Notes under the pieces: generated by a model
Databases searched by the model: none
What the model was told of the DNA's origin: nothing
Seen by the model: the letters and a program-made list of their open reading frames with translations, nothing else
Program-made: the position numbers and the translations under genes
DNA from: Escherichia phage vB_EcoM_P8
Reading direction: 5' to 3' (one strand)
Sequence record: PV390659.2
Length of the DNA stretch: 64,000 nucleotides
Shown: positions 1-64,000 of the stretch, piece after piece
How positions within the stretch are numbered: the stretch's first letter is position 1
How the letters are laid out: each line of letters begins with the position of its first letter

Positions 1-444
1 ATTATTTACTGGAGATAATGAAGCTGCGCGTATTTGTGATGCTTCAATTACACCCTTTGAGCTAATATCTCCATTTCGCGTGTTAATTACTACAGTTCTA
101 CCTGCTGTTCCTTGTGATGATTTAAAACCAATACCATACCACGAAACAATATCCATATTTGTAGTATCATACGTGGCATTATCACCAGGACCAGCAAAAA
201 TACCATTGTCACCTGACCCTGCACCAGGAACAGTCATTCCTTTATTAAAAATTACTTTATTTAAATACGTACCACCATTAGCTTTAGAAACGAAATCGTT
301 ATCAGTAGCTTGTGGTTTATTATATTCTGAATATATTTTAAATGATTTATAGAGTACATCGTCACCGGCTGGATTCAATGGAAAATTTCCTTGATGCCAA
401 ATGACAGAGCCTCCAGTTGTTGAACCTACTTTTAAATCAGCCAT
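1..444 (-). CDS. 36: Long tail fibre protein gp36, partial (N-terminal 148 codons; C-terminus lies beyond the window start)
   Basis: Reverse complement of 421-444 reads ATGGCTGATTTAAAAGTAGGTTCA = MADLKVGS, matching the recalled T4 gp36 N-terminus; frame stays open to position 1; position directly downstream of gp35 as in T4. Confidence 0.75.
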   Translation of the reverse strand, partial: MADLKVGSTTGGSVIWHQGNFPLNPAGDDVLYKSFKIYSEYNKPQATDNDFVSKANGGTYLNKVIFNKGMTVPGAGSGDNGIFAGPGDNATYDTTNMDIVSWYGIGFKSSQGTAGRTVVINTRNGDISSKGVIEASQIRAASLSPVNN

Positions 445-467
445 TGTATGCCCCTTTATTTTAATAG

Positions 468-475
468 TATTTATA
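468..475 (-). promoter_or_regulatory. Late promoter (TATAAATA) upstream of gene 36
   Basis: - strand TATAAATA 24 nt upstream of the gp36 ATG. Confidence 0.5.
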
Positions 476-506
476 AAGAAAAAGGGAACCCGAAGGCTCC
501 CTCAAT

Positions 507-1622
507 TTAAACTTCTCTAAATTCTTGCCCAAACACTTTACCAGTTTTAGACGATGCTTGCGTAGGAAGTACCATTATATCCGGAGGTGAAGCAGATTCA
601 CAGACATAATTAACTCGAATACCATTGACGCCAAATTCAGCAGGTTTTGAAATTCCGCCATTTCTTGATACTTCAGAAAAGCTTAAATTTCTCATGCCGC
701 CTTGACCAGCTTGAGCAGTTCTTTGTGCATATATTGTAAATCCTACTGCGTTTTCTGGAATAACTACATAATCTTCCTTTAATTCCCATGACCCAGCTTG
801 TCCAGTAAACTCAGCATGTGTTGAAGAAATATATCCATTCGATTCATCATAAAAACGGATAGATATATTTGTAGTTCCAAGCGCAAGTAAATCGGCATCA
901 GCATATAACTGTGCTTTAAGATAAAGAACATCGCCAGGAATTAAATTATAATCAGATAATTTACTTATCGCGGATGAAGTTGGTAAACGTGCAATTTCGT
1001 TATTAGTTCCACCAACCGCTGACATAAATTGCTCAACGCTTTCATATGTTCTTTTAGGAAATCCTGTAGCTCCAACGTCTTCTAAACTATCAAATACAAC
1101 ATCTAAAATAGTTTGATAATCATCTGTGCTTTTTCTATTGCTTAATTTAACATGTTCTAATGCAATAGCTCTTTTAGAAGAAGTGTAAAAAGCAGCATAT
1201 GATACGTCAAATCTTGACAATATAGAATCAGATGGAAAAGCAGACGTTCCTGTGGCTCTTAGCCAAGATACTACCTCAGGAGGAAAATTAACCTTTCCAC
1301 TAGTTAATATAGCAACAAGTCTATTATTCGTCAAAGAGTTCATGAAACCAACAAAAGCAGCTGATGTAGTATCATTTGAAGTCGAAAAAGCATATGACTT
1401 ACTATCAACTAATGCTCCTGTAGAAGGGTCAAAAACTCTTAAATGAAGACCTGTATTAAATGTTTGGCTTCCGATAGGATTATCCTGAAATTTGACATAT
1501 GGTCCTGCTGTAGAAAGCGGGCAAGAACCCGCTATGCTTATTTTATATCTTACTGAATTGCTTTCCGATAAAAATGGCGTTTGGACATATCCTTGTCCAA
1601 ACTCTGCCATAAATTTTTCCAT
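507..1622 (-). CDS. 35: Long tail fibre hinge connector gp35
   Basis: 371-aa ORF; length and position between gp34 and gp36 match T4 gp35 (~372 aa). Confidence 0.85.
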   Translation of the reverse strand: MEKFMAEFGQGYVQTPFLSESNSVRYKISIAGSCPLSTAGPYVKFQDNPIGSQTFNTGLHLRVFDPSTGALVDSKSYAFSTSNDTTSAAFVGFMNSLTNNRLVAILTSGKVNFPPEVVSWLRATGTSAFPSDSILSRFDVSYAAFYTSSKRAIALEHVKLSNRKSTDDYQTILDVVFDSLEDVGATGFPKRTYESVEQFMSAVGGTNNEIARLPTSSAISKLSDYNLIPGDVLYLKAQLYADADLLALGTTNISIRFYDESNGYISSTHAEFTGQAGSWELKEDYVVIPENAVGFTIYAQRTAQAGQGGMRNLSFSEVSRNGGISKPAEFGVNGIRVNYVCESASPPDIMVLPTQASSKTGKVFGQEFREV

Positions 1623-1630
1623 AATACCTC

Positions 1631-4600
1631 TTATTCAACCCATTCAAATTTAACCGTTTTATTCACTGGGTCAGGAATAATACGAACATTACCAATTCGT
1701 AAGAAATCACGAATAGTAAGATTCCCCATTATAGCATTATCAGATGGTAAAGCACCAATATCAGATGGCTGAGGAGGGTTACCCCCATCAAATACCTGAA
1801 CAAAACTTGACCAAGAGTTTTTAGTTTTCTGCCATGTACGCGTCCAGCGAGTGGTGCGCGCTTCTGGGGTCGTTGGATAAGTAATCCAATCTTGGTAAAG
1901 CGAATCGAGTGTGTTACCAAACTGAGTCAACGTACCAGGAGATTTAACCTCTTCGCCGCGTTCTAAGTATGGAAGACCAGTCACTTCATTAGTTTTTTCA
2001 ACCATCTTAAAATAACCCGGGAATTGGTTATAAGTGGCTGAATCATTAATATCGATTGACCAGAATCCTACAGTATCAGATGTTGGCGCACGAGTATATA
2101 AATCAGAGGTTTTAGTACCCTGAGAACGAATTCTCGAGTTGACAGTTAAACCACCTGAAGTTATAGTAGCACCTTTGGCAATGATTAAGCTTTCACCAAT
2201 TGTAACCTGACCAGATTGATTATTAATAGCTAAAGGACGTAATCCATTAAATCCACCAGTCTGATCGCCAGATGCAGTAAGCATAAAATAGGTGTTAGCA
2301 GCATCATTGCGAATAAAGAATCCATAATCACCGTTTATTGCTCTAAAAGCATTCGACGATTTACTGATAAATTCGCCATTAGCAGTAACTGAACTACCGA
2401 ATGTTGCAACGCCATTCGCATTCAATGTTCCTGAAGCATTCACATTTATCGGTGTTACTGTACCATTAATGCTAAATGCTATATTACCATCTTTATTGCG
2501 TTGAGAATAAAAGTGATAAGATGTGTCATCACTAACTTCAAATACAGTAGAACGTGTTGTATCTGACCCGCCACCAAACTGATTTCCCCAAACTGTGATA
2601 TTCATCGTCTGTGCTGGGTTAGTTCCAGTTTGAGGTCCTTTCTCAAAAATCAGACGAGTTGCTGTTCCAGTATTAGAAATAGTTAATGTGCTATTTGCCG
2701 AAACTGATCCACCAAACGTAGCAGTACTAGATGATACAAGAGGGGCACTCAGATTCGTTTGTTGGGTTAAGGTTAGTGAACCATTAACCGTTTGTGCAAT
2801 ATCCCTACGAATGAACTGAGATGAATCTAGACCATCCAGTAAATTACTATCTACGGCTTTTGCTTTTAACGGCAAATAATTTGCTAATACACGGTTTAAT
2901 TCATATGGCGATACTGCATAGCTATTTTTCTCGTACAATTCTAATGACTGCGTTGAACCAACTGTATCATTACCAACGAATGTAATTGAACCAGATGAAG
3001 TTTTAACAAAACCTCTTACCAGAGTAGTAGCTGCCCAAGTAGGTTCACTCTGCACAATCCATTTTAAATTTTTTGGAGATACAGCAGTATTTGCTGACGT
3101 TCCAGCTACAGTTTCAGACTGAGTTGCAACTTTAATAACGCCTTCCTGTGCTTCAGTAGATTTAGTACCTAAAAGCTTTTTAGGAGTTATTAAAACATTA
3201 TCTAATGTTCCTGCAGCAGCTTCAACTTGTGTAGCTACACGAAGTGTACCACGCTGAGTCTCATTTGCTTCAAGAATATTAAGGGTATAATGGTCCCAGA
3301 GAGTTCCTGATTCAACTAATCCAGATAGAGCAACAACAGAAGTACGATCAGTACTATTAAATCTGGTTTTAATTTTTAATGGTGTAGAGATACGAGTATC
3401 GTCGACGCCTGCGTCGAATTCAACTTGCGTAGCAATTTCAGCTATACCACTTAAACTTTCAGTTGCTTTACGGTCATTTAAAGTTTTAGGAGTGACTGCA
3501 CGGGTATAATCAGTTCCTGTATTAACTTCACTTTGCGTAGCAATTTCAATTAAACCAATTCTTCCATCAGTTGATGTCTTTTTATGTAACGTTTCTGGCG
3601 TTACAACCGCATTTGCCCATCCTTCTTGGCTTTGTCCAGCAATTACTTCACTTTCGACTGCTAGAATTACTGCACCTTGTTGCGTTGGAGTAGCTTTATA
3701 CTGATCCAAAGCTTTAGGCGAAACAACTAAATTATTAGTGTTTTTATTATAAACGTTTGTACCATTTAATTCACGACTAGAAGCTGGAGTAGCTCCTGCA
3801 GTAGATACAAAGGTTACAATACCAGATAATGACTCAGAACCTTGTCGAGCTTGAAGCTTTTTAGGAGTGATGATTGTAGTATCATCAGTACCTGTGTTAG
3901 TTTCTTGCTGCGTCGCAATTTCAGCAACACCTCTACGAGTTTCTGTGGCAGTTCTTTCATTCAGCTTTTTAGGAGTGACGATAATATCATCAGCAAAAGA
4001 GAATGTAGTATCCTGGTTCACTTGGGCAGTAGTTGCTATTCTTGCGATACCTCTACGAGTTTCTGTAGCAGTACGGTTAGCTAATGTTTCTGGTGTAATT
4101 GCTAATTCTTTTTGTGGAGAATTTTCTAAATCGACGTTAGCTTGAGCTTGTGTAGCTAAAGCAATTACGCCTAATCTTGCTCTAGTAGAATCATTTAAAG
4201 AATCAACTCTTTCAACTGTTGGCACGTTTTGCTGCACCACCCAGTATTTTTCATCAGAATCTTCTATATAAGCAAGCTGTAAAACTGGAACATAATTGGT
4301 TTCGCCGTTAAAAACTAATTCTTGAACAGTCACCCATTCAGCTTCAGGTGGATATTCTGAACGTTTTGGGAATTGCAGCAATTGAACTGAAGAAGCAATT
4401 TTATCTTCACCGGCAGCTTTGATTTTAACTGTTTGTCCTTTTCTCATATAATTCATGGAAATTTTAACAGTATCACCAATGGAAATATCGGTTGGAAGCT
4501 GAAGTTCAATTGTTTGGGTTGTTCCGTTATTCGCTCCAAATACCATAACTTCTTCATTTGGACGAATACTAGAATTAGTTGTTATAATACGTAAACGTGC

Positions 4601-5500
4601 TTTACTATCCCCGTCAAACAATCTCCACAATTTTTCATTATCATCATACAACAAGAAACCATCAATCGATGTACGGCCTTCAATGGAATGAGTTCCAACT
4701 TCTTGCACTGAAGTTGTTTCATCGTATGTAGTAACAATTGTATGATAAAGTGGATTTAGTTTATCTAAATCGACGAAATTAATAATATCGCCATGATTAG
4801 CAAATCTCGGAAGTTTAATATTAATCGCCGCGGCTGAAGTAAATCTGCGCACGATAAAATCGTTAGATTGCGCTTGATAAAGACTTGCCGGCGTCACAAC
4901 CACAGCTTCTCTGCTATAATCAGCAACATACATTTGCCACAGACGATTACTAAAAATTAAAACTATCTGCGATTTTGGATGAGTCATTAGTACTGAACGT
5001 ACTTGTTCGCCTCTGAAGTTTACAATACTTTGCACTGGAGCTACAATTAAAACTTGGTTAACACCAGGTTTTCCTCCAATGTCTTGGAGAACGATAGTAT
5101 CTCCATCAATTGGGGAAGATGGTAAAGTAAATGTAATGTCATTACCAGCTGCAGTATCAACTGAAATTGATTCGCCTGACTTTAATTGATAAGGTCCTGA
5201 TGAAACAGTTGTCCAATTAGCATCAGTACGTAATGCTCTCCAACGCACGCTATTAAAAGCTCCTGCTGGTTTTGGAATATCATTTATAGCAGCCCAAAAG
5301 CGGTTATCATAAATGATTACAAAATCTTTTAAATATCCACGAGTTGGATCGTATTGTTGAACTGTGTTTTCTTGAATTAAGTAATCAACGTTAACACCGT
5401 CAGTTCCTACGGTACGATCAGCTAAAGCTACGTTGATTATTTTATCGCCACCTGCGTCCAGACCGTCTTCTGCTCTGAACTTTCTTTTAATCTCGGCCAT
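1631..5500 (-). CDS. 34: Long tail fibre proximal subunit gp34
   Basis: 1289-aa ORF, same length as T4 gp34; repeated motifs (TPKKL..., IATQ...) typical of fibre shaft; adjacent to rnh as in T4. Confidence 0.9.
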   Translation of the reverse strand: MAEIKRKFRAEDGLDAGGDKIINVALADRTVGTDGVNVDYLIQENTVQQYDPTRGYLKDFVIIYDNRFWAAINDIPKPAGAFNSVRWRALRTDANWTTVSSGPYQLKSGESISVDTAAGNDITFTLPSSPIDGDTIVLQDIGGKPGVNQVLIVAPVQSIVNFRGEQVRSVLMTHPKSQIVLIFSNRLWQMYVADYSREAVVVTPASLYQAQSNDFIVRRFTSAAAINIKLPRFANHGDIINFVDLDKLNPLYHTIVTTYDETTSVQEVGTHSIEGRTSIDGFLLYDDNEKLWRLFDGDSKARLRIITTNSSIRPNEEVMVFGANNGTTQTIELQLPTDISIGDTVKISMNYMRKGQTVKIKAAGEDKIASSVQLLQFPKRSEYPPEAEWVTVQELVFNGETNYVPVLQLAYIEDSDEKYWVVQQNVPTVERVDSLNDSTRARLGVIALATQAQANVDLENSPQKELAITPETLANRTATETRRGIARIATTAQVNQDTTFSFADDIIVTPKKLNERTATETRRGVAEIATQQETNTGTDDTTIITPKKLQARQGSESLSGIVTFVSTAGATPASSRELNGTNVYNKNTNNLVVSPKALDQYKATPTQQGAVILAVESEVIAGQSQEGWANAVVTPETLHKKTSTDGRIGLIEIATQSEVNTGTDYTRAVTPKTLNDRKATESLSGIAEIATQVEFDAGVDDTRISTPLKIKTRFNSTDRTSVVALSGLVESGTLWDHYTLNILEANETQRGTLRVATQVEAAAGTLDNVLITPKKLLGTKSTEAQEGVIKVATQSETVAGTSANTAVSPKNLKWIVQSEPTWAATTLVRGFVKTSSGSITFVGNDTVGSTQSLELYEKNSYAVSPYELNRVLANYLPLKAKAVDSNLLDGLDSSQFIRRDIAQTVNGSLTLTQQTNLSAPLVSSSTATFGGSVSANSTLTISNTGTATRLIFEKGPQTGTNPAQTMNITVWGNQFGGGSDTTRSTVFEVSDDTSYHFYSQRNKDGNIAFSINGTVTPINVNASGTLNANGVATFGSSVTANGEFISKSSNAFRAINGDYGFFIRNDAANTYFMLTASGDQTGGFNGLRPLAINNQSGQVTIGESLIIAKGATITSGGLTVNSRIRSQGTKTSDLYTRAPTSDTVGFWSIDINDSATYNQFPGYFKMVEKTNEVTGLPYLERGEEVKSPGTLTQFGNTLDSLYQDWITYPTTPEARTTRWTRTWQKTKNSWSSFVQVFDGGNPPQPSDIGALPSDNAIMGNLTIRDFLRIGNVRIIPDPVNKTVKFEWVE
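3830..4110 (-). repeat. Internal direct repeats within gene 34 (fibre shaft motif)
   Basis: CCTCTACGAGTTTCTGT(G/A)GCAGT occurs twice ~122 bp apart; creates the spurious + strand ORFs at 3842-4145. Confidence 0.55.
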
Positions 5501-5533
5501 TCTCCCGGCTCCTATTGTGTTTTCAATAATAAG

Positions 5534-5541
5534 TATTTATA
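5534..5541 (-). promoter_or_regulatory. Late promoter (TATAAATA) for gene 34
   Basis: - strand TATAAATA ~34 nt upstream of the gp34 ATG. Confidence 0.6.
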
Positions 5542-5544
5542 CTT

Positions 5545-5574
5545 GTTTACTTTAAGATTCGGATGGTATATAAT
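5545..5574 (+). promoter_or_regulatory. Early promoter for rnh
   Basis: GTTTAC (5545-5550), ~18-bp spacer, TATAAT (5569-5574); divergent from the gene 34 late promoter. Confidence 0.5.
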
Positions 5575-5603
5575 AGAAATCTCACTAATTGAACGAGGTT
5601 CAT

Positions 5604-6521
5604 ATGGATTTAGAAATGATGCTGGATGAAGATTACAAAGAAGGAATCTGCTTAATTGACTTTAGTCAAATTGCGCTTTCAACTGCTTTAGTAAACTTCC
5701 CAGATAAAGAAAAAATTAATTTATCAATGGTTCGTCATTTGATATTGAACTCAATTAAGTTTAATGTCAAAAAAGCAAAAACTCTTGGATACACTAAAAT
5801 TGTGTTGTGTATTGATAATGCGAAATCTGGATATTGGCGTCGTGATTTTGCTTATTATTATAAGAAAAACCGTGGAAAAGCACGAGAAGAATCTACTTGG
5901 GATTGGGAAGGTTATTTTGAATCCAGTCATAAAGTTATAGATGAATTGAAAGCTTATATGCCATACATTGTTATGGATATTGATAAGTATGAAGCAGATG
6001 ACCACATTGCTGTTCTTGTTAAAAAGTTCTCTTTAGAAGGACATAAAATTTTAATCATTTCATCGGATGGTGACTTTACTCAACTTCATAAGTATCCAAA
6101 TGTTAAGCAATGGTCACCGATGCATAAGAAATGGGTTAAAATTAAAAGCGGTTCTGCTGAAATTGACTGCATGACTAAAATCCTTAAAGGTGATAAAAAG
6201 GATAACGTCGCTTCAGTTAAAGTACGATCTGACTTTTGGTTTACCAGAGTTGAAGGCGAACGAACTCCTTCAATGAAAACATCTATTGTTGAAGCTATTG
6301 CTAATGACCGTGAGCAAGCTAAGGTGCTTCTCACTGAATCTGAATATAATCGATATAAAGAAAATTTAGTTCTAATTGATTTTGATTATATTCCTGATAA
6401 TATTGCTTCAAACATTGTGAATTACTATAATTCATATAAATTACCACCGCGTGGCAAAATTTATTCATATTTTGTAAAAGCGGGTCTTTCTAAATTAACT
6501 AATAGCATTAATGAATTTTGA
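5604..6521 (+). CDS. rnh: RNase H (5'-3' exonuclease / flap endonuclease)
   Basis: Translation from the internal Met (MDLEMMLDEDYKEG...) gives 305 aa, the T4 RNase H length; ORF-track start at 5589 is probably an upstream in-frame extension. Confidence 0.9.
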   Translation: MDLEMMLDEDYKEGICLIDFSQIALSTALVNFPDKEKINLSMVRHLILNSIKFNVKKAKTLGYTKIVLCIDNAKSGYWRRDFAYYYKKNRGKAREESTWDWEGYFESSHKVIDELKAYMPYIVMDIDKYEADDHIAVLVKKFSLEGHKILIISSDGDFTQLHKYPNVKQWSPMHKKWVKIKSGSAEIDCMTKILKGDKKDNVASVKVRSDFWFTRVEGERTPSMKTSIVEAIANDREQAKVLLTESEYNRYKENLVLIDFDYIPDNIASNIVNYYNSYKLPPRGKIYSYFVKAGLSKLTNSINEF

Positions 6522-6529
6522 GGTGAATA

Positions 6530-6799
6530 ATGGCTAAAAAAGAAATGGTTGAATTTGATGAAGCTATCCATGGCGAAGACTTGGCTAAATTTATTAAAGA
6601 AGCATCTGATCATAAACTGAAAATTTCTGGTTATAATGAATTGATTAAAGATATTCGAATTCGTGCCAAAGATGAACTTGGCGTTGATGGTAAGATGTTT
6701 AATCGTCTATTAGCTTTGTATCATAAAGATAACCGTGATGTGTTTGAAGCTGAAACCGAAGAGGTAGTTGAACTTTATGACACAGTTTTCTCTAAATGA
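6530..6799 (+). CDS. dsbA: Double-stranded DNA-binding protein DsbA
   Basis: 89 aa, MAKKEMVEFDEAIHG...; size and position between rnh and gene 33 as in T4. Confidence 0.8.
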   Translation: MAKKEMVEFDEAIHGEDLAKFIKEASDHKLKISGYNELIKDIRIRAKDELGVDGKMFNRLLALYHKDNRDVFEAETEEVVELYDTVFSK

Positions 6800-7115
6800 T
6801 ATTCGTCCGGTCGATGAGACCGGTCTTTCAGAAAAAGAACTTTCAATTAAGAAAGAAAAGGATGAAATAGCAAAGCTTCTTGACCGCCAAGAAAATGGAT
6901 TTATTATTGAAAAAATGGTAGAAGAGTTTGGAATGAGTTATCTTGAAGCTACAACAGCATTCTTGGAAGAAAATTCTATTCCTGAAACTCAATTTGCTAA
7001 ATTTATTCCTTCGGGTATAATTGAAAAAATTCAGTCAGAAGCTATTGACGAAAATCTTTTACGTCCTTCTGTTGTTCGTTGTGAAAAAACTAATACATTA
7101 GATTTTCTACTATGA
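6777..7115 (+). CDS. 33: Late transcription accessory protein gp33
   Basis: From internal Met (MTQFSLNDIRPVDETG...) 112 aa, matching T4 gp33; overlaps dsbA 3' end. Confidence 0.85.
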   Translation: MTQFSLNDIRPVDETGLSEKELSIKKEKDEIAKLLDRQENGFIIEKMVEEFGMSYLEATTAFLEENSIPETQFAKFIPSGIIEKIQSEAIDENLLRPSVVRCEKTNTLDFLL

Positions 7116-7765
7116 TTAAACTCCGCATGCCTGCTGGTGGTGAAAGATACATTGATGGTAAATCAGTTTATAAATTATACTTAATGATAAAACAACATAT
7201 GAATGGAAAGTATGATGTAATTAAGTATAATTGGTGCATGCGGGTGTCTGATGCCGCTTATCAAAAGCGAAGGGATAAGTATTTTTTCCAGAAGTTATCA
7301 GAAAAATATAAATTAAAGGAACTTGCTTTAATCTTTATAAGCAATCTTGTTGCTAACCAAGATGCTTGGATTGGTGACATCTCTGACGCTGATGCACTTG
7401 TGTTTTATCGTGAATATATCGGACGCTTAAAGCAAATTAAATTTAAGTTTGAAGAAGATATTCGCAACATTTATTATTTTAGTAAAAAAGTTGAAGTTTC
7501 TGCTTTTAAAGAAATCTTTGAGTATAATCCAAAAGTTCAATCAAGTTATATTTTTAAACTACTTCAATCGAATATAATTTCGTTTGAGACGTTTATCTTG
7601 CTTGATTCGTTTTTAAATATAATCGATAAACATGATGAACAGACTGATAATTTAGTCTGGAATAATTATTCTATAAAGTTAAAGGCTTATAGAAAAATTT
7701 TAAATATTGATTCGCAGAAAGCTAAAAGTGTTTTCATTGAAACTGTGAAATCCTGCAAGTATTAA
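7112..7765 (+). CDS. 59: Helicase loader gp59
   Basis: 217 aa, MIKLRMPAGGERYIDGKSVYKLY...; length and position match T4 gp59. Confidence 0.85.
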   Translation: MIKLRMPAGGERYIDGKSVYKLYLMIKQHMNGKYDVIKYNWCMRVSDAAYQKRRDKYFFQKLSEKYKLKELALIFISNLVANQDAWIGDISDADALVFYREYIGRLKQIKFKFEEDIRNIYYFSKKVEVSAFKEIFEYNPKVQSSYIFKLLQSNIISFETFILLDSFLNIIDKHDEQTDNLVWNNYSIKLKAYRKILNIDSQKAKSVFIETVKSCKY

Positions 7766-7773
7766 TTGCTTAT

Positions 7774-7781
7774 TATAAATA
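7774..7781 (+). promoter_or_regulatory. Late-type promoter upstream of gene 32
   Basis: TATAAATA on + strand with an adjacent TATAAT; gene 32 is known to have several promoters. Confidence 0.45.
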
Positions 7782-7798
7782 GATTATAATTATCTCAC

Positions 7799-7864
7799 TG
7801 ACCAGCTATGAGGTCATACATCGTCATAGCACCAACTGTTAATTAAATTAAAAAGGAAATAAAA
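7799..7864 (+). promoter_or_regulatory. Gene 32 translational operator: pseudoknot plus unstructured A/U-rich leader
   Basis: Stem 1 TGACC(7799-7803)/GGTCA(7812-7816) and stem 2 GCTATGA(7805-7811)/TCATAGC(7824-7830) interlock as a pseudoknot, followed by AATTAAATTAAAAAGGAAATAAAA before the ATG. Confidence 0.7.
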
Positions 7865-8773
7865 ATGTTTAAACGTAAATCTACTGCTGAACTCGCTGCA
7901 CAAATGGCTAAACTGGCTGGAAATAAAGGTGGTTTTTCTTCTGAAGATAAAGGCGAGTGGAAACTGAAACTCGATAATGCGGGTAACGGTCAAGCAGTAA
8001 TTCGTTTTCTTCCGTCTAAAAATGATGAACAAGCACCATTCGCAATTCTTGTAAATCACGGTTTCAAGAAAAATGGTAAATGGTATATTGAAAACTGTTC
8101 ATCTACCCACGGTGATTACGATTCTTGCCCAGTATGTCAGTACATCAGTAAAAATGATTTGTACAACACTGACAATAAAGAGTATGGTCTTGTTAAACGT
8201 AAAACTTCTTACTGGGCTAACATTCTTGTTGTAAAAGACCCAGCTGCTCCAGAAAATGAAGGTAAAGTATTTAAATATCGTTTCGGTAAGAAAATCTGGG
8301 ATAAAATCAACGCAATGATTGCAGTTGATGTTGAAATGGGTGAAACCCCAGTTGATGTAACTTGTCCGTGGGAAGGTGCTAACTTTGTACTGAAAGTTAA
8401 ACAAGTTTCTGGTTTTAGTAACTACGACGAATCTAAATTCCTGAATCAATCTGCGATTCCAAACATTGATGATGAATCTTTCCAGAAAGAACTGTTCGAA
8501 CAAATGGTTGACCTTTCTGAAATGACTTCTAAAGATAAATTCAAATCGTTTGAAGAACTGAGCACTAAGTTCAGTCAAGTTATGGGAACTGCTGCTATGG
8601 GTGGTGCCGCTGCAACTGCCGCTAAGAAAGCTGATAAAGTTGCTGATGATTTGGATGCATTCAATGTTGATGACTTCAAAACAAAAACTGAAGATGATTT
8701 TATGAGCTCAAGCTCTGGCAGTTCATCTAGTGCTGATGACACGGACCTGGATGACCTTTTGAATGACCTTTAA
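7865..8773 (+). CDS. 32: Single-stranded DNA-binding protein gp32
   Basis: 302 codons; [17 protein letters not shown]... with acidic Ser/Asp-rich C-terminal tail; classic gp32. Confidence 0.95.
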
Positions 8774-8795
8774 TAGATTATATTACTAATTAATT

Positions 8796-8823
8796 GGGGA
8801 CCCTAGAGGTCCCCTTTTTATTT
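8796..8823 (+). terminator. Intrinsic terminator after gene 32
   Basis: GGGGACC-CTAGA-GGTCCCC stem-loop followed by TTTTTATTT. Confidence 0.6.
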
Positions 8824-8844
8824 CAAAATTTTTTTCACAAAACT

Positions 8845-8876
8845 GTTTACATCTCTGTTCTTCCATGGTACTATAC
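8845..8876 (+). promoter_or_regulatory. Early promoter
   Basis: GTTTAC at 8845-8850 with an A/T-rich -10-like region ~17 bp downstream; precedes the 8918 ORF. Confidence 0.4.
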
Positions 8877-8917
8877 AACTATCGGCAATACTGCTGACGA
8901 TTAAAGAGGAAAATAAT

Positions 8918-9145
8918 ATGGCTAAAGTTGATATTGACATCGTTGATTTTGAATATATTGAAGAAATTATTCGTAATCGTTATCCTGAACTTAGTATCAC
9001 AAGCGTACAAGATTCTAAGTTTTGGAGTATTCAAATCGTTATTGAAGGTCCTCTTGAAAACCTCACCCGCTTTATGGCTAATGAATACTGTGATGGTATG
9101 GATTCTGAAGACGCAGAATTTTACATGGGACTGATTGAACAATAA
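8918..9145 (+). CDS. Hypothetical small protein (frd.3-like position)
   Basis: 75-aa ORF with upstream early-type promoter and SD; no recognisable motif. Confidence 0.5.
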
Positions 9146-9165
9146 CTATCAAGCCCCCTATCAAA

Positions 9166-9567
9166 ATGAGGAAAATCAAAATGGAAATTGGCAAAAAATA
9201 TGAGTTAAATCCACATCGTATTAAATCTTTCATTGATATTAGTTCATCAAATGCTAATATGGTCGGCATCATTCAAGAAAATGGTGGTTGGTTTGAAGTT
9301 AAATCAATATCAAGTTTAGATGGCTTTGATTATGTAACTGAAATCATTTGTGCTAATGGCGAAATCTATAATGATGATGGTATGGGTGATGATTATTTTG
9401 AACTTAGTGAAGAAGAGTTTTACTGTTTCCGCGAGTATAAAGAACCAACTTCTGAAGAAGATGAAGTCGAAGATAAGATTTCTGGCGTAACAAAAATTCA
9501 CTGCATTGTAGACGAAAACAATGTAGATGAAATCATTGAACTTTTGCGAAAAACTTTCAAAAAGTAG
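9166..9567 (+). CDS. Hypothetical acidic protein (frd.2-like position)
   Basis: 133-aa ORF, Asp/Glu-rich C-terminal half; start may be the internal Met at 9181. Confidence 0.5.
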   Translation: MRKIKMEIGKKYELNPHRIKSFIDISSSNANMVGIIQENGGWFEVKSISSLDGFDYVTEIICANGEIYNDDGMGDDYFELSEEEFYCFREYKEPTSEEDEVEDKISGVTKIHCIVDENNVDEIIELLRKTFKK

Positions 9568-9596
9568 TTTACAGAAGGGTAGTAGTGTGATACTAT
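9567..9596 (+). promoter_or_regulatory. Early promoter
   Basis: GTTTAC at 9567-9572 with -10-like GATACTAT; imperfect inverted repeat GGGTAGTAG/CTATTACCC around it. Confidence 0.4.
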
Positions 9597-9621
9597 TACC
9601 CTATCAACTAAGGAGAATAAA

Positions 9622-9864
9622 ATGAGATTACAACGTCAGAGCATTAAAGATTCAGAAGTTAGAGGTAAATGGTATTTTAATATCATCGGTAAAGATTCTG
9701 AACTTGTTGAAAAAGCTGAACGTCTTTTGCGTGATATGGGATGGGAAGATGAATGTGATGGATGCCCTCTTTATGAGGATGGAGAAAGCGCAGGATTCTG
9801 GATTTACCATTCTGACGTTGAACAGTTTAAAGCTGATTGGAAAATTGTGAAAAAGTCTGTTTGA
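9622..9864 (+). CDS. Hypothetical protein
   Basis: 80-aa ORF preceded by AGGAG SD (9611-9615) and an early-type promoter. Confidence 0.5.
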   Translation: MRLQRQSIKDSEVRGKWYFNIIGKDSELVEKAERLLRDMGWEDECDGCPLYEDGESAGFWIYHSDVEQFKADWKIVKKSV

Positions 9865-9874
9865 GGAAAATATT

Positions 9875-10210
9875 ATGTCTGACATTCACGTAACTGGAAT
9901 TTCACAAGTAAACATTCGCTGCCAATTTAAAACTGTACCTGGGGTGACTCATATTACTTTATCACATGACCCATATTCTCGTGGAACACAGTTAACTGGT
10001 GTAATTAAGTTTTTCGGTGGAATTGGCGGAAACGAATTTACTATAGGCGATGACGAAATTGTTGGTTGTAAATTAAAAGTTCAGAAGGGAGTGTTAGAAC
10101 TTTTTAGTGATGAAGTTTTTGATGAAATCTCACGAGCAGTTAATAAAGGAATGTTAACGTTAATTAAAATGATTAAAGCCAGTGGATATGTTCCCGATCC
10201 TTTATATTAG
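9875..10210 (+). CDS. Hypothetical protein
   Basis: 111-aa ORF, tightly packed after the previous ORF; no recognisable motif. Confidence 0.45.
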   Translation: MSDIHVTGISQVNIRCQFKTVPGVTHITLSHDPYSRGTQLTGVIKFFGGIGGNEFTIGDDEIVGCKLKVQKGVLELFSDEVFDEISRAVNKGMLTLIKMIKASGYVPDPLY

Positions 10211-10218
10211 GAGATAAT

Positions 10219-11247
<1,029 letters not shown>

Positions 11248-11248
<1 letters not shown>

Positions 11249-12108
11249 TGAAACAATACCAATTTTTAATTAAAGATATCCTGGAAAATGGTTACGAAAC
11301 CGATGACCGAACAGGCACAGGAACAATTGCTTTGTTTGGTACTAAATTACGCTGGGATTTAACTAAAGGTTTTCCTGCGGTAACAACTAAAAAATTAGCA
11401 TGGAAAGCCTGTATTGCTGAGCTAATATGGTTTTTATCGGGAAGCACAAATGTCAATGATTTGCGATTAATTCAACATGATTCATTAATTCAAGGCAAAA
11501 CAGTCTGGGATGAAAATTACGAAAATCAAGCAAAAGATTTAGGATACCATAGCGGTGAACTTGGTCCAATTTATGGAAAACAGTGGCGCGATTTTGGTGG
11601 CGTAGATCAAATTATAGAAGTTGTTGAACGTATTAAAAAACTGCCAAATGATAGACGTCAAATTGTTTCAGCATGGAATCCGGCAGAACTTAAGCAAATG
11701 GCATTACCGCCTTGTCATATGTTCTATCAGTTTAATGTGCGTAATGGCTATTTGGATCTGCAGTGGTATCAACGTTCGGTAGATGTTTTCCTCGGTCTTC
11801 CATTTAATATTGCATCATATGCTACGTTAGTTCATATTGTAGCTAAGATGTGTAATCTTATTCCAGGAGATTTGATATTTTCTGGTGGTAATACTCATAT
11901 CTATATGAATCACGTAGAACAATGTAAAGAAATTTTGCGTCGTGAACCTATGGATTTATGCGAATTACAATTAAAATTTCCAGATGAATTTGATGAATGG
12001 GACACAGAATCGCAGGTATTTTGGTTGAGTCAATTCGCAAAGCCGCATAATTTTGTTCTTAACAACTATGTATCTCACCCTCCTATTAAAGGAAAAATGG
12101 CGGTGTAA
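11248..12108 (+). CDS. td: Thymidylate synthase, uninterrupted (no group I intron)
   Basis: 286 aa from MKQYQFLIKD...; continuous ORF through the region where T4 td carries its intron; active-site PCH motif present. Confidence 0.9.
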
Positions 12109-12119
12109 TTTTAATTTAA

Positions 12120-12395
12120 TTGAGAGGATATATGATTTTACGATTTAAGGATACTTCTGGTGTCGTTCTTTTTACACTTCCTAACCCAAGTGAGTTAGAA
12201 GTTCCAGGACCAAATCAGCCTATTATCATTTATGGCAAAAAATATTATACTCATAAAATGACCCGTGAGTATTTTGATAATAAAATTTCCACAGTTAAAA
12301 CTTCTTCTGACTGTTATTATGATATTACTGTTTTAACGGAAAAACAATATGACGAATTATTACCGCGCGGGCCGTCTATGCCAGGTAGTGAATAA
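12120..12395 (+). CDS. Hypothetical protein (nrdA.2-like position)
   Basis: 91-aa ORF with SD GAGAGG upstream. Confidence 0.45.
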
Positions 12396-12675
12396 ATATA
12401 AATCCGACTTTGATGTTAATATTCACCGTGGTACATTTTGGGGAAATTACGTCGGTAAAGATGCTGGCAGCCGGGAGGCTGCCATTGAATTATTCAAAAA
12501 AGATTTTATACGTCGAATTAAATCCGGAGAAATAACTAAAGCACATTTAGAGCCTTTACGTGGAATGAGGCTAGGATGCACATGTAAACCAAAGCCGTGT
12601 CATGGTGATATAATAGCTCATATAGTTAACCGATTGTTTAAAGACGATTTTCAAGTTGAGGACTTATGCAATTAA
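12349..12675 (+). CDS. Hypothetical protein with Cys/His motif (nrdA.1-like position)
   Basis: 108-aa ORF containing [12 protein letters not shown]; true start may be downstream of 12349; overlaps previous ORF in another frame. Confidence 0.4.
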
Positions 12676-14930
12676 TTAATGTTATCAAAAGTAGTGGTGT
12701 TTCTCAGAGCTTTGACCCGCAAAAAATTATTAAAGTTTTATCTTGGGCAGCTGAAGGAACATCTGTAGATCCTTATGAATTATATGAAAATATTAAATCA
12801 TATCTCCGTGATGGAATGACAACTGATGACATTCAGACTATTGTCATTAAGGCTGCTGCGAATTCTATTTCAGTTGAAGAGCCTGATTATCAATATGTAG
12901 CTGCACGCTGTTTAATGTTCGCTCTTCGTAAGCATGTTTACGGGCAATATGAGCCCCGTTCATTTATTGATCACATTTCTTACTGTGTAAATGAAGGTAA
13001 ATACGACCCTGAATTGTTATCAAAATATTCTGCAGAAGAAATTACATTTTTAGAATCAAAAATTAAGCACGAGCGGGATATGGAATTTACTTATTCCGGG
13101 GCGATGCAATTAAAAGAAAAATATCTAGTTAAAGATAAAACCACTGGTCAAATTTATGAAACTCCGCAGTTTGCATTTATGACTATTGGAATGGCATTGC
13201 ATCAAGATGAACCTGTTGATAGATTAAAACATGTTATTCGTTTTTATGAAGCAGTATCTACTCGACAGATTTCATTACCAACTCCTATTATGGCTGGTTG
13301 CCGTACTCCAACTCGGCAGTTTAGTTCATGCGTTGTTATTGAGGCAGGTGATTCGCTGAAGTCTATCAATAAGGCTTCCGCTTCAATTGTTGAATATATC
13401 TCCAAACGAGCTGGAATCGGCATTAACGTTGGTATGATTCGTGCCGAAGGTTCTAAGATTGGCACAGGTGAAGTGCGTCATACTGGTGTTATTCCTTTTT
13501 GGAAACATTTTCAGACTGCTGTTAAATCATGTTCACAGGGCGGAATTCGTGGCGGCGCTGCTACTGCTTATTATCCTATTTGGCATTTGGAAGTTGAAAA
13601 TCTTCTCGTTTTGAAAAATAACAAAGGCGTAGAAGAAAACCGTATCCGTCATATGGATTATGGTGTTCAGCTGAATGACCTAATGATGGAACGATTCGGA
13701 AAGAACGATTACATTACTTTGTTTAGTCCGCATGAAATGGGTGGCGAACTTTATTATTCTTATTTTAAAGACCAAGACCGCTTCCGTGAATTGTACGAAG
13801 CTGCAGAAAAAGACCCTAATATTCGTAAAAAGCGTATTAAAGCTCGTGAACTATTTGAATTGCTCATGACTGAACGTTCAGGAACAGCAAGGATTTATGT
13901 ACAGTTCATTGATAATACGAATAACTATACTCCATTTATTCGTGAAAAGGCACCTATTCGCCAGAGTAACTTGTGTTGTGAAATTGCTATTCCAACAAAT
14001 GATGTGAATAGTCCTGATGCCGAAATTGGATTGTGTACGTTATCTGCATTTGTGTTAGATAACTTCGATTGGCAAGACCAAGATAAAATTAATGAATTAG
14101 CAGAAGTTCAAGTTCGTGCTCTTGATAATCTTTTGGATTACCAAGGATATCCAGTTCCTGAAGCAGAAAAAGCTAAAAAGCGTCGAAATCTTGGTGTAGG
14201 TGTTACTAACTATGCAGCTTGGCTGGCAAGTAATTTTGCTTCTTATGAAGATGCTAACGATTTAACACATGAACTATTTGAGAGATTACAGTATGGACTC
14301 ATTAAAGCATCCATTAAACTCGCCAAAGAAAAAGGACCTTGCGAATATTATTCAGACACTCGTTGGTCTCGAGGCGAATTACCTATCGACTGGTACAATA
14401 AAAAGATTGACCAAATCGCAGCTCCAAAATACGTTTGTGACTGGTCGTCGCTGCGGGAAGACCTTAAGCTCTTTGGCATCCGTAATAGCACATTATCAGC
14501 ACTTATGCCATGTGAGTCATCTTCCCAAGTTTCTAACAGTACAAACGGTATCGAGCCTCCACGTGGACCAGTCTCTGTTAAAGAGTCAAAAGAGGGTTCC
14601 TTTAATCAAGTCGTGCCCAATATTGAGCATAACATAGACTTATATGATTATACGTGGAAATTAGCTAAGAAAGGTAATAAACCTTATCTTACACAGGTAG
14701 CTATTATGCTTAAATGGGTGTGTCAATCAGCTTCAGCGAATACATATTATGACCCGCAGATTTTTCCAAAAGGAAAGGTTCCAATGTCTGTGATGATTGA
14801 TGACCTTTTGTACTTTTGGTATTTTGGCGGAAAAAATTTCTATTATCATAATACCCGCGATGGTTCTGGTACTGATGATTATGAAATAGAAACTCCAAAA
14901 GCTGAAGATTGTTCATCCTGTAAATTATGA
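12666..14930 (+). CDS. nrdA: Ribonucleotide reductase large subunit (aerobic class Ia)
   Basis: 754 aa, equals T4 NrdA length; N-terminal ATP-cone and RNR catalytic-region motifs. Confidence 0.95.
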   Translation: MQLINVIKSSGVSQSFDPQKIIKVLSWAAEGTSVDPYELYENIKSYLRDGMTTDDIQTIVIKAAANSISVEEPDYQYVAARCLMFALRKHVYGQYEPRSFIDHISYCVNEGKYDPELLSKYSAEEITFLESKIKHERDMEFTYSGAMQLKEKYLVKDKTTGQIYETPQFAFMTIGMALHQDEPVDRLKHVIRFYEAVSTRQISLPTPIMAGCRTPTRQFSSCVVIEAGDSLKSINKASASIVEYISKRAGIGINVGMIRAEGSKIGTGEVRHTGVIPFWKHFQTAVKSCSQGGIRGGAATAYYPIWHLEVENLLVLKNNKGVEENRIRHMDYGVQLNDLMMERFGKNDYITLFSPHEMGGELYYSYFKDQDRFRELYEAAEKDPNIRKKRIKARELFELLMTERSGTARIYVQFIDNTNNYTPFIREKAPIRQSNLCCEIAIPTNDVNSPDAEIGLCTLSAFVLDNFDWQDQDKINELAEVQVRALDNLLDYQGYPVPEAEKAKKRRNLGVGVTNYAAWLASNFASYEDANDLTHELFERLQYGLIKASIKLAKEKGPCEYYSDTRWSRGELPIDWYNKKIDQIAAPKYVCDWSSLREDLKLFGIRNSTLSALMPCESSSQVSNSTNGIEPPRGPVSVKESKEGSFNQVVPNIEHNIDLYDYTWKLAKKGNKPYLTQVAIMLKWVCQSASANTYYDPQIFPKGKVPMSVMIDDLLYFWYFGGKNFYYHNTRDGSGTDDYEIETPKAEDCSSCKL

Positions 14931-14981
14931 TATAATTTGACTCACGGACGAGTCACTATCTATTAACTAAGCGGAAAATTT

Positions 14982-16160
14982 ATGAGCACAGTTTTTAATA
15001 CAAATCCAGTTGATGTTTTAAAAGAACCTATGTTCTTCGGTTCAGGTCTTGGTATTGCGCGTTATGATATTCAACGTCATAAAGTTTTTGAAGATTTAAC
15101 CGAAAAGCAGTTGTCATTTTTCTGGCGTCCTGAAGAAGTAAACTTGATGATGGATGCTGCACAATTTAACAAGCTTCCTCAGTATCAGCAAGATATTTTT
15201 ACTAATAACCTGAAGTATCAATCACTTTTGGATAGCATTCAGGGTCGTGCACCGTCTGCTGTACTTATGTCGTTAATTTCAGACCCAAGTCTTGATACAT
15301 GGGTTGCTACATGGACTTTTAGTGAAACTATTCACAGTCGTTCATATACTCATATCATGCGAAATCTTTATACTGATCCATCAAAGGTATTTGATGAGAT
15401 TGTATTAGATGAAGATATTATGAAACGTGCTGAGTCCATTGGTCGTTATTACGATGATGTTCTCAATAAGACCCGTGAATGGGAAAATGCTAAAGAATTT
15501 GTAGAACTAGCTAAAGAATCTCCTGATGCTGATTTTCGTTTAAATCGAGCTATTAAACAAGAAGCCGAAGCTAAACGAGCACTAATGAAATCTCTTTATC
15601 TTTGCCTTCATGTAATCAACGCATTGGAAGCTATTCGTTTTTACGTATCTTTCGCATGTACCTTTAACTTCCATAAAAACATGGAAATCATGGAAGGTAA
15701 TGCTAAGATTATGAAGTTTATTGCGCGTGATGAGCAACTTCATCTTAAAGGCACTCAATATATTATTCGTCAACTTCAACTTGGCACTGACGGTGATGAA
15801 TGGGTTAAAATTGCTCAAGAGTGTGAACAAGAAGCAGTTGATATTTTCATGGAAGTTAACCGTCAAGAAAAAGACTGGGCAGTTCATTTATTTAAAGATG
15901 GCGATGTTCCTGGATTAAATACAAATAGCATGTGGAGCTTTATTGATTACTTAACTGTATCTCGTATGAAACAGTGCGGTCTTCCATGCCCAATTACCGA
16001 TGCTCCGGTTAAACATCCATATCCTTGGATTCGTGAATACCTTAATTCTGATAATGTTCAATCCGCGCCGCAAGAAGTAGAACTGTCATCTTACCTTGTT
16101 GCACAGATTGATAATGATGTTGATGATAAAGTTATGATGAGTTTTAAAAAATATTTTTAA
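14982..16160 (+). CDS. nrdB: Ribonucleotide reductase small subunit, uninterrupted (no intron)
   Basis: 392-aa continuous ORF with di-iron ligand motifs (e.g. ETIHSRSY); no intervening intron or endonuclease ORF. Confidence 0.95.
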   Translation: MSTVFNTNPVDVLKEPMFFGSGLGIARYDIQRHKVFEDLTEKQLSFFWRPEEVNLMMDAAQFNKLPQYQQDIFTNNLKYQSLLDSIQGRAPSAVLMSLISDPSLDTWVATWTFSETIHSRSYTHIMRNLYTDPSKVFDEIVLDEDIMKRAESIGRYYDDVLNKTREWENAKEFVELAKESPDADFRLNRAIKQEAEAKRALMKSLYLCLHVINALEAIRFYVSFACTFNFHKNMEIMEGNAKIMKFIARDEQLHLKGTQYIIRQLQLGTDGDEWVKIAQECEQEAVDIFMEVNRQEKDWAVHLFKDGDVPGLNTNSMWSFIDYLTVSRMKQCGLPCPITDAPVKHPYPWIREYLNSDNVQSAPQEVELSSYLVAQIDNDVDDKVMMSFKKYF

Positions 16161-16164
16161 GGAG

Positions 16165-16186
16165 TGGGCCGCAAGGCCCATTTTAT
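16165..16186 (+). terminator. Hairpin after nrdB (terminator and/or split-SD structure for denA)
   Basis: TGGGCC-GCAA-GGCCCA followed by TTTTATT; lies between SD GGAG (16161-16164) and the denA ATG (16188). Confidence 0.45.
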
Positions 16187-16187
16187 T

Positions 16188-17775
<1,588 letters not shown>

Positions 17776-17778
17776 GCT

Positions 17779-17833
17779 GTTTACAAGTCCCTCGTGATGT
17801 GTTACAGTAGTCTTACTGACATAACATGAGGAC
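17779..17833 (+). promoter_or_regulatory. Early promoter plus conserved leader, copy 1 (upstream of alc)
   Basis: GTTTACAAGTCCCTCGTGATGTGTTACAGTAGTCTTACTGACATAACATGAGGAC; 50/55 identical to copy at 33241-33295. Confidence 0.5.
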
Positions 17834-17839
17834 TTTATG

Positions 17840-18343
17840 ATGGATTTGCAGCTTATTACTACTGAGATGGTCGTTGAAGCATACGGTGATACTACAGATG
17901 GGATTTCTGTATTTAAAGGAAATCGTCGAGTTGGATATATCACCGATCTTAAGAAAGATTTAGCTAAGCAAGTCAAGCGGAAAACGACCATTAAAGAATA
18001 TCGAAATCGTCGTCTTGAGCAAGCCCGTGATATGCTTCCTGACGCAGTTGAGGAGATGAAAGTCTTTTTAGAAAATCAGCTTGCGAAATATGATTGTGAT
18101 GTGTTCATTAATCAGACTCAACCTAATGTTCATATTAACAACTGTAAATGCTATATCATCGTTAATCCTTTGACGGGAAAACATCGTCTTGGAATTAGTA
18201 ATCCAAATCGTAGCGCATCAGATATGGCAGAAGATGTTGAGGCATGCTTTAAAATTTCTAAATCTCCTGCTGAACATCATATTTTAATTAACGGTCTTTC
18301 TCAAGACGATATTATAGAGGTTATTAAAACTTTATGCAATTAA
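17840..18343 (+). CDS. alc: Probable Alc (host transcription terminator targeting cytosine DNA)
   Basis: 167 aa from the second Met, matching recalled T4 Alc length and its map position between gene 63 and pseT; assignment by size and synteny only. Confidence 0.55.
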   Translation: MDLQLITTEMVVEAYGDTTDGISVFKGNRRVGYITDLKKDLAKQVKRKTTIKEYRNRRLEQARDMLPDAVEEMKVFLENQLAKYDCDVFINQTQPNVHINNCKCYIIVNPLTGKHRLGISNPNRSASDMAEDVEACFKISKSPAEHHILINGLSQDDIIEVIKTLCN

Positions 18344-18687
18344 GTAATACGACAGCAGGCTTGCTATTAATTGTAATTGCATTGGGCGGAACTTCTTTAA
18401 TTTTAAAAAATAAAATTGAAAGATTAGAAACGTCTGTTGTAGAAATTACAAAAACGGCCAATGAAAACGCTTTAGCATTAAATAATTTGCGAATTCAGTA
18501 TAATTATATTGATGCGATGAATAATAAAAATCGTGAGGCAATTGCTGCTATTGAGCGTGAAAATGAAAAACTGTGCAAAGACGCAAAGAAGGCGGATGTG
18601 GTGGCTCATAAGCCAGGATTGGTTGAAAAACAAATCAACAACTCCTTCAACAAGTTCGCAGAAGACATCCAGGACCTTTCTAAATGA
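18334..18687 (+). CDS. Putative i-spanin (Rz-like; pseT.3-like)
   Basis: 117 aa; N-terminal hydrophobic segment (AGLLLIVIALGGTSLIL) followed by a charged helical region; immediately upstream of a lipoprotein ORF. Confidence 0.5.
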   Translation: MQLSNTTAGLLLIVIALGGTSLILKNKIERLETSVVEITKTANENALALNNLRIQYNYIDAMNNKNREAIAAIERENEKLCKDAKKADVVAHKPGLVEKQINNSFNKFAEDIQDLSK

Positions 18688-18983
18688 TTAAACTATCAGC
18701 AGTAATATTATCTATTGGTCTTCTAGTTGGTTGTTCGACAAAGCCTCTAGAAGTAAAGAAAGAAACAGTTCATCCTAATTGGCCTGTACAAATAAAGTCA
18801 TATGATGAAGCTAAACTATCTTGGCAAGTTAAAGTTATTGATGGTAAAGCTTGGGTCGGTATGCCATTCGAAGATTCCCAGGAATTTCGTATTTGGCTTA
18901 ATGATGTAAAACGATATGTGCATGATCAGAAAACTATGATATGTTATTATCGCCAAGAGTTAAAAGAGGATAAATGCAAATGA
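18684..18983 (+). CDS. Putative o-spanin lipoprotein (Rz1-like; pseT.2-like)
   Basis: 99 aa; signal peptide with lipobox (LSIGLLVGCST). Confidence 0.55.
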   Translation: MIKLSAVILSIGLLVGCSTKPLEVKKETVHPNWPVQIKSYDEAKLSWQVKVIDGKAWVGMPFEDSQEFRIWLNDVKRYVHDQKTMICYYRQELKEDKCK

Positions 18984-19206
18984 TTTCATGGCATCAATTT
19001 GAACATCTCAAAGGATTGATTTATGAATCCGAGATGGCTGCAATGATTTATGGACGCCAGATTCAGCGGTTAGAATCTTTACCTCCAACTAATGATGTTT
19101 TATTAGCTCAATCTCGGGCTAATCTTAAAAATGAATACCAAAATAAGTGGGGTAAAGCATCTAAAGACCTGCATGATTATATTCAATCATTAGTTGAGAA
19201 AAATAA

Positions 19207-19210
<4 letters not shown>
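18974..19210 (+). CDS. Hypothetical protein
   Basis: 78-aa ORF, overlapping stop/start with neighbours. Confidence 0.45.
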
Positions 19211-20414
<1,204 letters not shown>

Positions 20415-20611
20415 TGGCGTGGCATCATGAAACTTGGTCTATTGTTATTGTAAATAGCGGTTTAGTTGGTACTAGTAATGGGCAATTTTGTGTATTCACT
20501 AGTGAAATCAGAGCTTGGGAGGAATGTCTTAAATTAAGAGAAAAGAATCCTGATGTTGAACTAACAGTAAAGAAAACTAAACTGCCTTTACCATGGAAAA
20601 CTTATGAATAA
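20415..20611 (+). CDS. Hypothetical protein (cd.5-like position)
   Basis: 65-aa ORF from ATG at 20415 (MAWHHETWS...). Confidence 0.4.
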
Positions 20612-20804
20612 CATAGAAAAGATTTATCGACTTTGTGATAAAATTGAAAAAGAAAAGAAATATCTATTTTGTTTATGGCCTATTGTTGATGGAAGAGTAG
20701 ACTTAGATATTCTTGATTATGAAACAGAAGACATAGTAGATGGTTCAACTTTTGATAATGCGTTGGATGTTATTAATTGGCTTGAAGAAAATTATGTGAG
20801 GTGA
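20604..20804 (+). CDS. Hypothetical protein
   Basis: 66-aa ORF. Confidence 0.4.
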   Translation: MNNIEKIYRLCDKIEKEKKYLFCLWPIVDGRVDLDILDYETEDIVDGSTFDNALDVINWLEENYVR

Positions 20805-21082
20805 ATATGTTTCCGACTTATTCTAAAATCGTAGAAGTAGTGTTTAGTCAAATTATCGCTAATAATATGTTTGAAAAGCTTGATAACGCAGCCGAGCTTC
20901 GAATTCATGCTCAAGTGACTCATGTATTGAACACTTTGCTTCCAGACCAGGTGGATTCTATTGCAATTACGCTGTATCCGGGTTCCGCGCATATCATTGT
21001 CGTATTTGGTCTTGATGCTGAGCTAGTCATCAAAGGTGATATTCGCTTTGAATCACAGACATCAGAATTCAAGGCAATTTAA
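20801..21082 (+). CDS. Hypothetical protein
   Basis: 93-aa ORF. Confidence 0.4.
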   Translation: MNMFPTYSKIVEVVFSQIIANNMFEKLDNAAELRIHAQVTHVLNTLLPDQVDSIAITLYPGSAHIIVVFGLDAELVIKGDIRFESQTSEFKAI

Positions 21083-21084
21083 TA

Positions 21085-21128
21085 GTTTACTTTTTGGTAG
21101 AGTTGTGATATTATAGCTCTACCAAAAA
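21085..21128 (+). promoter_or_regulatory. Early promoter with 12-bp inverted repeat around the -10
   Basis: GTTTAC 21085-21090; TATTAT 21109-21114; arms TTTTTGGTAGAG (21091-21102) and CTCTACCAAAAA (21117-21128). Confidence 0.5.
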
Positions 21129-21145
21129 CAAATGAGGAAATTGAA

Positions 21146-21382
21146 ATGCTAAGTGAAAAACCAATTACTGTTAAAGAATTTCAAGAAAAAGTTAAACTAT
21201 TTGCTCAGGAATTGGTAAATAAGGTTTCTGAACGATTTCCTGAAACATCGGTTCGTGTTATTACCGAAACTCCTCGTTCAGTATTAGTAATTGTGAATCC
21301 AGGTGATGGTGACCAAATAACACATCTTAAACTGGATTTTGATGGATTAGTTGAAGCACAAAGGGTGTATGGCGTACTATGA
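21146..21382 (+). CDS. Hypothetical protein
   Basis: 78-aa ORF with SD GAGGA (21133-21137) and early-type promoter upstream. Confidence 0.5.
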   Translation: MLSEKPITVKEFQEKVKLFAQELVNKVSERFPETSVRVITETPRSVLVIVNPGDGDQITHLKLDFDGLVEAQRVYGVL

Positions 21383-21717
21383 TGAATTTAACTGATATAA
21401 TTGATAATTGTCTTGAAAATGATACTGGCGATCATAGAGCGCTTGATTCTGAAACAGCACAGTTCATTAGAATAACTTTAATGAATGATACTCTAGTGAA
21501 TAGCATTCATCCTTCTGTGTATGATGCTATTATTGTGACGAAGTATCCAGTTGAGCTTCACAAAAAGATGGCTGGTGCAATTTTCATTGATAAGAAAAAC
21601 CGCTTTAAAGATGGGCAGAATATAATTAGTTCTGTTATTAAAAGTATAACTAAACTTCGTCACGAAATTTATCGTGTTGAAACTGCTAAATCTGCTTATC
21701 TGGTGATTATGAAATGA
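21379..21717 (+). CDS. Hypothetical protein
   Basis: 112-aa ORF; stop overlaps cd start. Confidence 0.45.
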   Translation: MMNLTDIIDNCLENDTGDHRALDSETAQFIRITLMNDTLVNSIHPSVYDAIIVTKYPVELHKKMAGAIFIDKKNRFKDGQNIISSVIKSITKLRHEIYRVETAKSAYLVIMK

Positions 21718-22295
21718 AAGCGAGTACAGTACTTCAAATTGCATATTTAGTATCACAAGAATCAAAATGTTGCTCCTGGAAGGTAGGAGCAGTAATTGAA
21801 AAGAATGGACGTATTATTTCTACCGGATATAATGGTTCACCTGCCGGGGGTGTGAATTGCTGCGATTATGCTGCTGAGCAAGGTTGGTTGCTGAATAAGC
21901 CTAAACATACTATCATTCAAGGTCATAAGCCTGAATGTGTATCATTTGGTTCAACTGATCGTTTTGTCTTGGCGAAAGAACATCGCAGCGCTCACTCTGA
22001 ATGGTCGTCTAAAAATGAAATTCATGCTGAACAAAATGCGATTTTGTTTGCTGCACGAAATGGTTCTTCAATTGAAGGTGCTACTATGTATGTAACACTT
22101 TCTCCTTGCCCAGATTGTGCAAAAGCAATAGCTCAATCTGGAATTAAAAAGCTAGTTTATTGCGAAACATACGATAAAAATAAACCTGGCTGGGATGATA
22201 TTCTGCGAAATGCAGGTATTGAAGTGTTTAATGTTCCTAAGAAAAACTTGAATAAGTTAAACTGGGAAAATATCAACGAATTCTGTGGTGAATAA
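21714..22295 (+). CDS. cd: dCMP deaminase
   Basis: 193 aa; cytidine/dCMP deaminase zinc-binding motifs (HAEQNAI ... PCPDCAKAI). Confidence 0.9.
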   Translation: MKASTVLQIAYLVSQESKCCSWKVGAVIEKNGRIISTGYNGSPAGGVNCCDYAAEQGWLLNKPKHTIIQGHKPECVSFGSTDRFVLAKEHRSAHSEWSSKNEIHAEQNAILFAARNGSSIEGATMYVTLSPCPDCAKAIAQSGIKKLVYCETYDKNKPGWDDILRNAGIEVFNVPKKNLNKLNWENINEFCGE

Positions 22296-22531
22296 TGAAA
22301 TTTCGTTTGGTACAGCTCACAGCAATTAGTTCTTATTCTAACGAGAACATTTCATTTGCTGTAGAGTATAAGAAATATTTTTTCTCTAAATGGAAGCAGT
22401 ATTATAAGTCAGAATGGGTTTGTATTGATAGACCTTATAGTTGGAAATCTGATTTAGAAAAATGCCAAAAGTTGCTTTCCACTCTTAAAGAACGTGGAAC
22501 AACCCATATTAAAACTGTGATAGGCAAATAA
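22295..22531 (+). CDS. Hypothetical protein (31.2-like position)
   Basis: 78-aa ORF. Confidence 0.4.
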   Translation: MKFRLVQLTAISSYSNENISFAVEYKKYFFSKWKQYYKSEWVCIDRPYSWKSDLEKCQKLLSTLKERGTTHIKTVIGK

Positions 22532-22840
22532 ATGAAACTGACGACTGAACAAAAAGTAGCAATTCGTGAAATTTTGAAAACTAAATTGTCCATGGGTATT
22601 TCAAACGTGGTTTTTGAAAAGTCTGATGGTACTATTCGTACTATGAAAGGTACTCGTGATGCAGACTTTATGCCAACCATGCAAACCGGTAAATTGACTG
22701 AATCTACTCGGAAAGAATCTACTGATATGATTCCAGTATTTGATGTTGAACTCGGTGCATGGCGAGGTTTTTCTATTGACAAATTGATTTCCGTTAATGG
22801 CATGAAAGTTGAGCATTTGCTTCAATTTATTGGTAAATAA
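22532..22840 (+). CDS. Hypothetical protein (31.1-like position)
   Basis: 102-aa ORF. Confidence 0.45.
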   Translation: MKLTTEQKVAIREILKTKLSMGISNVVFEKSDGTIRTMKGTRDADFMPTMQTGKLTESTRKESTDMIPVFDVELGAWRGFSIDKLISVNGMKVEHLLQFIGK

Positions 22841-22896
22841 ATGCTTTAAGAATTATTTGTTATTATTAATTCATCTGTTAACAAAAAGGAAAAACG

Positions 22897-23232
22897 ATGT
22901 CTGAAGTACAACAGCTACCAATTCGTGCTGTCGGTGAATATGTTATTTTAGTTTCTGAACCTGCACAAGCCGGTGATGAAGAAGTTACAGAATCAGGACT
23001 TATTATCGGTAAACGTGTCCAAGGTGAAGTTCCTGAACTGTGTGTAGTTCACTCTGTTGGTCCTGATGTTCCTGAAGGTTTCTGCGAAGTTGGTGATTTG
23101 ACTTCTCTTCCAGTTGGTCAAATTCGAAACGTTCCGCATCCTTTTGTAGCTCTGGGTCTTAAGCAGCCAAAAGAAATTAAACAAAAATTCGTTACTTGTC
23201 ACTATAAAGCTATTCCGTGTCTTTATAAGTGA
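22897..23232 (+). CDS. 31: Head assembly co-chaperonin gp31 (GroES-like)
   Basis: 111 aa, [30 protein letters not shown]...; matches T4 gp31. Confidence 0.9.
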
Positions 23233-23379
23233 TATAAATAATAATATGAATTGGGTGTCGGAATAATAAGTTAACCGAACAATTCTATGTGGTAGTCTAC
23301 AACTGAGAGATCTGTCGAAAGAAGATGAAATTCAGAAGAACGTGACTACCGAGTTTTAATCTCTAACGAGAATTTTTAA

Positions 23380-23628
23380 ATGATTAAACAATTACAACAC
23401 GCTCTTGAACTGCAACGAAACGCATGGAATAATGGTCACGAAAACTATGGCGCATCTATTGATGTTGAAGCCGAAGCCCTTGAAATCCTGCGTTATTTCA
23501 AACATCTGAATCCTGCTCAAACTGCATTAGCTGCTGAGCTCCAGGAAAAAGATGAACTTAAATATGCTAAGCCTCTGGCTTCTGCTGCACGAAAAGCAGT
23601 TCGTCACTTTGTGGTAACACTGAAGTAA
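23380..23628 (+). CDS. rIII: Lysis inhibition accessory protein rIII
   Basis: 82 aa; size and position downstream of gene 31 as in T4. Confidence 0.65.
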   Translation: MIKQLQHALELQRNAWNNGHENYGASIDVEAEALEILRYFKHLNPAQTALAAELQEKDELKYAKPLASAARKAVRHFVVTLK

Positions 23629-24026
23629 TTTATTGGAGATTCACTGCCCTAGTGTGAGCTAAAATCGAGGAGCCGTCGAACTGTCTGATTAATGATTTGC
23701 GAATAATTATAGTTTTAAGACCCCGACAGTTTTACGGTGTACCTCTTGAATGTTATTCTTATAGCGGCAAGTGCATGCTACCCCGAGGTGATGGCCAATC
23801 GGGAGTACGCCTCAAGGCCTATATATCCATCAGTATATATCTTATCCTCGAGAAATCGAACCCGGAACCTTTAAGCTAACGGTGTGCAACAGATAAGAGC
23901 TATAAGGTATGATGACGGGTTTATGGTTATCCTGGTCGTTAAATATTCAAAAACCTATGTTCCCCTTGAGGGCTTGCGCAGGCAATGCCAATAAGTCCTG
24001 CATTTTCATTTAAAAGAGAATTTATA

Positions 24027-24203
24027 ATGGCAAAACAAGCTAAAGCAAAGAAAGCAGTTGAAAAGAAAGTTGGTGATTCTAAACGCGCTGGTTACAAGCG
24101 TGGGTCGAACTCTCGTATCAATCAAACTGTTGAGAAGATCATGCGCCGAGCACGTGCGGTTCTTCGAGATGATGCTTCTCGTTTTGGTAAGCAGAAAGCA
24201 TAA
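24027..24203 (+). CDS. Hypothetical small basic protein (30.9-like position)
   Basis: 58 aa from MAKQAKAKKAVEKK...; followed by a strong terminator. Confidence 0.45.
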   Translation: MAKQAKAKKAVEKKVGDSKRAGYKRGSNSRINQTVEKIMRRARAVLRDDASRFGKQKA

Positions 24204-24208
24204 GTTGA

Positions 24209-24236
24209 GGACTCCTTCGGGAGTCCTTTTTTATTT
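24209..24236 (+). terminator. Intrinsic terminator
   Basis: GGACTCC-TTCG-GGAGTCC (UUCG tetraloop) followed by TTTTTTATTTT. Confidence 0.65.
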
Positions 24237-24256
24237 TCCAAAGATTACACAAAGTT

Positions 24257-24306
24257 GTTTACAGTATAGTTCCTTTGTGATAGTATTATCTCATACAAAC
24301 AAAGGA
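24257..24306 (+). promoter_or_regulatory. Early promoter with inverted repeat reaching the downstream SD
   Basis: GTTTAC 24257-24262; A/T-rich -10 region; arms TCCTTTGT (24271-24278) / ACAAAGGA (24299-24306), the 3' arm overlapping SD AAGGAG. Confidence 0.45.
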
Positions 24307-24313
24307 GAATAAA

Positions 24314-24646
24314 ATGAAAACGATTAATCTGAACGCTACAGTTAAAACTAAATGCTTCAACGGTAAATATGATGAAACTATGTGGTTCTTAATGGCAGTT
24401 GAAGGTGATATTATTGAAGTAGAAACAACAGAAGGTATGGGAACAGATTTCACCTTTACAATTCAAGTTCATAATTTCTTTACTGGTTGGATTTATGAAT
24501 TGAATACAGTAATCGTTGGAAAAATTGAACAAAATGAATTAGGTGAATGGTATTATGTTACAGCTCGCCAACGTGCCGAACGCTTAATTGAGAAGATGAA
24601 AAAAGTTGGTAAACTTGACATGCAGCACTGGAAAGTAGTAAAATAA
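24314..24646 (+). CDS. Hypothetical protein
   Basis: 110-aa ORF with SD AAGGAG and early promoter upstream. Confidence 0.5.
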   Translation: MKTINLNATVKTKCFNGKYDETMWFLMAVEGDIIEVETTEGMGTDFTFTIQVHNFFTGWIYELNTVIVGKIEQNELGEWYYVTARQRAERLIEKMKKVGKLDMQHWKVVK

Positions 24647-24648
24647 TT

Positions 24649-24688
24649 GTTTACTTTGGTACAGGATATGATATTATATACCTGTACC
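24649..24688 (+). promoter_or_regulatory. Early promoter with 8-bp inverted repeat around the -10
   Basis: GTTTAC 24649-24654; TATTAT 24673-24678; arms GGTACAGG (24658-24665) / CCTGTACC (24681-24688). Confidence 0.5.
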
Positions 24689-24714
24689 GCAATTAAACAT
24701 CTCGGAGAATAAAA

Positions 24715-25080
24715 ATGAATTACATCAACTTTGAACGTAAATATGTTTCTAACGGTATTGCAGGTTCTATTGATACTATCTGCCTTTGGAAACATCAAAA
24801 TGGATCAGTATGCGAAATTGAACAGTATATGACTCCTAACTACGTTTATATGCGATTTGAAAATGGCATCACGGTTTCAATCACGAAAGAAGGTTCTTCT
24901 TTTAAAATCGCATTGGATGATGATTTTCGTCAACGCGATTTAGGGACTCATCCTTGCTGGAATGGCGTTAATCGCAAGCTTCTGGTTAAAACTTGGATTC
25001 GTCATATTCTGAGTAACAGAGCTAAACCTGAGCATCTTGAAGCAATCTTTGATGTAGTTCTTAACGAATTTGATATTTAA
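24715..25080 (+). CDS. Hypothetical protein
   Basis: 121-aa ORF with SD GGAGAA and early promoter upstream. Confidence 0.5.
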   Translation: MNYINFERKYVSNGIAGSIDTICLWKHQNGSVCEIEQYMTPNYVYMRFENGITVSITKEGSSFKIALDDDFRQRDLGTHPCWNGVNRKLLVKTWIRHILSNRAKPEHLEAIFDVVLNEFDI

Positions 25081-25090
25081 AATAAAATGA

Positions 25091-25104
25091 GGGGCTTCGG
25101 CCCC
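25091..25104 (+). terminator. Stable UUCG hairpin (weak terminator or RNA stability element)
   Basis: GGGGC-TTCG-GCCCC; downstream run is not U-rich. Confidence 0.35.
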
Positions 25105-25121
25105 TTACTGAGGAAAATACT

Positions 25122-25409
25122 ATGTTTATGACTACTTATTTTGATACCCGCAAAAATTTCTGTGAAGTGGTTTTCTCTAAGGCACCTAAAGACCTTCCTG
25201 CTCATTTGCAGCCTACTAGTGAATCGATTAAAAACTATGTTAATGTAGTCTGCCCTTTAGAGTTCCGTACTGTAAATGGCCGCGATACTTTAGCTATCAC
25301 TAAACTTAATCGTGAAATTGACATTGACCCTTCAATTGCGCGTGAAATTAACATTTCTGATATTGGCGGCGGTAATGTTAAATCGCATGGTTTTCAGATG
25401 AGGTTCTAA
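25122..25409 (+). CDS. Hypothetical protein
   Basis: 95-aa ORF. Confidence 0.45.
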   Translation: MFMTTYFDTRKNFCEVVFSKAPKDLPAHLQPTSESIKNYVNVVCPLEFRTVNGRDTLAITKLNREIDIDPSIAREINISDIGGGNVKSHGFQMRF

Positions 25410-25606
25410 TGAAATTCTTTTTAGGTCAAACTGTTGAATTAAAGGGAGTTGGTATACCTGGATTAATTTCTAAGGTTCTACCTCCATTTAAATGGAGTGG
25501 TATTCAAATAAAAGAGGCTTATATTGTTTCCTGGGTAGATGGAAATGAAGACCTTCGTATGGGTGATGAATTATCTCCTATTTACGGATTAAAGGAATTA
25601 GTATGA
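25409..25606 (+). CDS. Hypothetical protein
   Basis: 65-aa ORF; overlapping start/stop with neighbours. Confidence 0.4.
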   Translation: MKFFLGQTVELKGVGIPGLISKVLPPFKWSGIQIKEAYIVSWVDGNEDLRMGDELSPIYGLKELV

Positions 25607-25809
25607 ATATAATTAATAAGATTTTTGGAATTCAGTACATTAAGGTCACATATAAAGTAACGTATAAAGGTCCGTATACCGATGAATATGAAGAGCCGCA
25701 AGTTCAGTCTATTATATTAGAAAAGGACCCTAACTGGCCAGTTGAATTTCGTCTTCCTTGCTATGGTCATTGGGCTGATGTTGAAATTATAAGTATTGAA
25801 AATGTCTGA
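25603..25809 (+). CDS. Hypothetical protein
   Basis: 68-aa ORF. Confidence 0.4.
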   Translation: MNIINKIFGIQYIKVTYKVTYKGPYTDEYEEPQVQSIILEKDPNWPVEFRLPCYGHWADVEIISIENV

Positions 25810-26260
25810 GTTAGAGATAAGAAGCAATTTTAGATGGCCATCATGCGCATTAAGTAATTTCGCCCAATGGCCTTTCGTTATGGATGGTATTCAATTTGGA
25901 GGTCTCGAAGGATTCCTCCAAGGATGCAAGGTGAAAAATGTTGAACAACAGCGTCGTATATTTGGGTTATCCGGGCTTGCCGCCCAACAAGCTGGAAGGT
26001 CTTATGCTAGAGCTCAGGACCGTGGCACGTTGTTCTGGCTTGGAACTCCGTTTTCAAGATATTCCGAAGCATGGAAAGAATTATACACAAATGCATATTT
26101 TGAAGCAGCGATCCAAAACAGGGGCTTTCGCGATGCATTACAAGCCTCGAAAGGAAAAGTTTTGAAGCACAGCATGGCTAGTGGTCTAACAAAAGATGAT
26201 ACAATACTAACCGAAGCTGAATTTATTGATGTGTTAAATCTATTAAGAGACTCTCTATGA
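25796..26260 (+). CDS. Hypothetical protein (30.3-like position; possible NADAR/YbiA-like fold, unverified)
   Basis: 154-aa ORF; family suggestion is from memory of T4 30.3 annotation, not confirmed here. Confidence 0.4.
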   Translation: MKMSELEIRSNFRWPSCALSNFAQWPFVMDGIQFGGLEGFLQGCKVKNVEQQRRIFGLSGLAAQQAGRSYARAQDRGTLFWLGTPFSRYSEAWKELYTNAYFEAAIQNRGFRDALQASKGKVLKHSMASGLTKDDTILTEAEFIDVLNLLRDSL

Positions 26261-27120
26261 AGCCTACTATTTTGACTGATATTGATGGAGTATGTTTAAG
26301 CTGGCAATCAGGCCTTCCTTATTTTGCTCAGAAATATAATCTTCCGTTAGAACATATTTTAAAAATGATCCAAGATGAGAAATTTATTTCTCCGGGTAAA
26401 CTCTTTAATTGTGATGAAGAACTTGGTGTCAAGTTAATTGAAAAATACAATCGTTCAGATTTTATTCGTTACTTGTCTCCGTATAAAGATGCTCTGTGTG
26501 TAATTAACAAATTAAAAGAAGATTATAATTTTGTAGCTGTTACAGCATTGGGTGATTCTATTGACGCTCTGTTGAATCGTCAATTTAATTTGAATGCTCT
26601 TTTTCCTGGTGCCTTCTCAGAAGTAATGATGTGTGGTCATGATTCTTCAAAAGAAGAGTTGTTCAAAAAGGCAAAAGAGAAATATAACGTAATTTGTTAC
26701 ATTGACGATCTCGCTCACCATTGCGATCATGCGAGTGAAATATTAAATGTTCCTGTTTATTGGATGGCGCGAGGAGAGCGTGACAATATTCCAAAAACTG
26801 CGCAGCGAGTTTATACATGGAATGATGTAGAAAATAAGCTTTTTTCGCCGAAGGAAAATAAAGAAAGTTTTGATAGTGAAAAAGCTATAAAAGATGTAAT
26901 TGAGAAGATGGTTAAAAACGATTCTTTTCGTTGGAACACTACCTGGAGAACTCCTGGATTTAATCCGTATAACCCATATTATACACATCCATATAATCCA
27001 TATTATACACACCCGTATCATATGAATCCATTCCATACGTGGAGTTATACTAAGCCTGGTGATGCAGGGTATTTTAATAGATTTACTAGTGGTGATAATA
27101 TTTTCCAAGGAGCATTCTAA
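26257..27120 (+). CDS. HAD-like hydrolase with C-terminal Pro/Tyr-rich repeat (30.2-like)
   Basis: 287 aa; N-terminal DIDGV motif; C-terminal NPYNPYYTHPYNPYYTHPYHMNPFH repeat. Confidence 0.5.
   Translation: MKPTILTDIDGVCLSWQSGLPYFAQKYNLPLEHILKMIQDEKFISPGKLFNCDEELGVKLIEKYNRSDFIRYLSPYKDALCVINKLKEDYNFVAVTALGDSIDALLNRQFNLNALFPGAFSEVMMCGHDSSKEELFKKAKEKYNVICYIDDLAHHCDHASEILNVPVYWMARGERDNIPKTAQRVYTWNDVENKLFSPKENKESFDSEKAIKDVIEKMVKNDSFRWNTTWRTPGFNPYNPYYTHPYNPYYTHPYHMNPFHTWSYTKPGDAGYFNRFTSGDNIFQGAF
26962..27035 (+). repeat. In-frame tandem repeat (24-bp period) in the 3' end of the HAD-like gene
   Basis: CCATATTATACACA occurs at 26974-26987 and 26998-27011, encoding NPYYTHPY units. Confidence 0.6.
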
Positions 27121-27389
27121 TGTTTGTCGTTCACACTATTTATGAAAATGAAGGTAATACTACACGTGATTACGGTCACGTAAATCAATTTTTTAGATGC
27201 AATCCAGAATTCCGAGCTCAAAAAGACGAACGAATTTTTAAAAAATGTGTAGAGCAAGGTTTCATTTACGTCAAGCACTGGATGCAAGGAAATAAAGTTA
27301 GAACTACATATCATAAGTCTTTGCCTGAGCTTAATGATGAATTGATTTATAATAGAGCTGTAAACCAAACTTTGAAGGATGAGCAATGA
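27120..27389 (+). CDS. Hypothetical protein (30.1-like)
   Basis: 89-aa ORF directly upstream of DNA ligase. Confidence 0.45.
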   Translation: MFVVHTIYENEGNTTRDYGHVNQFFRCNPEFRAQKDERIFKKCVEQGFIYVKHWMQGNKVRTTYHKSLPELNDELIYNRAVNQTLKDEQ

Positions 27390-28849
27390 TTCTTAAAATT
27401 CTGAATGAAATAGCATCTATTGGATCAACTAAGCAGAAGCAAGCAATTCTTGAAAAGAATAAAGATAATGAATTGCTTAAACGGGTATATCGTCTGACTT
27501 ATTCTCGTGGGTTACAGTATTATATCAAGAAATGGCCTAAACCTGGTATTGCTACCCAGAGTTTTGGAATGCTGACTATTACCGATATGCTTGACTTCAT
27601 TGAATTCACGTTAGCTACTCGGAAATTGACCGGAAATGCTGCAATTGAGGAATTGACTGGATATATCACCGATGGTAAAAAGGATGATGTTGAAGTTTTG
27701 CGTCGAGTGATGATGCGAGACCTTGAATGCGGTGCTTCAGTATCTATTGCAAACAAAGTTTGGCCAGGTTTAATTCCTGAACAACCTCAAATGCTGGCAA
27801 GTTCTTATGATGAAAAGGGCATTAGTAAGAATATCAAGTTTCCAGCTTTTGCACAGTTAAAAGCAGATGGAGCTCGGTGTTTTGCTGAAGTCCGAGGTGA
27901 TGAATTAGATGATGTTCGTCTTTTATCACGAGCTGGTAATGAATATCTAGGATTAGATCTTCTTAAGGAAGAGTTAATCAAAATGACTGCTGAAGCCCGC
28001 CAGATTCATCCAGAAGGTGTGTTAATTGATGGCGAATTGGTATACCATGAGCAAGTTAAAAAGGAACCAGAAGGCCTAGATTTTCTTTTTGATGCTTATC
28101 CTGAAATTAGTAAAGCTAAAGAATTCGCCGAAGTAGCGGAATCTCGTACTGCTTCTAATGGAATCGCCAATAAATCCTTAAAAGGAACCATTTCTGAAAA
28201 AGAAGCTCAATGCATGAAGTTTCAGGTCTGGGATTATGTCCCGTTGATAGAAATATACGGTCTTCCGGCGTTTCGTTTAAAATATGATGTACGTTTTTCT
28301 AAACTAGAACAAATGACATCAGGATATGATAAAGTAATTTTAATTGAAAACCAGGTAGTAAATAACCTAGATGAAGCTAAGGTAATTTATAAAAAGTATA
28401 TTGACCAAGGTCTTGAAGGTATTATTCTCAAAAATACCGATGGATTGTGGGAAAATGCTCGTTCAAAAAATCTCTATAAATTTAAAGAAGTAATTGATGT
28501 TGATTTAAAAATTGTAGGAATTTATCCTCACCGTAAAGACCCTACTAAAGCAGGTGGATTTATTCTTGAATCAGAGTGTGGAAAAATTAAAGTAAATGCT
28601 GGTTCAGGCTTAAAAGATAAAGCCGGTGTAAAATCACATGAACTTGACCGTACTCGCATTATGGAAAACCAAAATTATTATATTGGAAAAATTCTAGAGT
28701 GCGAATGCAACGGTTGGCTAAAATCTGATGGCCGCACTGATTACGTTAAATTATTTCTTCCGATTGCGATTCGTTTACGTGAAGATAAAACTAAAGCTAA
28801 TACATTCGAGGATGTATTTGGTGATTTTCATGAGGTAACTGGTCTATGA
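27386..28849 (+). CDS. 30: ATP-dependent DNA ligase
   Basis: 487 aa (T4 ligase length); adenylation lysine motif (AQLKADGAR). Confidence 0.9.
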   Translation: MILKILNEIASIGSTKQKQAILEKNKDNELLKRVYRLTYSRGLQYYIKKWPKPGIATQSFGMLTITDMLDFIEFTLATRKLTGNAAIEELTGYITDGKKDDVEVLRRVMMRDLECGASVSIANKVWPGLIPEQPQMLASSYDEKGISKNIKFPAFAQLKADGARCFAEVRGDELDDVRLLSRAGNEYLGLDLLKEELIKMTAEARQIHPEGVLIDGELVYHEQVKKEPEGLDFLFDAYPEISKAKEFAEVAESRTASNGIANKSLKGTISEKEAQCMKFQVWDYVPLIEIYGLPAFRLKYDVRFSKLEQMTSGYDKVILIENQVVNNLDEAKVIYKKYIDQGLEGIILKNTDGLWENARSKNLYKFKEVIDVDLKIVGIYPHRKDPTKAGGFILESECGKIKVNAGSGLKDKAGVKSHELDRTRIMENQNYYIGKILECECNGWLKSDGRTDYVKLFLPIAIRLREDKTKANTFEDVFGDFHEVTGL

Positions 28850-29034
28850 AAGCTTACTTAGAAACAATTGTCGTTGCTCAAAAAGAAGGTGGAGATGTTT
28901 CTACTTCTGTATCACAAATTATGATTGAATTTATAGATGCATATGCTTATAATAAATTCACAGAAACATTTGATGCCTATGAAAAAGGTCCAAAGTTTGA
29001 AATATACCGTACTCTCTTACCAATAGATTATTAA
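28846..29034 (+). CDS. Hypothetical small protein
   Basis: 62-aa ORF overlapping ligase stop; followed by a hairpin. Confidence 0.4.
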   Translation: MKAYLETIVVAQKEGGDVSTSVSQIMIEFIDAYAYNKFTETFDAYEKGPKFEIYRTLLPIDY

Positions 29035-29055
29035 AGGCCTTCGGGCCTTTAATTT
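29035..29055 (+). terminator. Hairpin upstream of alt late promoter
   Basis: AGGCC-TTCG-GGCCT followed by TTAATTTT. Confidence 0.4.
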
Positions 29056-29063
29056 TATAAATA
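29056..29063 (+). promoter_or_regulatory. Late promoter (TATAAATA) upstream of alt
   Basis: TATAAATA ~24 nt upstream of the alt ATG; Alt is a virion protein. Confidence 0.5.
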
Positions 29064-29086
29064 GAATAAACACTAGAGAGGCTATG

Positions 29087-31180
29087 ATGGAACTTATTAC
29101 AGAATTATTTGACGAAGATACTACTCTTCCAATTACAAACTTAAATCCAAAGAAGAAAATACCGCAAATTTTTTCAGTTCATGTTGATGACGCAATTGAA
29201 CAACCAGGCTTTCGTTTATGTACCTATACATCTGGAGGTGATACTAATCGCGATTTAAAAATGGGCGATAAAATGATGCATATTGTTCCTTTTACATTAA
29301 CTGCTAAAGGTTCAATTGCTAAATTAAAAGGTCTCGGTCCAAGCCCAATTAATTACATTAATTCAGTTTTTACTGTTGCAATGCAGACGATGCGTCAGTA
29401 TAAAATTGATGCCTGCATGCTCCGTATTCTTAAGTCTAAAACTGCTGGTCAAGCTCGACAAATTCAAGTTATTGCTGATAGACTTATCCGTAGTCGTTCG
29501 GGTGGCAGATACGTCCTTCTTAAAGAACTCTGGGATTACGATAAAAAGTATGCATATATTCTTATACATCGCAAAAATGTATCACTAGAAGACATTCCAG
29601 GAGTTCCGGAAATTAGTACCGAGCTCTTTACTAAAGTTGAATCGAAAGTCGGCGATGTTTATATCAATAAAGATACTGGAGCTCAAGTAACTAAAAATGA
29701 GGCAATTGCAGCATCTATTGCACAAGAAAATGATAAACGTTCTGACCAAGCTGTTATTGTTAAAGTTAAAATTTCCCGTAGAGCAATTGCGCAAAGTCAA
29801 TCATTAGAATCTTCTAGATTTGAAAGCGAATTATTCCAGAAGTATGAATCTACTGCAGCTAATTTCAATAAACCTGCTACAGCTCCTTTAATTCCCGAAG
29901 CAGAAGAAATGAAGCTTGGAATTAATTCATTAGCTTCTAAAACTAAGGCAGCAAAAATTATTGCCGAAGGAACCGCAGATGAACTTCATTATGACTATAA
30001 ATTCTTTTCAAAAAGTGAGGTTAATGAAGTTTCTGAAAAAATTAAAGATGTAATTCTTAATGCGATTAAAAATGAACCGACTACTTCAATAAAATGTTTA
30101 GAGAAATACGCAGCAGCTGTTAATCAATTATTTGAAGAATATAAAGATAATTGGCTTGATAAACATAATAAAACCCGTAAAGGACAGCCAGATGAAGTCT
30201 GGGAAGAAATGACTAAAAATTCCTGGAACGCAGCAAAAACTAAATTCCTCAAAAGAATGATTTACAGCTTTTCTGGAATTGGTGCAGGTCCAATGATTGA
30301 TATTACTATTGCCCGTGATGGTTCTAAATATACTCCATCACAAAAGCGCGGCATTAGAGAGTATTGTGGTTCAGGATATACTGACATCAATAATCTTCTT
30401 TTGGGTCGTTACAATCCAGAACGATATGATGTAATGAGTGAAAAAGAAATTGAATCTGCTATAAATAACTTAGATTCAGCTTTTGAAAACGGTGACCGTA
30501 TACCAGAAGGCATTACAGTTTATCGTGCTCAAAGCATGACTGCTCCTATATACGAAGCACTAGTTAAAAATAAAGTGTTCTATTTCAGAAATTTTGTATC
30601 TACTTCTTTAACTCCTATCATTTTTGGACGTTTTGGAATTACACATGCTGGTATTGGTCTTTTAGAACCAGAAGCTCGTAACGAATTGACAGTTGATAAA
30701 AATGAAGAAGGAATAACTATTAATCCAAACGAAATAAGAGCGTATAAAGAAAATCCTGAATACGTTAAAGTTCAAATAGGATGGGCAATTGATGGAGCTC
30801 ATAAAGTTAATGTTGTATATCCAGGAAGTCTCGGAATAGCAACAGAAGCTGAAGTAATTCTACCACGCGGATTGATGGTCAAAGTTAATAAAATAACTGA
30901 TGCTTCTAATAATGATGGAACAACATCTAATAATACAAAACTCATTCAAGCTGAAGTTATGACTACGGAAGAACTCACCGAATCAGTCATTTATGACGGT
31001 GACCGTCTAATGGAAACTGGTGAAGTAGTTGCAATGACAGGTGATATTGAAATAGAAGACAGAGTTGACTTTGCATCATTTGTTTCATCAAATGTTAAAC
31101 AAAAAGTAGAATCATCTCTTGGAATTATTGCATCTTGCATAGATATTGCAAACATGCCTTACAAGTTCGTTCAAGGATAA
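29087..31180 (+). CDS. alt: ADP-ribosyltransferase Alt (virion-packaged)
   Basis: 697 aa from MELITELFD...; ART-type motifs (YRAQ, NFVSTSLT, EAEVILPRG); late-type TATAAATA upstream. Confidence 0.8.
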   Translation: MELITELFDEDTTLPITNLNPKKKIPQIFSVHVDDAIEQPGFRLCTYTSGGDTNRDLKMGDKMMHIVPFTLTAKGSIAKLKGLGPSPINYINSVFTVAMQTMRQYKIDACMLRILKSKTAGQARQIQVIADRLIRSRSGGRYVLLKELWDYDKKYAYILIHRKNVSLEDIPGVPEISTELFTKVESKVGDVYINKDTGAQVTKNEAIAASIAQENDKRSDQAVIVKVKISRRAIAQSQSLESSRFESELFQKYESTAANFNKPATAPLIPEAEEMKLGINSLASKTKAAKIIAEGTADELHYDYKFFSKSEVNEVSEKIKDVILNAIKNEPTTSIKCLEKYAAAVNQLFEEYKDNWLDKHNKTRKGQPDEVWEEMTKNSWNAAKTKFLKRMIYSFSGIGAGPMIDITIARDGSKYTPSQKRGIREYCGSGYTDINNLLLGRYNPERYDVMSEKEIESAINNLDSAFENGDRIPEGITVYRAQSMTAPIYEALVKNKVFYFRNFVSTSLTPIIFGRFGITHAGIGLLEPEARNELTVDKNEEGITINPNEIRAYKENPEYVKVQIGWAIDGAHKVNVVYPGSLGIATEAEVILPRGLMVKVNKITDASNNDGTTSNNTKLIQAEVMTTEELTESVIYDGDRLMETGEVVAMTGDIEIEDRVDFASFVSSNVKQKVESSLGIIASCIDIANMPYKFVQG

Positions 31181-31183
31181 ATC

Positions 31184-33241
31184 ATGGAACTTATTACAGA
31201 ATTATTTGACGGCGCTTCGGCGCCGGTTGTTAACTTAAATCCCAAGCATAAAATACCTCAAATTTTTGCTATTCAAGCCGGTGAAGAAAGCGTGCTTCCT
31301 GGATTTAGATTTTGTACATACACCTCTGGCGGTGATACAAATAAAAACGTTAAGCCAGGCGATAAAATGATGCATATCGTAATGATAGGTGTCAATGAAA
31401 AGCTATCATTAGTTAAACTTAAAAACTTAGGTGGAAATCCAATTGGTGTCATTAATGCGGTTTTTGATACTGCTCTTCAAACAATGAAACAGTATAAAAT
31501 TGACGCATGCCTGTTCCGCGTACTAAAGAGTAAAACAAACGGTGCAGCTCGTCAAATGCAAGTTATTGCCGACCGTTTAGTACGTACCAAAGGAGCAGGT
31601 CGATATGTTCTTTTAAAGGAAATCTGGGACTATGATAAAAAGTATGCATATATTATGGTTTACCGTAAAAATGCTAATTTAGAAGACATTCCAGGTGTAC
31701 CTCCTATTTCAACTGAGTTATTCACAAAAGTTGAATCAAAGGTTGGTGATGTTTATGTAGACGTTAAAACAGGTAATGCTGTTCATAAAGCTGTCGCTGT
31801 TGCTGCTTCTATTGCCTTAGAAAATGATAAGCGCACGGATCAAGCTGTTATTCAGAAAACTAAAATTAGTCGTCGATTAGCAGCACAAGCTCAATACTCT
31901 ACTGTCGATGCTTCACTTCAGGGTGATAGCTTCGCTGCTAAGAAATATCAAGAGTTTGAATCTAAAGTTCCGGTATATAAAGCAGAAGGACCAATGAACT
32001 CCGGCGTTATTCAGGTTGGTTCAAACTTCAGCAAAGGAGCTATCGGTGGTATGAGAAGTGCTTCTCGTTTTAAATCTAATGATTATGAACTAGAAAGCTT
32101 CCGAAATCATATTGCATTGGCTCATGCACGTTTACGTGATCCATCTATCAAGCTGCAGAGCGATATAACATATCAAGGTTCTCAAGAATATTTAAAGAAT
32201 AAAGAATTTTTTGATTATAAAACTGATAAAATTTTAAGCGATCTCGCTGACATTAATATTTCTAATAGCTTTGATGTTATTAAGAAAATTATCAATGATT
32301 TAGTTAAAGGTTCTAAAGCCACGCCAGACGAAAAGGTAGCTATTGTTCAATTTGTCATGAATGGCATTTATAAATTGATTAATGAGTCTGCTTCTCAAGC
32401 GTATGAATATGCAAGTACTGAAGTACCCCCAAAAGGATTAACTCAGGCTGAGTCTGATGTAATTGAAGATTATTGCGCGGATTCATATGTTGAAATGAAC
32501 TCGTTCCTTTTAGGTAAACCGGATTCTACTCGTGAAGAATATATGGAACGAGCTATTAAACACATCGAGACGATGGATTCTGCTTTTGCCAAAGGATCAG
32601 TTCTTCCTCCAGGAACTACGCTTTACCGTGGCCAAGAAGTTACCTTTAAAACTTTACGTCATAATATTGAAAATAAAATGTTCTATTTTAAGAACTTCGT
32701 ATCCACATCGCTTAAACCAAATATCTTCGGTGAGTATGGTAAAAACTATATGGCTCTAGATGATTCCAGCGCAGTATTTTCTGGTGAAGGAGAAGGTTCT
32801 GTTGACGCAGAAGATTTGATGCATATGGGCAGTCACTCTGCTTATGCGAATGAAGATGCTGAAACTAGCGTAGGTATGGTAATAAAAGGAGCTGAGCGAA
32901 TCAAAGTTATCGTTCCGGGTCATTTATCAGGATTTCCGTCAGAAGCTGAAGTTATTTTACCACGTGGAATTTTGCTGAAGATTAATAAAGTGAGCACGTA
33001 CATGATGAAAGAAACTGCTTATAACAAGTATTTAATCGAAGGTACAATCGTTCCTCCTTCTGAACAATTAGAAGAATCGGTATATGATGGCGATCATCTG
33101 ATGGAAACTGGTGAAGTTCGTCCAATGGCTGGATTTAATCAATTCCTTGTAGAAGAATCAAAAGAAGAGGAAAACGAAGTTTCTCAAATCTTGGCTTCTT
33201 TGGTTAACATCAACGGAATGTCTAAAAAGTTCAAGATGTAG
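31184..33241 (+). CDS. Alt-like ADP-ribosyltransferase paralogue
   Basis: 685 aa; N-terminus MELITELFD... and C-terminal catalytic region (YRGQ, NFVSTSLK, EAEVILPRG) align with the upstream alt; central region diverged. Confidence 0.75.
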   Translation: MELITELFDGASAPVVNLNPKHKIPQIFAIQAGEESVLPGFRFCTYTSGGDTNKNVKPGDKMMHIVMIGVNEKLSLVKLKNLGGNPIGVINAVFDTALQTMKQYKIDACLFRVLKSKTNGAARQMQVIADRLVRTKGAGRYVLLKEIWDYDKKYAYIMVYRKNANLEDIPGVPPISTELFTKVESKVGDVYVDVKTGNAVHKAVAVAASIALENDKRTDQAVIQKTKISRRLAAQAQYSTVDASLQGDSFAAKKYQEFESKVPVYKAEGPMNSGVIQVGSNFSKGAIGGMRSASRFKSNDYELESFRNHIALAHARLRDPSIKLQSDITYQGSQEYLKNKEFFDYKTDKILSDLADINISNSFDVIKKIINDLVKGSKATPDEKVAIVQFVMNGIYKLINESASQAYEYASTEVPPKGLTQAESDVIEDYCADSYVEMNSFLLGKPDSTREEYMERAIKHIETMDSAFAKGSVLPPGTTLYRGQEVTFKTLRHNIENKMFYFKNFVSTSLKPNIFGEYGKNYMALDDSSAVFSGEGEGSVDAEDLMHMGSHSAYANEDAETSVGMVIKGAERIKVIVPGHLSGFPSEAEVILPRGILLKINKVSTYMMKETAYNKYLIEGTIVPPSEQLEESVYDGDHLMETGEVRPMAGFNQFLVEESKEEENEVSQILASLVNINGMSKKFKM

Positions 33242-33295
33242 TTTACAAGTCCCTCGTGTTGTGTTATAATAATCTTACTGACATAACATGAGGAA
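33241..33295 (+). promoter_or_regulatory. Early promoter plus conserved leader, copy 2
   Basis: GTTTACAAGTCCCTCGTGTTGTGTTATAATAATCTTACTGACATAACATGAGGAA; -10 TATAAT at 33265-33270. Confidence 0.55.
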
Positions 33296-33301
33296 CACAA
33301 A

Positions 33302-33592
33302 ATGAAATCTTCTTTACGCTTTTTAGGTCAAGAACTTGTAGTTGAAGGCGTTATTCCTGCTGATAACGCTTTTAATGAAGCAGTTTACGATGAATTTATC
33401 AAAATTTTTGGAACAGATAAAAAGTTCGGAATTTTTCCTTCTGAAAATTTTTCAAAGCCAGAACAGACTGAAAGCATTTTCCAGGGTGTAGTAACAGGTA
33501 AATTTGAATCAGAAGCTCCGGTAAAAATTGAAGTTTATATTGAAGACAGTTTAGTTGCTTCAGTTGCTGCTTTTATTTCATTCCGTAAATAA
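33302..33592 (+). CDS. Hypothetical protein
   Basis: 96-aa ORF with its own early promoter and SD (GAGGA); followed by a bidirectional terminator. Confidence 0.5.
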   Translation: MKSSLRFLGQELVVEGVIPADNAFNEAVYDEFIKIFGTDKKFGIFPSENFSKPEQTESIFQGVVTGKFESEAPVKIEVYIEDSLVASVAAFISFRK

Positions 33593-33597
33593 AAACA

Positions 33598-33615
33598 TGG
33601 GGACCGAAAGGTCCC
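33598..33615. terminator. Bidirectional terminator between convergent genes
   Basis: GGGGACC-GAAA-GGTCCCC with T-rich runs on both strands; lies between the 33302 ORF (+) and gene 54 (-). Confidence 0.6.
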
Positions 33616-33620
33616 CATTG

Positions 33621-34586
33621 TTATATTGCTCCTAATATTTTACTTTGCGAGTTGACAATTCCCGTCATAGTATTAATGTTTGAAATGCTTCCTGCAGTTC
33701 CTCCTAATCTACTAAGTCGTGAAAGCGAATTAGATAGTCCAGTAACACCTCCACTATTTCCGAGAACGCTTTGAATGCCATTTATAGCAGCAGATTCAAG
33801 CCATTCAAGCGCAGCTTGTCTATCAACTGCTCCAGCCTGCATGACTCTATACGCAAAAGTAACATCAAATGTAGTTATTTGGTTATCTCCATCATATGAT
33901 AACTCAGGAGCACTCACTGACACTGGAATGCATCCGGTGAACATCACAGCAGTATGAGGTAATCCATTACGAGCATGAAGATTAACCTGAATATCTGCCT
34001 CGACATCTTGTGGCAAAGCACGCAATCCAGTTACTGGGTCTTGAACAGCGTTAACCCAGTCTTGCATTGCACGATAGTTACAAGCTTCTGAATCCATCCT
34101 AAATGAAATAACCAAAGGGTCTAATTCTCTCCCAGTTATACGAATATTAGGAGAATTATAGTTCCAGTCAGTTTCATAGGATAATCTATTCTCTGGCATT
34201 TTTACGGAATATATCATCAATCCAGATGAGTTATATGCCATGTTAAAGAAGTCAATTAAATATGTACCAACTGTAAATGAGCCCAATAAACTTTGAACTG
34301 TACGTTGACTCATGGCACCAATAAGATATTTACTAACCCCTGATTTTCTTATCAGTTTTTGTGTGCCAGCGGTAATTAGCGTGGTAATTCCCTGATTAAT
34401 ATCGCCTTGAGTCAATCCTAACCAATCTGAATTTAGACCCAAGTTATTATAAGAAAAGTTGCTAATTGAACTTATCAACGAAGAGCTTTTAGTTGATGGA
34501 GTTGTCGCAAAAACGCAGCTAAACATATTATTACGTTGGAAATCTGCGTTTATTGCTTGATTATTAAATTCCTCTAAAGAATACAT
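33621..34586 (-). CDS. 54: Baseplate tail-tube initiator gp54
   Basis: 321 aa; size and position upstream of 48-29-28-27-51 as in T4. Confidence 0.8.
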   Translation of the reverse strand: MYSLEEFNNQAINADFQRNNMFSCVFATTPSTKSSSLISSISNFSYNNLGLNSDWLGLTQGDINQGITTLITAGTQKLIRKSGVSKYLIGAMSQRTVQSLLGSFTVGTYLIDFFNMAYNSSGLMIYSVKMPENRLSYETDWNYNSPNIRITGRELDPLVISFRMDSEACNYRAMQDWVNAVQDPVTGLRALPQDVEADIQVNLHARNGLPHTAVMFTGCIPVSVSAPELSYDGDNQITTFDVTFAYRVMQAGAVDRQAALEWLESAAINGIQSVLGNSGGVTGLSNSLSRLSRLGGTAGSISNINTMTGIVNSQSKILGAI

Positions 34587-35680
34587 TAAAAAGTCCCCGC
34601 ATATAAAGAAGCACGGTTTAACGTGATAATTTCTCTCATAGTAATCTCAAGAGTAAATGTACTAGGGAGGTTTGGAGCAATAGCTAATCCGTTAAAGTTA
34701 CCATTAGGCGTTTTATCAAATCTGATGCTTTGTATTTGGCATGGGCCAAATATTTCCGTTTTTCCATCAAACTTAGATGTTGCACCAAAGTTTTTCACCA
34801 TCCAAATTGTCGGGTTTGAAACTACTAGGACGTTAGTTAAACTCGATGTCATTTTCTCAAATAGTGTTTTATTTTTAGCTGCGTCTTCCGGAGATAAAGG
34901 TTCAATTAACGTAGAACGATACCAATCGTCTAAATACCCCTTTATTTCAGCAGCATATTGAGATTTACCCGTTTCACCATAAGAAAAATAGTTAAAATAT
35001 TGATAGATATTAATAATAGCCATTAAATCTTCTGTGGAACGTGGAGTCAAATCCCATGTAAACACTTTAGTTCTATTCTCAGCACCACCATACATACTTC
35101 TGGCTGTCGTATAAATCTGTTCATTATTATCAGCCATTATACCTTGTGTTATACTTTCCAGTGCCCCAAATACTGCAGTTGAAGCAATATTACTTAGCAC
35201 ACCAGTAGCAGTACCTCCGCCTCTGCTGATAAGACTTTCTTGAACATCATTAAATCTATGTGATGATGTATCAACATCGGATTTAGATCTTGGTAAAAGA
35301 ATATTTGCAACAGGTGCTTTACTTATTGTTCCTGAATTATTATCTGATATTAATCCATTTGACAGTTTTGATACTGTATTACTGATAGTGTTTCTGGCTG
35401 TACGTAAAATACTCGAAGATGAAGAAGAGTAGTTAGATCTCATCGATCTAAGACTTCCAGAATCCCTAGATGACATATTGTATGCAGTAAATAATAATCC
35501 ATTCTTATATAGATCTGTTACCTGGAAGTCCCCTGTAGTGTCATTACCACTAGCACGCCCAGTTGGAAACTGGGCAGTGTATGTTTTAGTTGCTACTTCT
35601 GATTTAGTACTCTGCCCGGCTGAAATTTTCTCACCGGACTTTTTAATTAAATCAGCAGTTATTTCTTTAACAATTGCCAT
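34586..35680 (-). CDS. 48: Baseplate tail-tube cap gp48
   Basis: 364 aa, equal to T4 gp48; synteny. Confidence 0.8.
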   Translation of the reverse strand: MAIVKEITADLIKKSGEKISAGQSTKSEVATKTYTAQFPTGRASGNDTTGDFQVTDLYKNGLLFTAYNMSSRDSGSLRSMRSNYSSSSSSILRTARNTISNTVSKLSNGLISDNNSGTISKAPVANILLPRSKSDVDTSSHRFNDVQESLISRGGGTATGVLSNIASTAVFGALESITQGIMADNNEQIYTTARSMYGGAENRTKVFTWDLTPRSTEDLMAIINIYQYFNYFSYGETGKSQYAAEIKGYLDDWYRSTLIEPLSPEDAAKNKTLFEKMTSSLTNVLVVSNPTIWMVKNFGATSKFDGKTEIFGPCQIQSIRFDKTPNGNFNGLAIAPNLPSTFTLEITMREIITLNRASLYAGTF

Positions 35681-35688
35681 ATTATTCC

Positions 35689-37461
35689 TTAATTAACTCC
35701 AGTCGCATCAAATACACCAGGAGCAGTTGTACTCGTAACAGGTGTCATATTATGAACGACAGTATTTTTCTTAATAACATTATTAGTATTATTGATTGAA
35801 GGAGATGCTTGTTGAACAGGAGCTTGCTGTGCTTTGTTCTTTTCTATTACCTGGACTTGTTTTGCTTCTGGCGATTTAGCAGAAGTTTCAGGCTTGGCGT
35901 TAGGCTGATTTTTCTTGAGCTCTTGATAAGTAGCATCAATTTTAGAAAATCTAGCAGCAAGTTCTTTTTTAACTGCCGGTGAATTATTTAAATCCGGGTC
36001 ATCCATCCGTTTTTTAAGGTCTTCATAGGCAGCTTCAACTGATTTAACTGTTGAGTCTTTACTCATATCAGCTGAATCAGCATATTTTTCAAAGCGAATC
36101 ATCGCGGCACGCGCTTCATTAGCCTTCATTAAAGCATTTTTTCTTTCTTCAGGTGAAAGTTGCTTTAATTTTTCTTCTTCTGCTGCACGTTCTTCGTCGG
36201 TAGTTAGTGCTTCTTTATTATCAACGCCACGAATCCAGTTAGATGCACGAGTTTTCCAATTAGCAATTTTATCTAATCCTTTTGCTATCGGACCAAGGTC
36301 TCCATTCATTCGTTTATCTTGATAATTTGCAACTTTTTCCTGGTCTTCTTTATTGAGAGATGCTCCAGTAGAATTTTGGAAATTTTCTAGCGCTCTTCCT
36401 TCTACTTCATCAGCGGTATCCTTCATACCAGGAATAACTCGAAGAATTGCCGCAGATAATTTAGCCATTCCAAGCTGAATAAGTTCTCCTAAATTATAAA
36501 GAACCTTTCCAAGCCCTTCTACAATAGCTACTGTCAATCCGCCCCAATCTCCAGCTTCCCAGAATTTTTTAATTTCATCAATAGAACTAAAGATGCTCTG
36601 TAATAAAGGACCCCATGTTCCAGTTTCGCTAGAGAATTTAGTAAAGTCTGTACTAAACAAATCCCAAGCCTGTGAAAATTTATCTGACCAATATTTGAAA
36701 TGAACCATCAGCAGGTCTATTCCGACAACAACAGCCAATATCATTGCTGTCATTTTAGCAGCTTCAATAGCAGCACTGACGGTATACTTAAATAGCATGC
36801 TTGATATTTTATCAGTAATTGAAATAGATTTCTTAAATCCGAAATCAACAGTCTTTGTTAATTTATCTAAAGCTTGAGATAATTTTAAGTTAAATGCGTC
36901 TTTTTTCTGTTTTTCTTCTGGCGATTCTTGTTTAGGTTCAACTGGCTGAGGGGTAGGGAAAAAATCAGCATCAGGATCATTATTAACTGCTTCAGGAGCT
37001 GGTAATAAAGGACCCACAGATTCAGCTGTATCATCCTCAACAACTTTAACAGGAATAGCGCTTTCGACTGTGGCTAAACTAGTTCCTGTTTGTTGAATTC
37101 CGGCTGTCTGGATTTTTTGCTCGAGTAAACTGGTTAATTTATCTAATTTGCTCCCGAGTGATTCACCGATTTCTTTATTAATATTGTTGCCAATTTCGAC
37201 AGTTTCAGCAATTAACTCAGAACCAGCAGTAGTATCACTCACTGCGCTTTCTACATTGTCAATTGCTCCAATTATTTCATTCGATTTTTCTTCGACAGTT
37301 TGAGCAATTAATTCAGAAGCAGCTTGAGCATCATCCAATTTCGTAGATATATCGTTAAGTCCAGATAAAGTGTTAGAAGCGGATTTAGCCGCTTCCTGTG
37401 TTGGTTTATTATCTGAAATAACTTTTCTACGCATCGTTTGCATTTCTTGTGGCTTTTTCAT
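35689..37461 (-). CDS. 29: Baseplate hub / tail length tape-measure protein gp29
   Basis: 590 aa, equal to T4 gp29; low-complexity helical regions. Confidence 0.85.
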   Translation of the reverse strand: MKKPQEMQTMRRKVISDNKPTQEAAKSASNTLSGLNDISTKLDDAQAASELIAQTVEEKSNEIIGAIDNVESAVSDTTAGSELIAETVEIGNNINKEIGESLGSKLDKLTSLLEQKIQTAGIQQTGTSLATVESAIPVKVVEDDTAESVGPLLPAPEAVNNDPDADFFPTPQPVEPKQESPEEKQKKDAFNLKLSQALDKLTKTVDFGFKKSISITDKISSMLFKYTVSAAIEAAKMTAMILAVVVGIDLLMVHFKYWSDKFSQAWDLFSTDFTKFSSETGTWGPLLQSIFSSIDEIKKFWEAGDWGGLTVAIVEGLGKVLYNLGELIQLGMAKLSAAILRVIPGMKDTADEVEGRALENFQNSTGASLNKEDQEKVANYQDKRMNGDLGPIAKGLDKIANWKTRASNWIRGVDNKEALTTDEERAAEEEKLKQLSPEERKNALMKANEARAAMIRFEKYADSADMSKDSTVKSVEAAYEDLKKRMDDPDLNNSPAVKKELAARFSKIDATYQELKKNQPNAKPETSAKSPEAKQVQVIEKNKAQQAPVQQASPSINNTNNVIKKNTVVHNMTPVTSTTAPGVFDATGVN

Positions 37462-37991
37462 TCAAATAATCCAATAATATTGCCAATTCCGGTTATTGGA
37501 CCATTAGGGCCAGGAATTGCTAAAGTTGTAAAAATATCATTTGCCCATTTTAAAACGAATGCTGGCATCTCAAGAAAATTAATTTCTTTAACTTCATCAT
37601 TGACCTTAAGCAAGCATTTGGATAACATATCGCTCACAGTTAAAAATTGTTCAAATTTTCCAGGAGGTCTAAAATAAAATGTATTTCCTTGGTATTGAAA
37701 TTCTAATCTTTGGCATACATAAACATCATTAATGTCATAAGTATAACCATCTATTTCTTTACGAGATTTAATCTTTCCATTAAATTCCAATAAATGAATA
37801 GAAACGAAATCAACTTCTGCCGGTGATAAATTTGGACAAATAGAATCAATAAGAAGTTTTAAATTTTCATCAGGACCTTTAACATCTTTTAAAATGTTAT
37901 AGTGTTTAAGACCCATTTTAGGAATAGAAACTTCTTTATTGCTTATTGGAAGAACTACTTTCTTCAGTGGTAGTATCAGATTTAAATTCAT
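37458..37991 (-). CDS. 28: Baseplate hub distal subunit gp28
   Basis: 177 aa, equal to T4 gp28; overlaps gp27 3' end. Confidence 0.8.
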
Positions 37992-39111
37992 TTTTAACCT
38001 TAACTGGATCTATTGTTTCCAGTTTCGTTGCATTAGTGAACATATATAGATGAGTTACTGAATTATTATTGGATAATTCATGGATGACTTCATCAACGTA
38101 AAATTCTGTTTTAAATTGGTTTTTACTATCATTAAAAATAATTTTAACGCCAGGGGTTAAGTTAAAATTACCGACAGTAGAACATTTAGCATAGCCATCG
38201 TATTGCGCCATAGTTTGAAGACGAATAGCTTCTTCATATCCATTCCTATAAGTCATTTCAGAATAAGCACCTGACCTTGACACTACAATAGAGTTTTCGC
38301 CCTTTCCTGTAGTAATCATTGGCAATGAAGAATCTAAAAATGAATGCGCATAGATAGTAGCGTTTTTCATTGGGTCACGTTTGTGAGGATTTGATTTAGT
38401 CAACCAAACGAAATCATATGCTAATGGATATTTTAATTCTTGGATAAATTGACCTATTAAAGATGGCTCACCGACAATCATCGGATACGGTTCTTGATTT
38501 ATCATCATATCATAGTCCATCATGTTAACTCCCATGATGTCTTGCCACACAAATACAAATTTGTCACTTCCTACAGCTAGAGCAACTTCTCTGACATATG
38601 ACAAATAGTTTTCAAATGTACTAGTCCACGGAATATCAGGAACATAAGCATTTATAGCATTTATTGCTGGAGTTAATAACGTGCGATCCTGATAAATGAC
38701 ACCAAGCATTTCCTTTATAGATTCACCTGCATCAGAGAAAAACGGTCTGCCAAATTTAAGATTTTCTATAGAATGAATAGTTCCCAATTCAATAGCAATG
38801 ATGTTATCACCCTTTGAATCTACTGACACGGAAAAATGCTTACATCCATAAATTCTTGTTTTAACATTATTAATATCGTTTGCATTAGCTACAGAAATCT
38901 GAATTATTTCATTTCCATCCATTTTTGTATGGATGTTTTTAGAATCATAAAACTGCAGCATTCCTTCATTTCGGCCATAAAGAGAATCCCGCATAGTTAA
39001 TGTGGTAATAGTAGCAGCTAATTCAACAAATCTATTATTACTCCAAGCGTCATAGCTATCAAATAATTTAACGCTGAGATTTGGATATCCTGGGCGTTGC
39101 AACATACTCAT
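37936..39111 (-). CDS. 27: Baseplate hub subunit gp27
   Basis: 391 aa, equal to T4 gp27. Confidence 0.85.
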
Positions 39112-39860
39112 TATTGTTTATCCTTCTCAATCAGTTTTAATACGAATCCGCGCTCAGCAGGAATCATTTTCATTATTGAATTTAAGCTATAATTACTTTT
39201 TACAAGCGTGTGATTAATTTGATAAAAAGTAAATATTTCATCTGGGTTAACTAATAGCTTAAACACATCTACTATATCAGTGTATTTTTTTACATACTTG
39301 TCACAACAGGACATGTGTAGCGTTAAATTAATAGGATTCATTGCATCAAGAATTTTTTCTAATGTTTCTATCTCGATTGCATCAACAAGTTCTATTTGAC
39401 TTGATTCGCTAATTTCCTTCCAATCATACCATGTTTCATCTACTTGAACAGAATGAATATTTTCAGTAATCATCTTTGCTTTATTTTCATAAAACTCAGA
39501 AGGAAACTTTAATTTAATTTTAACATTAGCTACATCAAAAACAGGTTCCTTTAATTCTTTTTGATATATTTCAAATGGAACTGTCTTTTCTTTTTTACAT
39601 TTTGGACATACAAATGTGACCGGTACTTTAGTTTTACCTATTGACCCTACAAATACCTGCAAAAATATAAATGGTTGCCAAGTCTTCGGATAGTCTCCAA
39701 AATAATCAGCAATTAAATCAGCAATTATTTCTTTTTGTTCTTGTGGTGACCGATGTTCTATATCGTTTCGAACTAACAAAAAATCTCGATAATCTTCTAC
39801 CGTAAATGGTTTAAAACGATGAACACCATCTGGTAATTTACAACGAATAATGTTTGCCAT
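39111..39860 (-). CDS. 51: Baseplate hub assembly protein gp51
   Basis: 249 aa, equal to T4 gp51; divergent from gene 26. Confidence 0.8.
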
Positions 39861-39878
39861 AGATGCTCCTTTTATTCT

Positions 39879-39890
39879 ATTTATAAATAT
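39879..39890. promoter_or_regulatory. Overlapping divergent late promoters for genes 51 (-) and 26 (+)
   Basis: Palindromic TATTTATAAATA: TATAAATA on + (39883-39890) and on - (39879-39886) in the 50-bp divergent gap. Confidence 0.55.
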
Positions 39891-39910
39891 GATAAATAAA
39901 GGAGCTAAAT

Positions 39911-40537
39911 ATGTATGAATACAAATTTGATGTGAGAGTTGGTTCTAAAATAATCAACTGTCGCGCATTTACTCTTAAAGAATATCTAGAACTTATTACT
40001 GCTAAAAAGAACGGTTCAGTAGAAGAGATCGTTAAAAAGCTAATCAAAGACTGTACAAATGCAAAAGATTTAAACCGCCAAGAATCAGAACTACTATTGA
40101 TTCATTTATGGGCACATTCTCTTGGAGAAGTTAATCACGAAAACTCCTGGAAGTGCACCTGCGGAACTGAAATACCAACCCATATAAATCTATTACATAC
40201 ACAAATAGATGCACCAGAAGACCTCTGGTATACACTGGGTGACATTAAAATTAAGTTCCATTACCCTAAAATTTTTGATGATAAAAACATAGCCCACATG
40301 ATAGTATCATGTATAGAAACAATTCATGCTAACGGTGAAAGCATTCCAATTGAAGACTTGAATGAAAAAGAGTTGGAAGATTTATATTCTATCATCACAG
40401 AGTCAGATATTGTAGCTATAAAAGATATGCTTTTAAAGCCTACTGTTTATTTGGCTGTTCCAATTAAGTGTCCAGAGTGTGGAAAAACTCACGCTCATGT
40501 AATAAGAGGACTCAAAGAATTCTTTGAGCTATTGTAA
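39911..40537 (+). CDS. 26: Baseplate hub subunit gp26
   Basis: 208 aa, equal to T4 gp26. Confidence 0.8.
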
Positions 40538-40935
40538 TGGCAAATATTAATAAGCTTTATTCTGACATTGACCCAGAAATGAAAATGGATTGGGACAAAG
40601 ACGTTTCCAGATCTCTTGGATTAAGGTCAATTAAAAATAGTCTTTTAGGAATTATTACAACCAGGAAAGGGTCAAGGCCATTTGACCCAGAATTTGGATG
40701 CGATTTATCTGATCAGCTTTTTGAGAATATGACTCCTCTTACTGCTGATACTGTTGAGCGTAACATTGAAAGCGCAGTAAGAAACTACGAGCCACGTATT
40801 GATAAATTAGCAGTTAATGTAATACCAGTTTATGATGATTATACTCTGATAGTAGAAATACGCTTTTCGGTCATCGATAACCCTGATGATATTGAGCAGA
40901 TAAAACTACAACTGGCTTCCAGTAACAGAGTATAA
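40537..40935 (+). CDS. 25: Baseplate wedge subunit gp25
   Basis: 132 aa, [22 protein letters not shown]...; matches T4 gp25. Confidence 0.85.
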   Translation: MANINKLYSDIDPEMKMDWDKDVSRSLGLRSIKNSLLGIITTRKGSRPFDPEFGCDLSDQLFENMTPLTADTVERNIESAVRNYEPRIDKLAVNVIPVYDDYTLIVEIRFSVIDNPDDIEQIKLQLASSNRV

Positions 40936-40961
40936 TGCTTCACGTATAAACGTGGTATAAT
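40936..40961 (+). promoter_or_regulatory. MotA-dependent middle promoter upstream of uvsY
   Basis: MotA box TGCTTCA (40936-40942), 13-bp spacer, TATAAT (40956-40961), ~40 nt upstream of uvsY ATG. Confidence 0.55.
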
Positions 40962-41001
40962 GAATCTAAGTCCATCCAATAACAACTGAATAGAGAACAA
41001 T

Positions 41002-41415
41002 ATGAAATTAGAAGATCTTCAAGAAGAATTGAAGAAAGATGTGTTTATAGATTCGACTAAATTACAGTATGAAGCAGCTAATAATGTGATGTTATATAGT
41101 AAATGGCTTAATAAGCATTCAAGTATTAAAAAGGAAATGCTTAGAATTGAAGCACAGAAAAAAGTTGCTCTTAAAGCTAAATTAGACTACTACTCGGGAC
41201 GAGGAGATGGTGATGAATTTAGTATGGATCGTTATGAGAAATCAGAAATGAAGACAGTTCTATCAGCTGATAAGGATGTTTTAAAAGTTGATACTTCATT
41301 ACAATATTGGGGAATTTTATTAGATTTCTGTAGCGGAGCTCTTGATGCTATTAAATCACGTGGATTTGCTATTAAGCATATTCAAGACATGCGAGCATTT
41401 GAGGCTGGAAAATAA
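41002..41415 (+). CDS. uvsY: Recombination mediator UvsY
   Basis: 137 aa, MKLEDLQEELKKDVFIDSTKLQYEAANN...; MotA-type middle promoter upstream. Confidence 0.9.
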   Translation: MKLEDLQEELKKDVFIDSTKLQYEAANNVMLYSKWLNKHSSIKKEMLRIEAQKKVALKAKLDYYSGRGDGDEFSMDRYEKSEMKTVLSADKDVLKVDTSLQYWGILLDFCSGALDAIKSRGFAIKHIQDMRAFEAGK

Positions 41416-41639
41416 TGAAATATAGCATTGATGATGCTTTTAATTATGAAGAAGAATTCGAAACGGAAATTCAATTCTTAATGAAAAAATATAATCTCAA
41501 GCGTCAGGATATTCGTATCCTGGCCGACCACCCATGCGGTGAAGATGTACTTTATATTAAAGGAAAATTTGCCGGATATCTTGATGAATATTTTTATTCT
41601 AAAGATATGGGCATTGATATGCATATGAGAGTTATATAA
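41415..41639 (+). CDS. Hypothetical protein (uvsY.-1-like)
   Basis: 74-aa ORF; start overlaps uvsY stop. Confidence 0.5.
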   Translation: MKYSIDDAFNYEEEFETEIQFLMKKYNLKRQDIRILADHPCGEDVLYIKGKFAGYLDEYFYSKDMGIDMHMRVI

Positions 41640-41667
41640 ATAGATATATAATTTAGAGGAGACAATC

Positions 41668-41835
41668 ATGTCAGATAAGATTTGTGTTGTCTGTAAAACT
41701 CCAATCGATTCTGCATTGGTTGTTGAAACAGACAAAGGTCCTGTACATCCTGGGCCTTGCTATAATTACATTAAAGAACTACCAGTTTCAGAAAGTTCGG
41801 AAGAACAATTAAATGAAACACAACTTTTGCTATAG
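41668..41835 (+). CDS. Hypothetical small Cys-containing protein (uvsY.-2-like)
   Basis: 55-aa ORF (MSDKICVVCKTPIDS...) with SD GAGGAG upstream; below the 60-aa cutoff of the ORF track. Confidence 0.4.
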   Translation: MSDKICVVCKTPIDSALVVETDKGPVHPGPCYNYIKELPVSESSEEQLNETQLLL

Positions 41836-41857
41836 TGTGACCTTTAGTCTATAGTTT

Positions 41858-41886
41858 TGGCCCTTCCTTTTTGGTTGGGCCTTTTT
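41858..41886. terminator. Hairpin between convergent uvsY.-2 and uvsW.1
   Basis: GGCCC ... GGGCC stem with a long loop followed by TTTTTT. Confidence 0.4.
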
Positions 41887-41890
41887 TAAT

Positions 41891-42121
41891 TTAAAAGCTT
41901 TCTTCTACTTCATCGTCTGAATCTTCTAATTCAGCTCTTTTTCCTGCCAAAGCATCTCTAACTGAGATGTCATCAGTATCTTTTAATTCAGTTTCTTTAA
42001 CTCTTTTCTTATAATAAGCTTCAAGTTCTTCTAGACCCTCTAATGTTTGACAAGAGGCAATTTTACCCATAAATTCATCAATAGAAGCTTCATAAAGAAA
42101 TTGTTTAAATTCTAGTAACAT
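41891..42121 (-). CDS. uvsW.1: UvsW.1 small protein
   Basis: 76 aa from the ATG at 42121 (MLLEFKQFLYEA...), SD GGAG upstream on - strand; ORF-track start at 42133 is a TTG extension. Confidence 0.6.
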   Translation of the reverse strand: MLLEFKQFLYEASIDEFMGKIASCQTLEGLEELEAYYKKRVKETELKDTDDISVRDALAGKRAELEDSDDEVEESF

Positions 42122-42146
42122 CTTTTTCTCCAAAGGGCCGAAGCCC

Positions 42147-43658
42147 TTATAAATTAACTGTTTTCATTACGTAATTAAATTTTTCATCTGCGTATCGCTG
42201 AATACGATCAATGCCGTGTTTTAAAAGATAGTTCAAATGAACATATTTCTTTTTCGTATTAGCAGATTTTGGCTTAACACCACAATCATCGATGAGGTCC
42301 CAGACCGTTGCGATTGTTTTAGAACCATGCTTACGTAATACGCGACCTATTGTTTGCAATACAATAATTTTAGATTTAACGCCGTGCGCTAAAACAACGT
42401 GATGCAGATTTTTAACTGAAATACCAGTAGAAAATACACCATAACTAGCTACTATAATTATTCCTTTACCGTTTTCAGCTAGGGTTTTCATTACATTGCG
42501 CGTTTCAGTATCAACTTCTCCTGATACGTAATAAACTTTATCGTATTCATTTTTAATTAAATCGAAAATAGCTTTACCATGTGATACATGCTTAAACATG
42601 ACAAAAGCGTTTTCATCTTTTTGTGCAAGTTTAATAGCTAATTTAGCGATCCATTTATTTCTTTTACTGAGCCCAGTAATAATTTTTATTTCTTCTTGGT
42701 AAGTTTTTCCCTTTAATTTAGTAGTGAACTCATCGGGATAGCGAAGAAAAATACTATTAATTTTTAACTCAGTTACTTGTCCATCTTCCATTAATTTAGA
42801 AGTCGTTACTGGTTTAAATATTTCACCAAACATTCCAACATACTGCATGATATTAGCTTTGCCATCACGCAATGAACCTGATAGACCAAATTTAAACATG
42901 CAGTTATTTAAACCTGATATGATAGATGAAATACTTTTTCCTGTGGCAAGATGGCATTCATCATTCATCATCATTCCAAACTGTGAGAACCATTCTTTTG
43001 GTTGTTTTACTACAGTTTGCCATGTACCAACAATTACCGGTGCATCATTTTTATATTTATCATCTTTTGATGCTCCGCCACCAATTTTCTTTATCATTGC
43101 ATGACTGAATAAACGATAATCAACAAAGTCATCAGCCATCTGAGTTGTCAGAGCAGTTGTTGGAACAATGATAAGAATTTTACCTTCATAATTTTCCAAA
43201 TAATAACGTGCAAGCAAAGCTTGAATTAAAGATTTACCTGCGGATGTTGGAAGATTAAGAATTCTACGACGATTAACTAATCCTTCGAACACTGCATCTT
43301 TTTGATACCAATGCGGTTCAATTCTTTTATTTCCTGAATGGATTTCTAATTTAGAAATCCATTCATCAAAATCTTTTCTTGATAATTCTTCTTTTTCGTT
43401 AATTTGTGGGTCAATCCAGGCTTTATAGCCAAAGTTATCACAGAACTTTTTAATTTGCCCGACTAAGCCGAACGGAAGAAGGCGATTATAATCTAAAAGA
43501 CGGATTCGTCCATCCCAGTGACCATATTTGTATTTCGGATTAAAACGATACCCTTCAGCTTCAAAGCTAAAGAAATCACGGAGTTCATGAAATGTACTTT
43601 CTTCACAATCAATTCTCACGTGACTAAAATCATAAAAATGTACTTTAATGTCAGTCAT
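42147..43658 (-). CDS. uvsW: UvsW DNA/RNA helicase (SF2)
   Basis: 503 aa; helicase motifs (Walker A-like TSAGKS, DECH box). Confidence 0.9.
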   Translation of the reverse strand: MTDIKVHFYDFSHVRIDCEESTFHELRDFFSFEAEGYRFNPKYKYGHWDGRIRLLDYNRLLPFGLVGQIKKFCDNFGYKAWIDPQINEKEELSRKDFDEWISKLEIHSGNKRIEPHWYQKDAVFEGLVNRRRILNLPTSAGKSLIQALLARYYLENYEGKILIIVPTTALTTQMADDFVDYRLFSHAMIKKIGGGASKDDKYKNDAPVIVGTWQTVVKQPKEWFSQFGMMMNDECHLATGKSISSIISGLNNCMFKFGLSGSLRDGKANIMQYVGMFGEIFKPVTTSKLMEDGQVTELKINSIFLRYPDEFTTKLKGKTYQEEIKIITGLSKRNKWIAKLAIKLAQKDENAFVMFKHVSHGKAIFDLIKNEYDKVYYVSGEVDTETRNVMKTLAENGKGIIIVASYGVFSTGISVKNLHHVVLAHGVKSKIIVLQTIGRVLRKHGSKTIATVWDLIDDCGVKPKSANTKKKYVHLNYLLKHGIDRIQRYADEKFNYVMKTVNL

Positions 43659-43708
43659 GTCTAAATACCATGTAATAAATATATCTATATTTATACTGAG
43701 GAAATATT

Positions 43709-44389
43709 ATGATAGATAAAGATTATATTGCAGAGCTGAAGGCTCTTGATGATAATAAAGAAGCTAAAGCTAAATTAGCTGAATATGCTGAACAGTTTGG
43801 TATAAAGGTCAAAAAGAATAAATCTTTTGATAATATCGTTATTGATATTGAAGAAGCCCTCCAGAAGCTCGCTAGTGAACCTATGCCAGAGACTGATGGG
43901 TTATCTATTAAAGACTTAATTAATGCTGCTGATGCTGCAGAGGGATTAAAATATGACGATGAAGAGGTCAATCCAGAGGCAGCACTTCTGATTGATTCTC
44001 CGGTTAAATCTGACATTAAAATTGAAGTGGTAGAAACGGATAAAATTCCTGAAAATATCGATGTTTTGATTGAAGATACTCCTTTTGTTGAAGAAAAATT
44101 CGAACAGGCTGTAGCTGAGATTATTGAATCTGAAAAACCGTCTGTATTTACTCTTCCGGAAAACTTTAGTCCTAATCTTCAGCTGATTGGGAAAAATCCA
44201 GGATTTTGTACCGTTCCTTGGTGGATTTATCAATGGATAGCCGAAACCCCAGATTGGAAATCTCGCCCAACTAGTTTTGTGCATGCTTCTGCTCACCAAA
44301 CATTATTTAGCTTAATTTATTATATTAATCGCGATGGATCAGTTCTAATTCGTGAATCTCGTAATTCTTCTTTCGTAACATTAAAATAA
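43709..44389 (+). CDS. inh: Probable Inh (prohead protease inhibitor)
   Basis: 226 aa; position between uvsW and hoc as in T4; assigned by synteny and size. Confidence 0.6.
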   Translation: MIDKDYIAELKALDDNKEAKAKLAEYAEQFGIKVKKNKSFDNIVIDIEEALQKLASEPMPETDGLSIKDLINAADAAEGLKYDDEEVNPEAALLIDSPVKSDIKIEVVETDKIPENIDVLIEDTPFVEEKFEQAVAEIIESEKPSVFTLPENFSPNLQLIGKNPGFCTVPWWIYQWIAETPDWKSRPTSFVHASAHQTLFSLIYYINRDGSVLIRESRNSSFVTLK

Positions 44390-44398
44390 GGATAACTT

Positions 44399-45529
44399 AT
44401 GGCTTTTACAGTTGATATAACTCCTAAAACACCAACAGGAGTTATTGATGAAACCAAGCAGTTTACTGCTACACCCAGTGGTCAAACTGGAGATGGACCT
44501 ATTACATATGCTTGGACTGTAGATAATGTTCCACAAGATGGAGCTGAAGCAACTTTTGATTATGTATTAAAAGGACCTGCCGGTCAAAAGACTATTAAGG
44601 TAGTTGCAACAAATACTATTCCTGATTCCGAAGCTGAAACAGCTGAAATTAGTACAACTATTACAGTTCAAAACAAGACACAGACAACTACCTTGGCAGT
44701 AACTCCCGATAGTCCTTCAGCTGGAGTAATTGGAACCCCAGTTCAATTTACTGCTGCCTTAGCTTCTCAACCATCAGGTGCATCTGCTACGTATCAGTGG
44801 CATGTAGATGGTTCTCCTGTAAGCGAAGCAACTAGTGCTACATTCAATTACACTCCTACTACAAGCGGAGTTAAAAAAATTAAGTGTGTCGCTCAAGTAA
44901 CAGCGGCAGATTATGATACAAAAGAAGTTACTTCTAATGAAGTATCATTGACAGTTAATAAGAAGACAATGAATCCACAGATTGCATTGACTCCTCCTTC
45001 TATTAACGTTCAGCAAGATGCTTCGGCTACATTTACTGCTAATGTTACTGGCGCACCTGACGCAGCACAAATTACTTACTCGTGGAAGAAAGATTCTTCT
45101 CCTGTAGAAGGGTCAACTAACGTATATACTGTCGATACCTCATCTGTTGGAAGTCAAACTATTGAAGTTACTGCTGTCGTTACAGCGACTGATTATGATA
45201 GCAAAACAGTTAAAGCGACTGGTCAAGTTCAGGTAACTGATAAAGTTGCTCCGGAACCAGAAGGTGAATTGCCTTATGTTCATCCTCTTCCACATCGTAC
45301 TTCAGCTTATATCTGGTGCGGTTGGTGGGTTATGGATGAAATCCAAAAAATGACTGAAGAAGGTAAAGATTGGAAAACTGACGACCCAGATAGTAAGTAC
45401 TACTTGCATCGTTACACTCTTCAGAAGATGATGAAAGACTATCCAGAAGTTGATGTTCAAGAATCGCGCAATGGATACATCATTCATAAAACTGCTTTAG
45501 AAACTGGTATCATCTATACCTATCCATAA
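44399..45529 (+). CDS. hoc: Highly immunogenic outer capsid protein Hoc
   Basis: 376 aa; three tandem Ig-like segments rich in T/V/S, followed by a C-terminal capsid-binding region. Confidence 0.9.
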   Translation: MAFTVDITPKTPTGVIDETKQFTATPSGQTGDGPITYAWTVDNVPQDGAEATFDYVLKGPAGQKTIKVVATNTIPDSEAETAEISTTITVQNKTQTTTLAVTPDSPSAGVIGTPVQFTAALASQPSGASATYQWHVDGSPVSEATSATFNYTPTTSGVKKIKCVAQVTAADYDTKEVTSNEVSLTVNKKTMNPQIALTPPSINVQQDASATFTANVTGAPDAAQITYSWKKDSSPVEGSTNVYTVDTSSVGSQTIEVTAVVTATDYDSKTVKATGQVQVTDKVAPEPEGELPYVHPLPHRTSAYIWCGWWVMDEIQKMTEEGKDWKTDDPDSKYYLHRYTLQKMMKDYPEVDVQESRNGYIIHKTALETGIIYTYP

Positions 45530-45534
45530 TCTAA

Positions 45535-45560
45535 GGGGCTTCGGCCCCTTTCTTCATTTT
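45535..45560 (+). terminator. Intrinsic terminator after hoc
   Basis: GGGGC-TTCG-GCCCC followed by a T-rich tract. Confidence 0.55.
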
Positions 45561-45617
45561 GAAAGCACACAAAACACAATCAGAAAACGATGTATATAAT
45601 GGCACCAACTCGATAAC

Positions 45618-45833
45618 ATGAGATTGATTATGAGAACTGAGGTTGTGGTGTTTACACTCCATGAGTCTGGAAAGTCATTCATTGAAATTGCTCGTGAATT
45701 GAACTTACATGCAAAGGAAGTGGCTGTATTATGGGCTCGAGCTATGACTGCTAAGAATAAATTTGAGACTCGAGAAAAAGTTGTCTATAGAAAAAGACAT
45801 ATTAATAAAAGGGTGAAAAATGGAACAGTATGA
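45618..45833 (+). CDS. Hypothetical protein (24.3-like position), possible HTH
   Basis: 71-aa ORF; segment SFIEIARELNLHAKEVAVLWARA resembles a helix-turn-helix. Confidence 0.4.
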   Translation: MRLIMRTEVVVFTLHESGKSFIEIARELNLHAKEVAVLWARAMTAKNKFETREKVVYRKRHINKRVKNGTV

Positions 45834-46098
45834 TCTTTATGAAAATGAATCTTTTGCTAATCAATTACGCGAAAAAGCACTTAAAAGTAAACAGTTTAAA
45901 CTAGAGTGTTTTATTAAAGATTTTTCGGAACTTGCTAATAAAGCAGCTGAACAAGGTAAAACATATTTTAGTTATTATTGCACTGCTCGCGATAAATTGA
46001 TTACTGAAGAAATTGGTGATTGGCTGAGAAAAGAAGGATTTAGCTTTAAAGTCAATAGTGATCAGCGTGATGGTGATTGGTTAGAAATTACATTTTGA
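45820..46098 (+). CDS. Hypothetical protein (24.2-like position)
   Basis: 92-aa ORF. Confidence 0.45.
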   Translation: MEQYDLYENESFANQLREKALKSKQFKLECFIKDFSELANKAAEQGKTYFSYYCTARDKLITEEIGDWLRKEGFSFKVNSDQRDGDWLEITF

Positions 46099-46107
46099 GG
46101 ATTAATT

Positions 46108-47112
46108 ATGTTTAAAAAGTATAGCAGTCTTGAAAATCATTACAATTCTAAATTCATTGAAAAACTTTACAGTTTAGGATTGACTGGTGGCGAATGGGTA
46201 GCTCGTGAAAAGATTCATGGCACAAATTTCTCACTGATTATTGAACGCGATAAAGCAACTTGTGCTAAACGTACTGGACCGATTCTTCCTGCTGAAGATT
46301 TCTTTGGGTATGAAATTATTTTAAAGAATTACGCTGATTCCATTAAAGCAGTACAAGATATTATGGAAACTTCGGCAGTTGTATCTTATCAAGTCTTCGG
46401 TGAATTTGCTGGACCTGGCATTCAGAAGAATGTCGATTATGGCGATAAAGATTTTTATGTATTTGACATTATTGTTACTACAGAAAGCGGTGATGTAACT
46501 TATGTCGATGATTATATGATGGAATCATTCTGTAATACATTTAAATTTAAAATGGCTCCACTTTTAGGTCGCGGTAAATTTGAAGAGCTTATTAAATTGC
46601 CAAACGATTTAGATTCTGTTGTCCAAGATTATAATTTTACAGTAGACCATGCTGGATTAGTTGATGCAAATAAATGCGTTTGGAATGCCGAAGCAAAAGG
46701 TGAAGTATTTACTGCTGAAGGATATGTATTGAAACCTTGTTATCCTTCTTGGATGCCTAATGGCAATCGTGTAGCTATTAAATGCAAGAACTCTAAATTT
46801 AGCGAAAAGAAAAAGTCTGATAAGCCTATTAAAGCTAAAGTTGAGCTGTCAGAAGCTGATAATAAATTGCTGGGAATTTTAGCTTGCTACGTTACACTGA
46901 ACCGAGTAAATAACGTTATTTCTAAAATTGGCGAAATTGGTCCAAAAGATTTTGGAAAGGTGATGGGGCTAACTGTTCAAGATATTTTGGAAGAAACTTC
47001 TCGTGAAGGTATTACTTTAACTCAAGCGGATAATCCTTCTTTGATTAAAAAGGAATTAGTTAAAATGGTACAAGATGTACTTCGTCCGGCTTGGATTGAA
47101 TTGGTAAGTTAA
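46108..47112 (+). CDS. rnlB: RNA ligase 2
   Basis: 334 aa; nucleotidyltransferase lysine motif (EKIHGTN). Confidence 0.9.
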
Positions 47113-47116
47113 ATAA

Positions 47117-47144
47117 AAAGGGACCTTTCGGTCCCTTTGTTTTA
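47117..47144. terminator. Bidirectional terminator between rnlB (+) and gene 24 (-)
   Basis: AAAGGGACC-TTTC-GGTCCCTTT flanked by A-run and T-run, so functional in either orientation. Confidence 0.65.
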
Positions 47145-48425
47145 TTCATCAACGATAATTTTTGGTAATTTAACACCTAATAAAACAGACAAATCTGAAC
47201 GACCCGCCATTTTATCCATGTCTCCACCATCAATTATTCTTGCTTCTTTTTCATCTTTTGCTACAGTGTAAGGATTTGCAGATAAAGCATATCTAACCAA
47301 TAAACCGATAGATGGTTGTAAGCTTTCTGGATCAACTACAACTTTAAATGCACCTACATGTTCAGGGTCATCTAAGTCAAGACCTTCTGTATACGGAGCA
47401 TAGAAAATTGATCCAACAATTTCTTTTTCGCCAATATTTTCTACTACACCAACGATTACATAATCTAATGGGCTGTTAGTATCGCAATAAAGCGGTAAAC
47501 CATTAGCTAAGAACCCGTAGGCATTTTGTGAAAGATATTTATCATCTTCTGGTTTATGTTTTAACCAACCTGATGCAGCAAGAATCGCAGCGGCACGAGC
47601 TGAAGCAACACAGAACGTTGCAGTATAAGTTGATTCTTTTTGGATATGCGAAACCATTTCACATACCATTCGGTATAATGAACGACCAGCTTCAGGTGCA
47701 GATGCATAACTCAAATCAATGAATCCAGTATCAGTAATTCCTGTAACTTTATAGCGTTTTGATACTGTAATCAAAGACTGCAGAATATCTTTATTGATTT
47801 CATCCGCCATTTCAGTTGCAAGCAAATCTTCCAAGAAATTAGGAGCATCGAATCCATTTGCTTCTAAATCTTGTGCTAATTCAACTGTAATGCCAGTTTT
47901 AAGTTTACGAGATTTAACCGCGGTTTGCCATTTATTAATCTGGAATCTAGCATCAGCAATTTCGCTATCAGAGCTTTCAAATTTGCTTGTTACTGCAGCA
48001 TCAGAAAATAGACGAACCTTTAAAAGAACGATTGCAATCTGAAGAGCTAATTCTAAATCGCTTTCTTCAATATCAGCAAATGGTGTATCTTCTAATACTT
48101 TATAAACGATATTATTATATTTGAATAAATCGCCTTTATTGAGAGTTAATTTAGACTCTTCTGTTAATTCTGTGATTTGTTCTCGGTCTACGTACCCAGC
48201 TTCGCCAGCGTAAGTAGCACCAGTTTTAAATGTAAATTCGTTATCTGGGTTAAGGTATTTGATACCATAAAAAGCAGCAACAGGTTGATTAGTTCTTTGC
48301 GTTGCTACAATGTCAGAATATATTAATTTAGTGGTAGCGCGAGTCAAAGCAACGAGATTTGGGCGACCGATTGAGTTGCTATTCGTTGTGGTTGATTCGC
48401 GCAGAAGTTCGTTGATTTTAGCCAT
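47142..48425 (-). CDS. 24: Head vertex protein gp24
   Basis: 427 aa, equal to T4 gp24; HK97-like fold paralogue of gp23. Confidence 0.9.
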   Translation of the reverse strand: MAKINELLRESTTTNSNSIGRPNLVALTRATTKLIYSDIVATQRTNQPVAAFYGIKYLNPDNEFTFKTGATYAGEAGYVDREQITELTEESKLTLNKGDLFKYNNIVYKVLEDTPFADIEESDLELALQIAIVLLKVRLFSDAAVTSKFESSDSEIADARFQINKWQTAVKSRKLKTGITVELAQDLEANGFDAPNFLEDLLATEMADEINKDILQSLITVSKRYKVTGITDTGFIDLSYASAPEAGRSLYRMVCEMVSHIQKESTYTATFCVASARAAAILAASGWLKHKPEDDKYLSQNAYGFLANGLPLYCDTNSPLDYVIVGVVENIGEKEIVGSIFYAPYTEGLDLDDPEHVGAFKVVVDPESLQPSIGLLVRYALSANPYTVAKDEKEARIIDGGDMDKMAGRSDLSVLLGVKLPKIIVDE

Positions 48426-48452
48426 TGCGCTTTCCTTTTGGTTTATATGATT

Positions 48453-48460
48453 TATTTATA
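48453..48460 (-). promoter_or_regulatory. Late promoter (TATAAATA) for gene 24
   Basis: - strand TATAAATA 28 nt upstream of gp24 ATG, downstream of the post-gene-23 hairpin. Confidence 0.5.
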
Positions 48461-48475
48461 CCATAAAAACAACTA

Positions 48476-48495
48476 AAGGGACCCGAAGGTCCCTT
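48476..48495 (-). terminator. Hairpin after gene 23
   Basis: AAGGGACC-CGAA-GGTCCCTT in the 83-bp gap between genes 23 and 24. Confidence 0.5.
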
Positions 48496-48508
48496 AAATC
48501 GTCAAAGA

Positions 48509-50074
48509 TTAGATACCTTTAACATATACACGGCGGAAGTAAGCGTTTTTACCAAGGCTATTCAGAATAGAAGGCATACCGCTTTGAATGCGAGAAGCCG
48601 GAGCCTGAGCAGCGGATTCTGCAAATGGGTTGATACCGATACCGTAACGAGTTTTGAATCCCATTACTGGTTGGAAGTTCTTCGGATCGGAACCACGCAG
48701 CGGAGTCAGAGCTACATATGGAGCATAGTAAATACCAGCATCCATTTCGTTCGGACCTTTATAACCTACAGTGAAATAATCCTGTTTAGCATACTGGTCG
48801 ATATATACACGGTATTTACCACCCAGAACACCAGCAAATACTGACTTGGTAGTATCAGTGTTAAAGCCGGTAGCCAGACCCTGTGCAGCATAAGAAATGC
48901 CAGTATCAACTGAAGCCAGAACGTTAACTACGTTACGGGAAGCGATAATGAAGTTACCTTCACCACGACCGGTCTGACGAGCAATTTCAACTGCTTCTTT
49001 GTCAATCTGGAACAACAGAGCTTTAAAGGATTCACCCGCCCAGCGAGCACCACGAATATCAATCGGATCCTGGAAGTCAAATACACCAGCTTTAGAACCC
49101 GGAGTCAGGGTCATACCAGATTTACCAACCTGAGCTGAGTAGTTAATCCAATCAACAACTTCACGGTTAATTTCCAGCATGATTTCGGTAGCCAGAATAC
49201 CAGACAGTTCAGCATCAGCATCCATACCGTGAACAGCGCGGAGGTCTTGTGCTAATTCGATAGAGTAAGCAGCTTTCAGCTGACGAGATTTAGCTTCGAT
49301 AACTTGTTTATCGATACGGAAGCCCATTTCATTCCATGGGTTATCGGTAGAACCGTTGAAACCTTCCTGAAGTTCAGCGATAGAAGTAGCCATACCTTCA
49401 GCGATTTCTACCAGTACACCAGCTTCCATTTGTTTCTTAATTTCAGCATCTAATTTAGCTGCATCAGTTGCGCTTGCACTAATTGTTACTTGAGCAGAAG
49501 CCTGCAGATACACAGTACCAGTGTCCTGGAAGAAGTGAGTATAGATATCACCTACTGTGGTTTCTGTGCTAGCAGCCAGAGCCGGGAATTTCTTAGCAGC
49601 ACCCTGACCAGAGAACATTGCATCTGGACCATACATTGGGTGGAATGCTTCTTTAGCACCGGAAGCGATTGGGTCTTTACCATATACTGCACGCAGTGCG
49701 AATACCTGGCCAGTCGGGCTGTTCATCGGCTGAACACCACAAATATCGAAAGCAATCAGGTTAGGAATAGCACGACGTACCATACCCATAACAGCTGGGC
49801 CAATCTGAGTTACTGCGCCAGAAGTCTGACCAGCAGCGATGTTAGTAGCATTGTAACCGTGGTCACCACCGATTTCAGCTTCTGTTAAGAAAGAACCGAA
49901 CGCCTGAGCGATTTTTTCGTCTTTGTACTCTGGAGCTGTCTGGAAATCTTTTTCCTGGTTTTCAAAGATTTTAGCGATAATCGCTTGTTTGCTATTAGCA
50001 ATTTCCGGTAAACCTTCACCTTCCAGTAATGGCTTCCATTTGTTCAAAAGTTCAGCTTTAGTTTTGATAGTCAT
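48509..50074 (-). CDS. 23: Major capsid protein gp23
   Basis: 521 aa, MTIKTKAELLNKWKPLLEGEGLPEIANSKQAIIAKIFENQEKDFQ...; host-optimal codon usage. Confidence 0.97.
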   Translation of the reverse strand: MTIKTKAELLNKWKPLLEGEGLPEIANSKQAIIAKIFENQEKDFQTAPEYKDEKIAQAFGSFLTEAEIGGDHGYNATNIAAGQTSGAVTQIGPAVMGMVRRAIPNLIAFDICGVQPMNSPTGQVFALRAVYGKDPIASGAKEAFHPMYGPDAMFSGQGAAKKFPALAASTETTVGDIYTHFFQDTGTVYLQASAQVTISASATDAAKLDAEIKKQMEAGVLVEIAEGMATSIAELQEGFNGSTDNPWNEMGFRIDKQVIEAKSRQLKAAYSIELAQDLRAVHGMDADAELSGILATEIMLEINREVVDWINYSAQVGKSGMTLTPGSKAGVFDFQDPIDIRGARWAGESFKALLFQIDKEAVEIARQTGRGEGNFIIASRNVVNVLASVDTGISYAAQGLATGFNTDTTKSVFAGVLGGKYRVYIDQYAKQDYFTVGYKGPNEMDAGIYYAPYVALTPLRGSDPKNFQPVMGFKTRYGIGINPFAESAAQAPASRIQSGMPSILNSLGKNAYFRRVYVKGI

Positions 50075-50092
50075 TTGTGTTAACCTTTAAAA

Positions 50093-50902
50093 TTAGAAAC
50101 GAGATGCGACTTTCGCATATACACTTACAATATCTTCTGCACCAGGTGCAGCTTTATCTTCTACAGCTTCAGTGACGAAATTCAGTCCGGCTGCTTCAGT
50201 ATCAGGAGTATTTATACCCTCAGTAATAGTGCTTTCATCTTTATTAGACTTCTTCACCATTTCTACGATGGCACTCAATTTATTTGAGAATTCATCTGAA
50301 TAATCCATACCTTCGACCAGAGCAGAGACTTTTTCTTTTTGAGACTCAGTCAGATCTTTAGTACTTTCGCTCAATGCCACTTCACGCTGCACATAATTGA
50401 TATATGCGTCACGCTTATTGAGTTCTTCGAACAGACGAGCTGATTCTTCTTTATGTTCTTGCAGCTCTTCTTCCATTTCAGCCACAACATCAACTGATTC
50501 TTCTGGAACAACAACGTTGTGTTCAACAAAGAGCTCTTTTAATCCACCAAGCATGGATTCAAACAGTTCGGCTTTGATGCCTTTATCAACTGCTAATTTA
50601 TTTTCAGCGAGCCATTCTTTTGCAAGATGGTCGATGAATTTAGAAGCTTGCTCAGCGATTTTCTTCTCAGCTTTTTCTTCGGCTTCTTCTTTATTTTTTT
50701 CTACTTCTTCTTCTGCTTTTTCAGCAATTTTAGCGATATGAGATTCAGCTAATTTAACGGCGTGCTGCTTGACGGTAGCTTCGAATACAGTGCCGAAAGT
50801 TTCTTTTGCTTCCGGAGAAATATTAACTGATTCGAAAATACTATCAAGAGCAACGGAAGCATCAATTTTTTGCGCTTCAGCAATCAGTTGTTCTTTAAGC
50901 AT
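50093..50902 (-). CDS. 22: Prohead core scaffolding protein gp22
   Basis: 269 aa; highly charged helical protein; synteny. Confidence 0.85.
   Translation of the reverse strand: MLKEQLIAEAQKIDASVALDSIFESVNISPEAKETFGTVFEATVKQHAVKLAESHIAKIAEKAEEEVEKNKEEAEEKAEKKIAEQASKFIDHLAKEWLAENKLAVDKGIKAELFESMLGGLKELFVEHNVVVPEESVDVVAEMEEELQEHKEESARLFEELNKRDAYINYVQREVALSESTKDLTESQKEKVSALVEGMDYSDEFSNKLSAIVEMVKKSNKDESTITEGINTPDTEAAGLNFVTEAVEDKAAPGAEDIVSVYAKVASRF
50209..50216 (-). promoter_or_regulatory. Candidate late promoter (TATAAATA) upstream of gene 23, inside gene 22 3' end
   Basis: - strand TATAAATA ~135 nt upstream of gp23 ATG; no closer match seen. Confidence 0.35.
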
Positions 50903-50932
50903 TTTGTAGTCCTGTTGTTTAGATAATAATAT

Positions 50933-51571
50933 TTATAACGCTTTTTTCATGGCCTCTGCGAGAGCCATATAGGCGTCATCGGCACTTGTATCGGCTTCCG
51001 CCGTCTGTGATTCGGTAATTTCCTTAGGAGTTACCCATGCATCTGGAGCACTTGGACCCCATACTGCATCAACACCTACAGTTAATTTGAATCCTTCGTT
51101 TACGATACGATAACCTTTATTTGTGTCAGTCAATGAACCTAATCCACGAGAAGAAACTCCTGGAATCCATCCGGCACGAATATTAGCTGCTAATTTATCT
51201 CCAGGACCGTGGTCACCTTCAATAACACGAGCTCGTCCGTATACGTCATTTCCTTTCCACCACATATCTTCTATAATGATAGCGGCTTGCATCGGGTCAA
51301 CATTAGCGCGTGGAGGATGATTTAATTCTCCGAGAGCTTGTTTAGTTAAAACTTGCTCATTAATATAGTCTTTTACCGCTTTTTCTAATATGCGTTTTGG
51401 ATAAAGACGTTTATTTCTATTGACGACTTCTGCTTGCATGAATATTCCTTCGATGTATAAACCCGGTTTTAAACCTAAGTCTTTTCCATCGTGGGATTCG
51501 AGCATTGGCACACCATCAATAATTTCGCCAGGTTGACCCCAAGTTTCAATTAGTAATTGGGGTTCATTCAT
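50933..51571 (-). CDS. 21: Prohead core protease gp21
   Basis: 212 aa; synteny 20-67-68-21-22-23. Confidence 0.85.
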   Translation of the reverse strand: MNEPQLLIETWGQPGEIIDGVPMLESHDGKDLGLKPGLYIEGIFMQAEVVNRNKRLYPKRILEKAVKDYINEQVLTKQALGELNHPPRANVDPMQAAIIIEDMWWKGNDVYGRARVIEGDHGPGDKLAANIRAGWIPGVSSRGLGSLTDTNKGYRIVNEGFKLTVGVDAVWGPSAPDAWVTPKEITESQTAEADTSADDAYMALAEAMKKAL

Positions 51572-51996
51572 TAGCTTAATCCTAATGCTTTACGGCGTTT
51601 AAGAGCTTTTTTACGCTTACGCTGAGCACGAGATTGACCTGCTGGATTGGCAATCTTCGTTTTGGTAGCTTTGCGAGCAATTTGTCTACGTTTTGCTTTA
51701 GACAGTCCGGTGGTTTGAAATGCATTACGTTCACGCGTCTTGCGGTCTTTAGTACGTGTAATTTCACCACGAGCAGAAACATGTTTAACGATGAATTCAT
51801 TTAGCGGCATATCTTCATTAATAGAAGCTAATGCAATTGCTAAATCAGTTTCATCATCAAGCATATTCTCGACAATTGTATTTATATCGTCTTTATTTAA
51901 AGCAGAAGACAATTCGTCAAAGCGACCCTGTGCTTCAGGAATAAGTGCTTCGACATTCTCGAGAACTAATTCATGAGTTTCAGGGATCAGAAGCAT
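51571..51996 (-). CDS. 68: Prohead core protein gp68
   Basis: 141 aa; basic C-terminus; synteny. Confidence 0.7.
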
Positions 51997-52240
51997 TATT
52001 CATCATCCTCGTCTTCGTCATCTTCGTCAGAGTCTTTGTCTTTTTTGTCGTCTTTATCATCACTATCTTCGTCTTCATCATCCTCGTCTTCAGGTTCTTC
52101 ACCTTCGATTAAGAAATTACGAGCGATAGCGATTTTTTCTTCTTTAATTAAATCAATCGTTCTTGCAGCCATGGCTTCAGCAAATAATTTACGAGCGGCT
52201 ACGAGGTCGTTTGATTTAATAGCTTCAATTAAACCTTCCA

Positions 52241-52241
<1 letters not shown>
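51996..52241 (-). CDS. 67: Prohead core protein gp67
   Basis: 81 aa with poly-acidic C-terminal tail ([15 protein letters not shown]...). Confidence 0.75.
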
Positions 52242-53866
<1,625 letters not shown>

Positions 53867-53898
53867 TTAAGCAGGATGGGGATTTCTCCCCATTCATT

Positions 53899-54390
53899 TT
53901 ATTCCCAATAATCGAGAGCGAGAGTTACTTCAAAGGTTTGGATTTCATTGTTTGAATCCCAATCTAACTGAAGTTCACCCACGTTAGTAGGCCACAGGCC
54001 TTTAATTTCGACTTCTTTTGTTACAGTTTTAGCGTCACGAGCATATTGGCGTACAATAGCACTCTTTTTATACTCTGCTGGTTTTCCACCAGTAATTTCG
54101 TTTCCTTGCCCAGCAGCAATGCTTTGCCAGTCAACAAACTTCTGGCGTGCATCATGCGCCTCATCATTCATTACTGTAATAGTCCAGTCATCGAATGTAC
54201 GATCGCCTGCTACGTTAATTTTACGGTTCATAAATCCGACTGGAATTTTTTCTACAATACCAGCTGGTAAAGCAGTGGCTTTACATTGAAACGTAAAATT
54301 TTGTCCAAGATAAGAAATTTCTACTTGGAATAAGTTAGGTCGAGCAAAATCACCAGATTCAAACGCTCGTGTTACATCATCTACAAACAT
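53899..54390 (-). CDS. 19: Tail tube protein gp19
   Basis: 163 aa, equal to T4 gp19. Confidence 0.9.
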   Translation of the reverse strand: MFVDDVTRAFESGDFARPNLFQVEISYLGQNFTFQCKATALPAGIVEKIPVGFMNRKINVAGDRTFDDWTITVMNDEAHDARQKFVDWQSIAAGQGNEITGGKPAEYKKSAIVRQYARDAKTVTKEVEIKGLWPTNVGELQLDWDSNNEIQTFEVTLALDYWE

Positions 54391-54463
54391 ATTAGCCTCT
54401 GTAGTATTTATATCCCTATGTTTAACCTAGGGCATATAGAATTAAAGAATTAAGGATATAGTG

Positions 54464-54471
54464 TATTTATA
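54464..54471 (-). promoter_or_regulatory. Late promoter (TATAAATA) for gene 19
   Basis: - strand TATAAATA between the post-gene-18 hairpin and gp19 ATG; a second copy at 54405-54412. Confidence 0.45.
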
Positions 54472-54472
54472 T

Positions 54473-54490
54473 GGCCTGCCGAAACAGGCC
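54473..54490 (-). terminator. Hairpin after gene 18
   Basis: GGCCTG-CCGAAA-CAGGCC between gp18 stop and the gene 19 late promoter. Confidence 0.4.
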
Positions 54491-54506
54491 TTTAGAATGC
54501 ACCGTA

Positions 54507-56486
54507 TTAACCTGCAAGACCAGTTAACTCATCGAAATCTGCACCTGTAGCAGTTGCTACGAAGTTCAAGGTAATGTAGTTAATGCTTCTAGCCGGTTGG
54601 ATGTAGAATGTTGCAACAAACTCATTTCTATCAATTACTGACGGAGTGTTATTTGTTGTATCGCAAACTACACGATATTCATAAATTCCACCGAGAGCTT
54701 TAATTCCCTGCAAGTATTGGGCAGTTTCTGTGCGGAATGATGAACGAGTAAACGCGTTGTTTAATTCGAACAAACGATATTTTGAACTACGTCCGATATT
54801 CGTTTTCAACATATTAAACAGACGACGAACGTTAATACGATCAAATGGAGAAGGAACAGAAGTAGCTGTTTTATCACCATATAATACGTAACCATCACCA
54901 CCTGTACCGGTTACCGGGTTGATAGCTTCTTGGTATAAACGGTCGCGCTGCGCCTGGCGAGTTTCAATAGCAAGTTTAATAACGTTAAGAATCTGGCCAC
55001 GATTATAACCAGCTGGAGACATCCAAGTCTGAGAAACGTTATCGGTTCTTGCACATAAACCGGCAATATCAGCTGCTAATGGAACCCAGCGATTGACATC
55101 ATTATATTTGTCATACTGATATTTGTAGTTACCATCAATTGCTGCGTAGGTTGAACTGATATTAAAGTTATTATCAGTGTATGAACCTGTTGCAGTTCTC
55201 CAATTGACTAAGTTATCAACAGCGCGAGTTACAGGAATTCCAACTACAGTTTCGCGCGGTGGTGAGCATAGTACTAAGCAATCCTGGCGAGCATCCCCAA
55301 TTGAAACGACGTGTTTTTGGACAGTAGATGCTGTTTCTAAAGATTCACCGGCACAAGAACCCGCAATAAACAACTGAACGTCAACAGATTCACGGTCAGC
55401 AAAGAAGTCCCAGGCTTCCATTAAATCTCCTGCTGTTACTTCAGCATTTGATGATAATCCACCAGACAGAGTTAAAATTCCAGAGAATCCTTCTGGCCAG
55501 TTTTGTGCAGTTGCGAAAATATATTCTGAACCGCCTTTTGCGAAAAAGTCATCAATGTAGATGTTACTATCGTAAATATCTTTTTCACCACGCTTTGTTG
55601 AAAGAACAATACTTTGAACAATAGCATCATTACGACGAACTATAATAGCGTATTGCGAATCAGTTTGTGGTCCATATCCAAACACCGCTTTGGCAGTAGA
55701 TGCACGTGTTCCGCCACCTGGATAAATTGGAAGTAATACAGAAGCACCTTTTGCGTAGTCAGCTTTAGATACGATTTCAATTTCGATTTTATCGCCCAAC
55801 TCGCCTGGATAAAGAGCTACTACTCCTGGAATTCCATATTTTTCGAGATTTGTTTGAAATTCAACCGCTGTCATAGCAGCTTCGGCATTTTCAATCTCAG
55901 CTAATAAAATACCGGAATCAGTAATAATTTTTCCAAGAGTTATTACTGCAGCTAAACCAGATGAAGACGAAGAAATTTCTGCGGTCCAGTTAGAACCTAG
56001 TTCTGGATATTCACCGACTTCTTTCGCTTTAGCGATAATTTTTGCAGTAGGAATATTAATTTTCTTAATTTTTCCATCAGCATCTACTTCGGTAATTTTA
56101 CCTTCCGTTTCAATGTCTTCTGAAACATACTTAACTGTGATTTTATCTCCAACCGCGTAGTTACTACCTGGGGTAGAAATAGTGTATTCAATATTACCAG
56201 CAATCGGAGATGAGTTTTTAGCGGTATCTCTATCGACAGCACGCACAACTCGCAAATCATTTCCATATTGTAAGAAATTCATTGCAGACATAAAATAGTC
56301 AGCAGTTTCAGCTGTAGGTTGACCAAAAGTATTAACTAAATCTACTTCATTTGTAACCTGTTTGATCTGAAAAGCAGGACCCCACTGGAATTTACCGGCC
56401 AAAGCTGCTGTACCAGTAGAGTTATTAACCACGGTGCTTTGAACCGTAGTTTCTTTGAGCTCAATGCCCGGAGATAATAAAGTCAT
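54507..56486 (-). CDS. 18: Tail sheath protein gp18
   Basis: 659 aa, equal to T4 gp18. Confidence 0.9.
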   Translation of the reverse strand: MTLLSPGIELKETTVQSTVVNNSTGTAALAGKFQWGPAFQIKQVTNEVDLVNTFGQPTAETADYFMSAMNFLQYGNDLRVVRAVDRDTAKNSSPIAGNIEYTISTPGSNYAVGDKITVKYVSEDIETEGKITEVDADGKIKKINIPTAKIIAKAKEVGEYPELGSNWTAEISSSSSGLAAVITLGKIITDSGILLAEIENAEAAMTAVEFQTNLEKYGIPGVVALYPGELGDKIEIEIVSKADYAKGASVLLPIYPGGGTRASTAKAVFGYGPQTDSQYAIIVRRNDAIVQSIVLSTKRGEKDIYDSNIYIDDFFAKGGSEYIFATAQNWPEGFSGILTLSGGLSSNAEVTAGDLMEAWDFFADRESVDVQLFIAGSCAGESLETASTVQKHVVSIGDARQDCLVLCSPPRETVVGIPVTRAVDNLVNWRTATGSYTDNNFNISSTYAAIDGNYKYQYDKYNDVNRWVPLAADIAGLCARTDNVSQTWMSPAGYNRGQILNVIKLAIETRQAQRDRLYQEAINPVTGTGGDGYVLYGDKTATSVPSPFDRINVRRLFNMLKTNIGRSSKYRLFELNNAFTRSSFRTETAQYLQGIKALGGIYEYRVVCDTTNNTPSVIDRNEFVATFYIQPARSINYITLNFVATATGADFDELTGLAG

Positions 56487-56517
56487 TTTTAATCCTCTTT
56501 AATATGCTTTAATATAT

Positions 56518-59655
<3,138 letters not shown>

Positions 59656-59696
59656 GATTTCTCCTAATCTGGGCTTTAATTAGTTTATAATATTTA

Positions 59697-61398
<1,702 letters not shown>

Positions 61399-61400
61399 TT

Positions 61401-61427
61401 AAAAATCCTTTGGGGCCTTGCGGCCCC
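61401..61427 (-). terminator. Hairpin after wac
   Basis: GGGGCC-TTGC-GGCCCC followed on the - strand by AAAGGATTTTT. Confidence 0.5.
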
Positions 61428-61430
61428 ATG

Positions 61431-62888
61431 TTATGCTGGTGATAAAAAGGTAGAAAGTAATACCCATTCGCCGTCTTTACGAACGTAAGCTTGGCCATCT
61501 TTTGGAGCTTCAGGAATATAACCTGCTTCCTGTAAAGTCTGAACATCCCCATGTAATGAAGATACATTACTTTTAATACTACGCATTTCTTGATTAATAG
61601 AAGAAATGTTAGTTTCATTAGCTTTTATTGAATTAGTTAATCCACGCTCTTCTACTGTTGAACCATTTGGATTTGTGCCGCTTACTAGTTTATTTAGTGC
61701 AACAACTTGGCCTTTAATTCCAGTAGTGTTATTACCAATTTCAACTTGTAAGTTTTGAACATCATTGTTCAGTCTATTAACCGAGGTTTCAACAGTTGAA
61801 ACCCTATTTAAAAGAGACCCAGGAGGAGAAGGCTGACCTCCACTAGAATCAGTTCCAACGATTTGGTTTAGCCATGAAACGTTTGCTCGTAGTCCAGATG
61901 AAGTGTTTTCACCAACAATTCCATTTAAAAACTCGATAGATGTTGTATTATCTTTAATTCGACCTTTAATGCTAGAAGGAATATCATCTGAGCCAATTGT
62001 TGTTTCAATGACAGTCAATCGTTGTTTAATACCTCCGCTTTTATTTAGTTCATCATTTAAAGCTGAAATTTCTCGTGTATTAGTGTTAACATCTGTGATT
62101 ATTGAAGTATTTCCTGGATATCCAATAGAAGTTTTGATAGATTTAATTTCGGAACTAAGATTAATCTGCGATTGATCTAAATTATGAACACGTGAATATA
62201 TGCTTTCACTGAATGAAGATGGTCTTTGTCCAAGTTCTTGTCTAAGATTTCCGACTTCAATTGTCAGTGAACCTACATCAGATTCAATAAATTTTTCTTC
62301 CAAATCACTTAGACGTATTCCTTGGGAAGTTATAGCATCTGTATTATTAATGATGCGGTGCTTCATACCCGTGCTGCTATTTCCTACAACAGGAAGACCA
62401 TTAATGTCTTGCCCAGCATATTGTCCTAATTCCCTTTTAATCCATAACAAATCATTTCTAATCGTTCTATAAACTGAATTTGCTTGCGAATTAAATGGAC
62501 CAATATCAGAAAGAATATTATCAACCGTAGTATTTGTGCCATTTAATATATCAGTATGTTCATTCGTGAGTGTCTTTAAATTTGATATATCATTTTTATT
62601 AACACTGATCTGTGATAGCGCTTCTATATCTCCTGATACATCTAAAATGCCTTGAATGGTTTTAATATCTTCCTGAGATGTTTCAATGGCAGTTTTAAGA
62701 ATTCCTACATTTTCGTCGAGAACCTCGACATTTTTAAACACAGAAACAGTTGGTCTATTCATTGACCCATCGTTTCCATACTTAGTACTAGCTCCTAATA
62801 TTTCTTCACCATTTTTAATCCATGAAATACGTTCCTGACCTTCGCCAGGAACGCTATCAACAAAAGGTAACTCTTTTAATTCAATCAT
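61431..62888 (-). CDS. wac: Fibritin (whisker antigen control)
   Basis: 485 aa; coiled-coil heptads and C-terminal foldon ([27 protein letters not shown]). Confidence 0.9.
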
Positions 62889-62897
62889 TTGTAATCC

Positions 62898-64000
62898 TTA
62901 GTAATGAATTTTAATAATATAGTTTAATGATATATTCCATGGTCTAGTTTCATAACCAATTAATCCTTCACGATTAAGTGTACCAAGGGCATCTCTCGGT
63001 CCACCCAATTCAAATCCATCATTAGTGAAGTATGAAGCATTATCCCAGTCGGCATATTTTCTAGTTCCAAGATATCCTTGATAAACGGACGCGCCAAATG
63101 GAGCTTCATGTCTTTGGTATTCTCCCCAACCACCAGCGTGTTTATGGTATGACATTTGTTGTGCCTGAACACCACCAACATGCATTCCGTCACATCCTAC
63201 ACCAAGTCTATCCTTCCCATAGCCATCTTGTCCTCGTTGATTTAAAATATGACCGCCCGTGCCAGCTCCTCTAACAAAAAGACCTCGCATATCAGGAATG
63301 CCAGGGTTATTCCAATCACCACCAAATCTCGTTCCAACTGTGTTTCTATAATCAGGATATTGATCTCCTGACACGGTTCCACCATGGCACATAATCCAAC
63401 CCGGAGGTGCTGAATCTCCCGCAAACATCATAATAGTTCCAACTGGAACCCTTTCTGACGCATATCTTTCAGTGGCAACAGGTTGATCGCCATTTTTCCA
63501 CATTCCGCCGCGCGACCAAATTCCGTTTGCTGTAAGATGGTCTAAATTTAAAGAACCATTAATAGTTTGTCCACCACGAGTATTAATTACATCTGCGTTC
63601 CATGCTAATGCACCAGAGCTATCACCTTCAGGGGCAATACCGGCTTGCGTCGTTAATTTAACTACTCCACGCATAGAACCAGTAGCTCCTCGACCATTTA
63701 GTGTTTCACCTGTTACTGCAACATCTCCTAAATTACTGTTAACTTCCGATTGTGTTCCTAAACGTATAACACCCTTATATTCTTGTGTTGCAACAGAATT
63801 CATAAAGGTATACGGAGAAATTGCATATCCTTCGCGGAGAGTTCCTTGACGAGTTTGCGCAACAGTAGATAATTGAACTACACCTCTCACAGATTCTGAT
63901 GCAGTATCTTCGGAAGGAGCTATTTGTGAAATTAATTTTATTGCAAGTTTTTGCGTTTTTAATGGAGTCATTGCCGTAGTATCATCAACTCCAGCTAAAG
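62898..64000 (-). CDS. 12: Short tail fibre protein gp12, partial (C-terminal ~367 codons; N-terminus beyond window end)
   Basis: Frame is open upstream of the ORF-track Met to the window edge (...LAGVDDTTAMTPLKTQKLAIKL...), matching an internal region of T4 gp12. Confidence 0.85.
   Translation of the reverse strand, partial: LAGVDDTTAMTPLKTQKLAIKLISQIAPSEDTASESVRGVVQLSTVAQTRQGTLREGYAISPYTFMNSVATQEYKGVIRLGTQSEVNSNLGDVAVTGETLNGRGATGSMRGVVKLTTQAGIAPEGDSSGALAWNADVINTRGGQTINGSLNLDHLTANGIWSRGGMWKNGDQPVATERYASERVPVGTIMMFAGDSAPPGWIMCHGGTVSGDQYPDYRNTVGTRFGGDWNNPGIPDMRGLFVRGAGTGGHILNQRGQDGYGKDRLGVGCDGMHVGGVQAQQMSYHKHAGGWGEYQRHEAPFGASVYQGYLGTRKYADWDNASYFTNDGFELGGPRDALGTLNREGLIGYETRPWNISLNYIIKIHY

Follow-up and report, generated by a model that had tools for sequence, protein, structure and literature searches.

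The nrdB gene of Escherichia phage vB_EcoM_P8 (sequence record PV390659.2) is almost certainly an ordinary intron-less Tequatrovirus allele. In the stretch analysed here (64,000 nucleotides, one strand, the whole referred to below as the window) the gene is one continuous reading frame, and the position at which T4 carries its nrdB intron is empty. We describe the gene and its surroundings, the site itself, how common this state is among related phages, and what the allele would mean for the homing endonucleases that act on nrdB.

The nrdB gene and its neighborhood

The gene order in the window is that of the T-even phages: frd, an ORF of 68 aa, td, nrdA.2, nrdA.1, nrdA, a spacer, nrdB, a hairpin and denA, followed downstream by rnlA, alc, pseT.3 to pseT.1 and pseT. 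The features closest to nrdB are these:

11248..12108, + strand: td (thymidylate synthase), uninterrupted (Pfam PF00303, E 5.7e-94)
12666..14930, + strand: nrdA, large subunit of ribonucleotide reductase (RNR) (Pfam ATP-cone, Ribonuc_red_lgN and Ribonuc_red_lgC, E 2.4e-135)
14931..14981, + strand: nrdA-nrdB spacer of 51 bp without mobE or nrdB.1, from the sequence; the T2 spacing is equal
14982..16160, + strand: nrdB, class Ia RNR beta subunit, a single ORF of 392 codons with an ATG start and a TAA stop
16161..16184, + strand: GC-rich hairpin directly 3' of the nrdB stop (-16.4 kcal/mol, z -4.0)
16188..16598, + strand: denA, endonuclease II with a GIY-YIG fold (Pfam GIY-YIG, E 5.4e-06; PHROG 1111 endonuclease, E 1.8e-65)

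A profile search matched the nrdB product to the Pfam family PF00268 Ribonuc_red_sm with 126.5 bits (cut-off 33.6, E 1.7e-36), and phmmer against the PDB found E. coli R2 (E 5.5e-126, residues 3-388); for an ORF of 392 codons with such family scores, chance as an origin is far exceeded. The reference iron ligands of E. coli R2 are D84, E115, H118, E204, E238 and H241, and its radical tyrosine is Tyr122. Aligned to it, the phage product has all the di-iron ligands (D84, E115, H118, E216, E251 and H254), keeps the radical tyrosine Tyr122, and has in its C-terminal SSYLVAQID a Tyr371 that aligns to E. coli Y356. The partner gene nrdA lies 51 bp upstream. The gene encodes a complete beta subunit that looks fully functional.

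The hairpin behind nrdB was matched in stability by none of 200 shuffles in a fold test, and probably serves to terminate transcription or to stabilise the RNA. It consists of GGAGUGGGCC GCAA GGCCCAUUUU, overlaps an alternative GTG start of denA and has an identical sequence in T4. A small hairpin inside the spacer (14938-14955) is weak (z -1.16), and a scan of promoter and terminator consensus sequences gave counts not above those of shuffles. The gene denA is a normal T-even gene in the same position as in T4, and no homing endonuclease insertion. The 68-aa ORF (11042-11248) overlaps both frd and td by a few bases and matches PHROG 9550, of unknown function (E 1.3e-45). T4 lacks it, its frd and td overlapping directly, and T2 has a different ORF of 115 aa between the two genes.

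The intron site is empty

The T4 record (NC_000866) gives nrdB as a CDS in two segments that flank an I-TevIII ORF, with mobE and nrdB.1 standing between nrdA and nrdB. Exon 1 has 664 nt and ends in ...TTTGCGT, exon 2 has 503 nt and starts with GTACC, and the group I intron between them has 598 nt (AAAATGCGCC...CGAACATACG). The I-TevIII ORF that it holds is truncated, a defunct deletion derivative of which the intact version is found in RB3-type phages. When the window gene was compared with the T4 locus by blastn, the match broke into nt 1-674 and nt 677-1179, separated by 600 bases in the T4 subject (1442 to 2043). This split, together with the exon alignment, places the T4 intron site at the boundary T15657/G15658, across which the window reads ...TTCGCAT and then GTACC... 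with no insertion:

15657..15658, + strand: empty intron insertion site, T/GT of codon Cys226 (FYVSFAC/TF), from the T4 exon/intron boundaries and the alignments

The window protein and spliced T4 NrdB align end-to-end with 94% identity, the gaps being confined to one variable loop. A first-pass annotation, made from the sequence, had described nrdB as uninterrupted, had stated that T4 nrdB carries a group I intron with I-TevIII and had proposed an alignment to the T4 exons as a check. That alignment bears out the description: a single ORF is colinear with exon 1 plus exon 2, and the statement on T4 holds too, with the detail that its I-TevIII ORF is truncated. As regards expression, nrdB would be translated directly off the nrdA-nrdB message, and RNA splicing would be unneeded. 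For the annotation of this genome, nrdB requires no join.

Search for intron and endonuclease sequences in the window

Rfam at the gathering threshold was uninformative, as it left both the window and the T4 control locus blank. With the Intron_gpI model the T4 nrdB intron scores 35.7 bits (T4 locus 5509-5749) and the td intron 40.3 bits (10596-10826); default Rfam annotation misses both because these scores lie below the 50-bit gathering cut-off. A permissive E-value scan, in which the positive control recovered both T4 introns with those scores, found no match to Intron_gpI at E<=1 in the whole 64-kb window. Two weak sub-threshold matches to other families, Atu_C8 (24159-24242, 31.4 bits, E 0.024) and Ocean-VII (51974-51994, 21.6 bits, E 0.062), are most likely due to chance. 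Across the 64 kb, tblastn with full-length I-TevIII from phage ECO07P3 gave at best E 0.26 over 53 aa, T4 MobE and NrdB.1 gave short chance matches only, and blastn with the intron DNA (the 1091-nt and 598-nt versions) gave at best 24 nt (E 0.03 to 0.06).

Two observations come from the annotation of phage BMB16, which is identical to the window over the stretches compared (see below). Genes 32 and 59 (window ~7100-7900; BMB16 30241-31902) are separated by about 100 bp in which no gene is annotated, at the place where T4 has segG. Over the portion of that record equivalent to window 1-39000, the annotation shows no homing endonuclease. Going by this annotation, and being without mobE, I-TevI and I-TevIII as well, the region appears poor in endonucleases.

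The td and nrdD genes

The td gene of the window is colinear with exon 1 of T4 td as far as nt 549 (...GGT) and then runs straight on with exon 2, leaving the td intron site at 11796/11797 empty. The last of the three genes that have an intron in T4, nrdD, is located outside the window. For it we turned to Escherichia phage vB_EcoM_BMB16 (PV102577.1, Tequatrovirus), which is 100% identical to the window over 14600-16700 and 40001-64000 (the next-best record for 14600-16700 is 98.2% identical); its record annotates nrdB as a single CDS of 1179 bp, and nrdD as a single CDS of 1818 bp with nrdG directly after it. The suggestion in the first-pass annotation that td is intron-less, and that with nrdB it belongs to an intron-free set of alleles, is upheld for these two genes by the window sequence itself and for nrdD by the BMB16 annotation.

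When the two identical regions were mapped on the linear BMB16 record, their positions departed by 49 bp from a simple wrap-around (window ~39000-40000), perhaps owing to a terminal repeat or to another permutation of the record. Near its C terminus (aa ~237-275; window ~11950-12070), td is wholly unlike T4 in both DNA and protein, yet the overall length of 286 aa is kept, as are the last ~20 aa. Like the patch in nrdB described below, this one varies within a gene, and it lies on the 3' side of the empty td intron site.

Frequency of the intron-less state

In record counts that include duplicates and laboratory variants and hence give only rough proportions, 982 of the 1159 phage-collection records hit by a 100-bp probe with the site at its middle were uninterrupted (at least 80% coverage in one piece), the T4 intron was present at 80% coverage or more in about 118 phage records, and the nrdA-nrdB junction was uninterrupted in 617 of 1018 matching records, with genes like mobE, Hef or MobB occupying it in others. 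In T4, RB3 and phages of their kind, the site-centred probe finds a match only from position 51, i.e., exactly from the insertion site. An nrdB gene free of intron and mobE is clearly the majority state.

This state is already known in T-even phages and nothing about it is new in the window. Reportedly, Quirk et al. in 1989 found T2H and T2L isolates that lacked all three introns. The nrdB intron interrupts the gene in T4 and is absent from T2 (PMC2790892), and its variable presence among T-even phages, with T2 and T6 intron-less, goes back to 1987, to judge from the entry for Pedersen-Lane and Belfort in the reference list of PMC2988022. The significance of the finding is accordingly low, the variability of the nrdB intron being textbook material.

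A hypervariable cassette inside nrdB

The one mildly unusual feature of the gene is the variable loop that interrupts its alignment with T4:

15492..15581, + strand: hypervariable NrdB cassette of ~90 bp, RB3/ECO07P3 type (nrdB nt ~511-600, aa ~171-200)

A multiple alignment of ten T-even-type nrdB sequences contains at least six mutually unalignable versions of this cassette, indels included, between flanks that are 90-100% identical among the same ten sequences. The type found in the window occurs in only 199 records, compared with 1159 for the adjoining 100 bp. It is present together with the intron (RB3, HY03 and PD112) and also in intron-less phages, and the cassette type therefore does not depend on whether an intron is present. 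Its counterpart in E. coli R2 is residues ~170-188, which we take to be a surface beta-hairpin. The simplest explanation is a tolerant surface loop that is swapped by recombination. The cassette may deserve a separate study at the population level.

The allele as a probable homing target

The nrdB gene is attacked by three homing endonucleases: I-TevIII, MobE and Hef. Targets of the first two can be located in the window from published work:

15072..15141, + strand: MobE target region, nrdB nt 91-160, 70/70 nt identical to T2
15641..15644, no strand assigned: I-TevIII cleavage region, with C at -14 (15644) in the window; positions from PMC1865063

T2 nrdB is nicked by T4 MobE on its non-coding strand at nt 122-126, and this nick drives mobE into the progeny and, in trans, the defunct intron as well (PMC2790892). 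These positions, as mapped in T2, correspond to window 15103-15107, and by sequence identity the MobE-sensitive T2 sequence is present intact in the window as a predicted target. T4 differs at ~20 of the 70 positions of nt 91-160; it must be immune to its own MobE.

For I-TevIII the mapped cleavage positions are -14/-16 (PMC1865063). Between -35 and +20, the window differs from the substrate that was tested, an intron-deleted T4 gene, at -35, -32, -14, -5, -2 and +20, and all six differences are synonymous. The window has C at -14 (15644), which adjoins the scissile bond, C at -5 (15653) and A at -2 (15656). IME340, the closest relative, is also intron-less and has C at both -14 and -5, for which reason we take these two bases as real polymorphisms and no errors. 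The exact 100-bp allele was found in the phage collection in BMB16 only; in IMG/VR the window homing-site allele had 0 matches and a degenerate version of it 4 loci, a sample too small for allele frequencies.

The nrdB gene of the window is best read as an ordinary homing site that stands unoccupied, without nrdB intron, I-TevIII and mobE, and with its T2-identical MobE nick site it looks like a typical recipient allele. If a relative carrying mobE or I-TevIII infected the same cell, the gene would be predicted to be on the receiving side of gene conversion. The phage would then be predicted to come off worse in marker exclusion around nrdB against co-infecting T4-like phages with mobE or RB3-like phages with I-TevIII.

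Alternative explanations and history of the allele

The base at -14 invites a different thought, namely that the synonymous changes at -14, -5 and -2 lower the binding or cleavage by I-TevIII, so that the site is immunised against homing and the gene stays intron-free. The C next to the mapped cleavage positions, the restriction of the exact 100-bp allele to BMB16 with none in IMG/VR, and the intron-less IME340 sharing -14C and -5C would all agree with it. However, I-TevIII and its relatives have extended footprints that tolerate sequence changes (PMC1865063, PMC2988022), many intron-less phages have -5C, and the changes are without exception at third-codon positions, as expected of neutral drift. 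Moreover, window-like alleles do get invaded, since ECO07P3, with a gene 95.7% identical and the same cassette, carries an intron of 1091 nt. We therefore give little credence to a resistant site. Scarcely more probable is the idea that the cassette, in a gene already known as the target of three homing endonucleases, is under diversifying selection or endonuclease-driven target diversification, or, in a related version, that -14C/-5C/-2A forms a naturally resistant I-TevIII site. An unoccupied site of the usual kind is still the reading that we prefer.

T4, RB3 and ECO07P3 share one synonymous haplotype in the last ~60 nt of exon 1, from which the window differs at 14 of 61 positions, all synonymous. 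We considered reading this flank as an intron-specific co-conversion tract, meaning that the window gene was never invaded, and rejected it: probing with the 100-mer of the spliced T4 junction detected the flank, with one mismatch, in many intron-less phages. In the intron-less GEP001, the sole mismatch is an A at -2. Occurring in intron-less phages too, the flank haplotype alone is no guide to the history. Position -2 alone tracked the presence of the intron in every allele read, with G in the four intron-bearing ones (T4, RB3, ECO07P3 and the mini-intron of PD112), A in the intron-less window, T2, QL01, GEP001 and three IMG/VR contigs, and C in IME340. A requirement for G at -2 in the P1 pairing (GCGU with GCGC near the 5' end of the intron) would fit this distribution.

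That the window gene, rather than never having been invaded, lost an intron precisely, through recombination with either spliced cDNA or a relative lacking the intron, is a proposal that we judge unlikely. The intron-associated flank in intron-less phages such as GEP001 suggests that loss or back-conversion probably happens in the phage population, and the window nrdB is indeed a mosaic with a T2-like 5' end and an RB3-like cassette. After precise loss through cDNA one would expect to find G at -2 and the flank of the donor, but the window has A at -2 and the 14 differences in the flank, and the exact spliced T4 100-mer was present in no uninterrupted record of the phage collection. As judged from its sequence, there is no trace of recent precise intron loss in the window allele; an older loss or back-conversion may nevertheless have taken place. 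Much further down in probability, and hardly to be entertained, is an artefact of assembly or annotation in the source record. Nothing specific speaks for it, other than that the ends of the linear BMB16 record, with its wrap-around offset, must have been handled somehow. The junction lies midway in a continuous, in-frame and conserved ORF, the same uninterrupted junction recurs in hundreds of independent genomes, and the removal of an intron with base precision and preservation of the frame is beyond any assembler. No observation speaks against the intron-less reading, and the ordinary intron-less allele is the account that we retain in the comparisons that follow.

Comparison with known systems

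The cellular counterpart, E. coli NrdB (R2; e.g., PDB 1PIY and 1RIB), resembles the phage protein over nearly its full length, and the iron ligands, Tyr122 and the equivalent of Tyr356 are common to both. The phage protein differs in having a longer hypervariable loop at E. coli residues ~170-188 and an insertion of 2 residues near 340.

Among the phages, T4 has exons that are colinear with the window gene, exon 2 being 96% identical in DNA, and the same downstream hairpin and denA. Its product has 388 aa against 392 aa in the window, a difference that is due to the cassette. The architecture of T2 (AP018813) matches that of the window: a continuous td of 861 bp, a spacer of 51 bp between nrdA and nrdB, a continuous nrdB of 1179 bp, and denA. 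In sequence, however, the T2 and window nrdB genes are 91.3% identical overall, and 67 of their 103 differences are in nt 481-630, within which T2 has a cassette of another type that cannot be aligned to that of the window. T2 also has T at -14 and -5 where the window has C. The label of T2-type given in the first-pass annotation consequently holds for the architecture, as supported by AP018813 and the literature, but does not extend to the central cassette, which is like that of RB3 and ECO07P3.

The same intron site is occupied in other phages by versions of different sizes. PD112 (Escherichia phage vB_vPM_PD112, locus 65-368), CE1, SP21535 and BYEP01 have a mini nrdB intron of 304 nt without an ORF, shorter than the 598-nt version of T4 and the 1091-nt version of RB3. 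In the PD112 record nrdB appears as two partial CDSs, annotated separately, and in ECO07P3 (locus 883-3152) the two exons are annotated as "hypothetical proteins."

RB3 and ECO07P3 share with the window the cassette type and the length of the (spliced) product, 392 aa, and differ in carrying, at T/GT, the 1091-nt intron with a full-length, active I-TevIII, of which the window has none. ECO07P3 has no mobE, and the 95.7% identity given above refers to its spliced nrdB. Its intron flank is like that of T4 and RB3 and the rest of the gene like that of the window, a pattern consistent with homing of the intron into a window-like gene accompanied by co-conversion of the flank.

Follow-up and report, generated by a model that had tools for sequence, protein, structure and literature searches.

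How does a ribosome find the start of denA in a T4-like phage in which the only Shine-Dalgarno (SD) sequence of this gene lies 23 nt from its start codon? The question is raised by the nrdB-denA junction of Escherichia phage vB_EcoM_P8 (PV390659.2), a T4-like Tequatrovirus, of which a stretch of 64,000 nucleotides, here called the window, was analysed. All features of the junction are on the plus strand. The nrdB coding sequence (14982-16160 in the ORF list) is annotated in a homologous record as class Ia ribonucleotide reductase and ends with the stop codon TAA at 16158-16160. The SD element AAGGAG (16159-16164, with the core GGAG at 16161-16164) begins inside this stop codon and abuts the 5′ base of a hairpin at 16165-16180. 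The hairpin, which is evident in the sequence and in the RNAfold and RNAalifold structures, comprises a 6-bp stem, TGGGCC/GGCCCA (5′ arm 16165-16170, 3′ arm 16175-16180), and the GNRA tetraloop GCAA (16171-16174). It is followed by a U-rich spacer of 7 nt, UUUUAUU (16181-16187), which is also a candidate terminator U-tract, and by the denA ATG at 16188-16190. On the basis of its open reading frame and conserved N-terminus, denA (16188-16598) encodes endonuclease II (EndoII), a protein of 136 aa. The intergenic gap is 27 nt. The original prediction had described the GGAG, the hairpin and the ATG at these positions, and every coordinate was correct on a check against the sequence. Its SD-ATG spacing is likewise exact, at 23 nt in the linear sequence and 7 nt without the 16 nt of the hairpin.

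The answer favoured here, with a probability of roughly 0.55, is that a split (discontinuous) ribosome-binding site is encoded in the 27 nt between nrdB and denA. The original prediction had proposed this as a possibility, with T4 gene 38 as the model. A site of this kind is expected to have an SD more than about 15 nt from the start and no usable SD at canonical range, a stable local hairpin between SD and AUG, a folded distance of about 5-11 nt, and an arrangement that is conserved with compensatory changes in the stem. At denA, the SD lies beyond this limit, and canonical range holds a single SD-like word, AAGG, 11 nt from the ATG. A stable hairpin occupies the interval in the predicted fold. 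The folded distance is 7 nt, or 9 nt by the count that gives 11 nt for gene 25, and the arrangement is conserved with compensatory stem changes.

The hairpin is present in both the minimum free energy and the centroid structures of RNAfold, its stem is never unpaired in the ensemble, and the core 6-bp stem has a predicted energy of -11.6 to -12.2 kcal/mol. The window contains 10 perfect hairpins whose stem has 6 bp or more, five or more of them GC pairs, and whose loop is 4 nt long; 100 dinucleotide shuffles predict 0.26, which makes the excess roughly 40-fold. These over-represented GC-rich hairpins sit mostly at gene ends, and the others that precede a gene have the usual order of hairpin, SD and ATG. 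An Rfam scan of 15900-16500 with E values up to 10 gave only chance-level matches and no known RNA family; the top match, L20_leader, reached 23 bits, where the gathering score of the family is 58.7. In principle the GGAG might serve as a RegB site, but a stable stem follows it, and the described RegB target is an 11-nt single-stranded region (PMC1702504).

For comparison, about 30 distinct variants of the nrdB-denA junction were collected from no fewer than 10 T4-like genera. The variants come from Tequatro-, Mosig-, Gelderland-, Jiaoda-, Marfa-, Moon-, Dhaka- and Muldoonvirus and from IMG/VR lineages. They share the order of stop codon, SD core, GC hairpin of 4-7 bp with a tetraloop, 6-10 nt, and ATG. 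The spacer from hairpin to ATG is 6-10 nt in 30/30 variants. In 29/30, an SD core is found within 0-4 nt on the 5′ side of the stem; a free SD is missing there in Serratia phage WSPA. The SD core tracks the hairpin and not the stop codon where extra bases come between it and the stop (TAAATTAGGAG in L051 and TAAAGGAT in L021). The linear SD-AUG spacing ranges from 21 to 28 nt with a median of 24. Looping out the hairpin shortens this distance to a median of 8 nt; 27 of 29 variants fall at 6-10 nt and two at 14 nt. No SD occurs between the hairpin and the ATG in the ~30 Tevenvirinae-type variants.

The loop is usually UUCG in the other genera and GCAA or GUAA in Tequatrovirus (GUAA in one relative). 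The stem covaries: 90.5% of its cells are paired, five of the seven pairs have changed on both sides, and the basal pair alone is found as A-U, G-C, U-A and C-G. The covariation score was reached by none of 500 shuffles, and slid controls scored far lower. The RNAalifold consensus of 27 variants coincides exactly with the 6-bp hairpin, and in it the SD region is single-stranded. A pattern scan of IMG/VR for T4-type hairpin variants found only five contigs, all of them already in the variant set. The hairpin is a real, selected RNA element. The layout put forward by the original prediction is borne out in its SD-hairpin-ATG order, its stem pairing and its short spacer, which are kept over the ~30 variants with compensatory stem changes.

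The conserved pairing also bears on the start codon. An in-frame GTG at 16164-16166 opens a 144-aa ORF and is the denA start in RefSeq T4 (NC_000866.4) and in MT984581.1, where a CDS of 435 nt is annotated. If translation began there, the apparent hairpin would merely encode the first eight residues, VGRKAHFI. The reading frame is open from 16164, and some Dhakavirus records likewise begin at an in-frame ATG in the 5′ arm. However, most genera have no in-frame upstream start, spacers of 26, 27 and 28 nt break the frame, and the covariation preserves RNA pairs rather than amino acids. The GTG itself lies in the stem, abuts the SD at zero spacing and lacks an upstream SD. Conservation of the protein begins only at MKxIA, an N-terminus that is shared from ATG 16188 in nine genera. 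Biochemical and structural work uses the 136-aa protein: in PDB 2WSH, MKEIATEY comes after a His-tag, the residue numbering of EndoII in biochemical work and in the crystal constructs starts from the ATG methionine, and both the E118 numbering and the tagged mass of 16.8 kDa fit 136 aa. A GTG start is thus very improbable, and the true start of denA is the ATG at 16188. The original prediction had chosen this ATG and had named initiation at the GTG as the outcome that would overturn its reading; the comparative and structural evidence is against that outcome, as the GTG is not conserved.

The RefSeq T4 start of denA is therefore probably eight codons too early and inside the hairpin. Finders of ribosome-binding sites also misplace the denA site. 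The annotation of Ac3 marks AGG at 16174-16176 as the denA SD. The internal AAGG (16173-16176) was considered as a conventional SD and rejected, because it lies half in the loop and half in the stem, has a duplex energy of -3.0 kcal/mol, and is absent in relatives with a UUCG loop.

An SD followed by a hairpin, then 3-11 nt, then a start codon is found at 2 of the 84 annotated starts of the window, those of denA and gene 25, and the chance expectation from shuffled upstream regions is ~0.06. Gene 25 of T4 is an experimentally validated split site (Nivinskas et al. 1999; Malys and Nivinskas 2009, summarised in PMC3014915). The only other start in the window with the layout of denA is therefore a validated one, which supports the split-site reading of the original prediction. 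Against that reading, a 4-nt SD at canonical spacing is missing from 25 of the 84 starts, which indicates that an SD is not obligatory in this genome.

Scans with σ70, MotA-box and late patterns detected no promoter, whether early, middle or late, between the start of nrdB and denA. The first promoter candidate is a MotA-box-like site at 16599, after denA. This suggests that denA is read from a polycistronic mRNA through nrdB. On such a message the only SD of denA, AAGGAG, would be too far from the AUG at its linear distance of 23 nt. The 16 nt in between would immediately form a C(GCAA)G tetraloop hairpin of extra stability, and with this hairpin looped out, about 7 unpaired nt would separate the SD from the AUG. 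A 30S subunit that is new, or that has just terminated on nrdB, could then hold the SD and set the AUG in the P site, in the way of T4 genes 25 and 38. The hairpin and its U-run would most likely also act as a leaky intrinsic terminator or as a 3′ end stabiliser of the nrdB message, and in this way would reduce the dose of the nuclease gene compared with that of nrdB. We infer from this arrangement that ribosomes use the split site and that some transcripts end at the hairpin.

The second of these roles could be the only one. In that case the hairpin would be a leaky intrinsic terminator and/or a stabiliser of the nrdB 3′ end, like other intergenic tetraloop hairpins of T4, denA would be translated through reinitiation by ribosomes that terminate on nrdB or through SD-independent initiation, and the upstream AAGG would be incidental or vestigial. 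The enrichment of tetraloop hairpins at gene ends in the window is consistent with this, as are the UUUUAUU that follows the stem and the marking of the hairpin as a terminator in several GenBank records. A GC-rich stem-loop is indeed followed by a U-tract, with 6 U in the 8 nt of the tail UUUUAUUA. A terminator scan did not list the hairpin, and the likely cause is that a G·U-tolerant extension of the stem absorbs the U-run. Efficient termination would require a promoter of its own for the downstream gene, and denA has none evident, so any termination at the hairpin is only partial or leaky. The partial terminator of the original prediction is plausible on account of its GC stem and U-tract, but the U-tract is unevenly kept, at 2-7 U in 8 nt across the variants.

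A comparable hairpin is known from the nrd region. An internal hairpin in T4 mobE terminates 30-50% of transcripts and has been read as tuning the expression of the nrd cluster (PMC2790892). Like the denA hairpin, it has a short GC stem, a 4-nt loop and a short U-tract. In contrast, the mobE terminator lies within a coding region and has mapped 3′ ends, whereas the nrdB-denA hairpin is intergenic and is known from sequence.

Other lineages show that denA and its hairpin can be arranged differently. Krischvirus E26 has a hairpin with a GAAA loop after UAAGGU and a canonical SD downstream of it, and its spacer is 26 nt in all. The hairpin thus probably also has a role of its own besides splitting the SD, and an AAGG can be retained upstream even where it is not the working SD. 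The Aeromonas phages, a Slopekvirus and one IMG/VR lineage have denA at ATGA or near-abutting junctions that lack the hairpin. The stop and start codons overlap or abut in the IMG/VR lineage L044 and in Aeromonas phages AS-gz and AS4, where denA is coupled with neither SD nor hairpin, and they nearly do so in Slopekvirus VAC13. At denA in the window, the 27-nt gap separates them. Both the Krischvirus arrangement and the ATGA overlaps are in line with a purely transcriptional role of the hairpin. However, the U-tract has just 2-4 U in 8 nt in 8/30 variants (for example, GUAAAGCU and AUUUCAU), while the SD core, the stem and the distance of 6-10 nt are kept throughout. The hairpin-SD-ATG order of the other hairpins in the window occurs in 0/30 Tevenvirinae-type variants, and among the starts of the window the layout is shared only with gene 25, the validated site. 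A role confined to termination or stabilisation is therefore doubtful, though it retains a real share of the probability.

A split site would also need an SD that is single-stranded and so open to the 30S subunit. The accessibility of the SD raises a different possibility, in which the element is mainly inhibitory. The bases at 16181-16184 can pair weakly, through G·U and A-U pairs, with the GGAG at 16161-16164, and this extension of the helix contributes about -3.4 to -4.2 kcal/mol. In the window, the denA SD has a predicted unpaired probability of 0.01-0.31 for the T4-type sequence; the variants have a median of 0.15, and the canonical SDs of the window one of 0.42. Because the SD guanines are mostly paired with the U-run in the prediction, and the SD is mostly paired in many relatives too, the denA element may damp initiation as much as enable it. 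Taken further, the extended GGAG-UUUU helix would hide the SD and keep a toxic nuclease low, and translation of denA would depend entirely on the opening of the helix by a ribosome that completes nrdB, in strict translational coupling. In Jiaodavirus, AUAAGGA pairs with UCUUUAU through seven pairs. The nrdB stop is 4 nt from the stem, so that a terminating ribosome must open the stem, as judged from the ribosome footprint, and the ATGA overlaps show denA coupled in other lineages. In contrast, the predicted duplex of AAGGAG with the 3′ end of 16S rRNA, at -8.5 kcal/mol, is stronger than the G·U and A-U pairs that would mask the SD. The SD is accessible in six variants, and the accessibility of the denA SD falls at the 17th percentile of ordinary SDs and is no outlier. 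A conserved extended helix that hides the SD was itself considered and rejected, because the extension is absent from the RNAalifold consensus, in which the SD region is unpaired, and pair 7-24 is unpaired in 12/27 variants. A mainly inhibitory element is unlikely on this evidence.

Within the split-site reading, the two functions of the hairpin might also form one device with two coupled outputs. A ribosome close behind the polymerase at the nrdB stop would delay the hairpin and so allow read-through, and the hairpin would then snap shut behind the released ribosome and assemble the split site of denA. This coupling is a conjecture of low probability. If it is true, the host-DNA nuclease would be made only from actively translated nrdB messages, and the UNCG and GNRA loops would be selected because folding must be fast. 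The split site, if true, would be the third hairpin-bridged site of T4, with an extra-stable tetraloop and a spread over many T4-like genera, and the mechanism would then be a recurring design rather than a curiosity. It would also be a natural case of one hairpin possibly serving both transcription termination and translation initiation. In the accessible literature, no denA split site, mapped nrdB terminator, 3′ end mapping data for the nrdB-denA hairpin or native N-terminal sequencing of EndoII was found; the older T4 literature may hold a prior description.

Hairpins with C(UUCG)G and GNRA tetraloops are a class known in T4 mRNA (Tuerk et al. 1988; history in PMC4371310). The denA hairpin resembles this class in that its loop is closed by C-G. 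Unlike most tetraloop hairpins of T4, which are found after a gene and before the next SD, it lies within a translation initiation region.

The hairpin-bridged ribosome-binding sites listed for T4 are those of genes 38 and 25 only (review PMC3014915). Folding reduces the SD-AUG spacing from 22 to 5 nt in gene 38 and from 27 to 11 nt in gene 25 (PMC3014915). Gene 38 is outside the window and is likened to denA by the description in PMC3014915 alone, with no comparison of sequences. Its linear spacing of 22 nt is close to the 23 nt of denA, and in both genes the intervening structure restores a workable distance. The gene 25 site is found in the same window at the gene 26-25 junction (40506-40539) and reads UAAGAGGA-CUCAAAG-AAUU-CUUUGAG-CUAUUGUA-AUG. 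Gene 25 and denA share an upstream UAA, an SD, a hairpin with a 4-nt loop, 7-8 nt, and the AUG. In contrast, the denA stem is GC-rich, has a GNRA or UNCG tetraloop and is about twice as stable (-11.6 vs -6.4 kcal/mol). Such rigidity may count against the use of a split site in the cleft of the 30S subunit. The U-run after the denA hairpin makes it terminator-like as well, which is a further difference from gene 25, and the predicted unpaired probability of the SD is 0.11 for denA and 0.41 for gene 25. The gene 25 site is validated by experiment, while that of denA is a candidate recognised from its sequence. On its layout, denA is probably a further split site of the kind found in genes 25 and 38, and its element spans more genera than the gene 25 site, which is limited to close T-evens in PMC3014915.

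The nrdB-denA junction lies in a Tequatrovirus genome that matches Escherichia phage vB_EcoM_BMB16 at 100% identity over 1 kb, and the T2, T4 and T6 relatives are approximately 97-98% identical to the window. On the + strand, nrdB (14982-16160) ends with TAA at 16158-16160 and is followed by the SD core GGAG (16161-16164), a perfect 6-bp stem formed by TGGGCC (16165-70) and GGCCCA (16175-80) around the tetraloop GCAA (16171-74), the spacer TTTTATT (16181-87), and the ATG of the 136-codon denA ORF at 16188; the original prediction placed stop codon, SD, hairpin and ATG at exactly these positions. RNAfold predicts the hairpin in its MFE and centroid structures alike. Its core contributes about -11.6 to -12.2 kcal/mol and stays paired throughout the ensemble. 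The element is found in no curated RNA family. The nrdB gene has no intron and encodes a contiguous 392 aa, whereas T4 nrdB is joined from two pieces. Unlike T4, the window lacks mobE between nrdA and nrdB, and the 51-nt nrdA-nrdB spacer (region 14930-14982) contains a weak hairpin, TGACTCACGGACGAGTCA (14938-55), that is terminator-like according to the scan.

An in-frame GTG is present at 16164, and denA is annotated from GTG with 435 nt (144 aa) in RefSeq T4 NC_000866.4 (137517-137951) and in MT984581.1 (137522-137956). Some Dhakavirus records, e.g., JS10 and VR5, start denA with an ATG at the equivalent place. Initiation at the GTG, the outcome that the original prediction set against its own reading, is contradicted by comparative and structural evidence and is considered extremely improbable. 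This GTG lies within the stem and immediately abuts the SD, most genera have no upstream in-frame start, and spacers of 26, 27 and 28 nt disrupt the frame. The eight "codons" it would add (16164-16187) covary as RNA pairs, and conservation in the protein alignment begins only at MKxIA. The EndoII crystal construct 2WSH comprises a His-tag followed by MKEIATEY, and the masses and E118 numbering of the Carlson laboratory agree with 136 residues. The start of denA is the ATG at 16188, in line with the MKxIA conservation, the 2WSH construct and the 136-residue fit, and the protein has 136 aa. The RefSeq T4 CDS very probably carries eight extra codons, and its GTG is probably a long-standing over-extension copied into records such as those of Dhakavirus JS10 and VR5.

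BLAST and a DenA-profile scan of IMG/VR yielded 30 distinct nrdB-denA junction variants from Tequatrovirus, Mosigvirus, Gelderlandvirus, Jiaodavirus, Marfavirus, Moonvirus, Dhakavirus, Muldoonvirus and several other lineages, and all have a single layout. The 5' arm of the stem varies (UGGGCC, GGGAC, GGGAGAC, AAGGGC, UAGGGC, CAGGGC, GAGGGC, AGGGCC and others). In Tequatrovirus the loop is GCAA or GUAA, and in most genera it is UUCG; UUAG and UUUG occur as single-base variants, and one loop has 5 nt. In 27 variants that align without gaps, 90.5% of stem cells are paired, both sides have changed in five of seven stem pairs, and the basal pair occurs as A-U, G-C, U-A and C-G. The observed pairing score was reached by none of 500 column shuffles, and slid controls fall far below it. 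The RNAalifold consensus is exactly the 6-bp hairpin with a single-stranded SD region. Together with the covariation, this shows that the hairpin is under selection as a structure.

In 29 of the 30 variants, an SD core (AAGGAG, AAGGA, AAGG or GAG) precedes the stem at a distance of 0-4 nt. Where extra bases intervene (TAAATTAGGAG-stem, TAAAGGAT-stem), it follows the hairpin and not the stop codon. The stem-to-ATG distance is 6-10 nt in all 30, and no SD-like sequence was found in this tail. SD and AUG are 21-28 nt apart in linear sequence (median 24), and effective spacing with the hairpin discounted is 6-10 nt (median 8), or 14 in two Gelderlandvirus variants if a bulged extension of their stem is left out. 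Of the 8 nt that follow the stem, 2 to 7 are U, depending on the variant, and termination would be poor with tails such as GUAAAGCU, AUUUCAU and UCUGUU. The SD, stem and ATG distance required by a split site are thus kept more faithfully than the U-tract required by a terminator.

That the hairpin is a terminator only is an unlikely reading on this comparison, even though several GenBank records annotate it as a terminator and its stem is followed by UUUUAUUA in the window. A simple terminator scan of the window does not list it, likely because a G·U-tolerant stem extension uses up the U-run. No promoter pattern was found between the nrdB start and denA, so denA must be transcribed by polymerases passing the hairpin, and any termination must be partial. 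The first candidate is a MotA-box-like site past denA. This middle promoter-like TGCTTCCACATGGAGTGTGGTACTAT (TGCTT, 12-16 nt, TAnnnT; 16599-16624, + strand) lies just past the denA stop and ahead of rnlA, which, unlike denA, may have its own promoter. At a similar short-tailed hairpin of the same nrd cluster, that of T4 mobE, 30-50% of transcripts terminate (PMC2790892). The literature search turned up no mapped 3' ends at the nrdB-denA site. Krischvirus E26 (Escherichia phage E26, L064 345-400) represents a natural variant in which, unlike at denA in the window, hairpin and SD have the usual order. UAAGGU lies 5' of its GAAA-loop hairpin, and the order is UAAUAAGGU, GGGCGGGA-GAAA-UCCCGCC, UUUGUUGUGACG, a canonical SD (GAGGAAAGGAUA) and AUG, downstream of a hypothetical protein gene instead of nrdB. 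The separate SD suggests that the hairpin has its own role, for which terminator or RNA-end stabiliser is the simplest candidate.

SD accessibility bears on a further, quite improbable reading, in which the element is mainly inhibitory and denA is expressed by coupling only. In the T4-type sequence, GGAG can extend the stem by pairing with the U-run (G·U, G·U, A-U, G·U), which adds -3.4 to -4.2 kcal/mol, and the SD guanines are then predicted to be unpaired only 1-31% of the time. The median unpaired probability is 0.15 among the variants, against 0.41 for gene 25 and 0.42 for the window's 58 ordinary SDs, among which denA is at the 17th percentile. Instead of raising denA translation, the site may lower it, an effect that would suit a nuclease gene. 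Of the 84 starts in the window, 25 have no 4-nt SD at canonical spacing; initiation in this genome does not strictly require an SD. The stem extension is not conserved in the variant alignment or the RNAalifold consensus, and the predicted SD:anti-SD duplex (-8.5 kcal/mol) is stronger. Hairpin-less junctions also occur: nrdB or another upstream gene overlaps denA by ATGA in an IMG/VR contig (L044 ~690-704) and in Aeromonas phages AS-gz and AS4 (L065, L066 389-392), and ends 3 nt before denA in Slopekvirus VAC13 (L067 380-388). These layouts imply plain translational coupling, which would be an ancestral or alternative solution for denA. GGAG (16161-16164) is also the core of the site that the T4 endoribonuclease RegB cleaves in the SDs of early genes; the described RegB target is single-stranded (PMC1702504), whereas this GGAG directly abuts a stable stem. 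The G at the fourth position varies among other genera (GGAC, GGAA, GGAU, GGU).

Perfect GC-rich tetraloop hairpins with a stem of 6 bp or more and 5 or more GC pairs number ten in the window, compared to 0.26 in dinucleotide shuffles: 12465-84, 16165-80, 24208-27, 25090-105, 31210-25, 33597-618, 45533-50, 47117-38, 48476-95 and 61411-28. Their sense-strand loops are UUCG, GAAA, GCAA and GGGA. Most are at gene ends and several have U-runs, e.g., 24208-27, followed by UUUUUAUUUU. Other pre-gene tetraloop hairpins have the ordinary order hairpin, SD, ATG, as at 25090(+), 42133(-) and 61411(-). The last (61411-61428), TGGGGCC-GCAA-GGCCCCA, is a near-twin of the denA hairpin with one extra G-C pair; it precedes AAAGGAUUUUUAA-ATG of a 309-aa ORF and, with its SD after the hairpin, is a useful internal contrast. 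The 84 annotated starts, taken from the GenBank record identical to the window, were scanned for an SD word of at least 4 nt, a 0-4 nt gap, a Watson-Crick hairpin of -3 kcal/mol or lower, a 3-11 nt gap and a start codon. Only denA (16188) and gene 25 (40537) match, and shuffled upstream regions give 0.06 matches per 84 genes, or 0.003 when the hairpin must be as stable as that of gene 25.

The favoured reading, with a probability of roughly 0.55, is a hairpin-bridged ribosome-binding site on read-through nrdB-denA mRNA that doubles as a leaky terminator or stabiliser. The hairpin would bring the SD to the denA AUG for ribosomes, those finishing nrdB would probably use the split site as well, and the second role is also probable. 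Gene 25, found blind by the scan, serves as the positive control. It is one of two T4 genes whose hairpin-bridged site was proven by mutagenesis and probing, with SD-AUG spacing reduced from 27 to 11 nt, and from 22 to 5 nt in gene 38; these are the only two split sites listed for T4 (PMC3014915), although older T4 literature may mention denA. The gene 25 site in the window (40506-40539, + strand) comprises GAGG (40506-09), the hairpin (40511-28), an 8-nt spacer and ATG (40537), and reads UAAGAGGA-CUCAAAG-AAUU-CUUUGAG-CUAUUGUA-AUG. The denA element is genuine and under selection, and its anatomy is that of this validated site, with the common order of upstream stop codon, SD, hairpin, 7-8 nt and AUG.

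Follow-up and report, generated by a model that had tools for sequence, protein, structure and literature searches.

A T4-type early promoter within a predicted hairpin over the ribosome-binding site: a candidate early-only translation gate before alc and alt.-3

Introduction

Bacteriophage T4 is a textbook example of timed gene expression, in which the shut-off of early-protein synthesis is usually credited to the silencing of early promoters and to RegB cleavage. The window analysed here, i.e. the whole stretch of 64,000 nt from Escherichia phage vB_EcoM_P8 (PV390659.2), raises a question that touches on this timing. A preliminary description, made from the letters of the window, had pointed out an early promoter-leader element of about 55 bp that occurs twice, and had proposed that its two ends are partly complementary, so that transcripts reading through from upstream could sequester the Shine-Dalgarno sequence (SD), while transcripts started at the local promoter could not. 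What is this element, why is it present in two nearly identical copies, and would it decide which RNAs are translated?

The logic is known from T4 itself. In genes e, soc, 49 and I-TevI, as well as in I-TevII, I-TevIII, mobE of phage Aeh1 and segB of T4, the SD, the AUG or both are hidden in RNA started upstream, and the shorter RNA made from an internal promoter is translated (PMC3014915). The first four genes had been cited as precedents, and correctly so.

Two copies of an early-promoter cassette

The window is a segment of a Tequatrovirus (T4-like) genome. It matches Escherichia phage vB_EcoM_BMB16 at 100% identity and many T4 relatives at 98%, and the gene annotations used here were mapped over from BMB16 and T4. 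Copy A of the element fills the intergenic space between rnlA and alc, beginning 4 nt past the TAA of rnlA, and copy B that between alt and alt.-3, where it overlaps the TAG of the second alt paralog (33239-33241), whose G doubles as the G of GTTTAC (Table 1). Both copies finish at the SD, 4-7 nt ahead of the ATG, and in both of them the hairpin described below starts 8-10 nt past the stop codon of the upstream gene.

Table 1. Features of the two loci in the window
Feature	Position	Strand	Remarks
rnlA (gene 63, RNA ligase 1 / tail-fibre attachment)	16651..17775	+	BMB16 annotation, T4 synteny; stop TAA 17773-17775
Copy A, -35 hexamer GTTTAC, T4 early-promoter form	17779..17784	+	
Copy A, hairpin 5' arm	17785..17809	+	whole -35/-10 spacer and -10 TACAGT (17803-17808); MFE structure
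Copy A, apical loop GUCU	17810..17813	+	MFE structure
Copy A, hairpin 3' arm	17814..17835	+	contains predicted +1 (about 17815) and SD GAGGA (17828-17832)
alc (inhibitor of host transcription)	17837..18343	+	ATG 17837; second ATG 17840 is the T4-annotated start; tblastn
Late-promoter consensus TATAAATA	29056..29063	+	just before first alt paralog
Two tandem full-length alt paralogs	29087-31180 and 31184-33241	+	annotation; repeat families D1, D3, D10, D11, D14
Copy B, -35 hexamer GTTTAC	33241..33246	+	
Copy B, hairpin 5' arm	33249..33269	+	spacer and most of -10 TATAAT (33265-33270, TGn before)
Copy B, hairpin 3' arm	33275..33296	+	contains predicted +1 (about 33277) and SD GAGGA (33290-33294)
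alt.-3 homolog (96 aa), served by copy B	33302..33592	+	annotation; ATG 33302
GC-rich hairpin at the end of the alt / alt.-3 unit, resembling a terminator on either strand	33597..33618	.	first terminator-like site 3' of copy B

Pairwise alignment of 17779-17833 with 33241-33295 bore out the reported identity of 50 positions out of 55, running from the G of GTTTAC to directly after GAGGA, with mismatches at 17797, 17805, 17807, 17810 and 17833. The distance between the copies, given earlier as 15.5 kb, is 15,462 bp. The flanks are dissimilar, being coding sequence upstream and differing spacers to the ATG downstream. In a repeat search of the whole window the pair emerged as family D7 (54 nt, 93% identity), the sole intergenic repeat of that quality. 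When each half of the element was searched for with up to 3 mismatches, matches in the window were limited to copies A and B, and 100 dinucleotide-preserving shuffles gave no match.

T4 holds both copies too, 53/54 identical, and in one metagenomic T4-like contig the two are identical at all 54 positions; the window phage has the most diverged pair among those seen. The two-copy consensus is GTTTACAAGTCCCTCGTGTTGTGTTATAGTAGTCTTACTGACATAACATGAGGA. A blastn search with copy A against 50,697 phage records gave 997 places in 499 records (nearly all whole genomes), a mean of about two each. Another 16 copies came from exact-pattern scans of IMG/VR and metagenomes, all 16 before alc or alt.-3; three IMG/VR matches (L004, L006, L009) were set aside as chance 17-mers in GC-rich, unrelated contigs. 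The search for further copies that had been suggested thus led back to the same two sites, in that every copy whose context was read out lay at alc or alt.-3, in the window, in IMG/VR and metagenomes and in GenBank phages. On these grounds a dispersed mobile element was ruled out.

Copies A and B are 0-4 differences apart in each genome examined, and each variant seen occurs in one of the two copies only. They certainly descend, therefore, from a recent common ancestor, and this descent is enough to account for the repeat itself, which could lead one to regard it as a neutral relic of duplication or gene conversion, its copies being alike as strong early promoters of recent common origin. We consider this extremely improbable, given that about 500 phage records retain two copies each, that the spacer and leader, which lie outside the promoter consensus, are conserved as well as the hexamers, and that the hairpin architecture before alc is kept in six other genera with unrelated arms (see below). 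The repeat is real and old, and the sameness of its copies may reflect either gene conversion or strong purifying selection, which leave the same picture here. The idea that such repeats could serve as substrates for recombination is reasonable, and its support is indirect, in that the Tequatrovirus alt.-3 cassette looks copied from the alc cassette. Deletion between A and B would remove DNA ligase and gene 31, and should therefore be lethal.

Each copy begins with a well-formed T4 early promoter (GTTTAC, an 18-nt spacer, TGn and TAnnnT). The promoter scan returned TTTACA-17-TACAGT at 17780-17808 for copy A and TTTACA-17-TATAAT at 33242-33270 for copy B, both with TG upstream of the -10. By eye, the DNA preceding the -35 of copy A is A/T-rich from -60 to -40 (AAAAATTATAAAAAATTTAT) and that preceding copy B moderately A/T-rich, each being the 3' end of a coding gene. 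Start sites were predicted from consensus spacing, about 7 nt past the -10 hexamer, which places them near 17815 and 33277 and gives leaders of 22-25 nt. The element is thus what it had been taken for, i.e. a T4-type early promoter followed by a leader of this length and then the SD; the GenBank records of T4 carry no promoter feature at either site. In its GTTTAC, spacer of 17-18 nt, TGn and TAnnnT, the element is like the early 'uber' promoters of T4 (UP/-35/TGn/-10; Hinton 2010, PMC2988021). The early-promoter consensus, however, accounts for no more than about 15 of the 54 identities: A and B agree in spacer and leader as well, and these two parts are complementary to each other.

Folding of read-through and promoter-initiated RNA

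Nearly all of the 54 nt make up one imperfect palindrome. In read-through RNA, each copy is predicted to fold into a hairpin of about 20 bp that begins directly behind GTTTAC and ends directly behind the SD, with a free energy of -21.4 kcal/mol in both cases (z -3.1 for A and -5.1 for B). The SD, GAGGA, is buried within the 3' arm of both hairpins, and the -10 hexamer forms the top of the 5' arm, beside the loop. The complementarity of the two ends noticed at first is therefore present, although it had been understated: it was described for AAGTCCCTC with GAGGAC only, whereas the palindrome takes in nearly the whole element. The promoter-initiated leaders, in contrast, fold at -7.0 kcal/mol (A) and -4.5 kcal/mol (B), with z-scores of +0.9 and +1.6, i.e. 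they are less structured than shuffled controls. A cmscan of 17500-33700 (E <= 1) gave no Rfam match on copy A or copy B.

Access to the ribosome-binding site was expressed as an opening cost, defined as the ensemble cost of unpairing positions -14 to +3 around the start codon (from the SD to the AUG). For copy A (alc) it amounts to 12.9 kcal/mol in read-through RNA vs 3.8 kcal/mol in promoter-initiated RNA; for copy B (alt.-3) the two values are 15.7 and 2.3 kcal/mol, and for the alc gene of T4 18.4 and 2.8 kcal/mol. Because the 5' arm is mostly the -35/-10 spacer, promoter-initiated RNA cannot form the hairpin, and the result is independent of the exact start site. Folding of the two transcript types had been proposed as a check of the idea, with the lack of a stable SD-sequestering structure as the outcome that would speak against it; such a structure was found, and in read-through RNA only. 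This and all the other computational predictions of the original proposal held.

The reading that we favour, and regard as rather probable, is that in both copies an early promoter sits inside an SD-masking hairpin, translation being possible only from the internally started RNA. Polymerase coming from upstream would transcribe the whole palindrome, at copy A as early or middle transcripts via nrdA/nrdB-denA-rnlA, at copy B as late transcripts from the TATAAATA promoter before alt. In such RNAs the spacer and -10 of the 5' arm would base-pair with the 3' arm, made up of the leader and its SD (GAGGA), and alc or alt.-3 would remain untranslated. Polymerase starting at the internal promoter, about 7 nt past the -10 and hence within the 3' arm, would produce an RNA devoid of the 5' arm, whose SD would be open and translated. 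Because early promoters are shut off minutes after infection, the synthesis of Alc, and in Tequatrovirus also that of Alt.-3, would be confined to the early period despite later RNA across the genes. This reading is built on the anatomy of the element, on its thermodynamics, on its conservation with covariation and on the rarity of such pairing in non-cognate combinations of promoter and leader, the last two of which are considered below.

Transcription across the two junctions

For the hairpin to matter, RNA from upstream must cross it. A terminator scan (16000-19000 around copy A) returned nothing resembling a terminator in the stretch from the upstream gene to the element at either copy, and an intrinsic terminator at the element itself was rejected, no U-tract and no scan match being present at either copy. 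Upstream of copy A, nrdB and nrdA have mapped T4 middle promoters (Hinton Table 1). Upstream of copy B, TATAAATA stands before alt, which is a late gene in T4 (PMC9697503), so that late RNA is expected to run over copy B and alt.-3 until it meets the hairpin at 33597-33618. From these known or predicted promoters, and from the empty terminator scan, we infer that read-through RNA would be made at both sites. A MotA-box-like ATGCTTCC...TACTAT at about 16598-16630 marks a putative middle promoter directly before rnlA, which is absent from the mapped T4 middle promoters (Hinton Table 1).

Omics data for T4 class alc and alt.-3 as early in RNA and in protein (PMC9697503 supplement), and rnlA as early in RNA and late in protein (PMC9697503). 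It should be noted that the class of early protein is the one expected from an early promoter alone as well. The T4 classes fit the proposed gate without proving it.

Conservation of the alc leader in other genera

The rnlA-alc junction was compared in twelve other genera of Straboviridae. In six of them (Gelderlandvirus, Karamvirus, Jiaodavirus, Winklervirus, Dhakavirus and Bragavirus) the same order was found, namely GTTTAC, a 5' arm, the -10 in the loop and an SD-bearing 3' arm (Table 2). These hairpins have z-scores from -3.2 to -5.7, and their opening costs are 9.7-16.3 kcal/mol in read-through RNA vs 1.0-4.6 kcal/mol in local RNA.

Table 2. Hairpin arms of the alc leader in six genera
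Genus	5' arm	3' arm
Gelderlandvirus	ATCTCCGTTTAGTT	AACTAAACGGAGAT
Karamvirus	TCTCCATTTG	CAAATGGAGA
Jiaodavirus	ATCCTCATCAG	CTGATGAGGAT
Winklervirus	TCCTCATTTCGTT	AACGAAATGAGGA
Dhakavirus	TCTCCTCAT	ATGAGGAGA
Bragavirus	AACCTCTCATTTT	AAAATGAGAGGTT

The other junctions differ. At alc of Providencia phage PSTCR6, a hairpin around the -10 ends before the SD, which is unmasked; Mosigvirus has no such hairpin at alc; the junctions of Acinetobacter phage Ac42, Tulanevirus and Nanhuvirus show other arrangements; and in Gaprivervirus VR7 an extra ORF is inserted, bearing an SD-masking hairpin of its own. The alc leaders of PSTCR6 and Mosigvirus, and those of alt.-3 in four other genera (see below), do without SD masking, which speaks against the favoured reading.

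In an arms-only alignment, 90% of the cells are paired; shuffling the columns lowers this to 64%, and shifting the partner by 1-3 columns to 43-50%. Both sides have changed in 10 of the 14 stem pairs, and the observed covariation score was reached by none of 500 shuffles, in an alignment that leans towards structure because the 5' arm is fixed by the -35 and the register of the 3' arm was chosen by hand at the stem base. Within Tequatrovirus, 7 of 10 stem substitutions preserve pairing and 3 disrupt it (our own tally), the preserving ones being transitions of C to U opposite G, G to A opposite U, A to G opposite U and U to C opposite G. In phage ph0021 the 5' arm carries four changes, and the fold is still at -21.3 kcal/mol. 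Judged from sequence comparison, compensatory changes may have preserved the masking of the alc SD in seven genera or more, a point that forms part of the more general reading taken up below.

The same data bear on whether the inverted repeat works as DNA instead, by affecting promoter strength or the open complex, or as a protein-binding or recombination site, with the RNA fold as a by-product. The 5' arm consists of the promoter spacer and the -10, so that any change in it alters the promoter too, and repeated promoter cassettes have been proposed as recombination sites in T4-like phages (PMC2839356, PMC4122927). However, the G-U pairs of the stem are C-A mismatches on the other strand, and because of them the fold of the sense RNA reaches -21 to -24 kcal/mol, vs -15 to -16 kcal/mol for the antisense RNA, a difference of 5-9 kcal/mol in favour of the sense strand. 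The seven preserving substitutions of Tequatrovirus are, moreover, of kinds that maintain pairing in RNA only, and the arms are wholly different in sequence in the other genera, which means that no protein-binding site is conserved. A role of the repeat as DNA thus seems very unlikely, and the favoured reading remains that of an RNA hairpin masking the SD.

Origin of the alt.-3 copy

In Gaprivervirus, Mosigvirus, Marfavirus and Karamvirus, the alt.-3 homologs also have a GTTTAC promoter, which follows the alt stop codon directly and has another spacer (a CACAAGGAAGTG-like motif). No gating was found at alt.-3 in these four genera, the opening-cost differences being 0.7-2.9 kcal/mol. Because alt.-3 is gated in Tequatrovirus only, the alc cassette was probably copied there. 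The identity of the Tequatrovirus alt.-3 cassette is 0.89 to Tequatrovirus alc, 0.81 to Dhakavirus alc and at most 0.75 to other alt.-3 cassettes, and it is most likely, as far as such resemblance can tell, that the alc cassette replaced an original hairpin-less promoter-leader of alt.-3 in an ancestor of Tequatrovirus.

Mosigvirus presents what could be the reverse case. The spacer motif ACACCAAGGAAGGTGT and the leader TATCAACAACAYGAGGA of its alc gene resemble those of alt.-3 cassettes, with identities of 0.79 and 0.78 to the alt.-3 type vs at most 0.71 to alc cassettes, on a background of about 0.70. Given this small margin, the transfer of an alt.-3-type cassette to alc is suggestive only.

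Other early promoters of a T4-type genome

A complete, unannotated Tequatrovirus genome, DCP2, was scanned for promoters of the GTTTAC type with an SD and an ORF behind them, which gave 42 candidates, mostly early promoters and all on one strand. The gating difference (opening cost in read-through RNA minus that in local RNA) was at least 9 kcal/mol in 9 of the 42 promoter-leaders, vs 37 of 1722 (2.15%) chimeras made of non-cognate promoters and leaders, many of the latter between paralogous cassettes; complementarity between spacer and SD is thus about ten times commoner in cognate than in chimeric combinations. With the leaders of alc and alt.-3, the gene's own promoter takes first or second place, and the competitor at the top is the paralogous cassette. 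Besides alc and alt.-3, the gated set of DCP2 comprises a RegB-type endoribonuclease gene, denV, a Mod-type ADP-ribosyltransferase gene, gene 1, a 30.8 homolog and unknowns. The gated 30.8 homolog is found in the window as well, at 24257; the promoter of gated gene 1 bears a MotA box, and is therefore a middle promoter; and two of the gated unknowns carry a second pair of near-identical cassettes.

It is possible, and we offer it as a tentative generalization, that cassettes with an early promoter in a hairpin act as a general early-only translation gate in T4-type phages, their products never being made from read-through middle or late RNA, and that they move by ectopic conversion, the alc cassette having gone to alt.-3 in Tequatrovirus, an alt.-3 cassette perhaps to alc in Mosigvirus, with the second DCP2 pair as another case. 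About one in five of the DCP2 promoter-leaders would be gated in this way.

The scan also brought out hairpins of another kind. Among the 42 leaders, 18 have a hairpin with z <= -3, and about 10 of these hairpins enclose the -10 only, without reaching the SD (two such cases in the window lie at 21085 and 24649). Early-promoter hairpins of T4 must therefore serve something besides SD masking, which is our main reservation about the gate, and the SD overlap seen at alc and alt.-3 could be an add-on to that other function. The hairpins might accordingly be, in the main, attenuators or terminators of the PeSL (promoter-early stem-loop) type, or protectors of the 3' end of rnlA and alt mRNA, which would insulate transcription units or make the upstream mRNA more stable, the overlap with the SD being incidental or secondary. 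Stem-loops between the -35/-10 boxes or over them are the commonest PeSL layout, and one of them strongly cut the expression of a downstream lacZ (PMC2839356); the position of both hairpins so close behind the upstream stop codon would suit such a role as well. However, the hairpins are followed by CUUUAUGAUGG (A) and ACACAAAAUG (B), in which a U-tract is absent, and the terminator scan was empty there, although a hairpin lacking a U-tract may still attenuate transcription. In addition, the 3' arm of the alc hairpin coincides with the SD in all seven genera with this design despite the turnover of the arms, which is not required of a mere terminator or stabiliser, and the tenfold excess of cognate spacer-SD complementarity argues in the same direction. 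As the main explanation, attenuation or 3'-end protection is unlikely in our estimation. It is compatible with SD masking, and such a second function probably coexists with it and could even be the primary one.

Relation to known systems

With T4 e, soc, 49 and I-TevI, copies A and B share a stable SD-bearing hairpin and an internal start, here a predicted one, inside the hairpin. The difference lies in the promoter. In those genes the internal promoter is late (late or middle in 49 and some of the endonucleases), and translation is delayed until late, whereas copies A and B have a sigma-70 early promoter; the cassette would hence work the other way round in time, limiting translation to the early period. 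They also differ in that the 5' arm is here the promoter spacer itself, and in that the cassette is present in two near-identical copies. To our knowledge, all established promoter-in-hairpin devices delay translation until late.

If the proposed mechanism is true, the cassette is a mirror-image cis device, which makes a gene blind to all read-through RNA, and by which a potentially harmful takeover protein such as Alc would be made in the first minutes only. It would also give a reason for a near-invariant 54-nt non-coding element in about 500 genomes, and a function to part of the PeSL stem-loops. As a compact part of about 55 nt, the cassette could be of use in synthetic circuits that need to ignore transcriptional read-through.

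Neither alc nor alt.-3 is named among the examples of the 2010 review, in which alc has 0 occurrences (PMC3014915), and no description of an alc leader hairpin was found in the literature searched; older, print-only T4 literature could contain one.

The coat/replicase junction of phages MS2 and Qbeta (PMC2978339) offers a further likeness, in that a ribosome-binding site is closed by upstream RNA and structure sets which RNA is translated. There, however, the structure is opened by upstream translation, whereas copies A and B would be open by virtue of a different transcription start. A ribosome terminating on the upstream gene should leave the hairpin closed, since the stop codon of that gene is 8-10 nt short of the stem.

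Close relatives of the element are the PeSLs (Arbiol et al. 2010, PMC2839356; Comeau et al. 2014, PMC4122927). As described in the two papers, a PeSL is likewise a stop-to-ATG unit with an early sigma-70-type promoter, a G-T-paired stem-loop often over the -35/-10, an SD and a start codon, and, like copies A and B, PeSLs recur within a genome and have been linked to recombination. The same papers present them as multi-copy families of hyperplastic regions, next to indels and ORFans, with the stem-loop read as a terminator or attenuator. Copies A and B, in contrast, are exactly two, 13-15 kb apart, between conserved flanking genes and devoid of a U-tract; over 499 phage records there are about two copies per genome, which is not the multi-copy, hyperplastic or indel-associated pattern. 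That the 3' arm is the SD, as in copies A and B, is a feature unmentioned in the accessible text of the PeSL papers, which places the stem-loops of PST/T4 PeSLs upstream of the promoter, unlike those of copies A and B. The cassette is thus the e/soc/49/I-TevI logic applied to early promoters, and at the same time a subclass of PeSL cassettes. For the T4/PST pair, the promoter consensus reported is TTTACW-N17-TAYWAT (PMC2839356, PMC4122927). Copy B fits it exactly, and the TACAGT of copy A is off at one position, with G for W.

Further promoters associated with hairpins

In the window, a third early promoter whose -35/-10 spacer is complementary to its own SD was found upstream of the 30.8 homolog (see the table). 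The computed cost of opening the RNA around the start codon is 10.9 kcal/mol for the read-through RNA, compared with 0.2 kcal/mol for the promoter-initiated RNA. While the design of this element is the same as that of the alc/alt.-3 cassette (the early promoter and leader preceding both genes), its sequence is unrelated. The long (~110 nt) non-coding spacer upstream of the promoter also contains a weak Rfam match to the Rhizobiales sRNA Atu_C8 (24159-24242; E = 0.006); its 31.4 bits fall short of the gathering score of 50, and it is probably a chance match.

Two more early promoters, one between cd.3 and cd.2 and one upstream of the 30.7 homolog, are surrounded by near-perfect hairpins. Because these hairpins enclose only the -10 and end before reaching the SD, they provide no gating, i.e. 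no masking of the SD in read-through RNA; they form a 'short' class, for which an explanation other than SD gating is needed. As for the 12-bp cd.3/cd.2 hairpin, the T4 record (NC_000866) carries a misc_feature at 133300-133313, described as 'inverted complement of previously reported sequence; corrects the early promoter Pe133295'. The corrected stretch corresponds to window 21103-21116, and matches the hairpin loop in length (14 nt) and roughly in position. Apparently, the loop stood inverted in older reports of the T4 sequence, which could reflect either a sequencing artefact or a genuine inversion between inverted repeats.

Features of the promoter, alt and terminator regions (window coordinates unless another source is named)
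Feature	Position	Sequence
30.8-homolog promoter-leader	24257-24316	GTTTAC...TCCTTTGT...TAGTAT...ACAAAGGAG
Short hairpin, cd.3/cd.2 intergenic promoter	21085-21146	arms TTTTTGGTAGAG / CTCTACCAAAAA
Short hairpin, promoter 5' of 30.7 homolog	24649-24717	arms GGTACAGGATAT / ATATACCTGTACC
DCP2 cassette pair	DCP2 73165 (segment L044 ~23365), 125323 (segment L045 ~25723)	GTTTACAAGACTGTTC(C/T)TC(T/C)GTGGTA(T/C)TATTACCCTATCAACTACGGAGGAACAGAAAATG
~40-nt early-promoter family	8845-8884; DCP2 56717, 97529, 145858	GTTTACATCTCTGTTCTTCCATGGTACTATACAACTATC
Mosigvirus alc vs alt.-3 likeness	segments L017 1441-1501, L029 (AV112 alc upstream), L026 1142-1201	spacer ACACCAAGGAAGGTGT, leader TATCAACAACAYGAGGA
VR7 78-aa ORF region	segment L015 1188-1260	hairpin arms GGTTCCATCA / TGATGAGGACC
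Tandem alt paralogs	29087-31180, 31184-33241	
alt.-3 start	33319-33352	CTTTTTAGGTCAAGAACTTGTAGTTGAAGGCGTT
30.5-homolog start	25417-25450	
MotA-box lookalike	16598-16630	ATGCTTCC-N14-TACTAT
GC-rich terminator-type hairpins	25082-25109, 45526-45553, 47113-47140	GGGGCTTCGGCCCC; GGGACC..GGTCCC variant
Terminator-type hairpin 5' of alt late promoter	~29034-29051	AAAGGCCTTCGGGCCTTT

Duplicated cassettes and related genera

In the complete Tequatrovirus genome DCP2 (OR780565.1), two further early promoter-leader cassettes, located 52 kb apart, are nearly identical to each other, so that the alc/alt.-3 cassette is not the only duplicated gate cassette. Each has a 15-bp SD-masking hairpin, and ORFs of unknown function, 175 and 37 aa long respectively, lie downstream. 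In addition, an early-promoter family with about 40 nt in common occurs at no fewer than three loci, and repeated promoter blocks seem to be common in these T4-like genomes.

The alc promoter-leader of Mosigvirus has no SD hairpin and is similar to the one that precedes alt.-3 in this genus; the sequences hint at a cassette exchange in the direction opposite to that in Tequatrovirus. In the Gaprivervirus phage VR7, an additional ORF of 78 aa with an Alc-like annotation separates rnlA from alc; this ORF has its own SD-masking hairpin upstream, as well as a terminator.

The alt region and terminator-type hairpins

Two full-length alt (ADP-ribosyltransferase) paralogs lie in tandem in the window, with patches of ~70-80% DNA identity. 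In T4, by contrast, alt is followed by the remnants alt.-1 and alt.-2, and therefore the cassette copy preceding alt.-3 is downstream of an intact second alt in vB_EcoM_P8, but of a decayed one in T4. The starts of alt.-3 and of the 30.5 homolog, which both encode small early proteins, are 71% identical, and the two may be paralogs.

A sequence directly upstream of rnlA resembles a middle promoter with a MotA box; Table 1 of Hinton (2010) gives no mapped T4 middle promoter for the matching position. Finally, GC-rich terminator-type hairpins with common flanks recur in the window, and a similar one is found directly upstream of the alt late promoter.

Follow-up and report, generated by a model that had tools for sequence, protein, structure and literature searches.

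What is an inverted repeat doing around the -10 element of an early phage promoter, and is it the DNA or the RNA that makes use of it? The question is raised by a 64 000-nt stretch of the genome of Escherichia phage vB_EcoM_P8 (PV390659.2; this whole stretch is called the window below), in which a sequence-only reading had noticed three early promoters with the -10 hexamer in the loop of a perfect inverted repeat. That reading took the recurrence as an argument against chance, and it named protein binding, cruciform formation, RNA processing in read-through transcripts and SD masking as possible roles.

Three early promoters inside inverted repeats

The phage of the window is a Tequatrovirus. 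Its region 20000-26000 is 100% identical to that of Escherichia phage vB_EcoM_BMB16 and 96-98% identical to that of many Tequatroviruses (~97% for T4), and matches to it exist in roughly 700 Tequatrovirus and Mosigvirus genomes; the early genes are on the + strand of the window, which corresponds to the minus strand of T4. By comparison with the annotated T4 record (AF158101) and Pfam, the promoter of site 1 was placed between cd.3 and cd.2 (DUF7320), where the T4 record names it Pe133295, that of site 3 upstream of gene 30.8 (PF06019; T4 Pe~130274), and that of site 2 between 30.8 and 30.7 (PF06919; T4 Pe~129883). A 'predicted early promoter' is annotated at all three sites in the record of phage fPS-90 (NC_055723). 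Each site has an exact GTTTAC -35 hexamer, a spacer of 17-18 nt, a TGn, a -10 element, and then an SD and an ATG; judged by these sequence elements, the three appear to be strong sigma-70-type early promoters lying directly before the SD and the start codon. The three perfect inverted repeats are present, to the nucleotide, where they had been reported.

Site 1 (cd.2 promoter):
20801-21082, + strand: upstream ORF cd.3; its stop codon TAA (21080-21082) is 2 nt before the -35 of site 1, with no terminator between
21085-21090, + strand: -35 hexamer GTTTAC of early promoter Pe133295
21091-21102, + strand: 5' arm TTTTTGGTAGAG, in the promoter spacer
21103-21116, + strand: 14-nt loop at the DNA level, TTGTGATATTATAG, with TGn (21106-21108) and -10 TATTAT (21109-21114)
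21117-21128, + strand: 3' arm CTCTACCAAAAA; the assumed transcription start (~21121) would lie inside this arm
21134-21148, + strand: SD GAGGA (21134-21138) and cd.2 ATG (21146), predicted to be free in both transcript types

Site 3 (30.8 promoter):
24207-24236, + strand: canonical intrinsic terminator, GAGGACTCC-TTCG-GGAGTCCTT plus T-run, just upstream of the promoter (consensus scan match, 24207-24228)
24257-24262, + strand: -35 GTTTAC of the gene 30.8 promoter
24270-24278, + strand: 5' arm (T)TCCTTTGT, in the spacer (perfect repeat portion, 24271-24278)
24281-24286, + strand: -10 TAGTAT, held in a 20-nt loop
24299-24307, + strand: 3' arm ACAAAGGA(G) (perfect part, 24299-24306), with SD AAGGAG (24302-24307); the 30.8 ATG is at 24314

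Site 2 (30.7 promoter):
24649-24654, + strand: -35 GTTTAC of the gene 30.7 promoter; the 30.8 ORF, including its stop codon, ends at 24646
24658-24665, + strand: 5' arm GGTACAGG, followed by a 15-nt loop with -10 TATTAT (24672-24677)
24681-24688, + strand: 3' arm CCTGTACC
24704-24707, + strand: SD GGAG; the ATG is at 24715

Folded as sense RNA, two of the sites are significant when taken singly: site 1, with a minimum free energy (MFE) of -20.7 kcal/mol (z -5.3), and site 2, with -20.1 kcal/mol (z -4.5); site 3 (-11.2 kcal/mol, z -1.5) is marginal and not significant alone. At site 1 the pairing of UUGUG with UAUAG adds five pairs to the stem and leaves a 4-nt loop at 21108-21111. At site 2 the whole of the predicted RNA fold covers 24648-24699, with the -35 paired to a downstream UAAACA, and the antisense RNA of this site is nearly as stable as the sense RNA (-18.3 versus -20.1 kcal/mol). 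The site 1 loop is found inverted in a T4 clone from 1985 (X03007), a warning that cloning or sequencing can easily introduce artefacts at such dyads.

Masking of the SD was predicted at one of the three sites only. At site 3 the predicted probability that the SD is unpaired is 0.03 in read-through RNA versus 0.92 in the promoter's own transcript, as SD masking would have it, but the corresponding values are 0.79 and 0.79 at site 1, and 0.77 and 0.56 at site 2, where the proposal fails.

Frequency across the early promoters

We collected early promoters over the whole BMB16 genome (early strand; GTTTAC, TGn and -10, followed by SD and ATG; n = 38), and for each promoter compared the 30 nt preceding the -10 with the 45 nt following it, to find the longest perfect complement. 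Expectations were derived from chimeras of left and right flanks from different promoters, from random genome positions and from shuffled flanks. Perfect arms of at least 8 bp were found at nine out of 38 promoters, with ~1 expected (permutation P < 5e-5), and arms of at least 7 bp at 13 out of 38, with ~3 expected; the repeats are commoner at GTTTAC-type promoters than in the controls, and the argument from recurrence holds. The window itself has eight strong early-type promoters, three of them bracketed by a repeat of at least 8 bp. If loops of 3-30 nt are allowed, perfect repeats with such arms number 69 in the window, so the repeats themselves are not rare, and it is their position that is unusual.

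Folding of a 50-nt RNA segment around the -10 gave larger numbers. 22 out of 38 BMB16 early promoters fold with z < -2 (18 out of 37 in T4); an MFE of -14 kcal/mol or better is reached by 17 out of 38 BMB16 promoters (1.5 expected from chimeras), and one of -17 kcal/mol or better by 14 out of 38 (0.5 expected). Folds with z < -2 are much less common at middle-like (one out of five) and late (four out of 19) promoters, both small samples. In the window, a hairpin of -11 kcal/mol or better is found at six out of eight strong early promoters (9567, 17779, 21085, 24257, 24649 and 33241), and no enclosing hairpin of this stability was found by RNA folding at the other two (5545 and 8845). The three promoters beyond sites 1-3 are enclosed as follows.

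9574-9605, + strand: hairpin enclosing promoter 9567, -15.9 kcal/mol
17790-17831, + strand: hairpin enclosing the alc promoter (17779), -19.0 kcal/mol, with SD GAGGA in the 3' arm
33252-33293, + strand: hairpin enclosing promoter 33241, -20.4 kcal/mol; a near-identical copy (~55 bp) of the 17779 cassette

Thus the three sites of the sequence-only reading are real, but its scope ('several early promoters') was too narrow for an architecture that is genome-wide (17 out of 38 promoters). A repeat at 39865-39905, which brackets TATAAATA, was considered as a fourth case and rejected: it consists of two divergent ribosome-binding sites.

Strand, conservation and upstream context

The folds point to the sense strand. 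Excess stability over composition-matched shuffles is -6.1 kcal/mol for sense RNA versus -3.3 kcal/mol for antisense RNA (Wilcoxon P = 4e-5), and there are 51 G·U pairs in 312 bp of sense stems versus seven in 249 bp of antisense stems. Since the flanks are A+C-rich, chance would favour G·U pairs on the antisense strand, the opposite of what is observed. The sense excess comes partly from the promoter consensus (UGUG with UAUA); without pairs touching the promoter core, the counts are 21 out of 184 (sense) versus six out of 162 (antisense) in BMB16, and 15 out of 164 versus six out of 151 in T4.

Relatives were compared through GenBank phage records (IMG/VR, searched with the cd.2 and 30.8 proteins, contributed only five and nine loci). 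The sequence-only reading had staked its case on arms that are conserved among related phages, and in this it was right; the pairing is kept through G·U intermediates and compensatory changes. At site 1 the arms are GGTAGAG/CTCTACC in Tequatroviruses (T4, G8 and fPS-90), GGTGGAG/CTCTACC, with one G·U, in the Mosigvirus phi25-307, and CGGTAGGAC/GTCCTACCG in the Dhakavirus JS98, so that both arms have changed in the latter. The perfect arm is 12 bp long in the window phage versus 7 bp in T4, owing to a clustered AC -> TT change. In an alignment of eight sequences of this site, 89.6% of cells pair, versus 31-54% with slid partners; three pairs are changed on both sides, a number reached by 66 out of 500 shuffles in this small sample. 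In fPS-90, JS98 and RZ the site 1 promoter is separated from cd.2 by a gene of 528-555 bp, and the junction of this indel is at the ATG, not inside the promoter homology.

The other two sites are conserved in different ways. The arms of site 2 are identical across three genera, and its loop and downstream leader have diverged. At site 3 the helix that is predicted to bury the SD is TTCCTTTGT/ACAAAGGAG in Tequatrovirus, CTCTCC/GGAGAA in Mosigvirus and TCTCCGGT/ACTGGAGA in JS98, i.e. predicted masking is kept in three genera by unrelated sequences; beside this site, phage G8 lacks both 30.8 and 30.7. Further examples come from other promoters: one pair of T4 Pe57954 is A-U in T4, G·U in T6, T2, KIT06 and pSs-1, and G-C in BMB16, and the trna.4 promoter has three differing spacers that pair, in differing registers, with one and the same downstream TACCCTATC. 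Among strict T4/BMB16 orthologues, 13 transitions are wobble-compatible versus four of the A·C type. Broad clustering (promoter 50-mers with at most 10 mismatches, which mixes mosaic and paralogous promoters) gave 19 sense-only versus 14 antisense-only variable pairs, which leaves the strand test by substitutions less strong than the G·U test within one genome.

The hairpins are also tied to what lies upstream. In BMB16, each of the 17 promoters whose hairpin reaches -14 kcal/mol or better abuts a co-directional upstream ORF, whose stop codon is 0-23 nt before the -35, and no canonical terminator was found within 110 nt upstream of any of them (0 out of 17). Hairpin-less promoters are in such an unterminated-ORF context in only three out of 16 cases (Fisher P = 1e-6), and six out of 16 follow a canonical terminator. 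The same context is found in T4 for 12 out of 14 hairpin promoters versus three out of 15 hairpin-less ones (P = 7e-4). There are thus two kinds of early junction, ORF - terminator - promoter and ORF - promoter-in-hairpin. We considered whether sites 1-3 are intrinsic terminators themselves (a G+C-rich stem, a loop of 3-8 nt and a U-run) and rejected this: none of the three matched in the consensus scan, though the scan did find the terminator at 24207-24228, and they have no U-tract, their tails being AAAAACAAAT, GCAATTAA and GAATAAAA.

Readings of the hairpins and their relation to known elements

The sense G·U signature, the conserved pairing and the unterminated upstream context are best read together: the inverted repeats are probably the DNA imprint of sense-RNA hairpins, formed in transcripts that read through from the upstream gene. 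Of the roles proposed from the sequence, a role in read-through transcripts is thus the one we favour. The 5' arm would lie in the promoter spacer, with the TGn and -10 looped out or engaged in weak G·U pairs, and the 3' arm between the -10 and ~+8, beginning 0-3 nt downstream of the -10 in class A and farther along, at the SD, in class B. We infer where transcription starts (it was assumed to begin 7 nt after the -10), that the hairpins form in vivo, and what they do there, whether masking, barrier or attenuation. RNA from the enclosed promoter lacks the 5' arm and so would form no hairpin; only RNA entering from upstream would fold, and the fate of the downstream cistron would be set by which promoter made the RNA. 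In class B (site 3, 17779 and 33241) the SD is in the 3' arm, and the prediction is for masking in read-through RNA and an open transcript from the promoter itself. In class A (sites 1 and 2) the hairpin would end 4-19 nt before a free SD. Over the 38 promoters, the mean unpaired probability of the SD is 0.33 in read-through RNA versus 0.54 in the promoter's own transcript, and values below 0.3 are predicted for 18 out of 38 promoters versus five out of 38.

In BMB16, hairpins of -14 kcal/mol or better occur only where a terminator hairpin is absent, which favours a surrogate role for sites 1 and 2 (class A). We infer that a hairpin of this class most likely stands in for a terminator hairpin where the junction is too compact for one, as an intercistronic barrier, a 3'-end protector or an attenuator: it may block 3'-exonucleases on behalf of the upstream cistron after downstream cleavage, or act as a pause or attenuation element.

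Rho-independent terminators and the REP-type 3' barriers of polycistronic mRNAs are known stem-loops 3' of an upstream cistron, and the hairpins described here share this place at the 3' side of the upstream cistron. They differ in having no U-tract, in their larger apical regions and in overlapping a functional promoter, and their role as barrier or attenuator is putative. In the T4 genes e, soc, 49 and I-TevI, a promoter has been proven to lie within or beside the 5' arm of a hairpin that masks the SD (PMC3014915). As described in the available text of that review, the long read-through RNA sequesters the SD or AUG and RNA from the internal promoter is open, and the same geometry is predicted for site 3, 17779 and 33241. 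Pairing of the SD in upstream-initiated RNA is predicted at site 3, but the SD is left unmasked at sites 1 and 2; a promoter's own transcript without the 5' arm follows from the geometry at the assumed start, which is within or after the 3' arm. The promoters there, according to the same text, are late (or middle) ones and the hairpin delays expression, whereas the promoter here is early, so the logic would be reversed, with expression tied to the early promoter.

The closest description of such elements in T4-type phages is that of PeSLs, early promoters with stem-loops in plastic genome regions (PMC2839356, PMC4122927). Their authors read the stem-loops as terminators or attenuators and the cassettes as recombination linkers, and also mention AT-rich analogues built on T4 early promoters at IP loci (PMC2839356, PMC4122927). 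As far as the available text of these papers goes, the likeness is considerable: a strong early promoter is combined with a stem-loop in the short spacer just before the SD and ATG, the stem-loop of phi1 and RB49 commonly overlaps the -10 or sits between the -35 and -10, and both kinds of element are in plastic early regions beside small ORFs and indels. The predicted folds of sites 1-3 each enclose the -10, and their surroundings are hyperplastic (the 528-555 bp gene is present or absent after the site 1 promoter, and 30.8 and 30.7 are absent in G8). The denV and nrdC.10 promoters have been replaced between T4 and BMB16. A PeSL that serves as a recombination linker would be a conserved repeat of ~100 bp with a conserved stem motif; here repetition is seen in the promoter cores and in some promoter halves (17779/33241; mosaic halves), and the stems of sites 1-3 are unique and have no motif in common. 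Since the elements described here fit the PeSL kind and share its indels and promoter replacements, they are not a new kind of element. There are also differences from the text available to us: for the T4/PST pair the published drawings place the stem-loop immediately before the promoter, but here it encloses the -10; the stems of phi1 and RB49 are of the form G(n)...C(n), but here they are AT-rich, promoter-specific and contain G·U; and the published function is that of terminator plus recombination linker, but here there is no U-tract.

Could the PeSL reading of Arbiol and Comeau, with stem-loops that are true terminators or attenuators of upstream transcription and promoter cassettes that mediate recombination and modular gene shuffling, account for our observations by itself? 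We consider this unlikely, though several points speak for it. Stem-loops overlapping the -10 are common in phi1 and RB49, where one terminated as well as rrnB T1 (PMC2839356), and PeSLs have been extended to the PST/T4 pair (PMC4122927); in BMB16, hairpins of -14 kcal/mol or better do not occur together with a canonical terminator upstream of the promoter, the indels at sites 1 and 3 adjoin promoters, and promoter halves are mosaic, with the 17779 and 33241 cassettes repeated. But the T4-type hairpins lack a U-tract, their apical regions are large or weak, and the scan does not score them as terminators; the stem that was tested, by the account available, was G/C-rich and came from RB49/phi1, i.e. 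was of another type. The site 1 indel junction, at the ATG, is outside the promoter homology, and recombination alone would scramble the complementarity of the arms, not keep it. Translational coupling is quite improbable as the main explanation. A hairpin that loops out the 40-50 nt promoter would bring the upstream stop near the downstream SD for ribosomes to reinitiate, and the distances are suitable (stop to stem mostly 6-14 nt; stem to SD 3-19 nt in class A), with hairpins shortening functional distances in the initiation regions of T4 genes 38 and 25 (PMC3014915, in the text available); but with intergenic regions this small, short distances are unavoidable, and class B hairpins bury the SD rather than present it.

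That the palindrome acts as DNA, as the operator of a dimeric regulator or as a cruciform for modulating or shutting off early promoters, seems to us very improbable, and two of the roles named in the sequence-only reading are disfavoured with it. At sites 1 and 2 the dyad symmetry is perfect, with the -10 at its centre, single-stranded DNA folds are significant too (z ~-4), and two reviews, in the text available, call the way in which early promoters are shut off unknown (PMC2988021, PMC3014915). A palindromic operator would have a similar half-site at each regulated promoter, but the arms differ at every promoter (TTTTTGGTAGAG, GGTACAGG, TCCTTTGT, AGTTGGCAAG, AGCTGATAGA and others), which excludes a shared protein half-site. 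Many of the pairs are G·T at the DNA level, which counts against protein binding and cruciform alike, and cruciform extrusion is disfavoured by loops of 14-20 nt. We rejected the operator or cruciform for the variation of the arms together with the strong G·U asymmetry between sense and antisense; in addition, the feature is at only about half of the promoters, and its presence follows the upstream transcriptional context, which a DNA operator would not require. A non-adaptive by-product, whether of quasipalindrome mutation by template switching or of arms that happen to be complementary in AT-rich intergenic DNA, would explain the clustered AC -> TT change at site 1 relative to T4 (arm from 7 to 12 bp) and the inverted loop of the 1985 clone, both typical products of template switching. 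It is nonetheless extremely unlikely as a general account, largely refuted already by the ~10-fold enrichment over all controls; the structure is conserved across genera with differing sequences, the G·U bias is strand-specific and the association with context is strict.

Returning to the hairpins of read-through transcripts, we put forward one wider proposal, tentatively and with some doubt: T4-type phages may possess a genome-wide post-transcriptional insulation, in which hairpins that form only in read-through RNA are placed at every compact unterminated ORF-promoter junction, with an SD-burying subclass and a barrier or attenuator subclass. A gene of the former would be translated only from its own early promoter, and burial of its SD would contribute to the unexplained rapid shut-off of early proteins after the early promoters are silenced; in the latter the terminator hairpin would be replaced by a 3' barrier or attenuator. 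In the available text of the PeSL papers and two T4 reviews there is no prevalence figure for T4, no sense-RNA G·U signature, no SD-masking subclass at early promoters, and no description of strict mutual exclusivity with canonical terminators. A literature search for maps of T4 transcript 5' and 3' ends or for dyads at early promoters returned only the PeSL papers and the two reviews, with the older print literature outside its scope. A general rule (~50% prevalence, selection on the RNA strand and exclusivity with terminators) goes beyond what these sources contain in the text available.

If the proposed working of the hairpins is right, it accounts for the packing of strong promoters directly behind upstream genes without read-through interference. 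It would also recast the PeSL, published as a terminator with a recombination linker, as an RNA structure on which selection is strand-specific. The translation of some early genes would then be tied to their own promoters, which bears on the unexplained early shut-off. For the engineering of T4-like therapeutic phages, it would mean that edits in seemingly 'neutral' promoter spacers could alter the fate of the mRNA.

Arms, loop and downstream junction of site 1

At site 1, the early promoter between cd.3 and cd.2 whose -10 element lies inside an inverted repeat, the perfect arm is only 7 bp long in T4 (TTTACGGTAGAG ... CTCTACCAAAAC; 9293-9326 of L001, the T4 locus, minus strand) versus 12 perfect bp in the window phage (21091-21128), which differs from T4 by a clustered AC to TT change and one additional A. 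Judged by sequence, the T4 to window-phage difference looks like a quasipalindrome-correcting event. The 14-nt loop of this site is found in inverted-complement form (CTATAATATCACAA) in X03007, a T4 pseT clone of 1985:

Site 1 loop: window 21103-21116; T4 133300-133313; X03007 (L021) 553-566

The T4 genome record marks the sequence at this loop as corrected. Since promoter spacing is lost upon inversion, the X03007 variant may have arisen during cloning, through selection against a strong promoter that is toxic; it may also stem from template switching or from a sequencing artefact at the hairpin.

In fPS-90, JS98, RZ and numerous Tequatroviruses, an additional ORF of 528-555 bp, for which no Pfam match was found, separates the site 1 promoter, SD and ATG from cd.2:

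fPS-90 (L022) 4796-5323: additional ORF
JS98 (L033) 3748-4302: additional ORF
RZ (L034) 659-1201: additional ORF

This ORF is absent from the window phage as well as from T4 and G8, with the indel junction at the start codon (window 21146).

Other inverted repeats in the window

A perfect 8-bp repeat (GCTCCTTT/AAAGGAGC) surrounds a late-promoter-like TATAAATA at 39865-39905; it was rejected as a promoter-bracketing case, its arms being the ribosome-binding sites of two divergent ORFs:

39111-39860, minus strand: ORF
39911-40537, plus strand: ORF

The longest perfect inverted repeat of the window (43335-43365; 14-bp arms TGAATGGATTTCTA/TAGAAATCCATTCA separated by a 3-nt loop; about 0.02 such repeats expected by chance) lies within a uvsW-like helicase ORF, according to coordinates mapped onto the BMB16 record.

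Repeated and replaced promoter cassettes

Two early-promoter cassettes 15.5 kb apart (window 17779-17835 and 33241-33297) are near-identical across ~55 bp, with the common sequence GTTTACAAGTCCCTCGTG.TGTGTTA.A.TA.TCTTACTGACATAACATGAGGA. Each forms a hairpin that includes the SD, and the pair are potential recombination substrates. In Dhakaviruses, the right half (~40 bp, ..TGTACCAAATAATACGAAAACAAACTGGAGAATAAAATG) is identical between the 30.8 and 30.7 promoters:

L014-L018 (JS98-type phage loci) and L033 (JS98) 6960-7450: 30.8/30.7 promoter repeat

These promoters are cassettes in tandem repeat with one small gene between them, like the mini-circle model of PeSL, the promoter-early stem-loop cassettes of T4-type phages.

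The denV and nrdC.10 genes are orthologous in T4 and BMB16, yet the promoter cassettes upstream are unrelated:

denV: BMB16 G50029; T4 Pe65378
nrdC.10: BMB16 G61804; T4 Pe55348

The SD is buried in a hairpin in both versions of the denV promoter; the nrdC.10 promoter hairpin is found only in BMB16 and KIT06. In T6 (L026 11445-12462) the lysozyme gene e is followed directly by regB, and the ipII/ipIII/denV/vs block that lies between them in T4 is absent or displaced, an arrangement that illustrates plasticity in this promoter-rich region.

Follow-up and report, generated by a model that had tools for sequence, protein, structure and literature searches.

In Escherichia phage vB_EcoM_P8 (PV390659.2) the genes rIII and 30.9 are separated by 398 nt of the plus strand (23629-24026), running from the TAA codon of rIII (23626-23628) to the ATG of 30.9 (24027), exactly the interval that an original prediction for this DNA had marked out. 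What does this gap contain? Within the window, by which is meant the whole 64,000-nt stretch of DNA analysed, it is the longest internal stretch free of ATG-initiated ORFs of at least 45 aa on both strands. The ORF-free length was counted as 356 nt, ending at a spurious in-frame upstream ATG of 30.9, against 147 nt for the runner-up, which bears out its description as an unusually long non-coding island. The 60-aa ORF that had been listed in it (23697-23879, with a TTG start) is present and has no match in Pfam or PHROG. The gap has a GC content of 41.7% where the window averages 36.2%, which ranks it within the top 6% of 398-nt windows. This excess is limited to the central 149-150 nt (47.3%; top 1.6% of 150-nt windows), the left (38.8%) and right (37.8%) flanks being near average, so that the GC-richness ascribed to the whole gap holds for its centre and not for its flanks.

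Genomic context

The gene order on the plus strand is cd (21714-22295), 31.2, 31.1, 31 (22897-23232), rIII, the gap, 30.9 and 30.8 (24314-24646), names being assigned by alignment with the annotated T4 record. The features bearing on transcription of the gap are:

23380-23628, plus strand: rIII, the upstream neighbour, aligned to the annotated T4 rIII
23629-24026, plus strand: the whole rIII-30.9 spacer, predicted to be co-transcribed with both genes
24027-24203, plus strand: 30.9, the downstream neighbour, specifying a 58-aa, very basic protein conserved across genera
24207-24228, plus strand: strong intrinsic-terminator-like hairpin with a T run directly after 30.9, which would end the rIII-30.9 transcription unit

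The 30.9 protein has no match in Pfam, NCBIfam or PDB. The nearest early-type promoter (24258-24286) lies beyond the 30.9 terminator, and a T4 late-promoter motif, TATAAATA, was read from the sequence upstream of rIII (23233-23240). No sigma-70-type promoter-like or terminator-like site was scored within 23629-24026 and, together with the terminator after 30.9, this suggests that the gap lies inside the rIII-30.9 transcript as its intercistronic part. In the GenBank record of phage LZ9 (FN868251) rIII and 30.9 are annotated, with nothing in between.

A conserved structured RNA in the centre of the gap

The GC-rich island proper coincides with a segment for which a comparative secondary structure model could be drawn up:

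23758-23906, plus strand: core structured RNA, 149 nt

The first compensatory changes were spotted by eye and then formalised on two alignments. In the earlier one, made with MAFFT from 21 distinct sequences, six helices with 39 pairs were 93.9% paired, against at most 44% with partners slid, and 18 pairs had changes on both sides. The second, of 33 distinct sequences, was model-guided and takes in the divergent copy of Yersinia phage fHe-Yen9-01. Here a 42-pair, seven-helix model was 95.1% paired (24-42% with partners slid) and 23 of the 42 pairs had changed on both sides. Helices P2 and P6 had been left out of the model behind this alignment, so that their support is not circular. None of 500 shuffles of the 33-sequence alignment reached the observed values, on all five measures; about six lineages hold most of the sequences, however, and with diversity this narrow the shuffle statistics are optimistic and overstate significance. 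The controls with slid partners and the count of different pair types are more reliable, and they too are clear. A covariance model built here (R1) scores the window core at 191.6 bits and finds this one match in the whole window. The centroid fold of the single window core yields the same helices as the comparative model (z = -1.96); the thermodynamic signal is weak (z = -1.4 to -2.0).

Two properties assign the structure to the plus strand and to RNA. Conserved U-G pairs on this strand, for example in 30 of the 33 sequences at one P3 pair, would be A-C mismatches on the other, and the loop of hairpin P5 reads GNRA on the plus strand, which is also that of rIII and 30.9. Unpaired positions vary less than paired ones (14/65 against 34/84 variable).

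The core is thus, with high confidence, a genuine and conserved structured RNA. A structured non-coding RNA had been among the candidates proposed for the gap, and the covariation strongly supports it for the central 149 nt only (23758-23906). The short inverted repeats remarked upon at the same time are real, being helices of this structure, and the string then quoted for its composition (23781-23819) corresponds to the P2a hairpin, loop included, and the strand after it.

Architecture of the core

The elements of the model are as follows:

23758-23765 (CTTATAGC) with 23899-23906 (GCTATAAG), plus strand: P1, the stem closing the module
23766-23768 (GGC) with 23817-23819 (GCC), plus strand: P2, which completes the four-way junction; 100% paired
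23769-23776 (AAGTGCAT) opposite 23811-23816 (CTCAAG), plus strand: P2 internal loop, with a conserved strand
23777-23786 with 23799-23810, loop 23787-23798, plus strand: P2a hairpin, with bulged A23804 and C23808
23820-23825 (TATATA) with 23834-23839 (TATATA), plus strand: P3 hairpin, whose 8-nt loop (23826-23833) holds the second kissing strand
23789-23794 (TGATGG, P2a loop) with 23827-23832 (CCATCA, P3 loop), plus strand: 6-bp kissing helix, from covariation
23840-23898, plus strand: P4 domain, a three-way junction with hairpins P5 and P6
23840-23846 (TCTTATC) with 23892-23898 (GATAAGA), plus strand: P4, which covaries
23848-23851 with 23856-23859, GAAA loop 23852-23855, plus strand: P5, which covaries
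23860-23864 (ACCCG) with 23880-23885 (CGGTGT), loop 23865-23879, plus strand: P6, invariant save for one change in the divergent copy L055
23886-23891 (GCAACA), plus strand: J6/4, between P6 and the 3' strand of P4

P1, P2, P3 and P4 meet without an unpaired base and form a perfect four-way junction. Seven of the eight P1 pairs show changes on both sides, the stem appearing as TAAAC/GTTTA, TTATAAGC/GCTTATAA, CATAC/GTATG or ACAC/GTGT. In P2 a C-G pair is replaced by U-A in L055 and by U-G in L088. Among the 33 sequences the AAG of the adjoining internal loop is invariant and the GCAT nearly so; an A.G / A.N / G.A arrangement beside P2 may be read from the alignment. A K-turn at this place was considered and rejected, the G.A order being off consensus. 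In P2a six of the seven core pairs have changes on both sides with all cells pairing, and EnC07 and EcS1 show covariation of the outer three pairs as well. P3 has three pairs with changes on both sides.

The loops of P2a and P3 are complementary over six contiguous Watson-Crick pairs in every variant. Four versions of this kissing helix were found, namely CGAUGG/CCAUCG, UGAUGG/CCAUCA (the window), CUAUGG/CCAUAG and CAAUGA/UCAUUG. By the formal count it is 99% paired and three of its six pairs have changes on both sides. Two other pairings were tried and dropped: GGCG/CGCC, which would join the loop of P2a to the strand behind that hairpin, fails in 4S, EcS1 and EnC07 and has an implausible geometry with its 1-nt linker, and GGCC/GGCC is missing in EcS1 and L055.

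The P5 loop is GAAA or GUAA, of the GNRA type, in most sequences; a few have UAAA or UAAU instead. P6 is invariant with the sole exception of a G-C to A-U exchange in L055; P6 and P2 each show one compensatory event, both in this copy. A near-invariant stretch, AGCUAACGGUGUGCAACAGAU, runs from the P6 loop through the 3' strand of P6 and J6/4 into the first bases of the 3' strand of P4. Within the first alignment AGCTAACGGTGTGCAACAGAT is invariant in all 21 distinct sequences, which is partly to be expected, since several of them were collected with patterns holding part of this stretch; L055, which was detected with the covariance model, departs from AGCTAACGGTGTGCAACAGAT / AGCUAACGGUGUGCAACAGAU at one base. 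CCCGGA is also invariant, as is AAG.GCAU in the internal loop of P2. A candidate UGCAUG/UGUGCA pseudoknot, made up wholly of invariant bases, was noted too; it would form at the expense of P6 and is weaker in L055.

Distribution of the core

In a BLASTN search of 50,697 phage records, 993 matched part of the gap and only 179 matched at least 80% of it; the sequence is 100% identical in the Tequatrovirus Escherichia phage vB_EcoM_BMB16. The core is present in about 410 of the 993 records, in one copy each, and in many genera of enterobacterial T4-like phages; besides vB_EcoM_BMB16, its carriers include JS10, ACG-C40, Citrobacter phage Moon and Klebsiella phage Mineola. The central ~135 nt alone match in phages of Klebsiella, Enterobacter, Citrobacter, Serratia, Yersinia and other phages at 85-96% identity, while the flanks cannot be aligned between these genera and the rIII proteins are only ~70-77% identical to that of the window. 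The core is therefore under much stronger constraint than the adjoining genes. Among 42 IMG/VR loci anchored on rIII, model R1 located it in 17, always just downstream of rIII and on the coding strand; this search also yielded the most divergent member of all, that of Yersinia phage fHe-Yen9-01 (108 bits).

Comparison with T4 and T2, which had been recommended at the outset, showed the core to be absent from both and the remaining spacer to be shared. The T4 spacer (244 nt) is identical to that of the window minus ~160 nt, and T2 carries an unrelated segment of ~45 nt at the same place. The boundaries of presence and absence relative to T4 fall a few bases outside P1, the segment deleted in T4 being 23747-23907. 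With the speed filters off, model R1 detected no remnant of the core in T4 and T2 or in a further 16 loci that lack it. Closely related Tequatroviruses share one downstream leader and one 30.9 protein whether they carry the core or not, and depending on the genus the core precedes or follows a second hairpin, motif B (described below), at 80-150 nt from the start of 30.9.

Searches beyond this group of phages were negative. In IMG/VR neither an exact 21-mer nor a gapped pattern retrieved anything but enterobacterial T4-like phages, and the same held for BLASTN queried with the copy that diverges most. An 18-mer retrieved close phage copies and no bacterial copy from metagenome and GTDB collections, and gave one chance match (10.4 bits with R1) in a scan of 185,579 species genomes. 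With host mimicry in mind 5,426 complete E. coli genomes were searched with BLASTN, and no match was found at E-values up to 10. No complementary target sites for the invariant single strands were found in the window.

Comparison with known RNA families

The original prediction had proposed covariance-model and tRNA searches, and both proved negative. None of the 4227 covariance models of Rfam 15 matched inside 23629-24026 at E-values up to 10 in a 1.2-kb scan. A laxer scan of 176 nt gave only two truncated C/D-box matches (7.6-9.8 bits against cut-offs of 39-100), which fall on the ATGATGA of motif B, just outside the core. Weak matches to Atu_C8 and Phe_leader are to the terminator hairpin after 30.9, and the core of the divergent L055 copy had no Rfam match. 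ARAGORN found no tRNA or tmRNA gene in the whole window; a GGTTCGA-like string lies on the minus strand within the P5 stem. Since the covariation is independent evidence, these negative searches do not refute the structure.

A number of resemblances to known RNAs were at the level of words and were not backed by covariance models: those to SAM-I (CUUAUC...GAUAAG, CCCGGCAACC), to the fluoride riboswitch (GGCGAUGG, AGCUAAUG) and to RNase P RNA (ACAGAACCCGGCUUAUC). The RNAs rnaC and rnaD of T4 (species 1 and 2) are similar in being small T-even RNAs without known function, of 119-139 nt and cut from longer transcripts; they differ in lying in the tRNA cluster, are unrelated to the core and belong to a phage which itself lacks it. 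Over a 6-kb stretch of T4 that includes this cluster R1, with filters off, scored at best 7.1 bits (E = 0.59). Literature searches by locus, phage group and literal sequence gave no description of the core RNA. It thus appears to be a family not previously filed, absent from Rfam and from the literature searched.

The remainder of the spacer

In 34 related loci the equivalent rIII-30.9 spacer is 120-416 nt long and is made up of small hairpin modules in varying order. Besides the core, the window contains:

23629-23757, plus strand: left module, common to T4 and T2, GC 38.8%, with two GGAG motifs
23909-23954, plus strand: motif B hairpin, with the conserved loop TTTATGGTTAT (consensus UUGUAGGUUAU), also in T4
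23959-24001, plus strand: motif C hairpin CCCCTTGAGGG and the following hairpin GCAGG...CCTGC, in the 30.9 leader, read from the sequence and also in T4

These three were subjected to informal testing only. The left module has the hairpins TAATGATT-TGCG-AAT(A)ATTA and ACCCCG...CGGTGT and is missing in other genera (Moon, EcS1, EnC07). Motif B is preceded by ATGATG and followed by CGTTAAATA...AAAAC. Among the 26 variants listed its stem covaries as GAC/GTC, GGC/GCC, GTC/GAC and GTGG/CCAC. A 34-aa ORF beginning at the ATGATG (23909-24013) is not conserved, its counterparts in other genera having 2-16 codons and its start ATG being missing in some. The whole rIII-30.9 spacer can be described as a conserved, module-shuffled structured leader, which merits annotation even if its role is modest.

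Possible functions of the core

The explanation we favour is as follows. The core, predicted to be transcribed as part of the rIII-30.9 message, is a compact domain that folds by itself, with P1 closing a fully paired four-way junction in which the arm made up of P2, the internal loop and P2a kisses P3 through 6 bp. The P4 arm bears the GNRA hairpin P5, hairpin P6 and the near-invariant AGCUAACGGUGUGCAACAGAU. The core would in this way be an autonomous RNA module offering an invariant surface to a partner, uncoupled from any downstream expression platform and acting either embedded in the mRNA or after excision. Homologous recombination within the rIII-30.9 spacer would add or remove it as an accessory element. 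Autonomy is suggested by the boundaries just outside P1, by the variable place relative to motif B and the 30.9 start, and by the identical leader with or without the core. In phages of Escherichia, Klebsiella, Enterobacter, Citrobacter, Serratia, Yersinia and Edwardsiella the single-stranded bases are nearly invariant, which suggests that the partner is invariant too. It may be a host macromolecule or a small molecule constant across enterobacterial hosts, although we infer the existence of such a partner purely from this conservation. As to an autonomous partner-binding domain, embedded or processed, we hold the chances to be about even from the comparative data. T4 and T2 thrive in its absence, so that any effect of the core may be a subtle one. 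By analogy, its patchy accessory distribution recalls the pattern seen for host-takeover or counter-defence functions.

Alternatively, the core could be a cis-acting element of the 30.9 leader, riboswitch-like or a protein-binding operator, in which binding of a metabolite or protein alters translation, Rho access or RNase attack on 30.9 or on the 3' end of rIII. It is always upstream of 30.9, on the same strand and in one transcription unit, as part of a leader that is long and structured throughout, so that a covarying fold in a 5' leader, as expected of a riboswitch, is present. It also has hallmarks of aptamers: a P1 that closes the domain, a junction of several helices with invariant bases, and tertiary elements of the loop-loop and GNRA kinds. 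The lysine riboswitch (RF00168) offers a parallel of this kind, in architecture only: a P1-closed multi-helix junction, a long bent arm, kissing of ~6 bp between the terminal loop of this arm and the loop of its neighbour, and additional tertiary contacts. However, its junction is five-way, that of the core is four-way and without unpaired bases, and the core has no sequence or covariance-model match to it, no recognisable expression platform and no lysine-related gene context. In purine-type aptamers, likewise, P1 closes the domain and adjacent hairpin loops pair to set the arms side by side, but these RNAs of ~70 nt have a three-way junction with the ligand pocket in its unpaired strands, whereas the core has 149 nt, a fully paired four-way junction that leaves no unpaired bases to form a pocket, an additional three-way-junction domain and no Rfam match.

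The lack of any terminator or SD-sequestering helix overlapping P1, and of a terminator-like site between the core and 30.9, also tells against a leader element. The sequence after P1 differs by genus (motif B or motif C), and an unchanged downstream leader in close relatives with and without the core, together with the variable 80-150 nt to the start codon, argues against a classical riboswitch in which P1 competes with an expression platform. A leader element is accordingly possible, and in our view rather doubtful. It may be noted that a cis-regulatory role accounts for the unchanging place in the 5' leader of 30.9 as well as does the autonomous module that we favour. Of the cis-acting site suggested originally, the version at the level of DNA is disfavoured by the conserved G-U pairs on the plus strand, and only that at the level of RNA is conceivable, for instance as this leader element.

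The core could also be catalytic, by self-cleavage or otherwise, and process the rIII-30.9 message. This would be consistent with the complex fold, with the near-invariant bases of the internal loop and junction, and with a self-contained module of sporadic distribution, as for small phage ribozymes. The fully paired four-way junction recalls the natural form of the hairpin ribozyme, in which a perfect four-way junction also juxtaposes two adjacent arms; there, however, two internal loops dock, while in the core two terminal loops base-pair, and RF00173 gave no match. The Rfam ribozyme families (hammerhead, twister, twister-sister, hairpin, HDV-like, pistol and hatchet) were likewise without a match even when the filters were lax and E-values up to 10 were admitted, no conserved site suited to cleavage emerged, and with the low prior for a new ribozyme class we consider catalysis improbable.

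Covariation cannot tell intramolecular from intermolecular pairing, and the complementary 6-nt loops could instead join separate molecules into dimers or rings, as in the pRNA of phage phi29. That RNA is likewise phage-encoded, has 120-170 nt and bears two loops with covarying complementarity, and the unequal arms of the core (~19 stacked layers against 6 bp) would suit such an arrangement. The two loops nevertheless lie on adjacent arms of one junction, where the internal loop could bend the long arm back. The phi29 loops pair between molecules in the service of a packaging motor; the core has no homology to this RNA nor an Rfam match to it and, unlike it, lies in an early/late accessory region of a T4-type phage. 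T4-type packaging is not known to need RNA. Intermolecular pairing is therefore most unlikely.

Least credible of all, and in our opinion barely worth entertaining, is a decayed protein gene, a mobile-element remnant or a DNA-level site for origin, recombination or packaging functions, against which the compensatory changes and the G-U pairs of the plus strand point to RNA. Small 'hypothetical protein' ORFs are annotated over the interval in T2 and several other records, and the segment is present or absent between close relatives. These ORFs lie in different frames, however, and that of T2 (68 aa) has no Pfam or PHROG match. Variable positions are distributed over the codon phases as 13/18/17, without period-3, every sequence has at least one stop in each of the six frames, the EcS1 core has indels of 4, 2 and 7 nt, and the interval aligned to no protein-coding gene in the relatives. 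A MITE-like element is contradicted by the finding of the core at a single position in each of 410 records, invariably in the interval that separates rIII from 30.9. The 'repeats' at the ends of the core are the covarying P1 stem, and no terminal repeats or target-site duplications were seen at the T4/T2 junctions. The decayed gene and the mobile-element remnant, both among the initial candidates, can thus be set aside. The PeSL cassettes of T4-type phages, in which a stem-loop and an early promoter flank variable genes (Arbiol et al. 2010, PMC2839356), resemble the core as short non-coding modules where T4-type genomes shuffle; the core differs in being a 149-nt multi-helix RNA, and 23629-24026 has no promoter-like site and no promoter-plus-stem-loop arrangement.

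Significance

The T-even phages are the most closely studied of all phages, and still this RNA is without an Rfam match and is missing from the literature searched. Where annotators have not left the interval blank, they have filled it with small 'hypothetical proteins' that do not agree with one another. The core is best regarded as a new family within a known kind, the complex-folded structured RNAs, rather than as a categorically new system. Its architecture is typical of RNAs that bind ligands or proteins or catalyse reactions. A bolder view, which we advance tentatively, is that it acts as aptamer or catalytic domain in a new class of complex-folded phage RNA, such as a sensor of a host metabolite or immune signal, a ribozyme, or a decoy neutralising some conserved enterobacterial factor, for instance a nuclease or defence protein; such a class would have escaped notice through the loss of the core from the model phages T4 and T2. 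T4 constitutes a natural clean deletion allele, so that the function of the core is directly testable between near-identical phages. Should the partner of the autonomous module prove to be a host factor or a defence component, the core would provide the T4 family with an RNA-based accessory or counter-defence function.

Hairpin modules of the rIII-30.9 spacer

The intercistronic spacer between rIII and 30.9 (window 23629-24026, + strand) is non-coding throughout, at lengths of 120-416 nt, in all enterobacterial T4-like phages examined (loci L028-L066), and is assembled from a few hairpin modules, the order of which differs between loci. Among the modules in these spacers are:

GUACCCCUUGAGGGCUUG, hairpin module
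GGGAGC...GCUCCC, domain with CGAAAG repeats
UUGCC-GNRA-GGCAA
GAGAGGU...ACCUCUC
UUUCUCCAAAAUGGAAGA, hairpin over the 30.9 Shine-Dalgarno region

Motif B, a conserved 45-nt element at window 23909-23954, is present in T4 (L009) and in 26 variants among the same spacers. Its parts, in order, are (G)UAUGAUG, a hairpin and CGUUAAAUA...AAAAC; the conserved 11-nt loop of the hairpin, UUGUAGGUUAU, is enclosed by a stem which covaries among the 26 variants (GAC/GUC, GGC/GCC, GUC/GAC and GUGG/CCAC). In phages of Klebsiella and Serratia, motif B precedes the 149-nt structured core (window 23758-23906); in Tequatrovirus, Moon, EcS1 and EnC07 it follows the core. In the records examined it carries no annotation.

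Exactly where the core sits, T2-type phages possess a different module of approximately 45 nt, ACUAUCACGCGUCAGAAAAAGGUUAUCUGUCUAAGYCGUGGUUGG (T2, L002, about 1625-1675; also L028, L034-L036, L039, L041 and L043), the loop of which contains GGUUAUC, as does motif B. T4 has neither the core nor this module. Since the site holds the core, the T2-type module or neither, three alleles exist at one position.

Left module

The left module (window 23629-23757), common to T4 and T2, contains a hairpin at 23720-23742, ACCCCG-ACAGUUUUA-CGGUGU, with stem strands of nearly the same words (ACCCG...CGGUGU) as the core hairpin P6 (23860-23864/23880-23885); this likeness could be due to chance or to partial duplication. 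Directly downstream of rIII are two GGAG motifs (23646-23649 and 23668-23671); a small CGA...UCG hairpin carries one of them in its loop. GGAG is the target of the RegB endoribonuclease of T4. RIII has been reported to modulate RegB via ribosomal protein S1 (PMC9409239).

Flanking signals and gene 30.9

The second-longest ORF-free stretch in the window is the 147-nt gap between gene 31 and rIII (23233-23379), which opens, directly after the gene 31 stop, with the T4 late-promoter motif TATAAATA (23233-23240). Beyond the spacer are:

24207-24228, terminator hairpin after 30.9
24258-24286, early-type promoter (TTTACA...TAGTAT) after this terminator
24615-24677, further promoter-like sites after 30.8

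These elements (24207-24286 and 24615-24677) are PeSL-like units (early promoter plus stem-loop), of the kind described for T4-type phages (PMC2839356); they flank the structured spacer and are not part of it.

Gene 30.9 (24027-24203) specifies a very basic protein of 58 amino acids, strongly conserved between genera (SKRAGYKRGSN.RINQ...RRARAVLRDDASRFGK), for which no match was found in Pfam, NCBIfam or PDB. In the 30.9 leader of Yersinia phage fHe-Yen9-01 (L055, 2008-2100), the Rfam family of the ribosomal S15 leader matched weakly and below threshold, at 17.6 bits (E = 0.07).

Database annotation

Public records place mutually conflicting "hypothetical protein" ORFs over the core or spacer (L001 2507-2632, L003 1569-1866, L002 1569-1775), and PP445228 annotates the interval as "glycogen branching enzyme". 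These ORF calls look like annotation artefacts on an RNA element.

Follow-up and report, generated by a model that had tools for sequence, protein, structure and literature searches.

A tandem pair of alt-type ADP-ribosyltransferase genes in Escherichia phage vB_EcoM_P8, and its counterpart in T4

Two full-length alt-type genes, referred to here as alt1 and alt2, lie in tandem in the genome of Escherichia phage vB_EcoM_P8, within the 64,000-nucleotide stretch of DNA that was analysed (hereafter, the window). They are best read as the normal two-gene alt locus of T-even phages, encoding two paralogous ADP-ribosyltransferases (ARTs) that would be co-transcribed late, packaged into the head, trimmed by the gp21 protease, and injected to act on different host targets; the probability of this reading is put at about 0.85. 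The tandem arrangement is real, ordinary, and already known, T4 being the exception. Duplications of alt were remarked on in a 2006 paper, and the same functional-divergence argument was made in a 2026 paper. The present analysis adds the origin of the T4 remnant, the purifying selection acting on alt2, the predicted gp21 sites of alt2, and signs of cassette exchange between genera.

Layout and predicted transcription of the locus

The genes hold the conserved position of Alt in the Tevenvirinae, between gene 30/alt.1 and alt.-3/gene 54. The features of the region are as follows, in window positions.

28846..29034, + strand: alt.1 homolog, 62 aa (Pfam PF24647, Phage_blade)
29056..29063, + strand: putative T4-type late promoter box, TATAAATA (pattern search and reading of the sequence)
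29087..31180, + strand: alt1 (ORF, similarity, Pfam, PHROG, AF2 and Foldseek)
30524..30853, + strand: catalytic residues of alt1 (R480 at 30524-30526, S505-T-S507 at 30599-30607, E587-A-E589 at 30845-30853)
31184..33241, + strand: alt2, the intact counterpart of T4 alt.-1/alt.-2
31532..33230, + strand: segment of alt2 deleted in T4, 1,699 bp (DNA alignment and BLASTN coordinates)
31901..32413, + strand: middle region of alt2, aa 240-410, predicted all-helical
32627..32950, + strand: catalytic residues of alt2 (R482 at 32627-32629, S507-T-S509 at 32702-32710, E587-A-E589 at 32942-32950)
33242..33270, + strand: early-type promoter (TTTACA, 17-nt spacer, TATAAT; 11/12 match)
33302..33592, + strand: alt.-3 homolog, 96 aa (DUF5498)

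As the original prediction had it, the two ORFs encode proteins of 697 and 685 aa, the former if translation starts at the downstream member of a pair of adjacent ATGs (698 aa if it starts at 29084). Escherichia phage vB_EcoM_BMB16 matches the window at 100% identity, and its GenBank record calls the same two CDSs. The upstream neighbour of alt1, the alt.1 homolog, overlaps the end of the DNA ligase gene 30, and a bidirectional terminator hairpin (33597-33618) lies between the alt.-3 homolog and the convergent gene 54.

The consensus of T4 late promoters is well established, and its match to TATAAATA at 29056, 23 nt upstream of the alt1 start, points to a late promoter. A GC-rich hairpin (AGGCCTTCGGGCCT) precedes this box. 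A second TATAAATA, which the pattern search returned inside alt1 at 30460, speaks against the simple model of one late promoter. Judging from the consensus matches, both genes would be co-transcribed late from the box upstream of alt1, since neither a terminator nor a promoter was found at the alt1-alt2 junction and alt2 starts only 3 nt past the alt1 stop, with its own Shine-Dalgarno sequence (AAGGA). The early-type promoter found directly after the alt2 stop, a sequence that T4 keeps downstream of its deletion, would serve alt.-3.

Divergence of the two paralogs and conservation of the ART domain

The pairwise alignment proposed with the original prediction gives 41% identity over 718 columns (BLASTP, E = 1e-157), with no catalytic residue lacking in alt2, and alt1 and alt2 are thus tandem paralogs. 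The shared N-terminus and catalytic region that had been described are borne out, at 68% (residues 1-235) and 34% identity, respectively, versus 18% in the diverged middle (~240-410); the C-terminal tail is 42% identical. At the DNA level, the duplication takes the form of in-register direct repeats spaced by ~2,094 nt; the two ORFs are identical over their first 28 nt, and the first nine residues, MELITELFD, are common to both. Recent gene conversion between the N-terminal domains could be ruled out, as dS is saturated there (1.49); their 68% identity therefore reflects constraint, and not recent homogenisation.

Sequence similarity between the middle of alt1 (29804-30316) and that of alt2 is undetectable, and hhalign likewise gave no detectable remote homology (A-type versus B-type, probability 0.5%, E 0.12). 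The predictions give both middles a helical structure, with about as many helices in one as in the other, and extreme divergence may explain their dissimilarity.

Both proteins match the Pfam family PF03496 (ADPrib_exo_Tox) well above its curated cut-off of 23.4 bits (alt1, 129.2 bits, E 1.6e-37; alt2, 72.9 bits, E 2.8e-20), and PHROG 802, 'Alt-like RNA polymerase ADP-ribosyltransferase', from end to end (E 1e-272 and 8e-255, respectively). The Tevenvirinae-specific N-terminal domain, PF26846 (Tevenvirinae_ADPRT), is precomputed for close homologs of the Alt proteins, and no NCBIfam family matched either protein. The R / S-T-S / E-x-E motifs had been predicted to be intact in both genes: they occur in the expected order (R480, STS 505-507, and EAE 587-589 in alt1; R482, STS 507-509, and EAE 587-589 in alt2) and form invariant columns in an alignment of 16 diverse Alt proteins. 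In a profile alignment, the E-A-E of Alt is aligned with the Q-Y-E of C3cer (4xsg_B). T4 Alt is active, and its E577A mutant is catalytically dead (PMC11404850). This residue would be the second glutamate of the E-x-E motif, our own translation numbering the T4 E-M-E 574-576.

The AF2 models of both proteins comprise an N-terminal alpha/beta domain, a helical middle, an ART domain, and a low-confidence C-terminal tail, with an inter-domain geometry that is unreliable given the shallow alignments (16 sequences). The alt1 model (pLDDT 75.5) was matched by Foldseek to Vis, CDTa, Ia, VIP2, and C3, and the ART fold found here is that of the R-S-E clade. A phmmer search of the PDB with alt2 gave no match, and a profile search returned toxin ARTs only, with no solved Alt structure. 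Taken at the level of motifs and fold, alt1 and alt2 are predicted to encode R-S-E (C3/VIP2-type) mono-ADP-ribosyltransferases, Alt2 being a putatively active enzyme. In its ART domain, Alt has the fold and catalytic triad of the C3, VIP2, iota-Ia, CDTa, and Vis toxins (PF03496), but it differs from these by its PF26846 domain and helical middle, and by its delivery from the phage head, with neither a binary-toxin B component nor a secretion signal.

Could alt2 nevertheless be a decaying or catalytically dead duplicate heading to the T4 state, retained only through hitch-hiking or for a structural role in the core? Deletion has removed alt2 from T4 and some of its relatives without obvious harm, and the protein database contains truncated Alt2-cluster members (415-624 aa), although these may be cut by contig ends. 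However, R482, S507, S509, E587, and E589 are invariant across genera, and dN/dS between the window and T6 is low over all four regions of alt2 (0.02 in the N-terminal domain, 0.10 in the middle, 0.05 in the ART domain, and 0.04 in the C-terminal tail), showing that the gene is under strong purifying selection. Its full body, including the part missing from T4, is moreover kept at 93-100% nucleotide identity in 401 phage records, T2 and T6 among them, and orthologs are retained in Dhakavirus and KM16. Decay is, therefore, highly improbable.

Two functional ARTs could also be redundant copies kept for dosage, acting on the same targets, for example the RNA polymerase alpha subunit. Indeed, alt1 and alt2 agree in architecture, catalytic motifs, and locus, and probably in expression. 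Against this, the ART domains have only about a third of their residues in common, the middles have no detectable similarity, and the two lineages have been separate since before the split between Tequatrovirus and Dhakavirus, while compact phage genomes would rarely maintain redundant duplicates for so long, all of which makes a dosage effect unlikely. In the preferred reading of two enzymes with distinct roles, alt1 would correspond to T4 Alt, which has the RNA polymerase alpha subunit among its targets, and the extent of the divergence suggests that the unrelated helical middles, together with the ART domains, could send the two enzymes to different host targets. That the diverged middle confers a different target specificity, as originally proposed, is thus plausible, the more so as alt2 is under purifying selection.

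Predicted processing, packaging, and injection

T4 Alt is cut by the gp21 protease at ITE-6 and LTE-619, yielding a protein of 68.2 kDa (PMC5694885), a mass that our own calculation reproduces. The gp21 motifs at both ends (ITE-6, and L-x-E ~55-65 residues from the C-terminus) are present at aligned positions in alt1 and alt2. The predicted sites are ITE-6 and LTE-632 in alt1, for a predicted mature protein of 70.1 kDa, and ITE-6 and LEE-631 in alt2 (the latter aligned with LTE-619 of T4), for 69.2 kDa. E6 and E631 are invariant columns in the Alt alignment, the tail past the second site has a pLDDT below 50 in both AF2 models, and in alt2 the C-terminal L-x-E site is followed by an invariant YDGDxLMETGE motif. 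As alt2 keeps both of the sites mapped in T4 Alt, its product is probably head-packaged and injected. Both proteins would enter the prohead core via their shared N-terminal domain, be trimmed by gp21 at the two sites in the manner of T4 Alt, and, once injected with the DNA, ADP-ribosylate host proteins.

Alternatively, Alt2 may be an active ART that is neither packaged nor injected, acting late inside the producing cell, like ModA/ModB. No virion proteomics or biochemistry of a second Alt paralog was found in the literature, and neither the searched literature nor the present analysis gave direct evidence for the presence of Alt2 in virions, its cleavage, its injection, or its enzymatic activity. 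T4 heads hold only ~40 copies of Alt (PMC9026906), so that a second paralog need not have a place in them. Nevertheless, alt2 retains the N-terminal domain seen in alt1, starting with the MELITELFD segment that includes ITE-6, as well as the C-terminal site and its YDGDxLMETGE sequel, and these features are known only from prohead targeting and gp21 processing. In addition, it lies directly behind alt1, under the same putative late promoter. A purely intracellular Alt2 is, for these reasons, improbable, and packaging followed by injection is preferred. Since T4 and its close relatives lack alt2, and since even alt is non-essential in T4 (PMC9026906), any function of Alt2 is conditional.

The T4 remnant, distribution, and apparent cassette exchange

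T4 does have one full alt accompanied by small ORFs (alt.-1, alt.-2, and alt.-3), as stated in the original prediction. T4 alt.-1 (NP_049810) and alt.-2 (NP_049809) show ~95% DNA identity to the first ~350 nt of alt2, and the PHROG families of these two ORFs match alt2 (E 2e-40 and 3e-38) far better than alt1 (E 1e-21 and 2e-19). T4 lacks one A of the A-run at ~31343-31347, a 1-bp frameshift that splits alt.-1 from alt.-2, and both ends of its 1,699-bp deletion lie in a 9-nt near-repeat, CTAAA(G/A)AGT; downstream of the deletion, the last codons of alt2, its stop, and the downstream early promoter are kept. The two ORFs, annotated in T4 as 'an old duplication of the first part of gene alt', are thus the 5' stump of alt2 after a frameshift and a 1.7-kb deletion, i.e., the remnant of a full-length paralog that is whole in the window, and not a partial duplication.

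It had also been envisaged that the tandem arrangement might be the standard annotated state in all T-even genomes. This is nearly the case: the pair is the majority, annotated state in Tequatrovirus, often as "Alt-like RNA polymerase ADP-ribosyltransferase (x2)", but T4 lacks an intact alt2. The same arrangement between alt.1 and alt.-3 is found in JS10/JS98 (Dhakavirus), where the genes of JS10 are named alta/altb, and in Salmonella phage KM16, and the N-terminal domain is carried by ~1,200 Straboviridae records. Hundreds of genomes already have the pair annotated, JS10 has names for it, and it has been discussed in the literature, so that its description has little discovery value. Nearly all knowledge of injected phage ADP-ribosyltransferases comes, however, from T4, which is atypical at this locus twice over: it has lost alt2, and its alt1 cassette is the less common one. 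Two different ARTs are probably injected by the majority of T-even phages, T2 and T6 among them, and what the second one modifies would be easy to test with existing ADP-ribosyl-proteomics and phage-engineering methods.

T4 Alt (NP_049811), a head-packaged NAD+:arginine mono-ADP-ribosyltransferase, has the same locus and neighbours as the window (gene 30, alt.1, alt, alt.-3, and 54), and alt1 shares with it ITE-6, the L-T-E processing site, the R/STS/ExE residues, and the three-part architecture. Their N-terminal domains are ~100% identical (one substitution, N19Y) and their C-terminal tails 96%, whereas the middle is only 33% and the ART domain 64% identical, with a dS above 1 there versus 0.14-0.26 in the flanks. 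This high divergence indicates that the alt1 cassette (middle plus ART domain) is of the T2/T6 type and not of the T4 type. By comparison, the overall identity between alt2 and T4 Alt is only ~41%.

Across genera, alt1 and JS10 AltA share 94% identity in the ART domain (dS 0.46), in contrast to 46% in the N-terminal domain (dS 2.3), and alt2 groups with JS10 AltB in trees of the ART domain and middle region. N-terminal domains are 42-46% identical across genera versus 65-68% within a genome; consequently, the sequences cluster by phage in the N-terminal tree but by paralog in the ART tree. The N-terminal domain thus appears to follow the phage lineage, and the middle+ART cassettes to have been exchanged between genera. 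The grouping of N-terminal domains by genome could stem from older concerted evolution, independent duplications, or cassette exchange. A broader, tentative reading, given slightly less than even odds, is that alt is a two-slot modular effector locus resembling polymorphic toxins, in which interchangeable middle+ART cassettes that recombine between genera would sit between an N-terminal head-packaging domain, specific to the phage lineage, and a C-terminal propeptide. Alt2 would then be injected as a second enzyme and act on host targets of its own, perhaps a defence or stress system, and would have escaped study because the model phage T4 deleted alt2.

At least two cassette types occur in the first slot among Tequatrovirus records, the T2/T6 type (346 records) and the T4 type (174 records). 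The T4-type alt1 cassette is not tied to the loss of alt2: in a51, fFiEco06, and W143, an intact alt2 follows a cassette of this type.

Tandem alt genes in T-even phages

Two adjacent ORFs of 697 and 685 aa had been predicted at 29087-33241, and the ORF call agrees, coordinates included. They lie on one strand and are separated by 3 nt:

29084/29087-31180, + strand: alt1, counterpart of T4 Alt, ORF call of 698 or 697 aa
31184-33241, + strand: alt2, its paralog, ORF call of 685 aa

The pairwise alignment that had been proposed as a check gives 41% identity (BLASTP, E = 1e-157). This value varies strongly between four regions, and the predicted layout, a common N-terminus and catalytic region with a diverged middle, is borne out. 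DNA repeats run in register across both genes at a spacing of about 2,094 nt, which confirms a tandem duplication. Both proteins match Pfam PF03496 and are covered over their full length by PHROG 802 ('Alt-like RNA polymerase ADP-ribosyltransferase'). The R / S-T-S / E-x-E residues of the ART domain are, as predicted, kept in both, and they are unvarying among 16 diverse Alt proteins.

Table. Regions in alt2 numbering: alt1 vs alt2 identity; dN and dS of the window's alt2 vs T6 alt2.
N-terminal domain, aa 1-235: 68%; dN 0.004; dS 0.203
Middle, aa 240-410: 18%; dN 0.020; dS 0.193
ART domain, aa 415-620: 34%; dN 0.019; dS 0.379
C-terminal tail, aa 621-685: 42%; dN 0.006; dS 0.167

The tandem pair is thus real, correctly read, and ordinary for T-even phages. 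The whole two-gene stretch is covered to at least 80% in 353 records, many of them annotated 'Alt-like RNA polymerase ADP-ribosyltransferase (x2)' or alt_1/alt_2. T6 carries a pair of identical sizes (697 + 685 aa), Salmonella phage KM16 has 697 + 707 aa at the corresponding position, and the pair of Dhakavirus JS10 is named alta and altb. With the N-terminal domain as a tblastn query, 1,817 places are found in 1,201 records: two copies in Tequatrovirus and Dhakavirus, a single one in Mosigvirus-like and Klebsiella phages, and three in one Pseudomonas phage record. Alt paralogs, among them a full-length one in 44RR and T4 alt.-1/alt.-2, were listed by Nolan et al. 2006 (PMC1524935), and a divergence in function that widens the range of targets has been proposed in print (PMC13600099); given this literature and the wide annotation, neither the pair nor its interpretation is new.

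Annotation of the locus differs between records. Over 4.85 kb the sequence matches that of Escherichia phage vB_EcoM_BMB16 (PV102577.1, Tequatrovirus) at 100% identity, and in that record both genes (5773-9927, corresponding to 29087-33241) are annotated just as 'hypothetical protein'; in RB14, the full-length second copy is labelled 'alt.-2'.

The remnant of alt2 in T4

The T4 record describes alt.-1/alt.-2 as 'an old duplication of the first part of gene alt', a note which appears to misread their history. The T4 region aligns with 31095-31531 at 95% DNA identity, and the PHROG families of alt.-1 and alt.-2 match alt2 far better than alt1. T4 lacks one A in the run at about 31343-31347, which creates the stop dividing alt.-1 from alt.-2, and a further 1,699 bp (31532-33230) are deleted (T4 side, NC_000866 123065-123450; locus L001, 5066-5451). 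The deletion ends overlap within a 9-nt near-repeat, CTAAA(G/A)AGT, and past them T4 still has the last few codons of alt2 with their stop, as well as the early promoter that follows. Judged by these alignments, alt.-1/alt.-2 are what a 1-bp frameshift and the 1,699-bp deletion have left of a full-length alt2, namely its 5' part, and T4 therefore represents the derived state. The alt2 part absent from T4 (31620-33241) is found at 93-100% nucleotide identity in 401 phage records covering at least 80% of it, including T2, T6, RB27, and AR1. The T4-type deletion is common to a subset of phages (e.g., fPS-2, PD112), and a51, fFiEco06, and W143 combine a T4-type alt1 with an intact alt2.

Selection, processing, and expression

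The dN/dS ratio of alt2 (0.02-0.10 over the four regions, vs T6) indicates strong purifying selection on every part of the gene. In AF2 models, built on shallow alignments (pLDDT 73.3 and 75.5), the two paralogs are laid out alike: the N-terminal domain (~15-215) is alpha/beta, the middle (~250-410; pLDDT 80-92) is helical, and the ART domain is followed by a C-terminal tail of low confidence.

T4 Alt is a prohead-core protein present at about 40 copies per head (PMC9026906), and is cut by the prohead protease gp21 after ITE-6 and LTE-619, yielding 68.2 kDa (PMC5694885), the same mass as calculated here. The aligned predicted sites are ITE-6/LTE-632 in alt1 (70.1 kDa) and ITE-6/LEE-631 in alt2 (69.2 kDa); E6 and E631 are unvarying in the Alt alignment, as is the subsequent Y-D-G-D-x-L-M-E-T-G-E. 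The modelled tail of alt2 is disordered beyond the predicted site, and low confidence starts about 20 residues beyond it in alt1. The aligned sites, the unvarying motif, and the modelled tail are evidence, though not proof, that Alt2 shares the packaging, processing, and injection of Alt.

The motif itself (alt2 aa 634-644, 33083-33115; alt1 aa 636-646; 16/16 diverse Alts) lies just past the predicted C-terminal site, within the propeptide, yet does not vary. It includes another L-x-E (LME), and targeting, second cleavage, or inhibition are candidate roles.

The gene order, the same in T4, is 30.3, 30.2, 30.1, DNA ligase (30), alt.1, alt1, alt2, and alt.-3; beyond these lie the baseplate/tail genes 54, 48, and 29 in convergent orientation. 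The signals around the pair are:

29056-29063: T4 late-promoter box TATAAATA, just upstream of alt1 (pattern match)
33242-33270: near-consensus early promoter, after alt2
33597-33618: bidirectional terminator, after alt.-3

No promoter-like or terminator-like site was seen at the alt1-alt2 junction, and alt2 has its own Shine-Dalgarno sequence. The upstream late box, the signal-free junction, and the downstream signals make late co-transcription of both genes likely. Within alt1, some 720 nt ahead of alt2, the late-promoter box TATAAATA recurs exactly (30460-30467, +); this may be coincidence, or it may mark an additional start of late transcription inside the gene.

Possible exchange of the middle and ART domain

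Compared with T4 Alt, alt1 is almost identical in the N-terminal domain (~100%, one substitution; dS 0.14) and C-terminal tail (96%; dS 0.26), whereas the cassette between them (29804-30967) differs, with 33% identity in the middle, 64% in the ART domain, and dS >1. This cassette is of the T2/T6 type, found in 346 records, including the T2 alt sequence X69893; the T4 type is found in 174. JS10 AltA is 94% identical to alt1 in the ART domain (dN 0.036, dS 0.46) but 46% in the N-terminal domain (dS 2.3), which points to exchange of the alt1 cassette between genera. In neighbour-joining trees, N-terminal domains cluster by phage (JS10 AltA with AltB) and ART domains by paralog type. No similarity was detected by hhalign between alt1-type and alt2-type middles (probability 0.5%), whereas the alt2-type middle resembles that of the KM16 second-position type (probability 97.8%). 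These patterns fit the hypothesis of a locus in which exchangeable effector cassettes would sit within a conserved packaging frame.

Two neighbouring genes also deserve mention. The alt.1 homolog (28846-29034, 62 aa) matches Pfam PF24647 ('Phage blade protein'); its T6 counterpart (NC_054907; locus L004, 727-915) is called 'siderophore-interacting protein', which looks like an annotation copied from some other record. The 30.2 homolog (26257-27120) contains a 24-nt tandem repeat (26963-27018, 2.3 copies, 87% matches), coding for a repeated NPYNPYYTHPY peptide close to the C-terminus of its product, which is 287 aa long vs 278 aa in T4.
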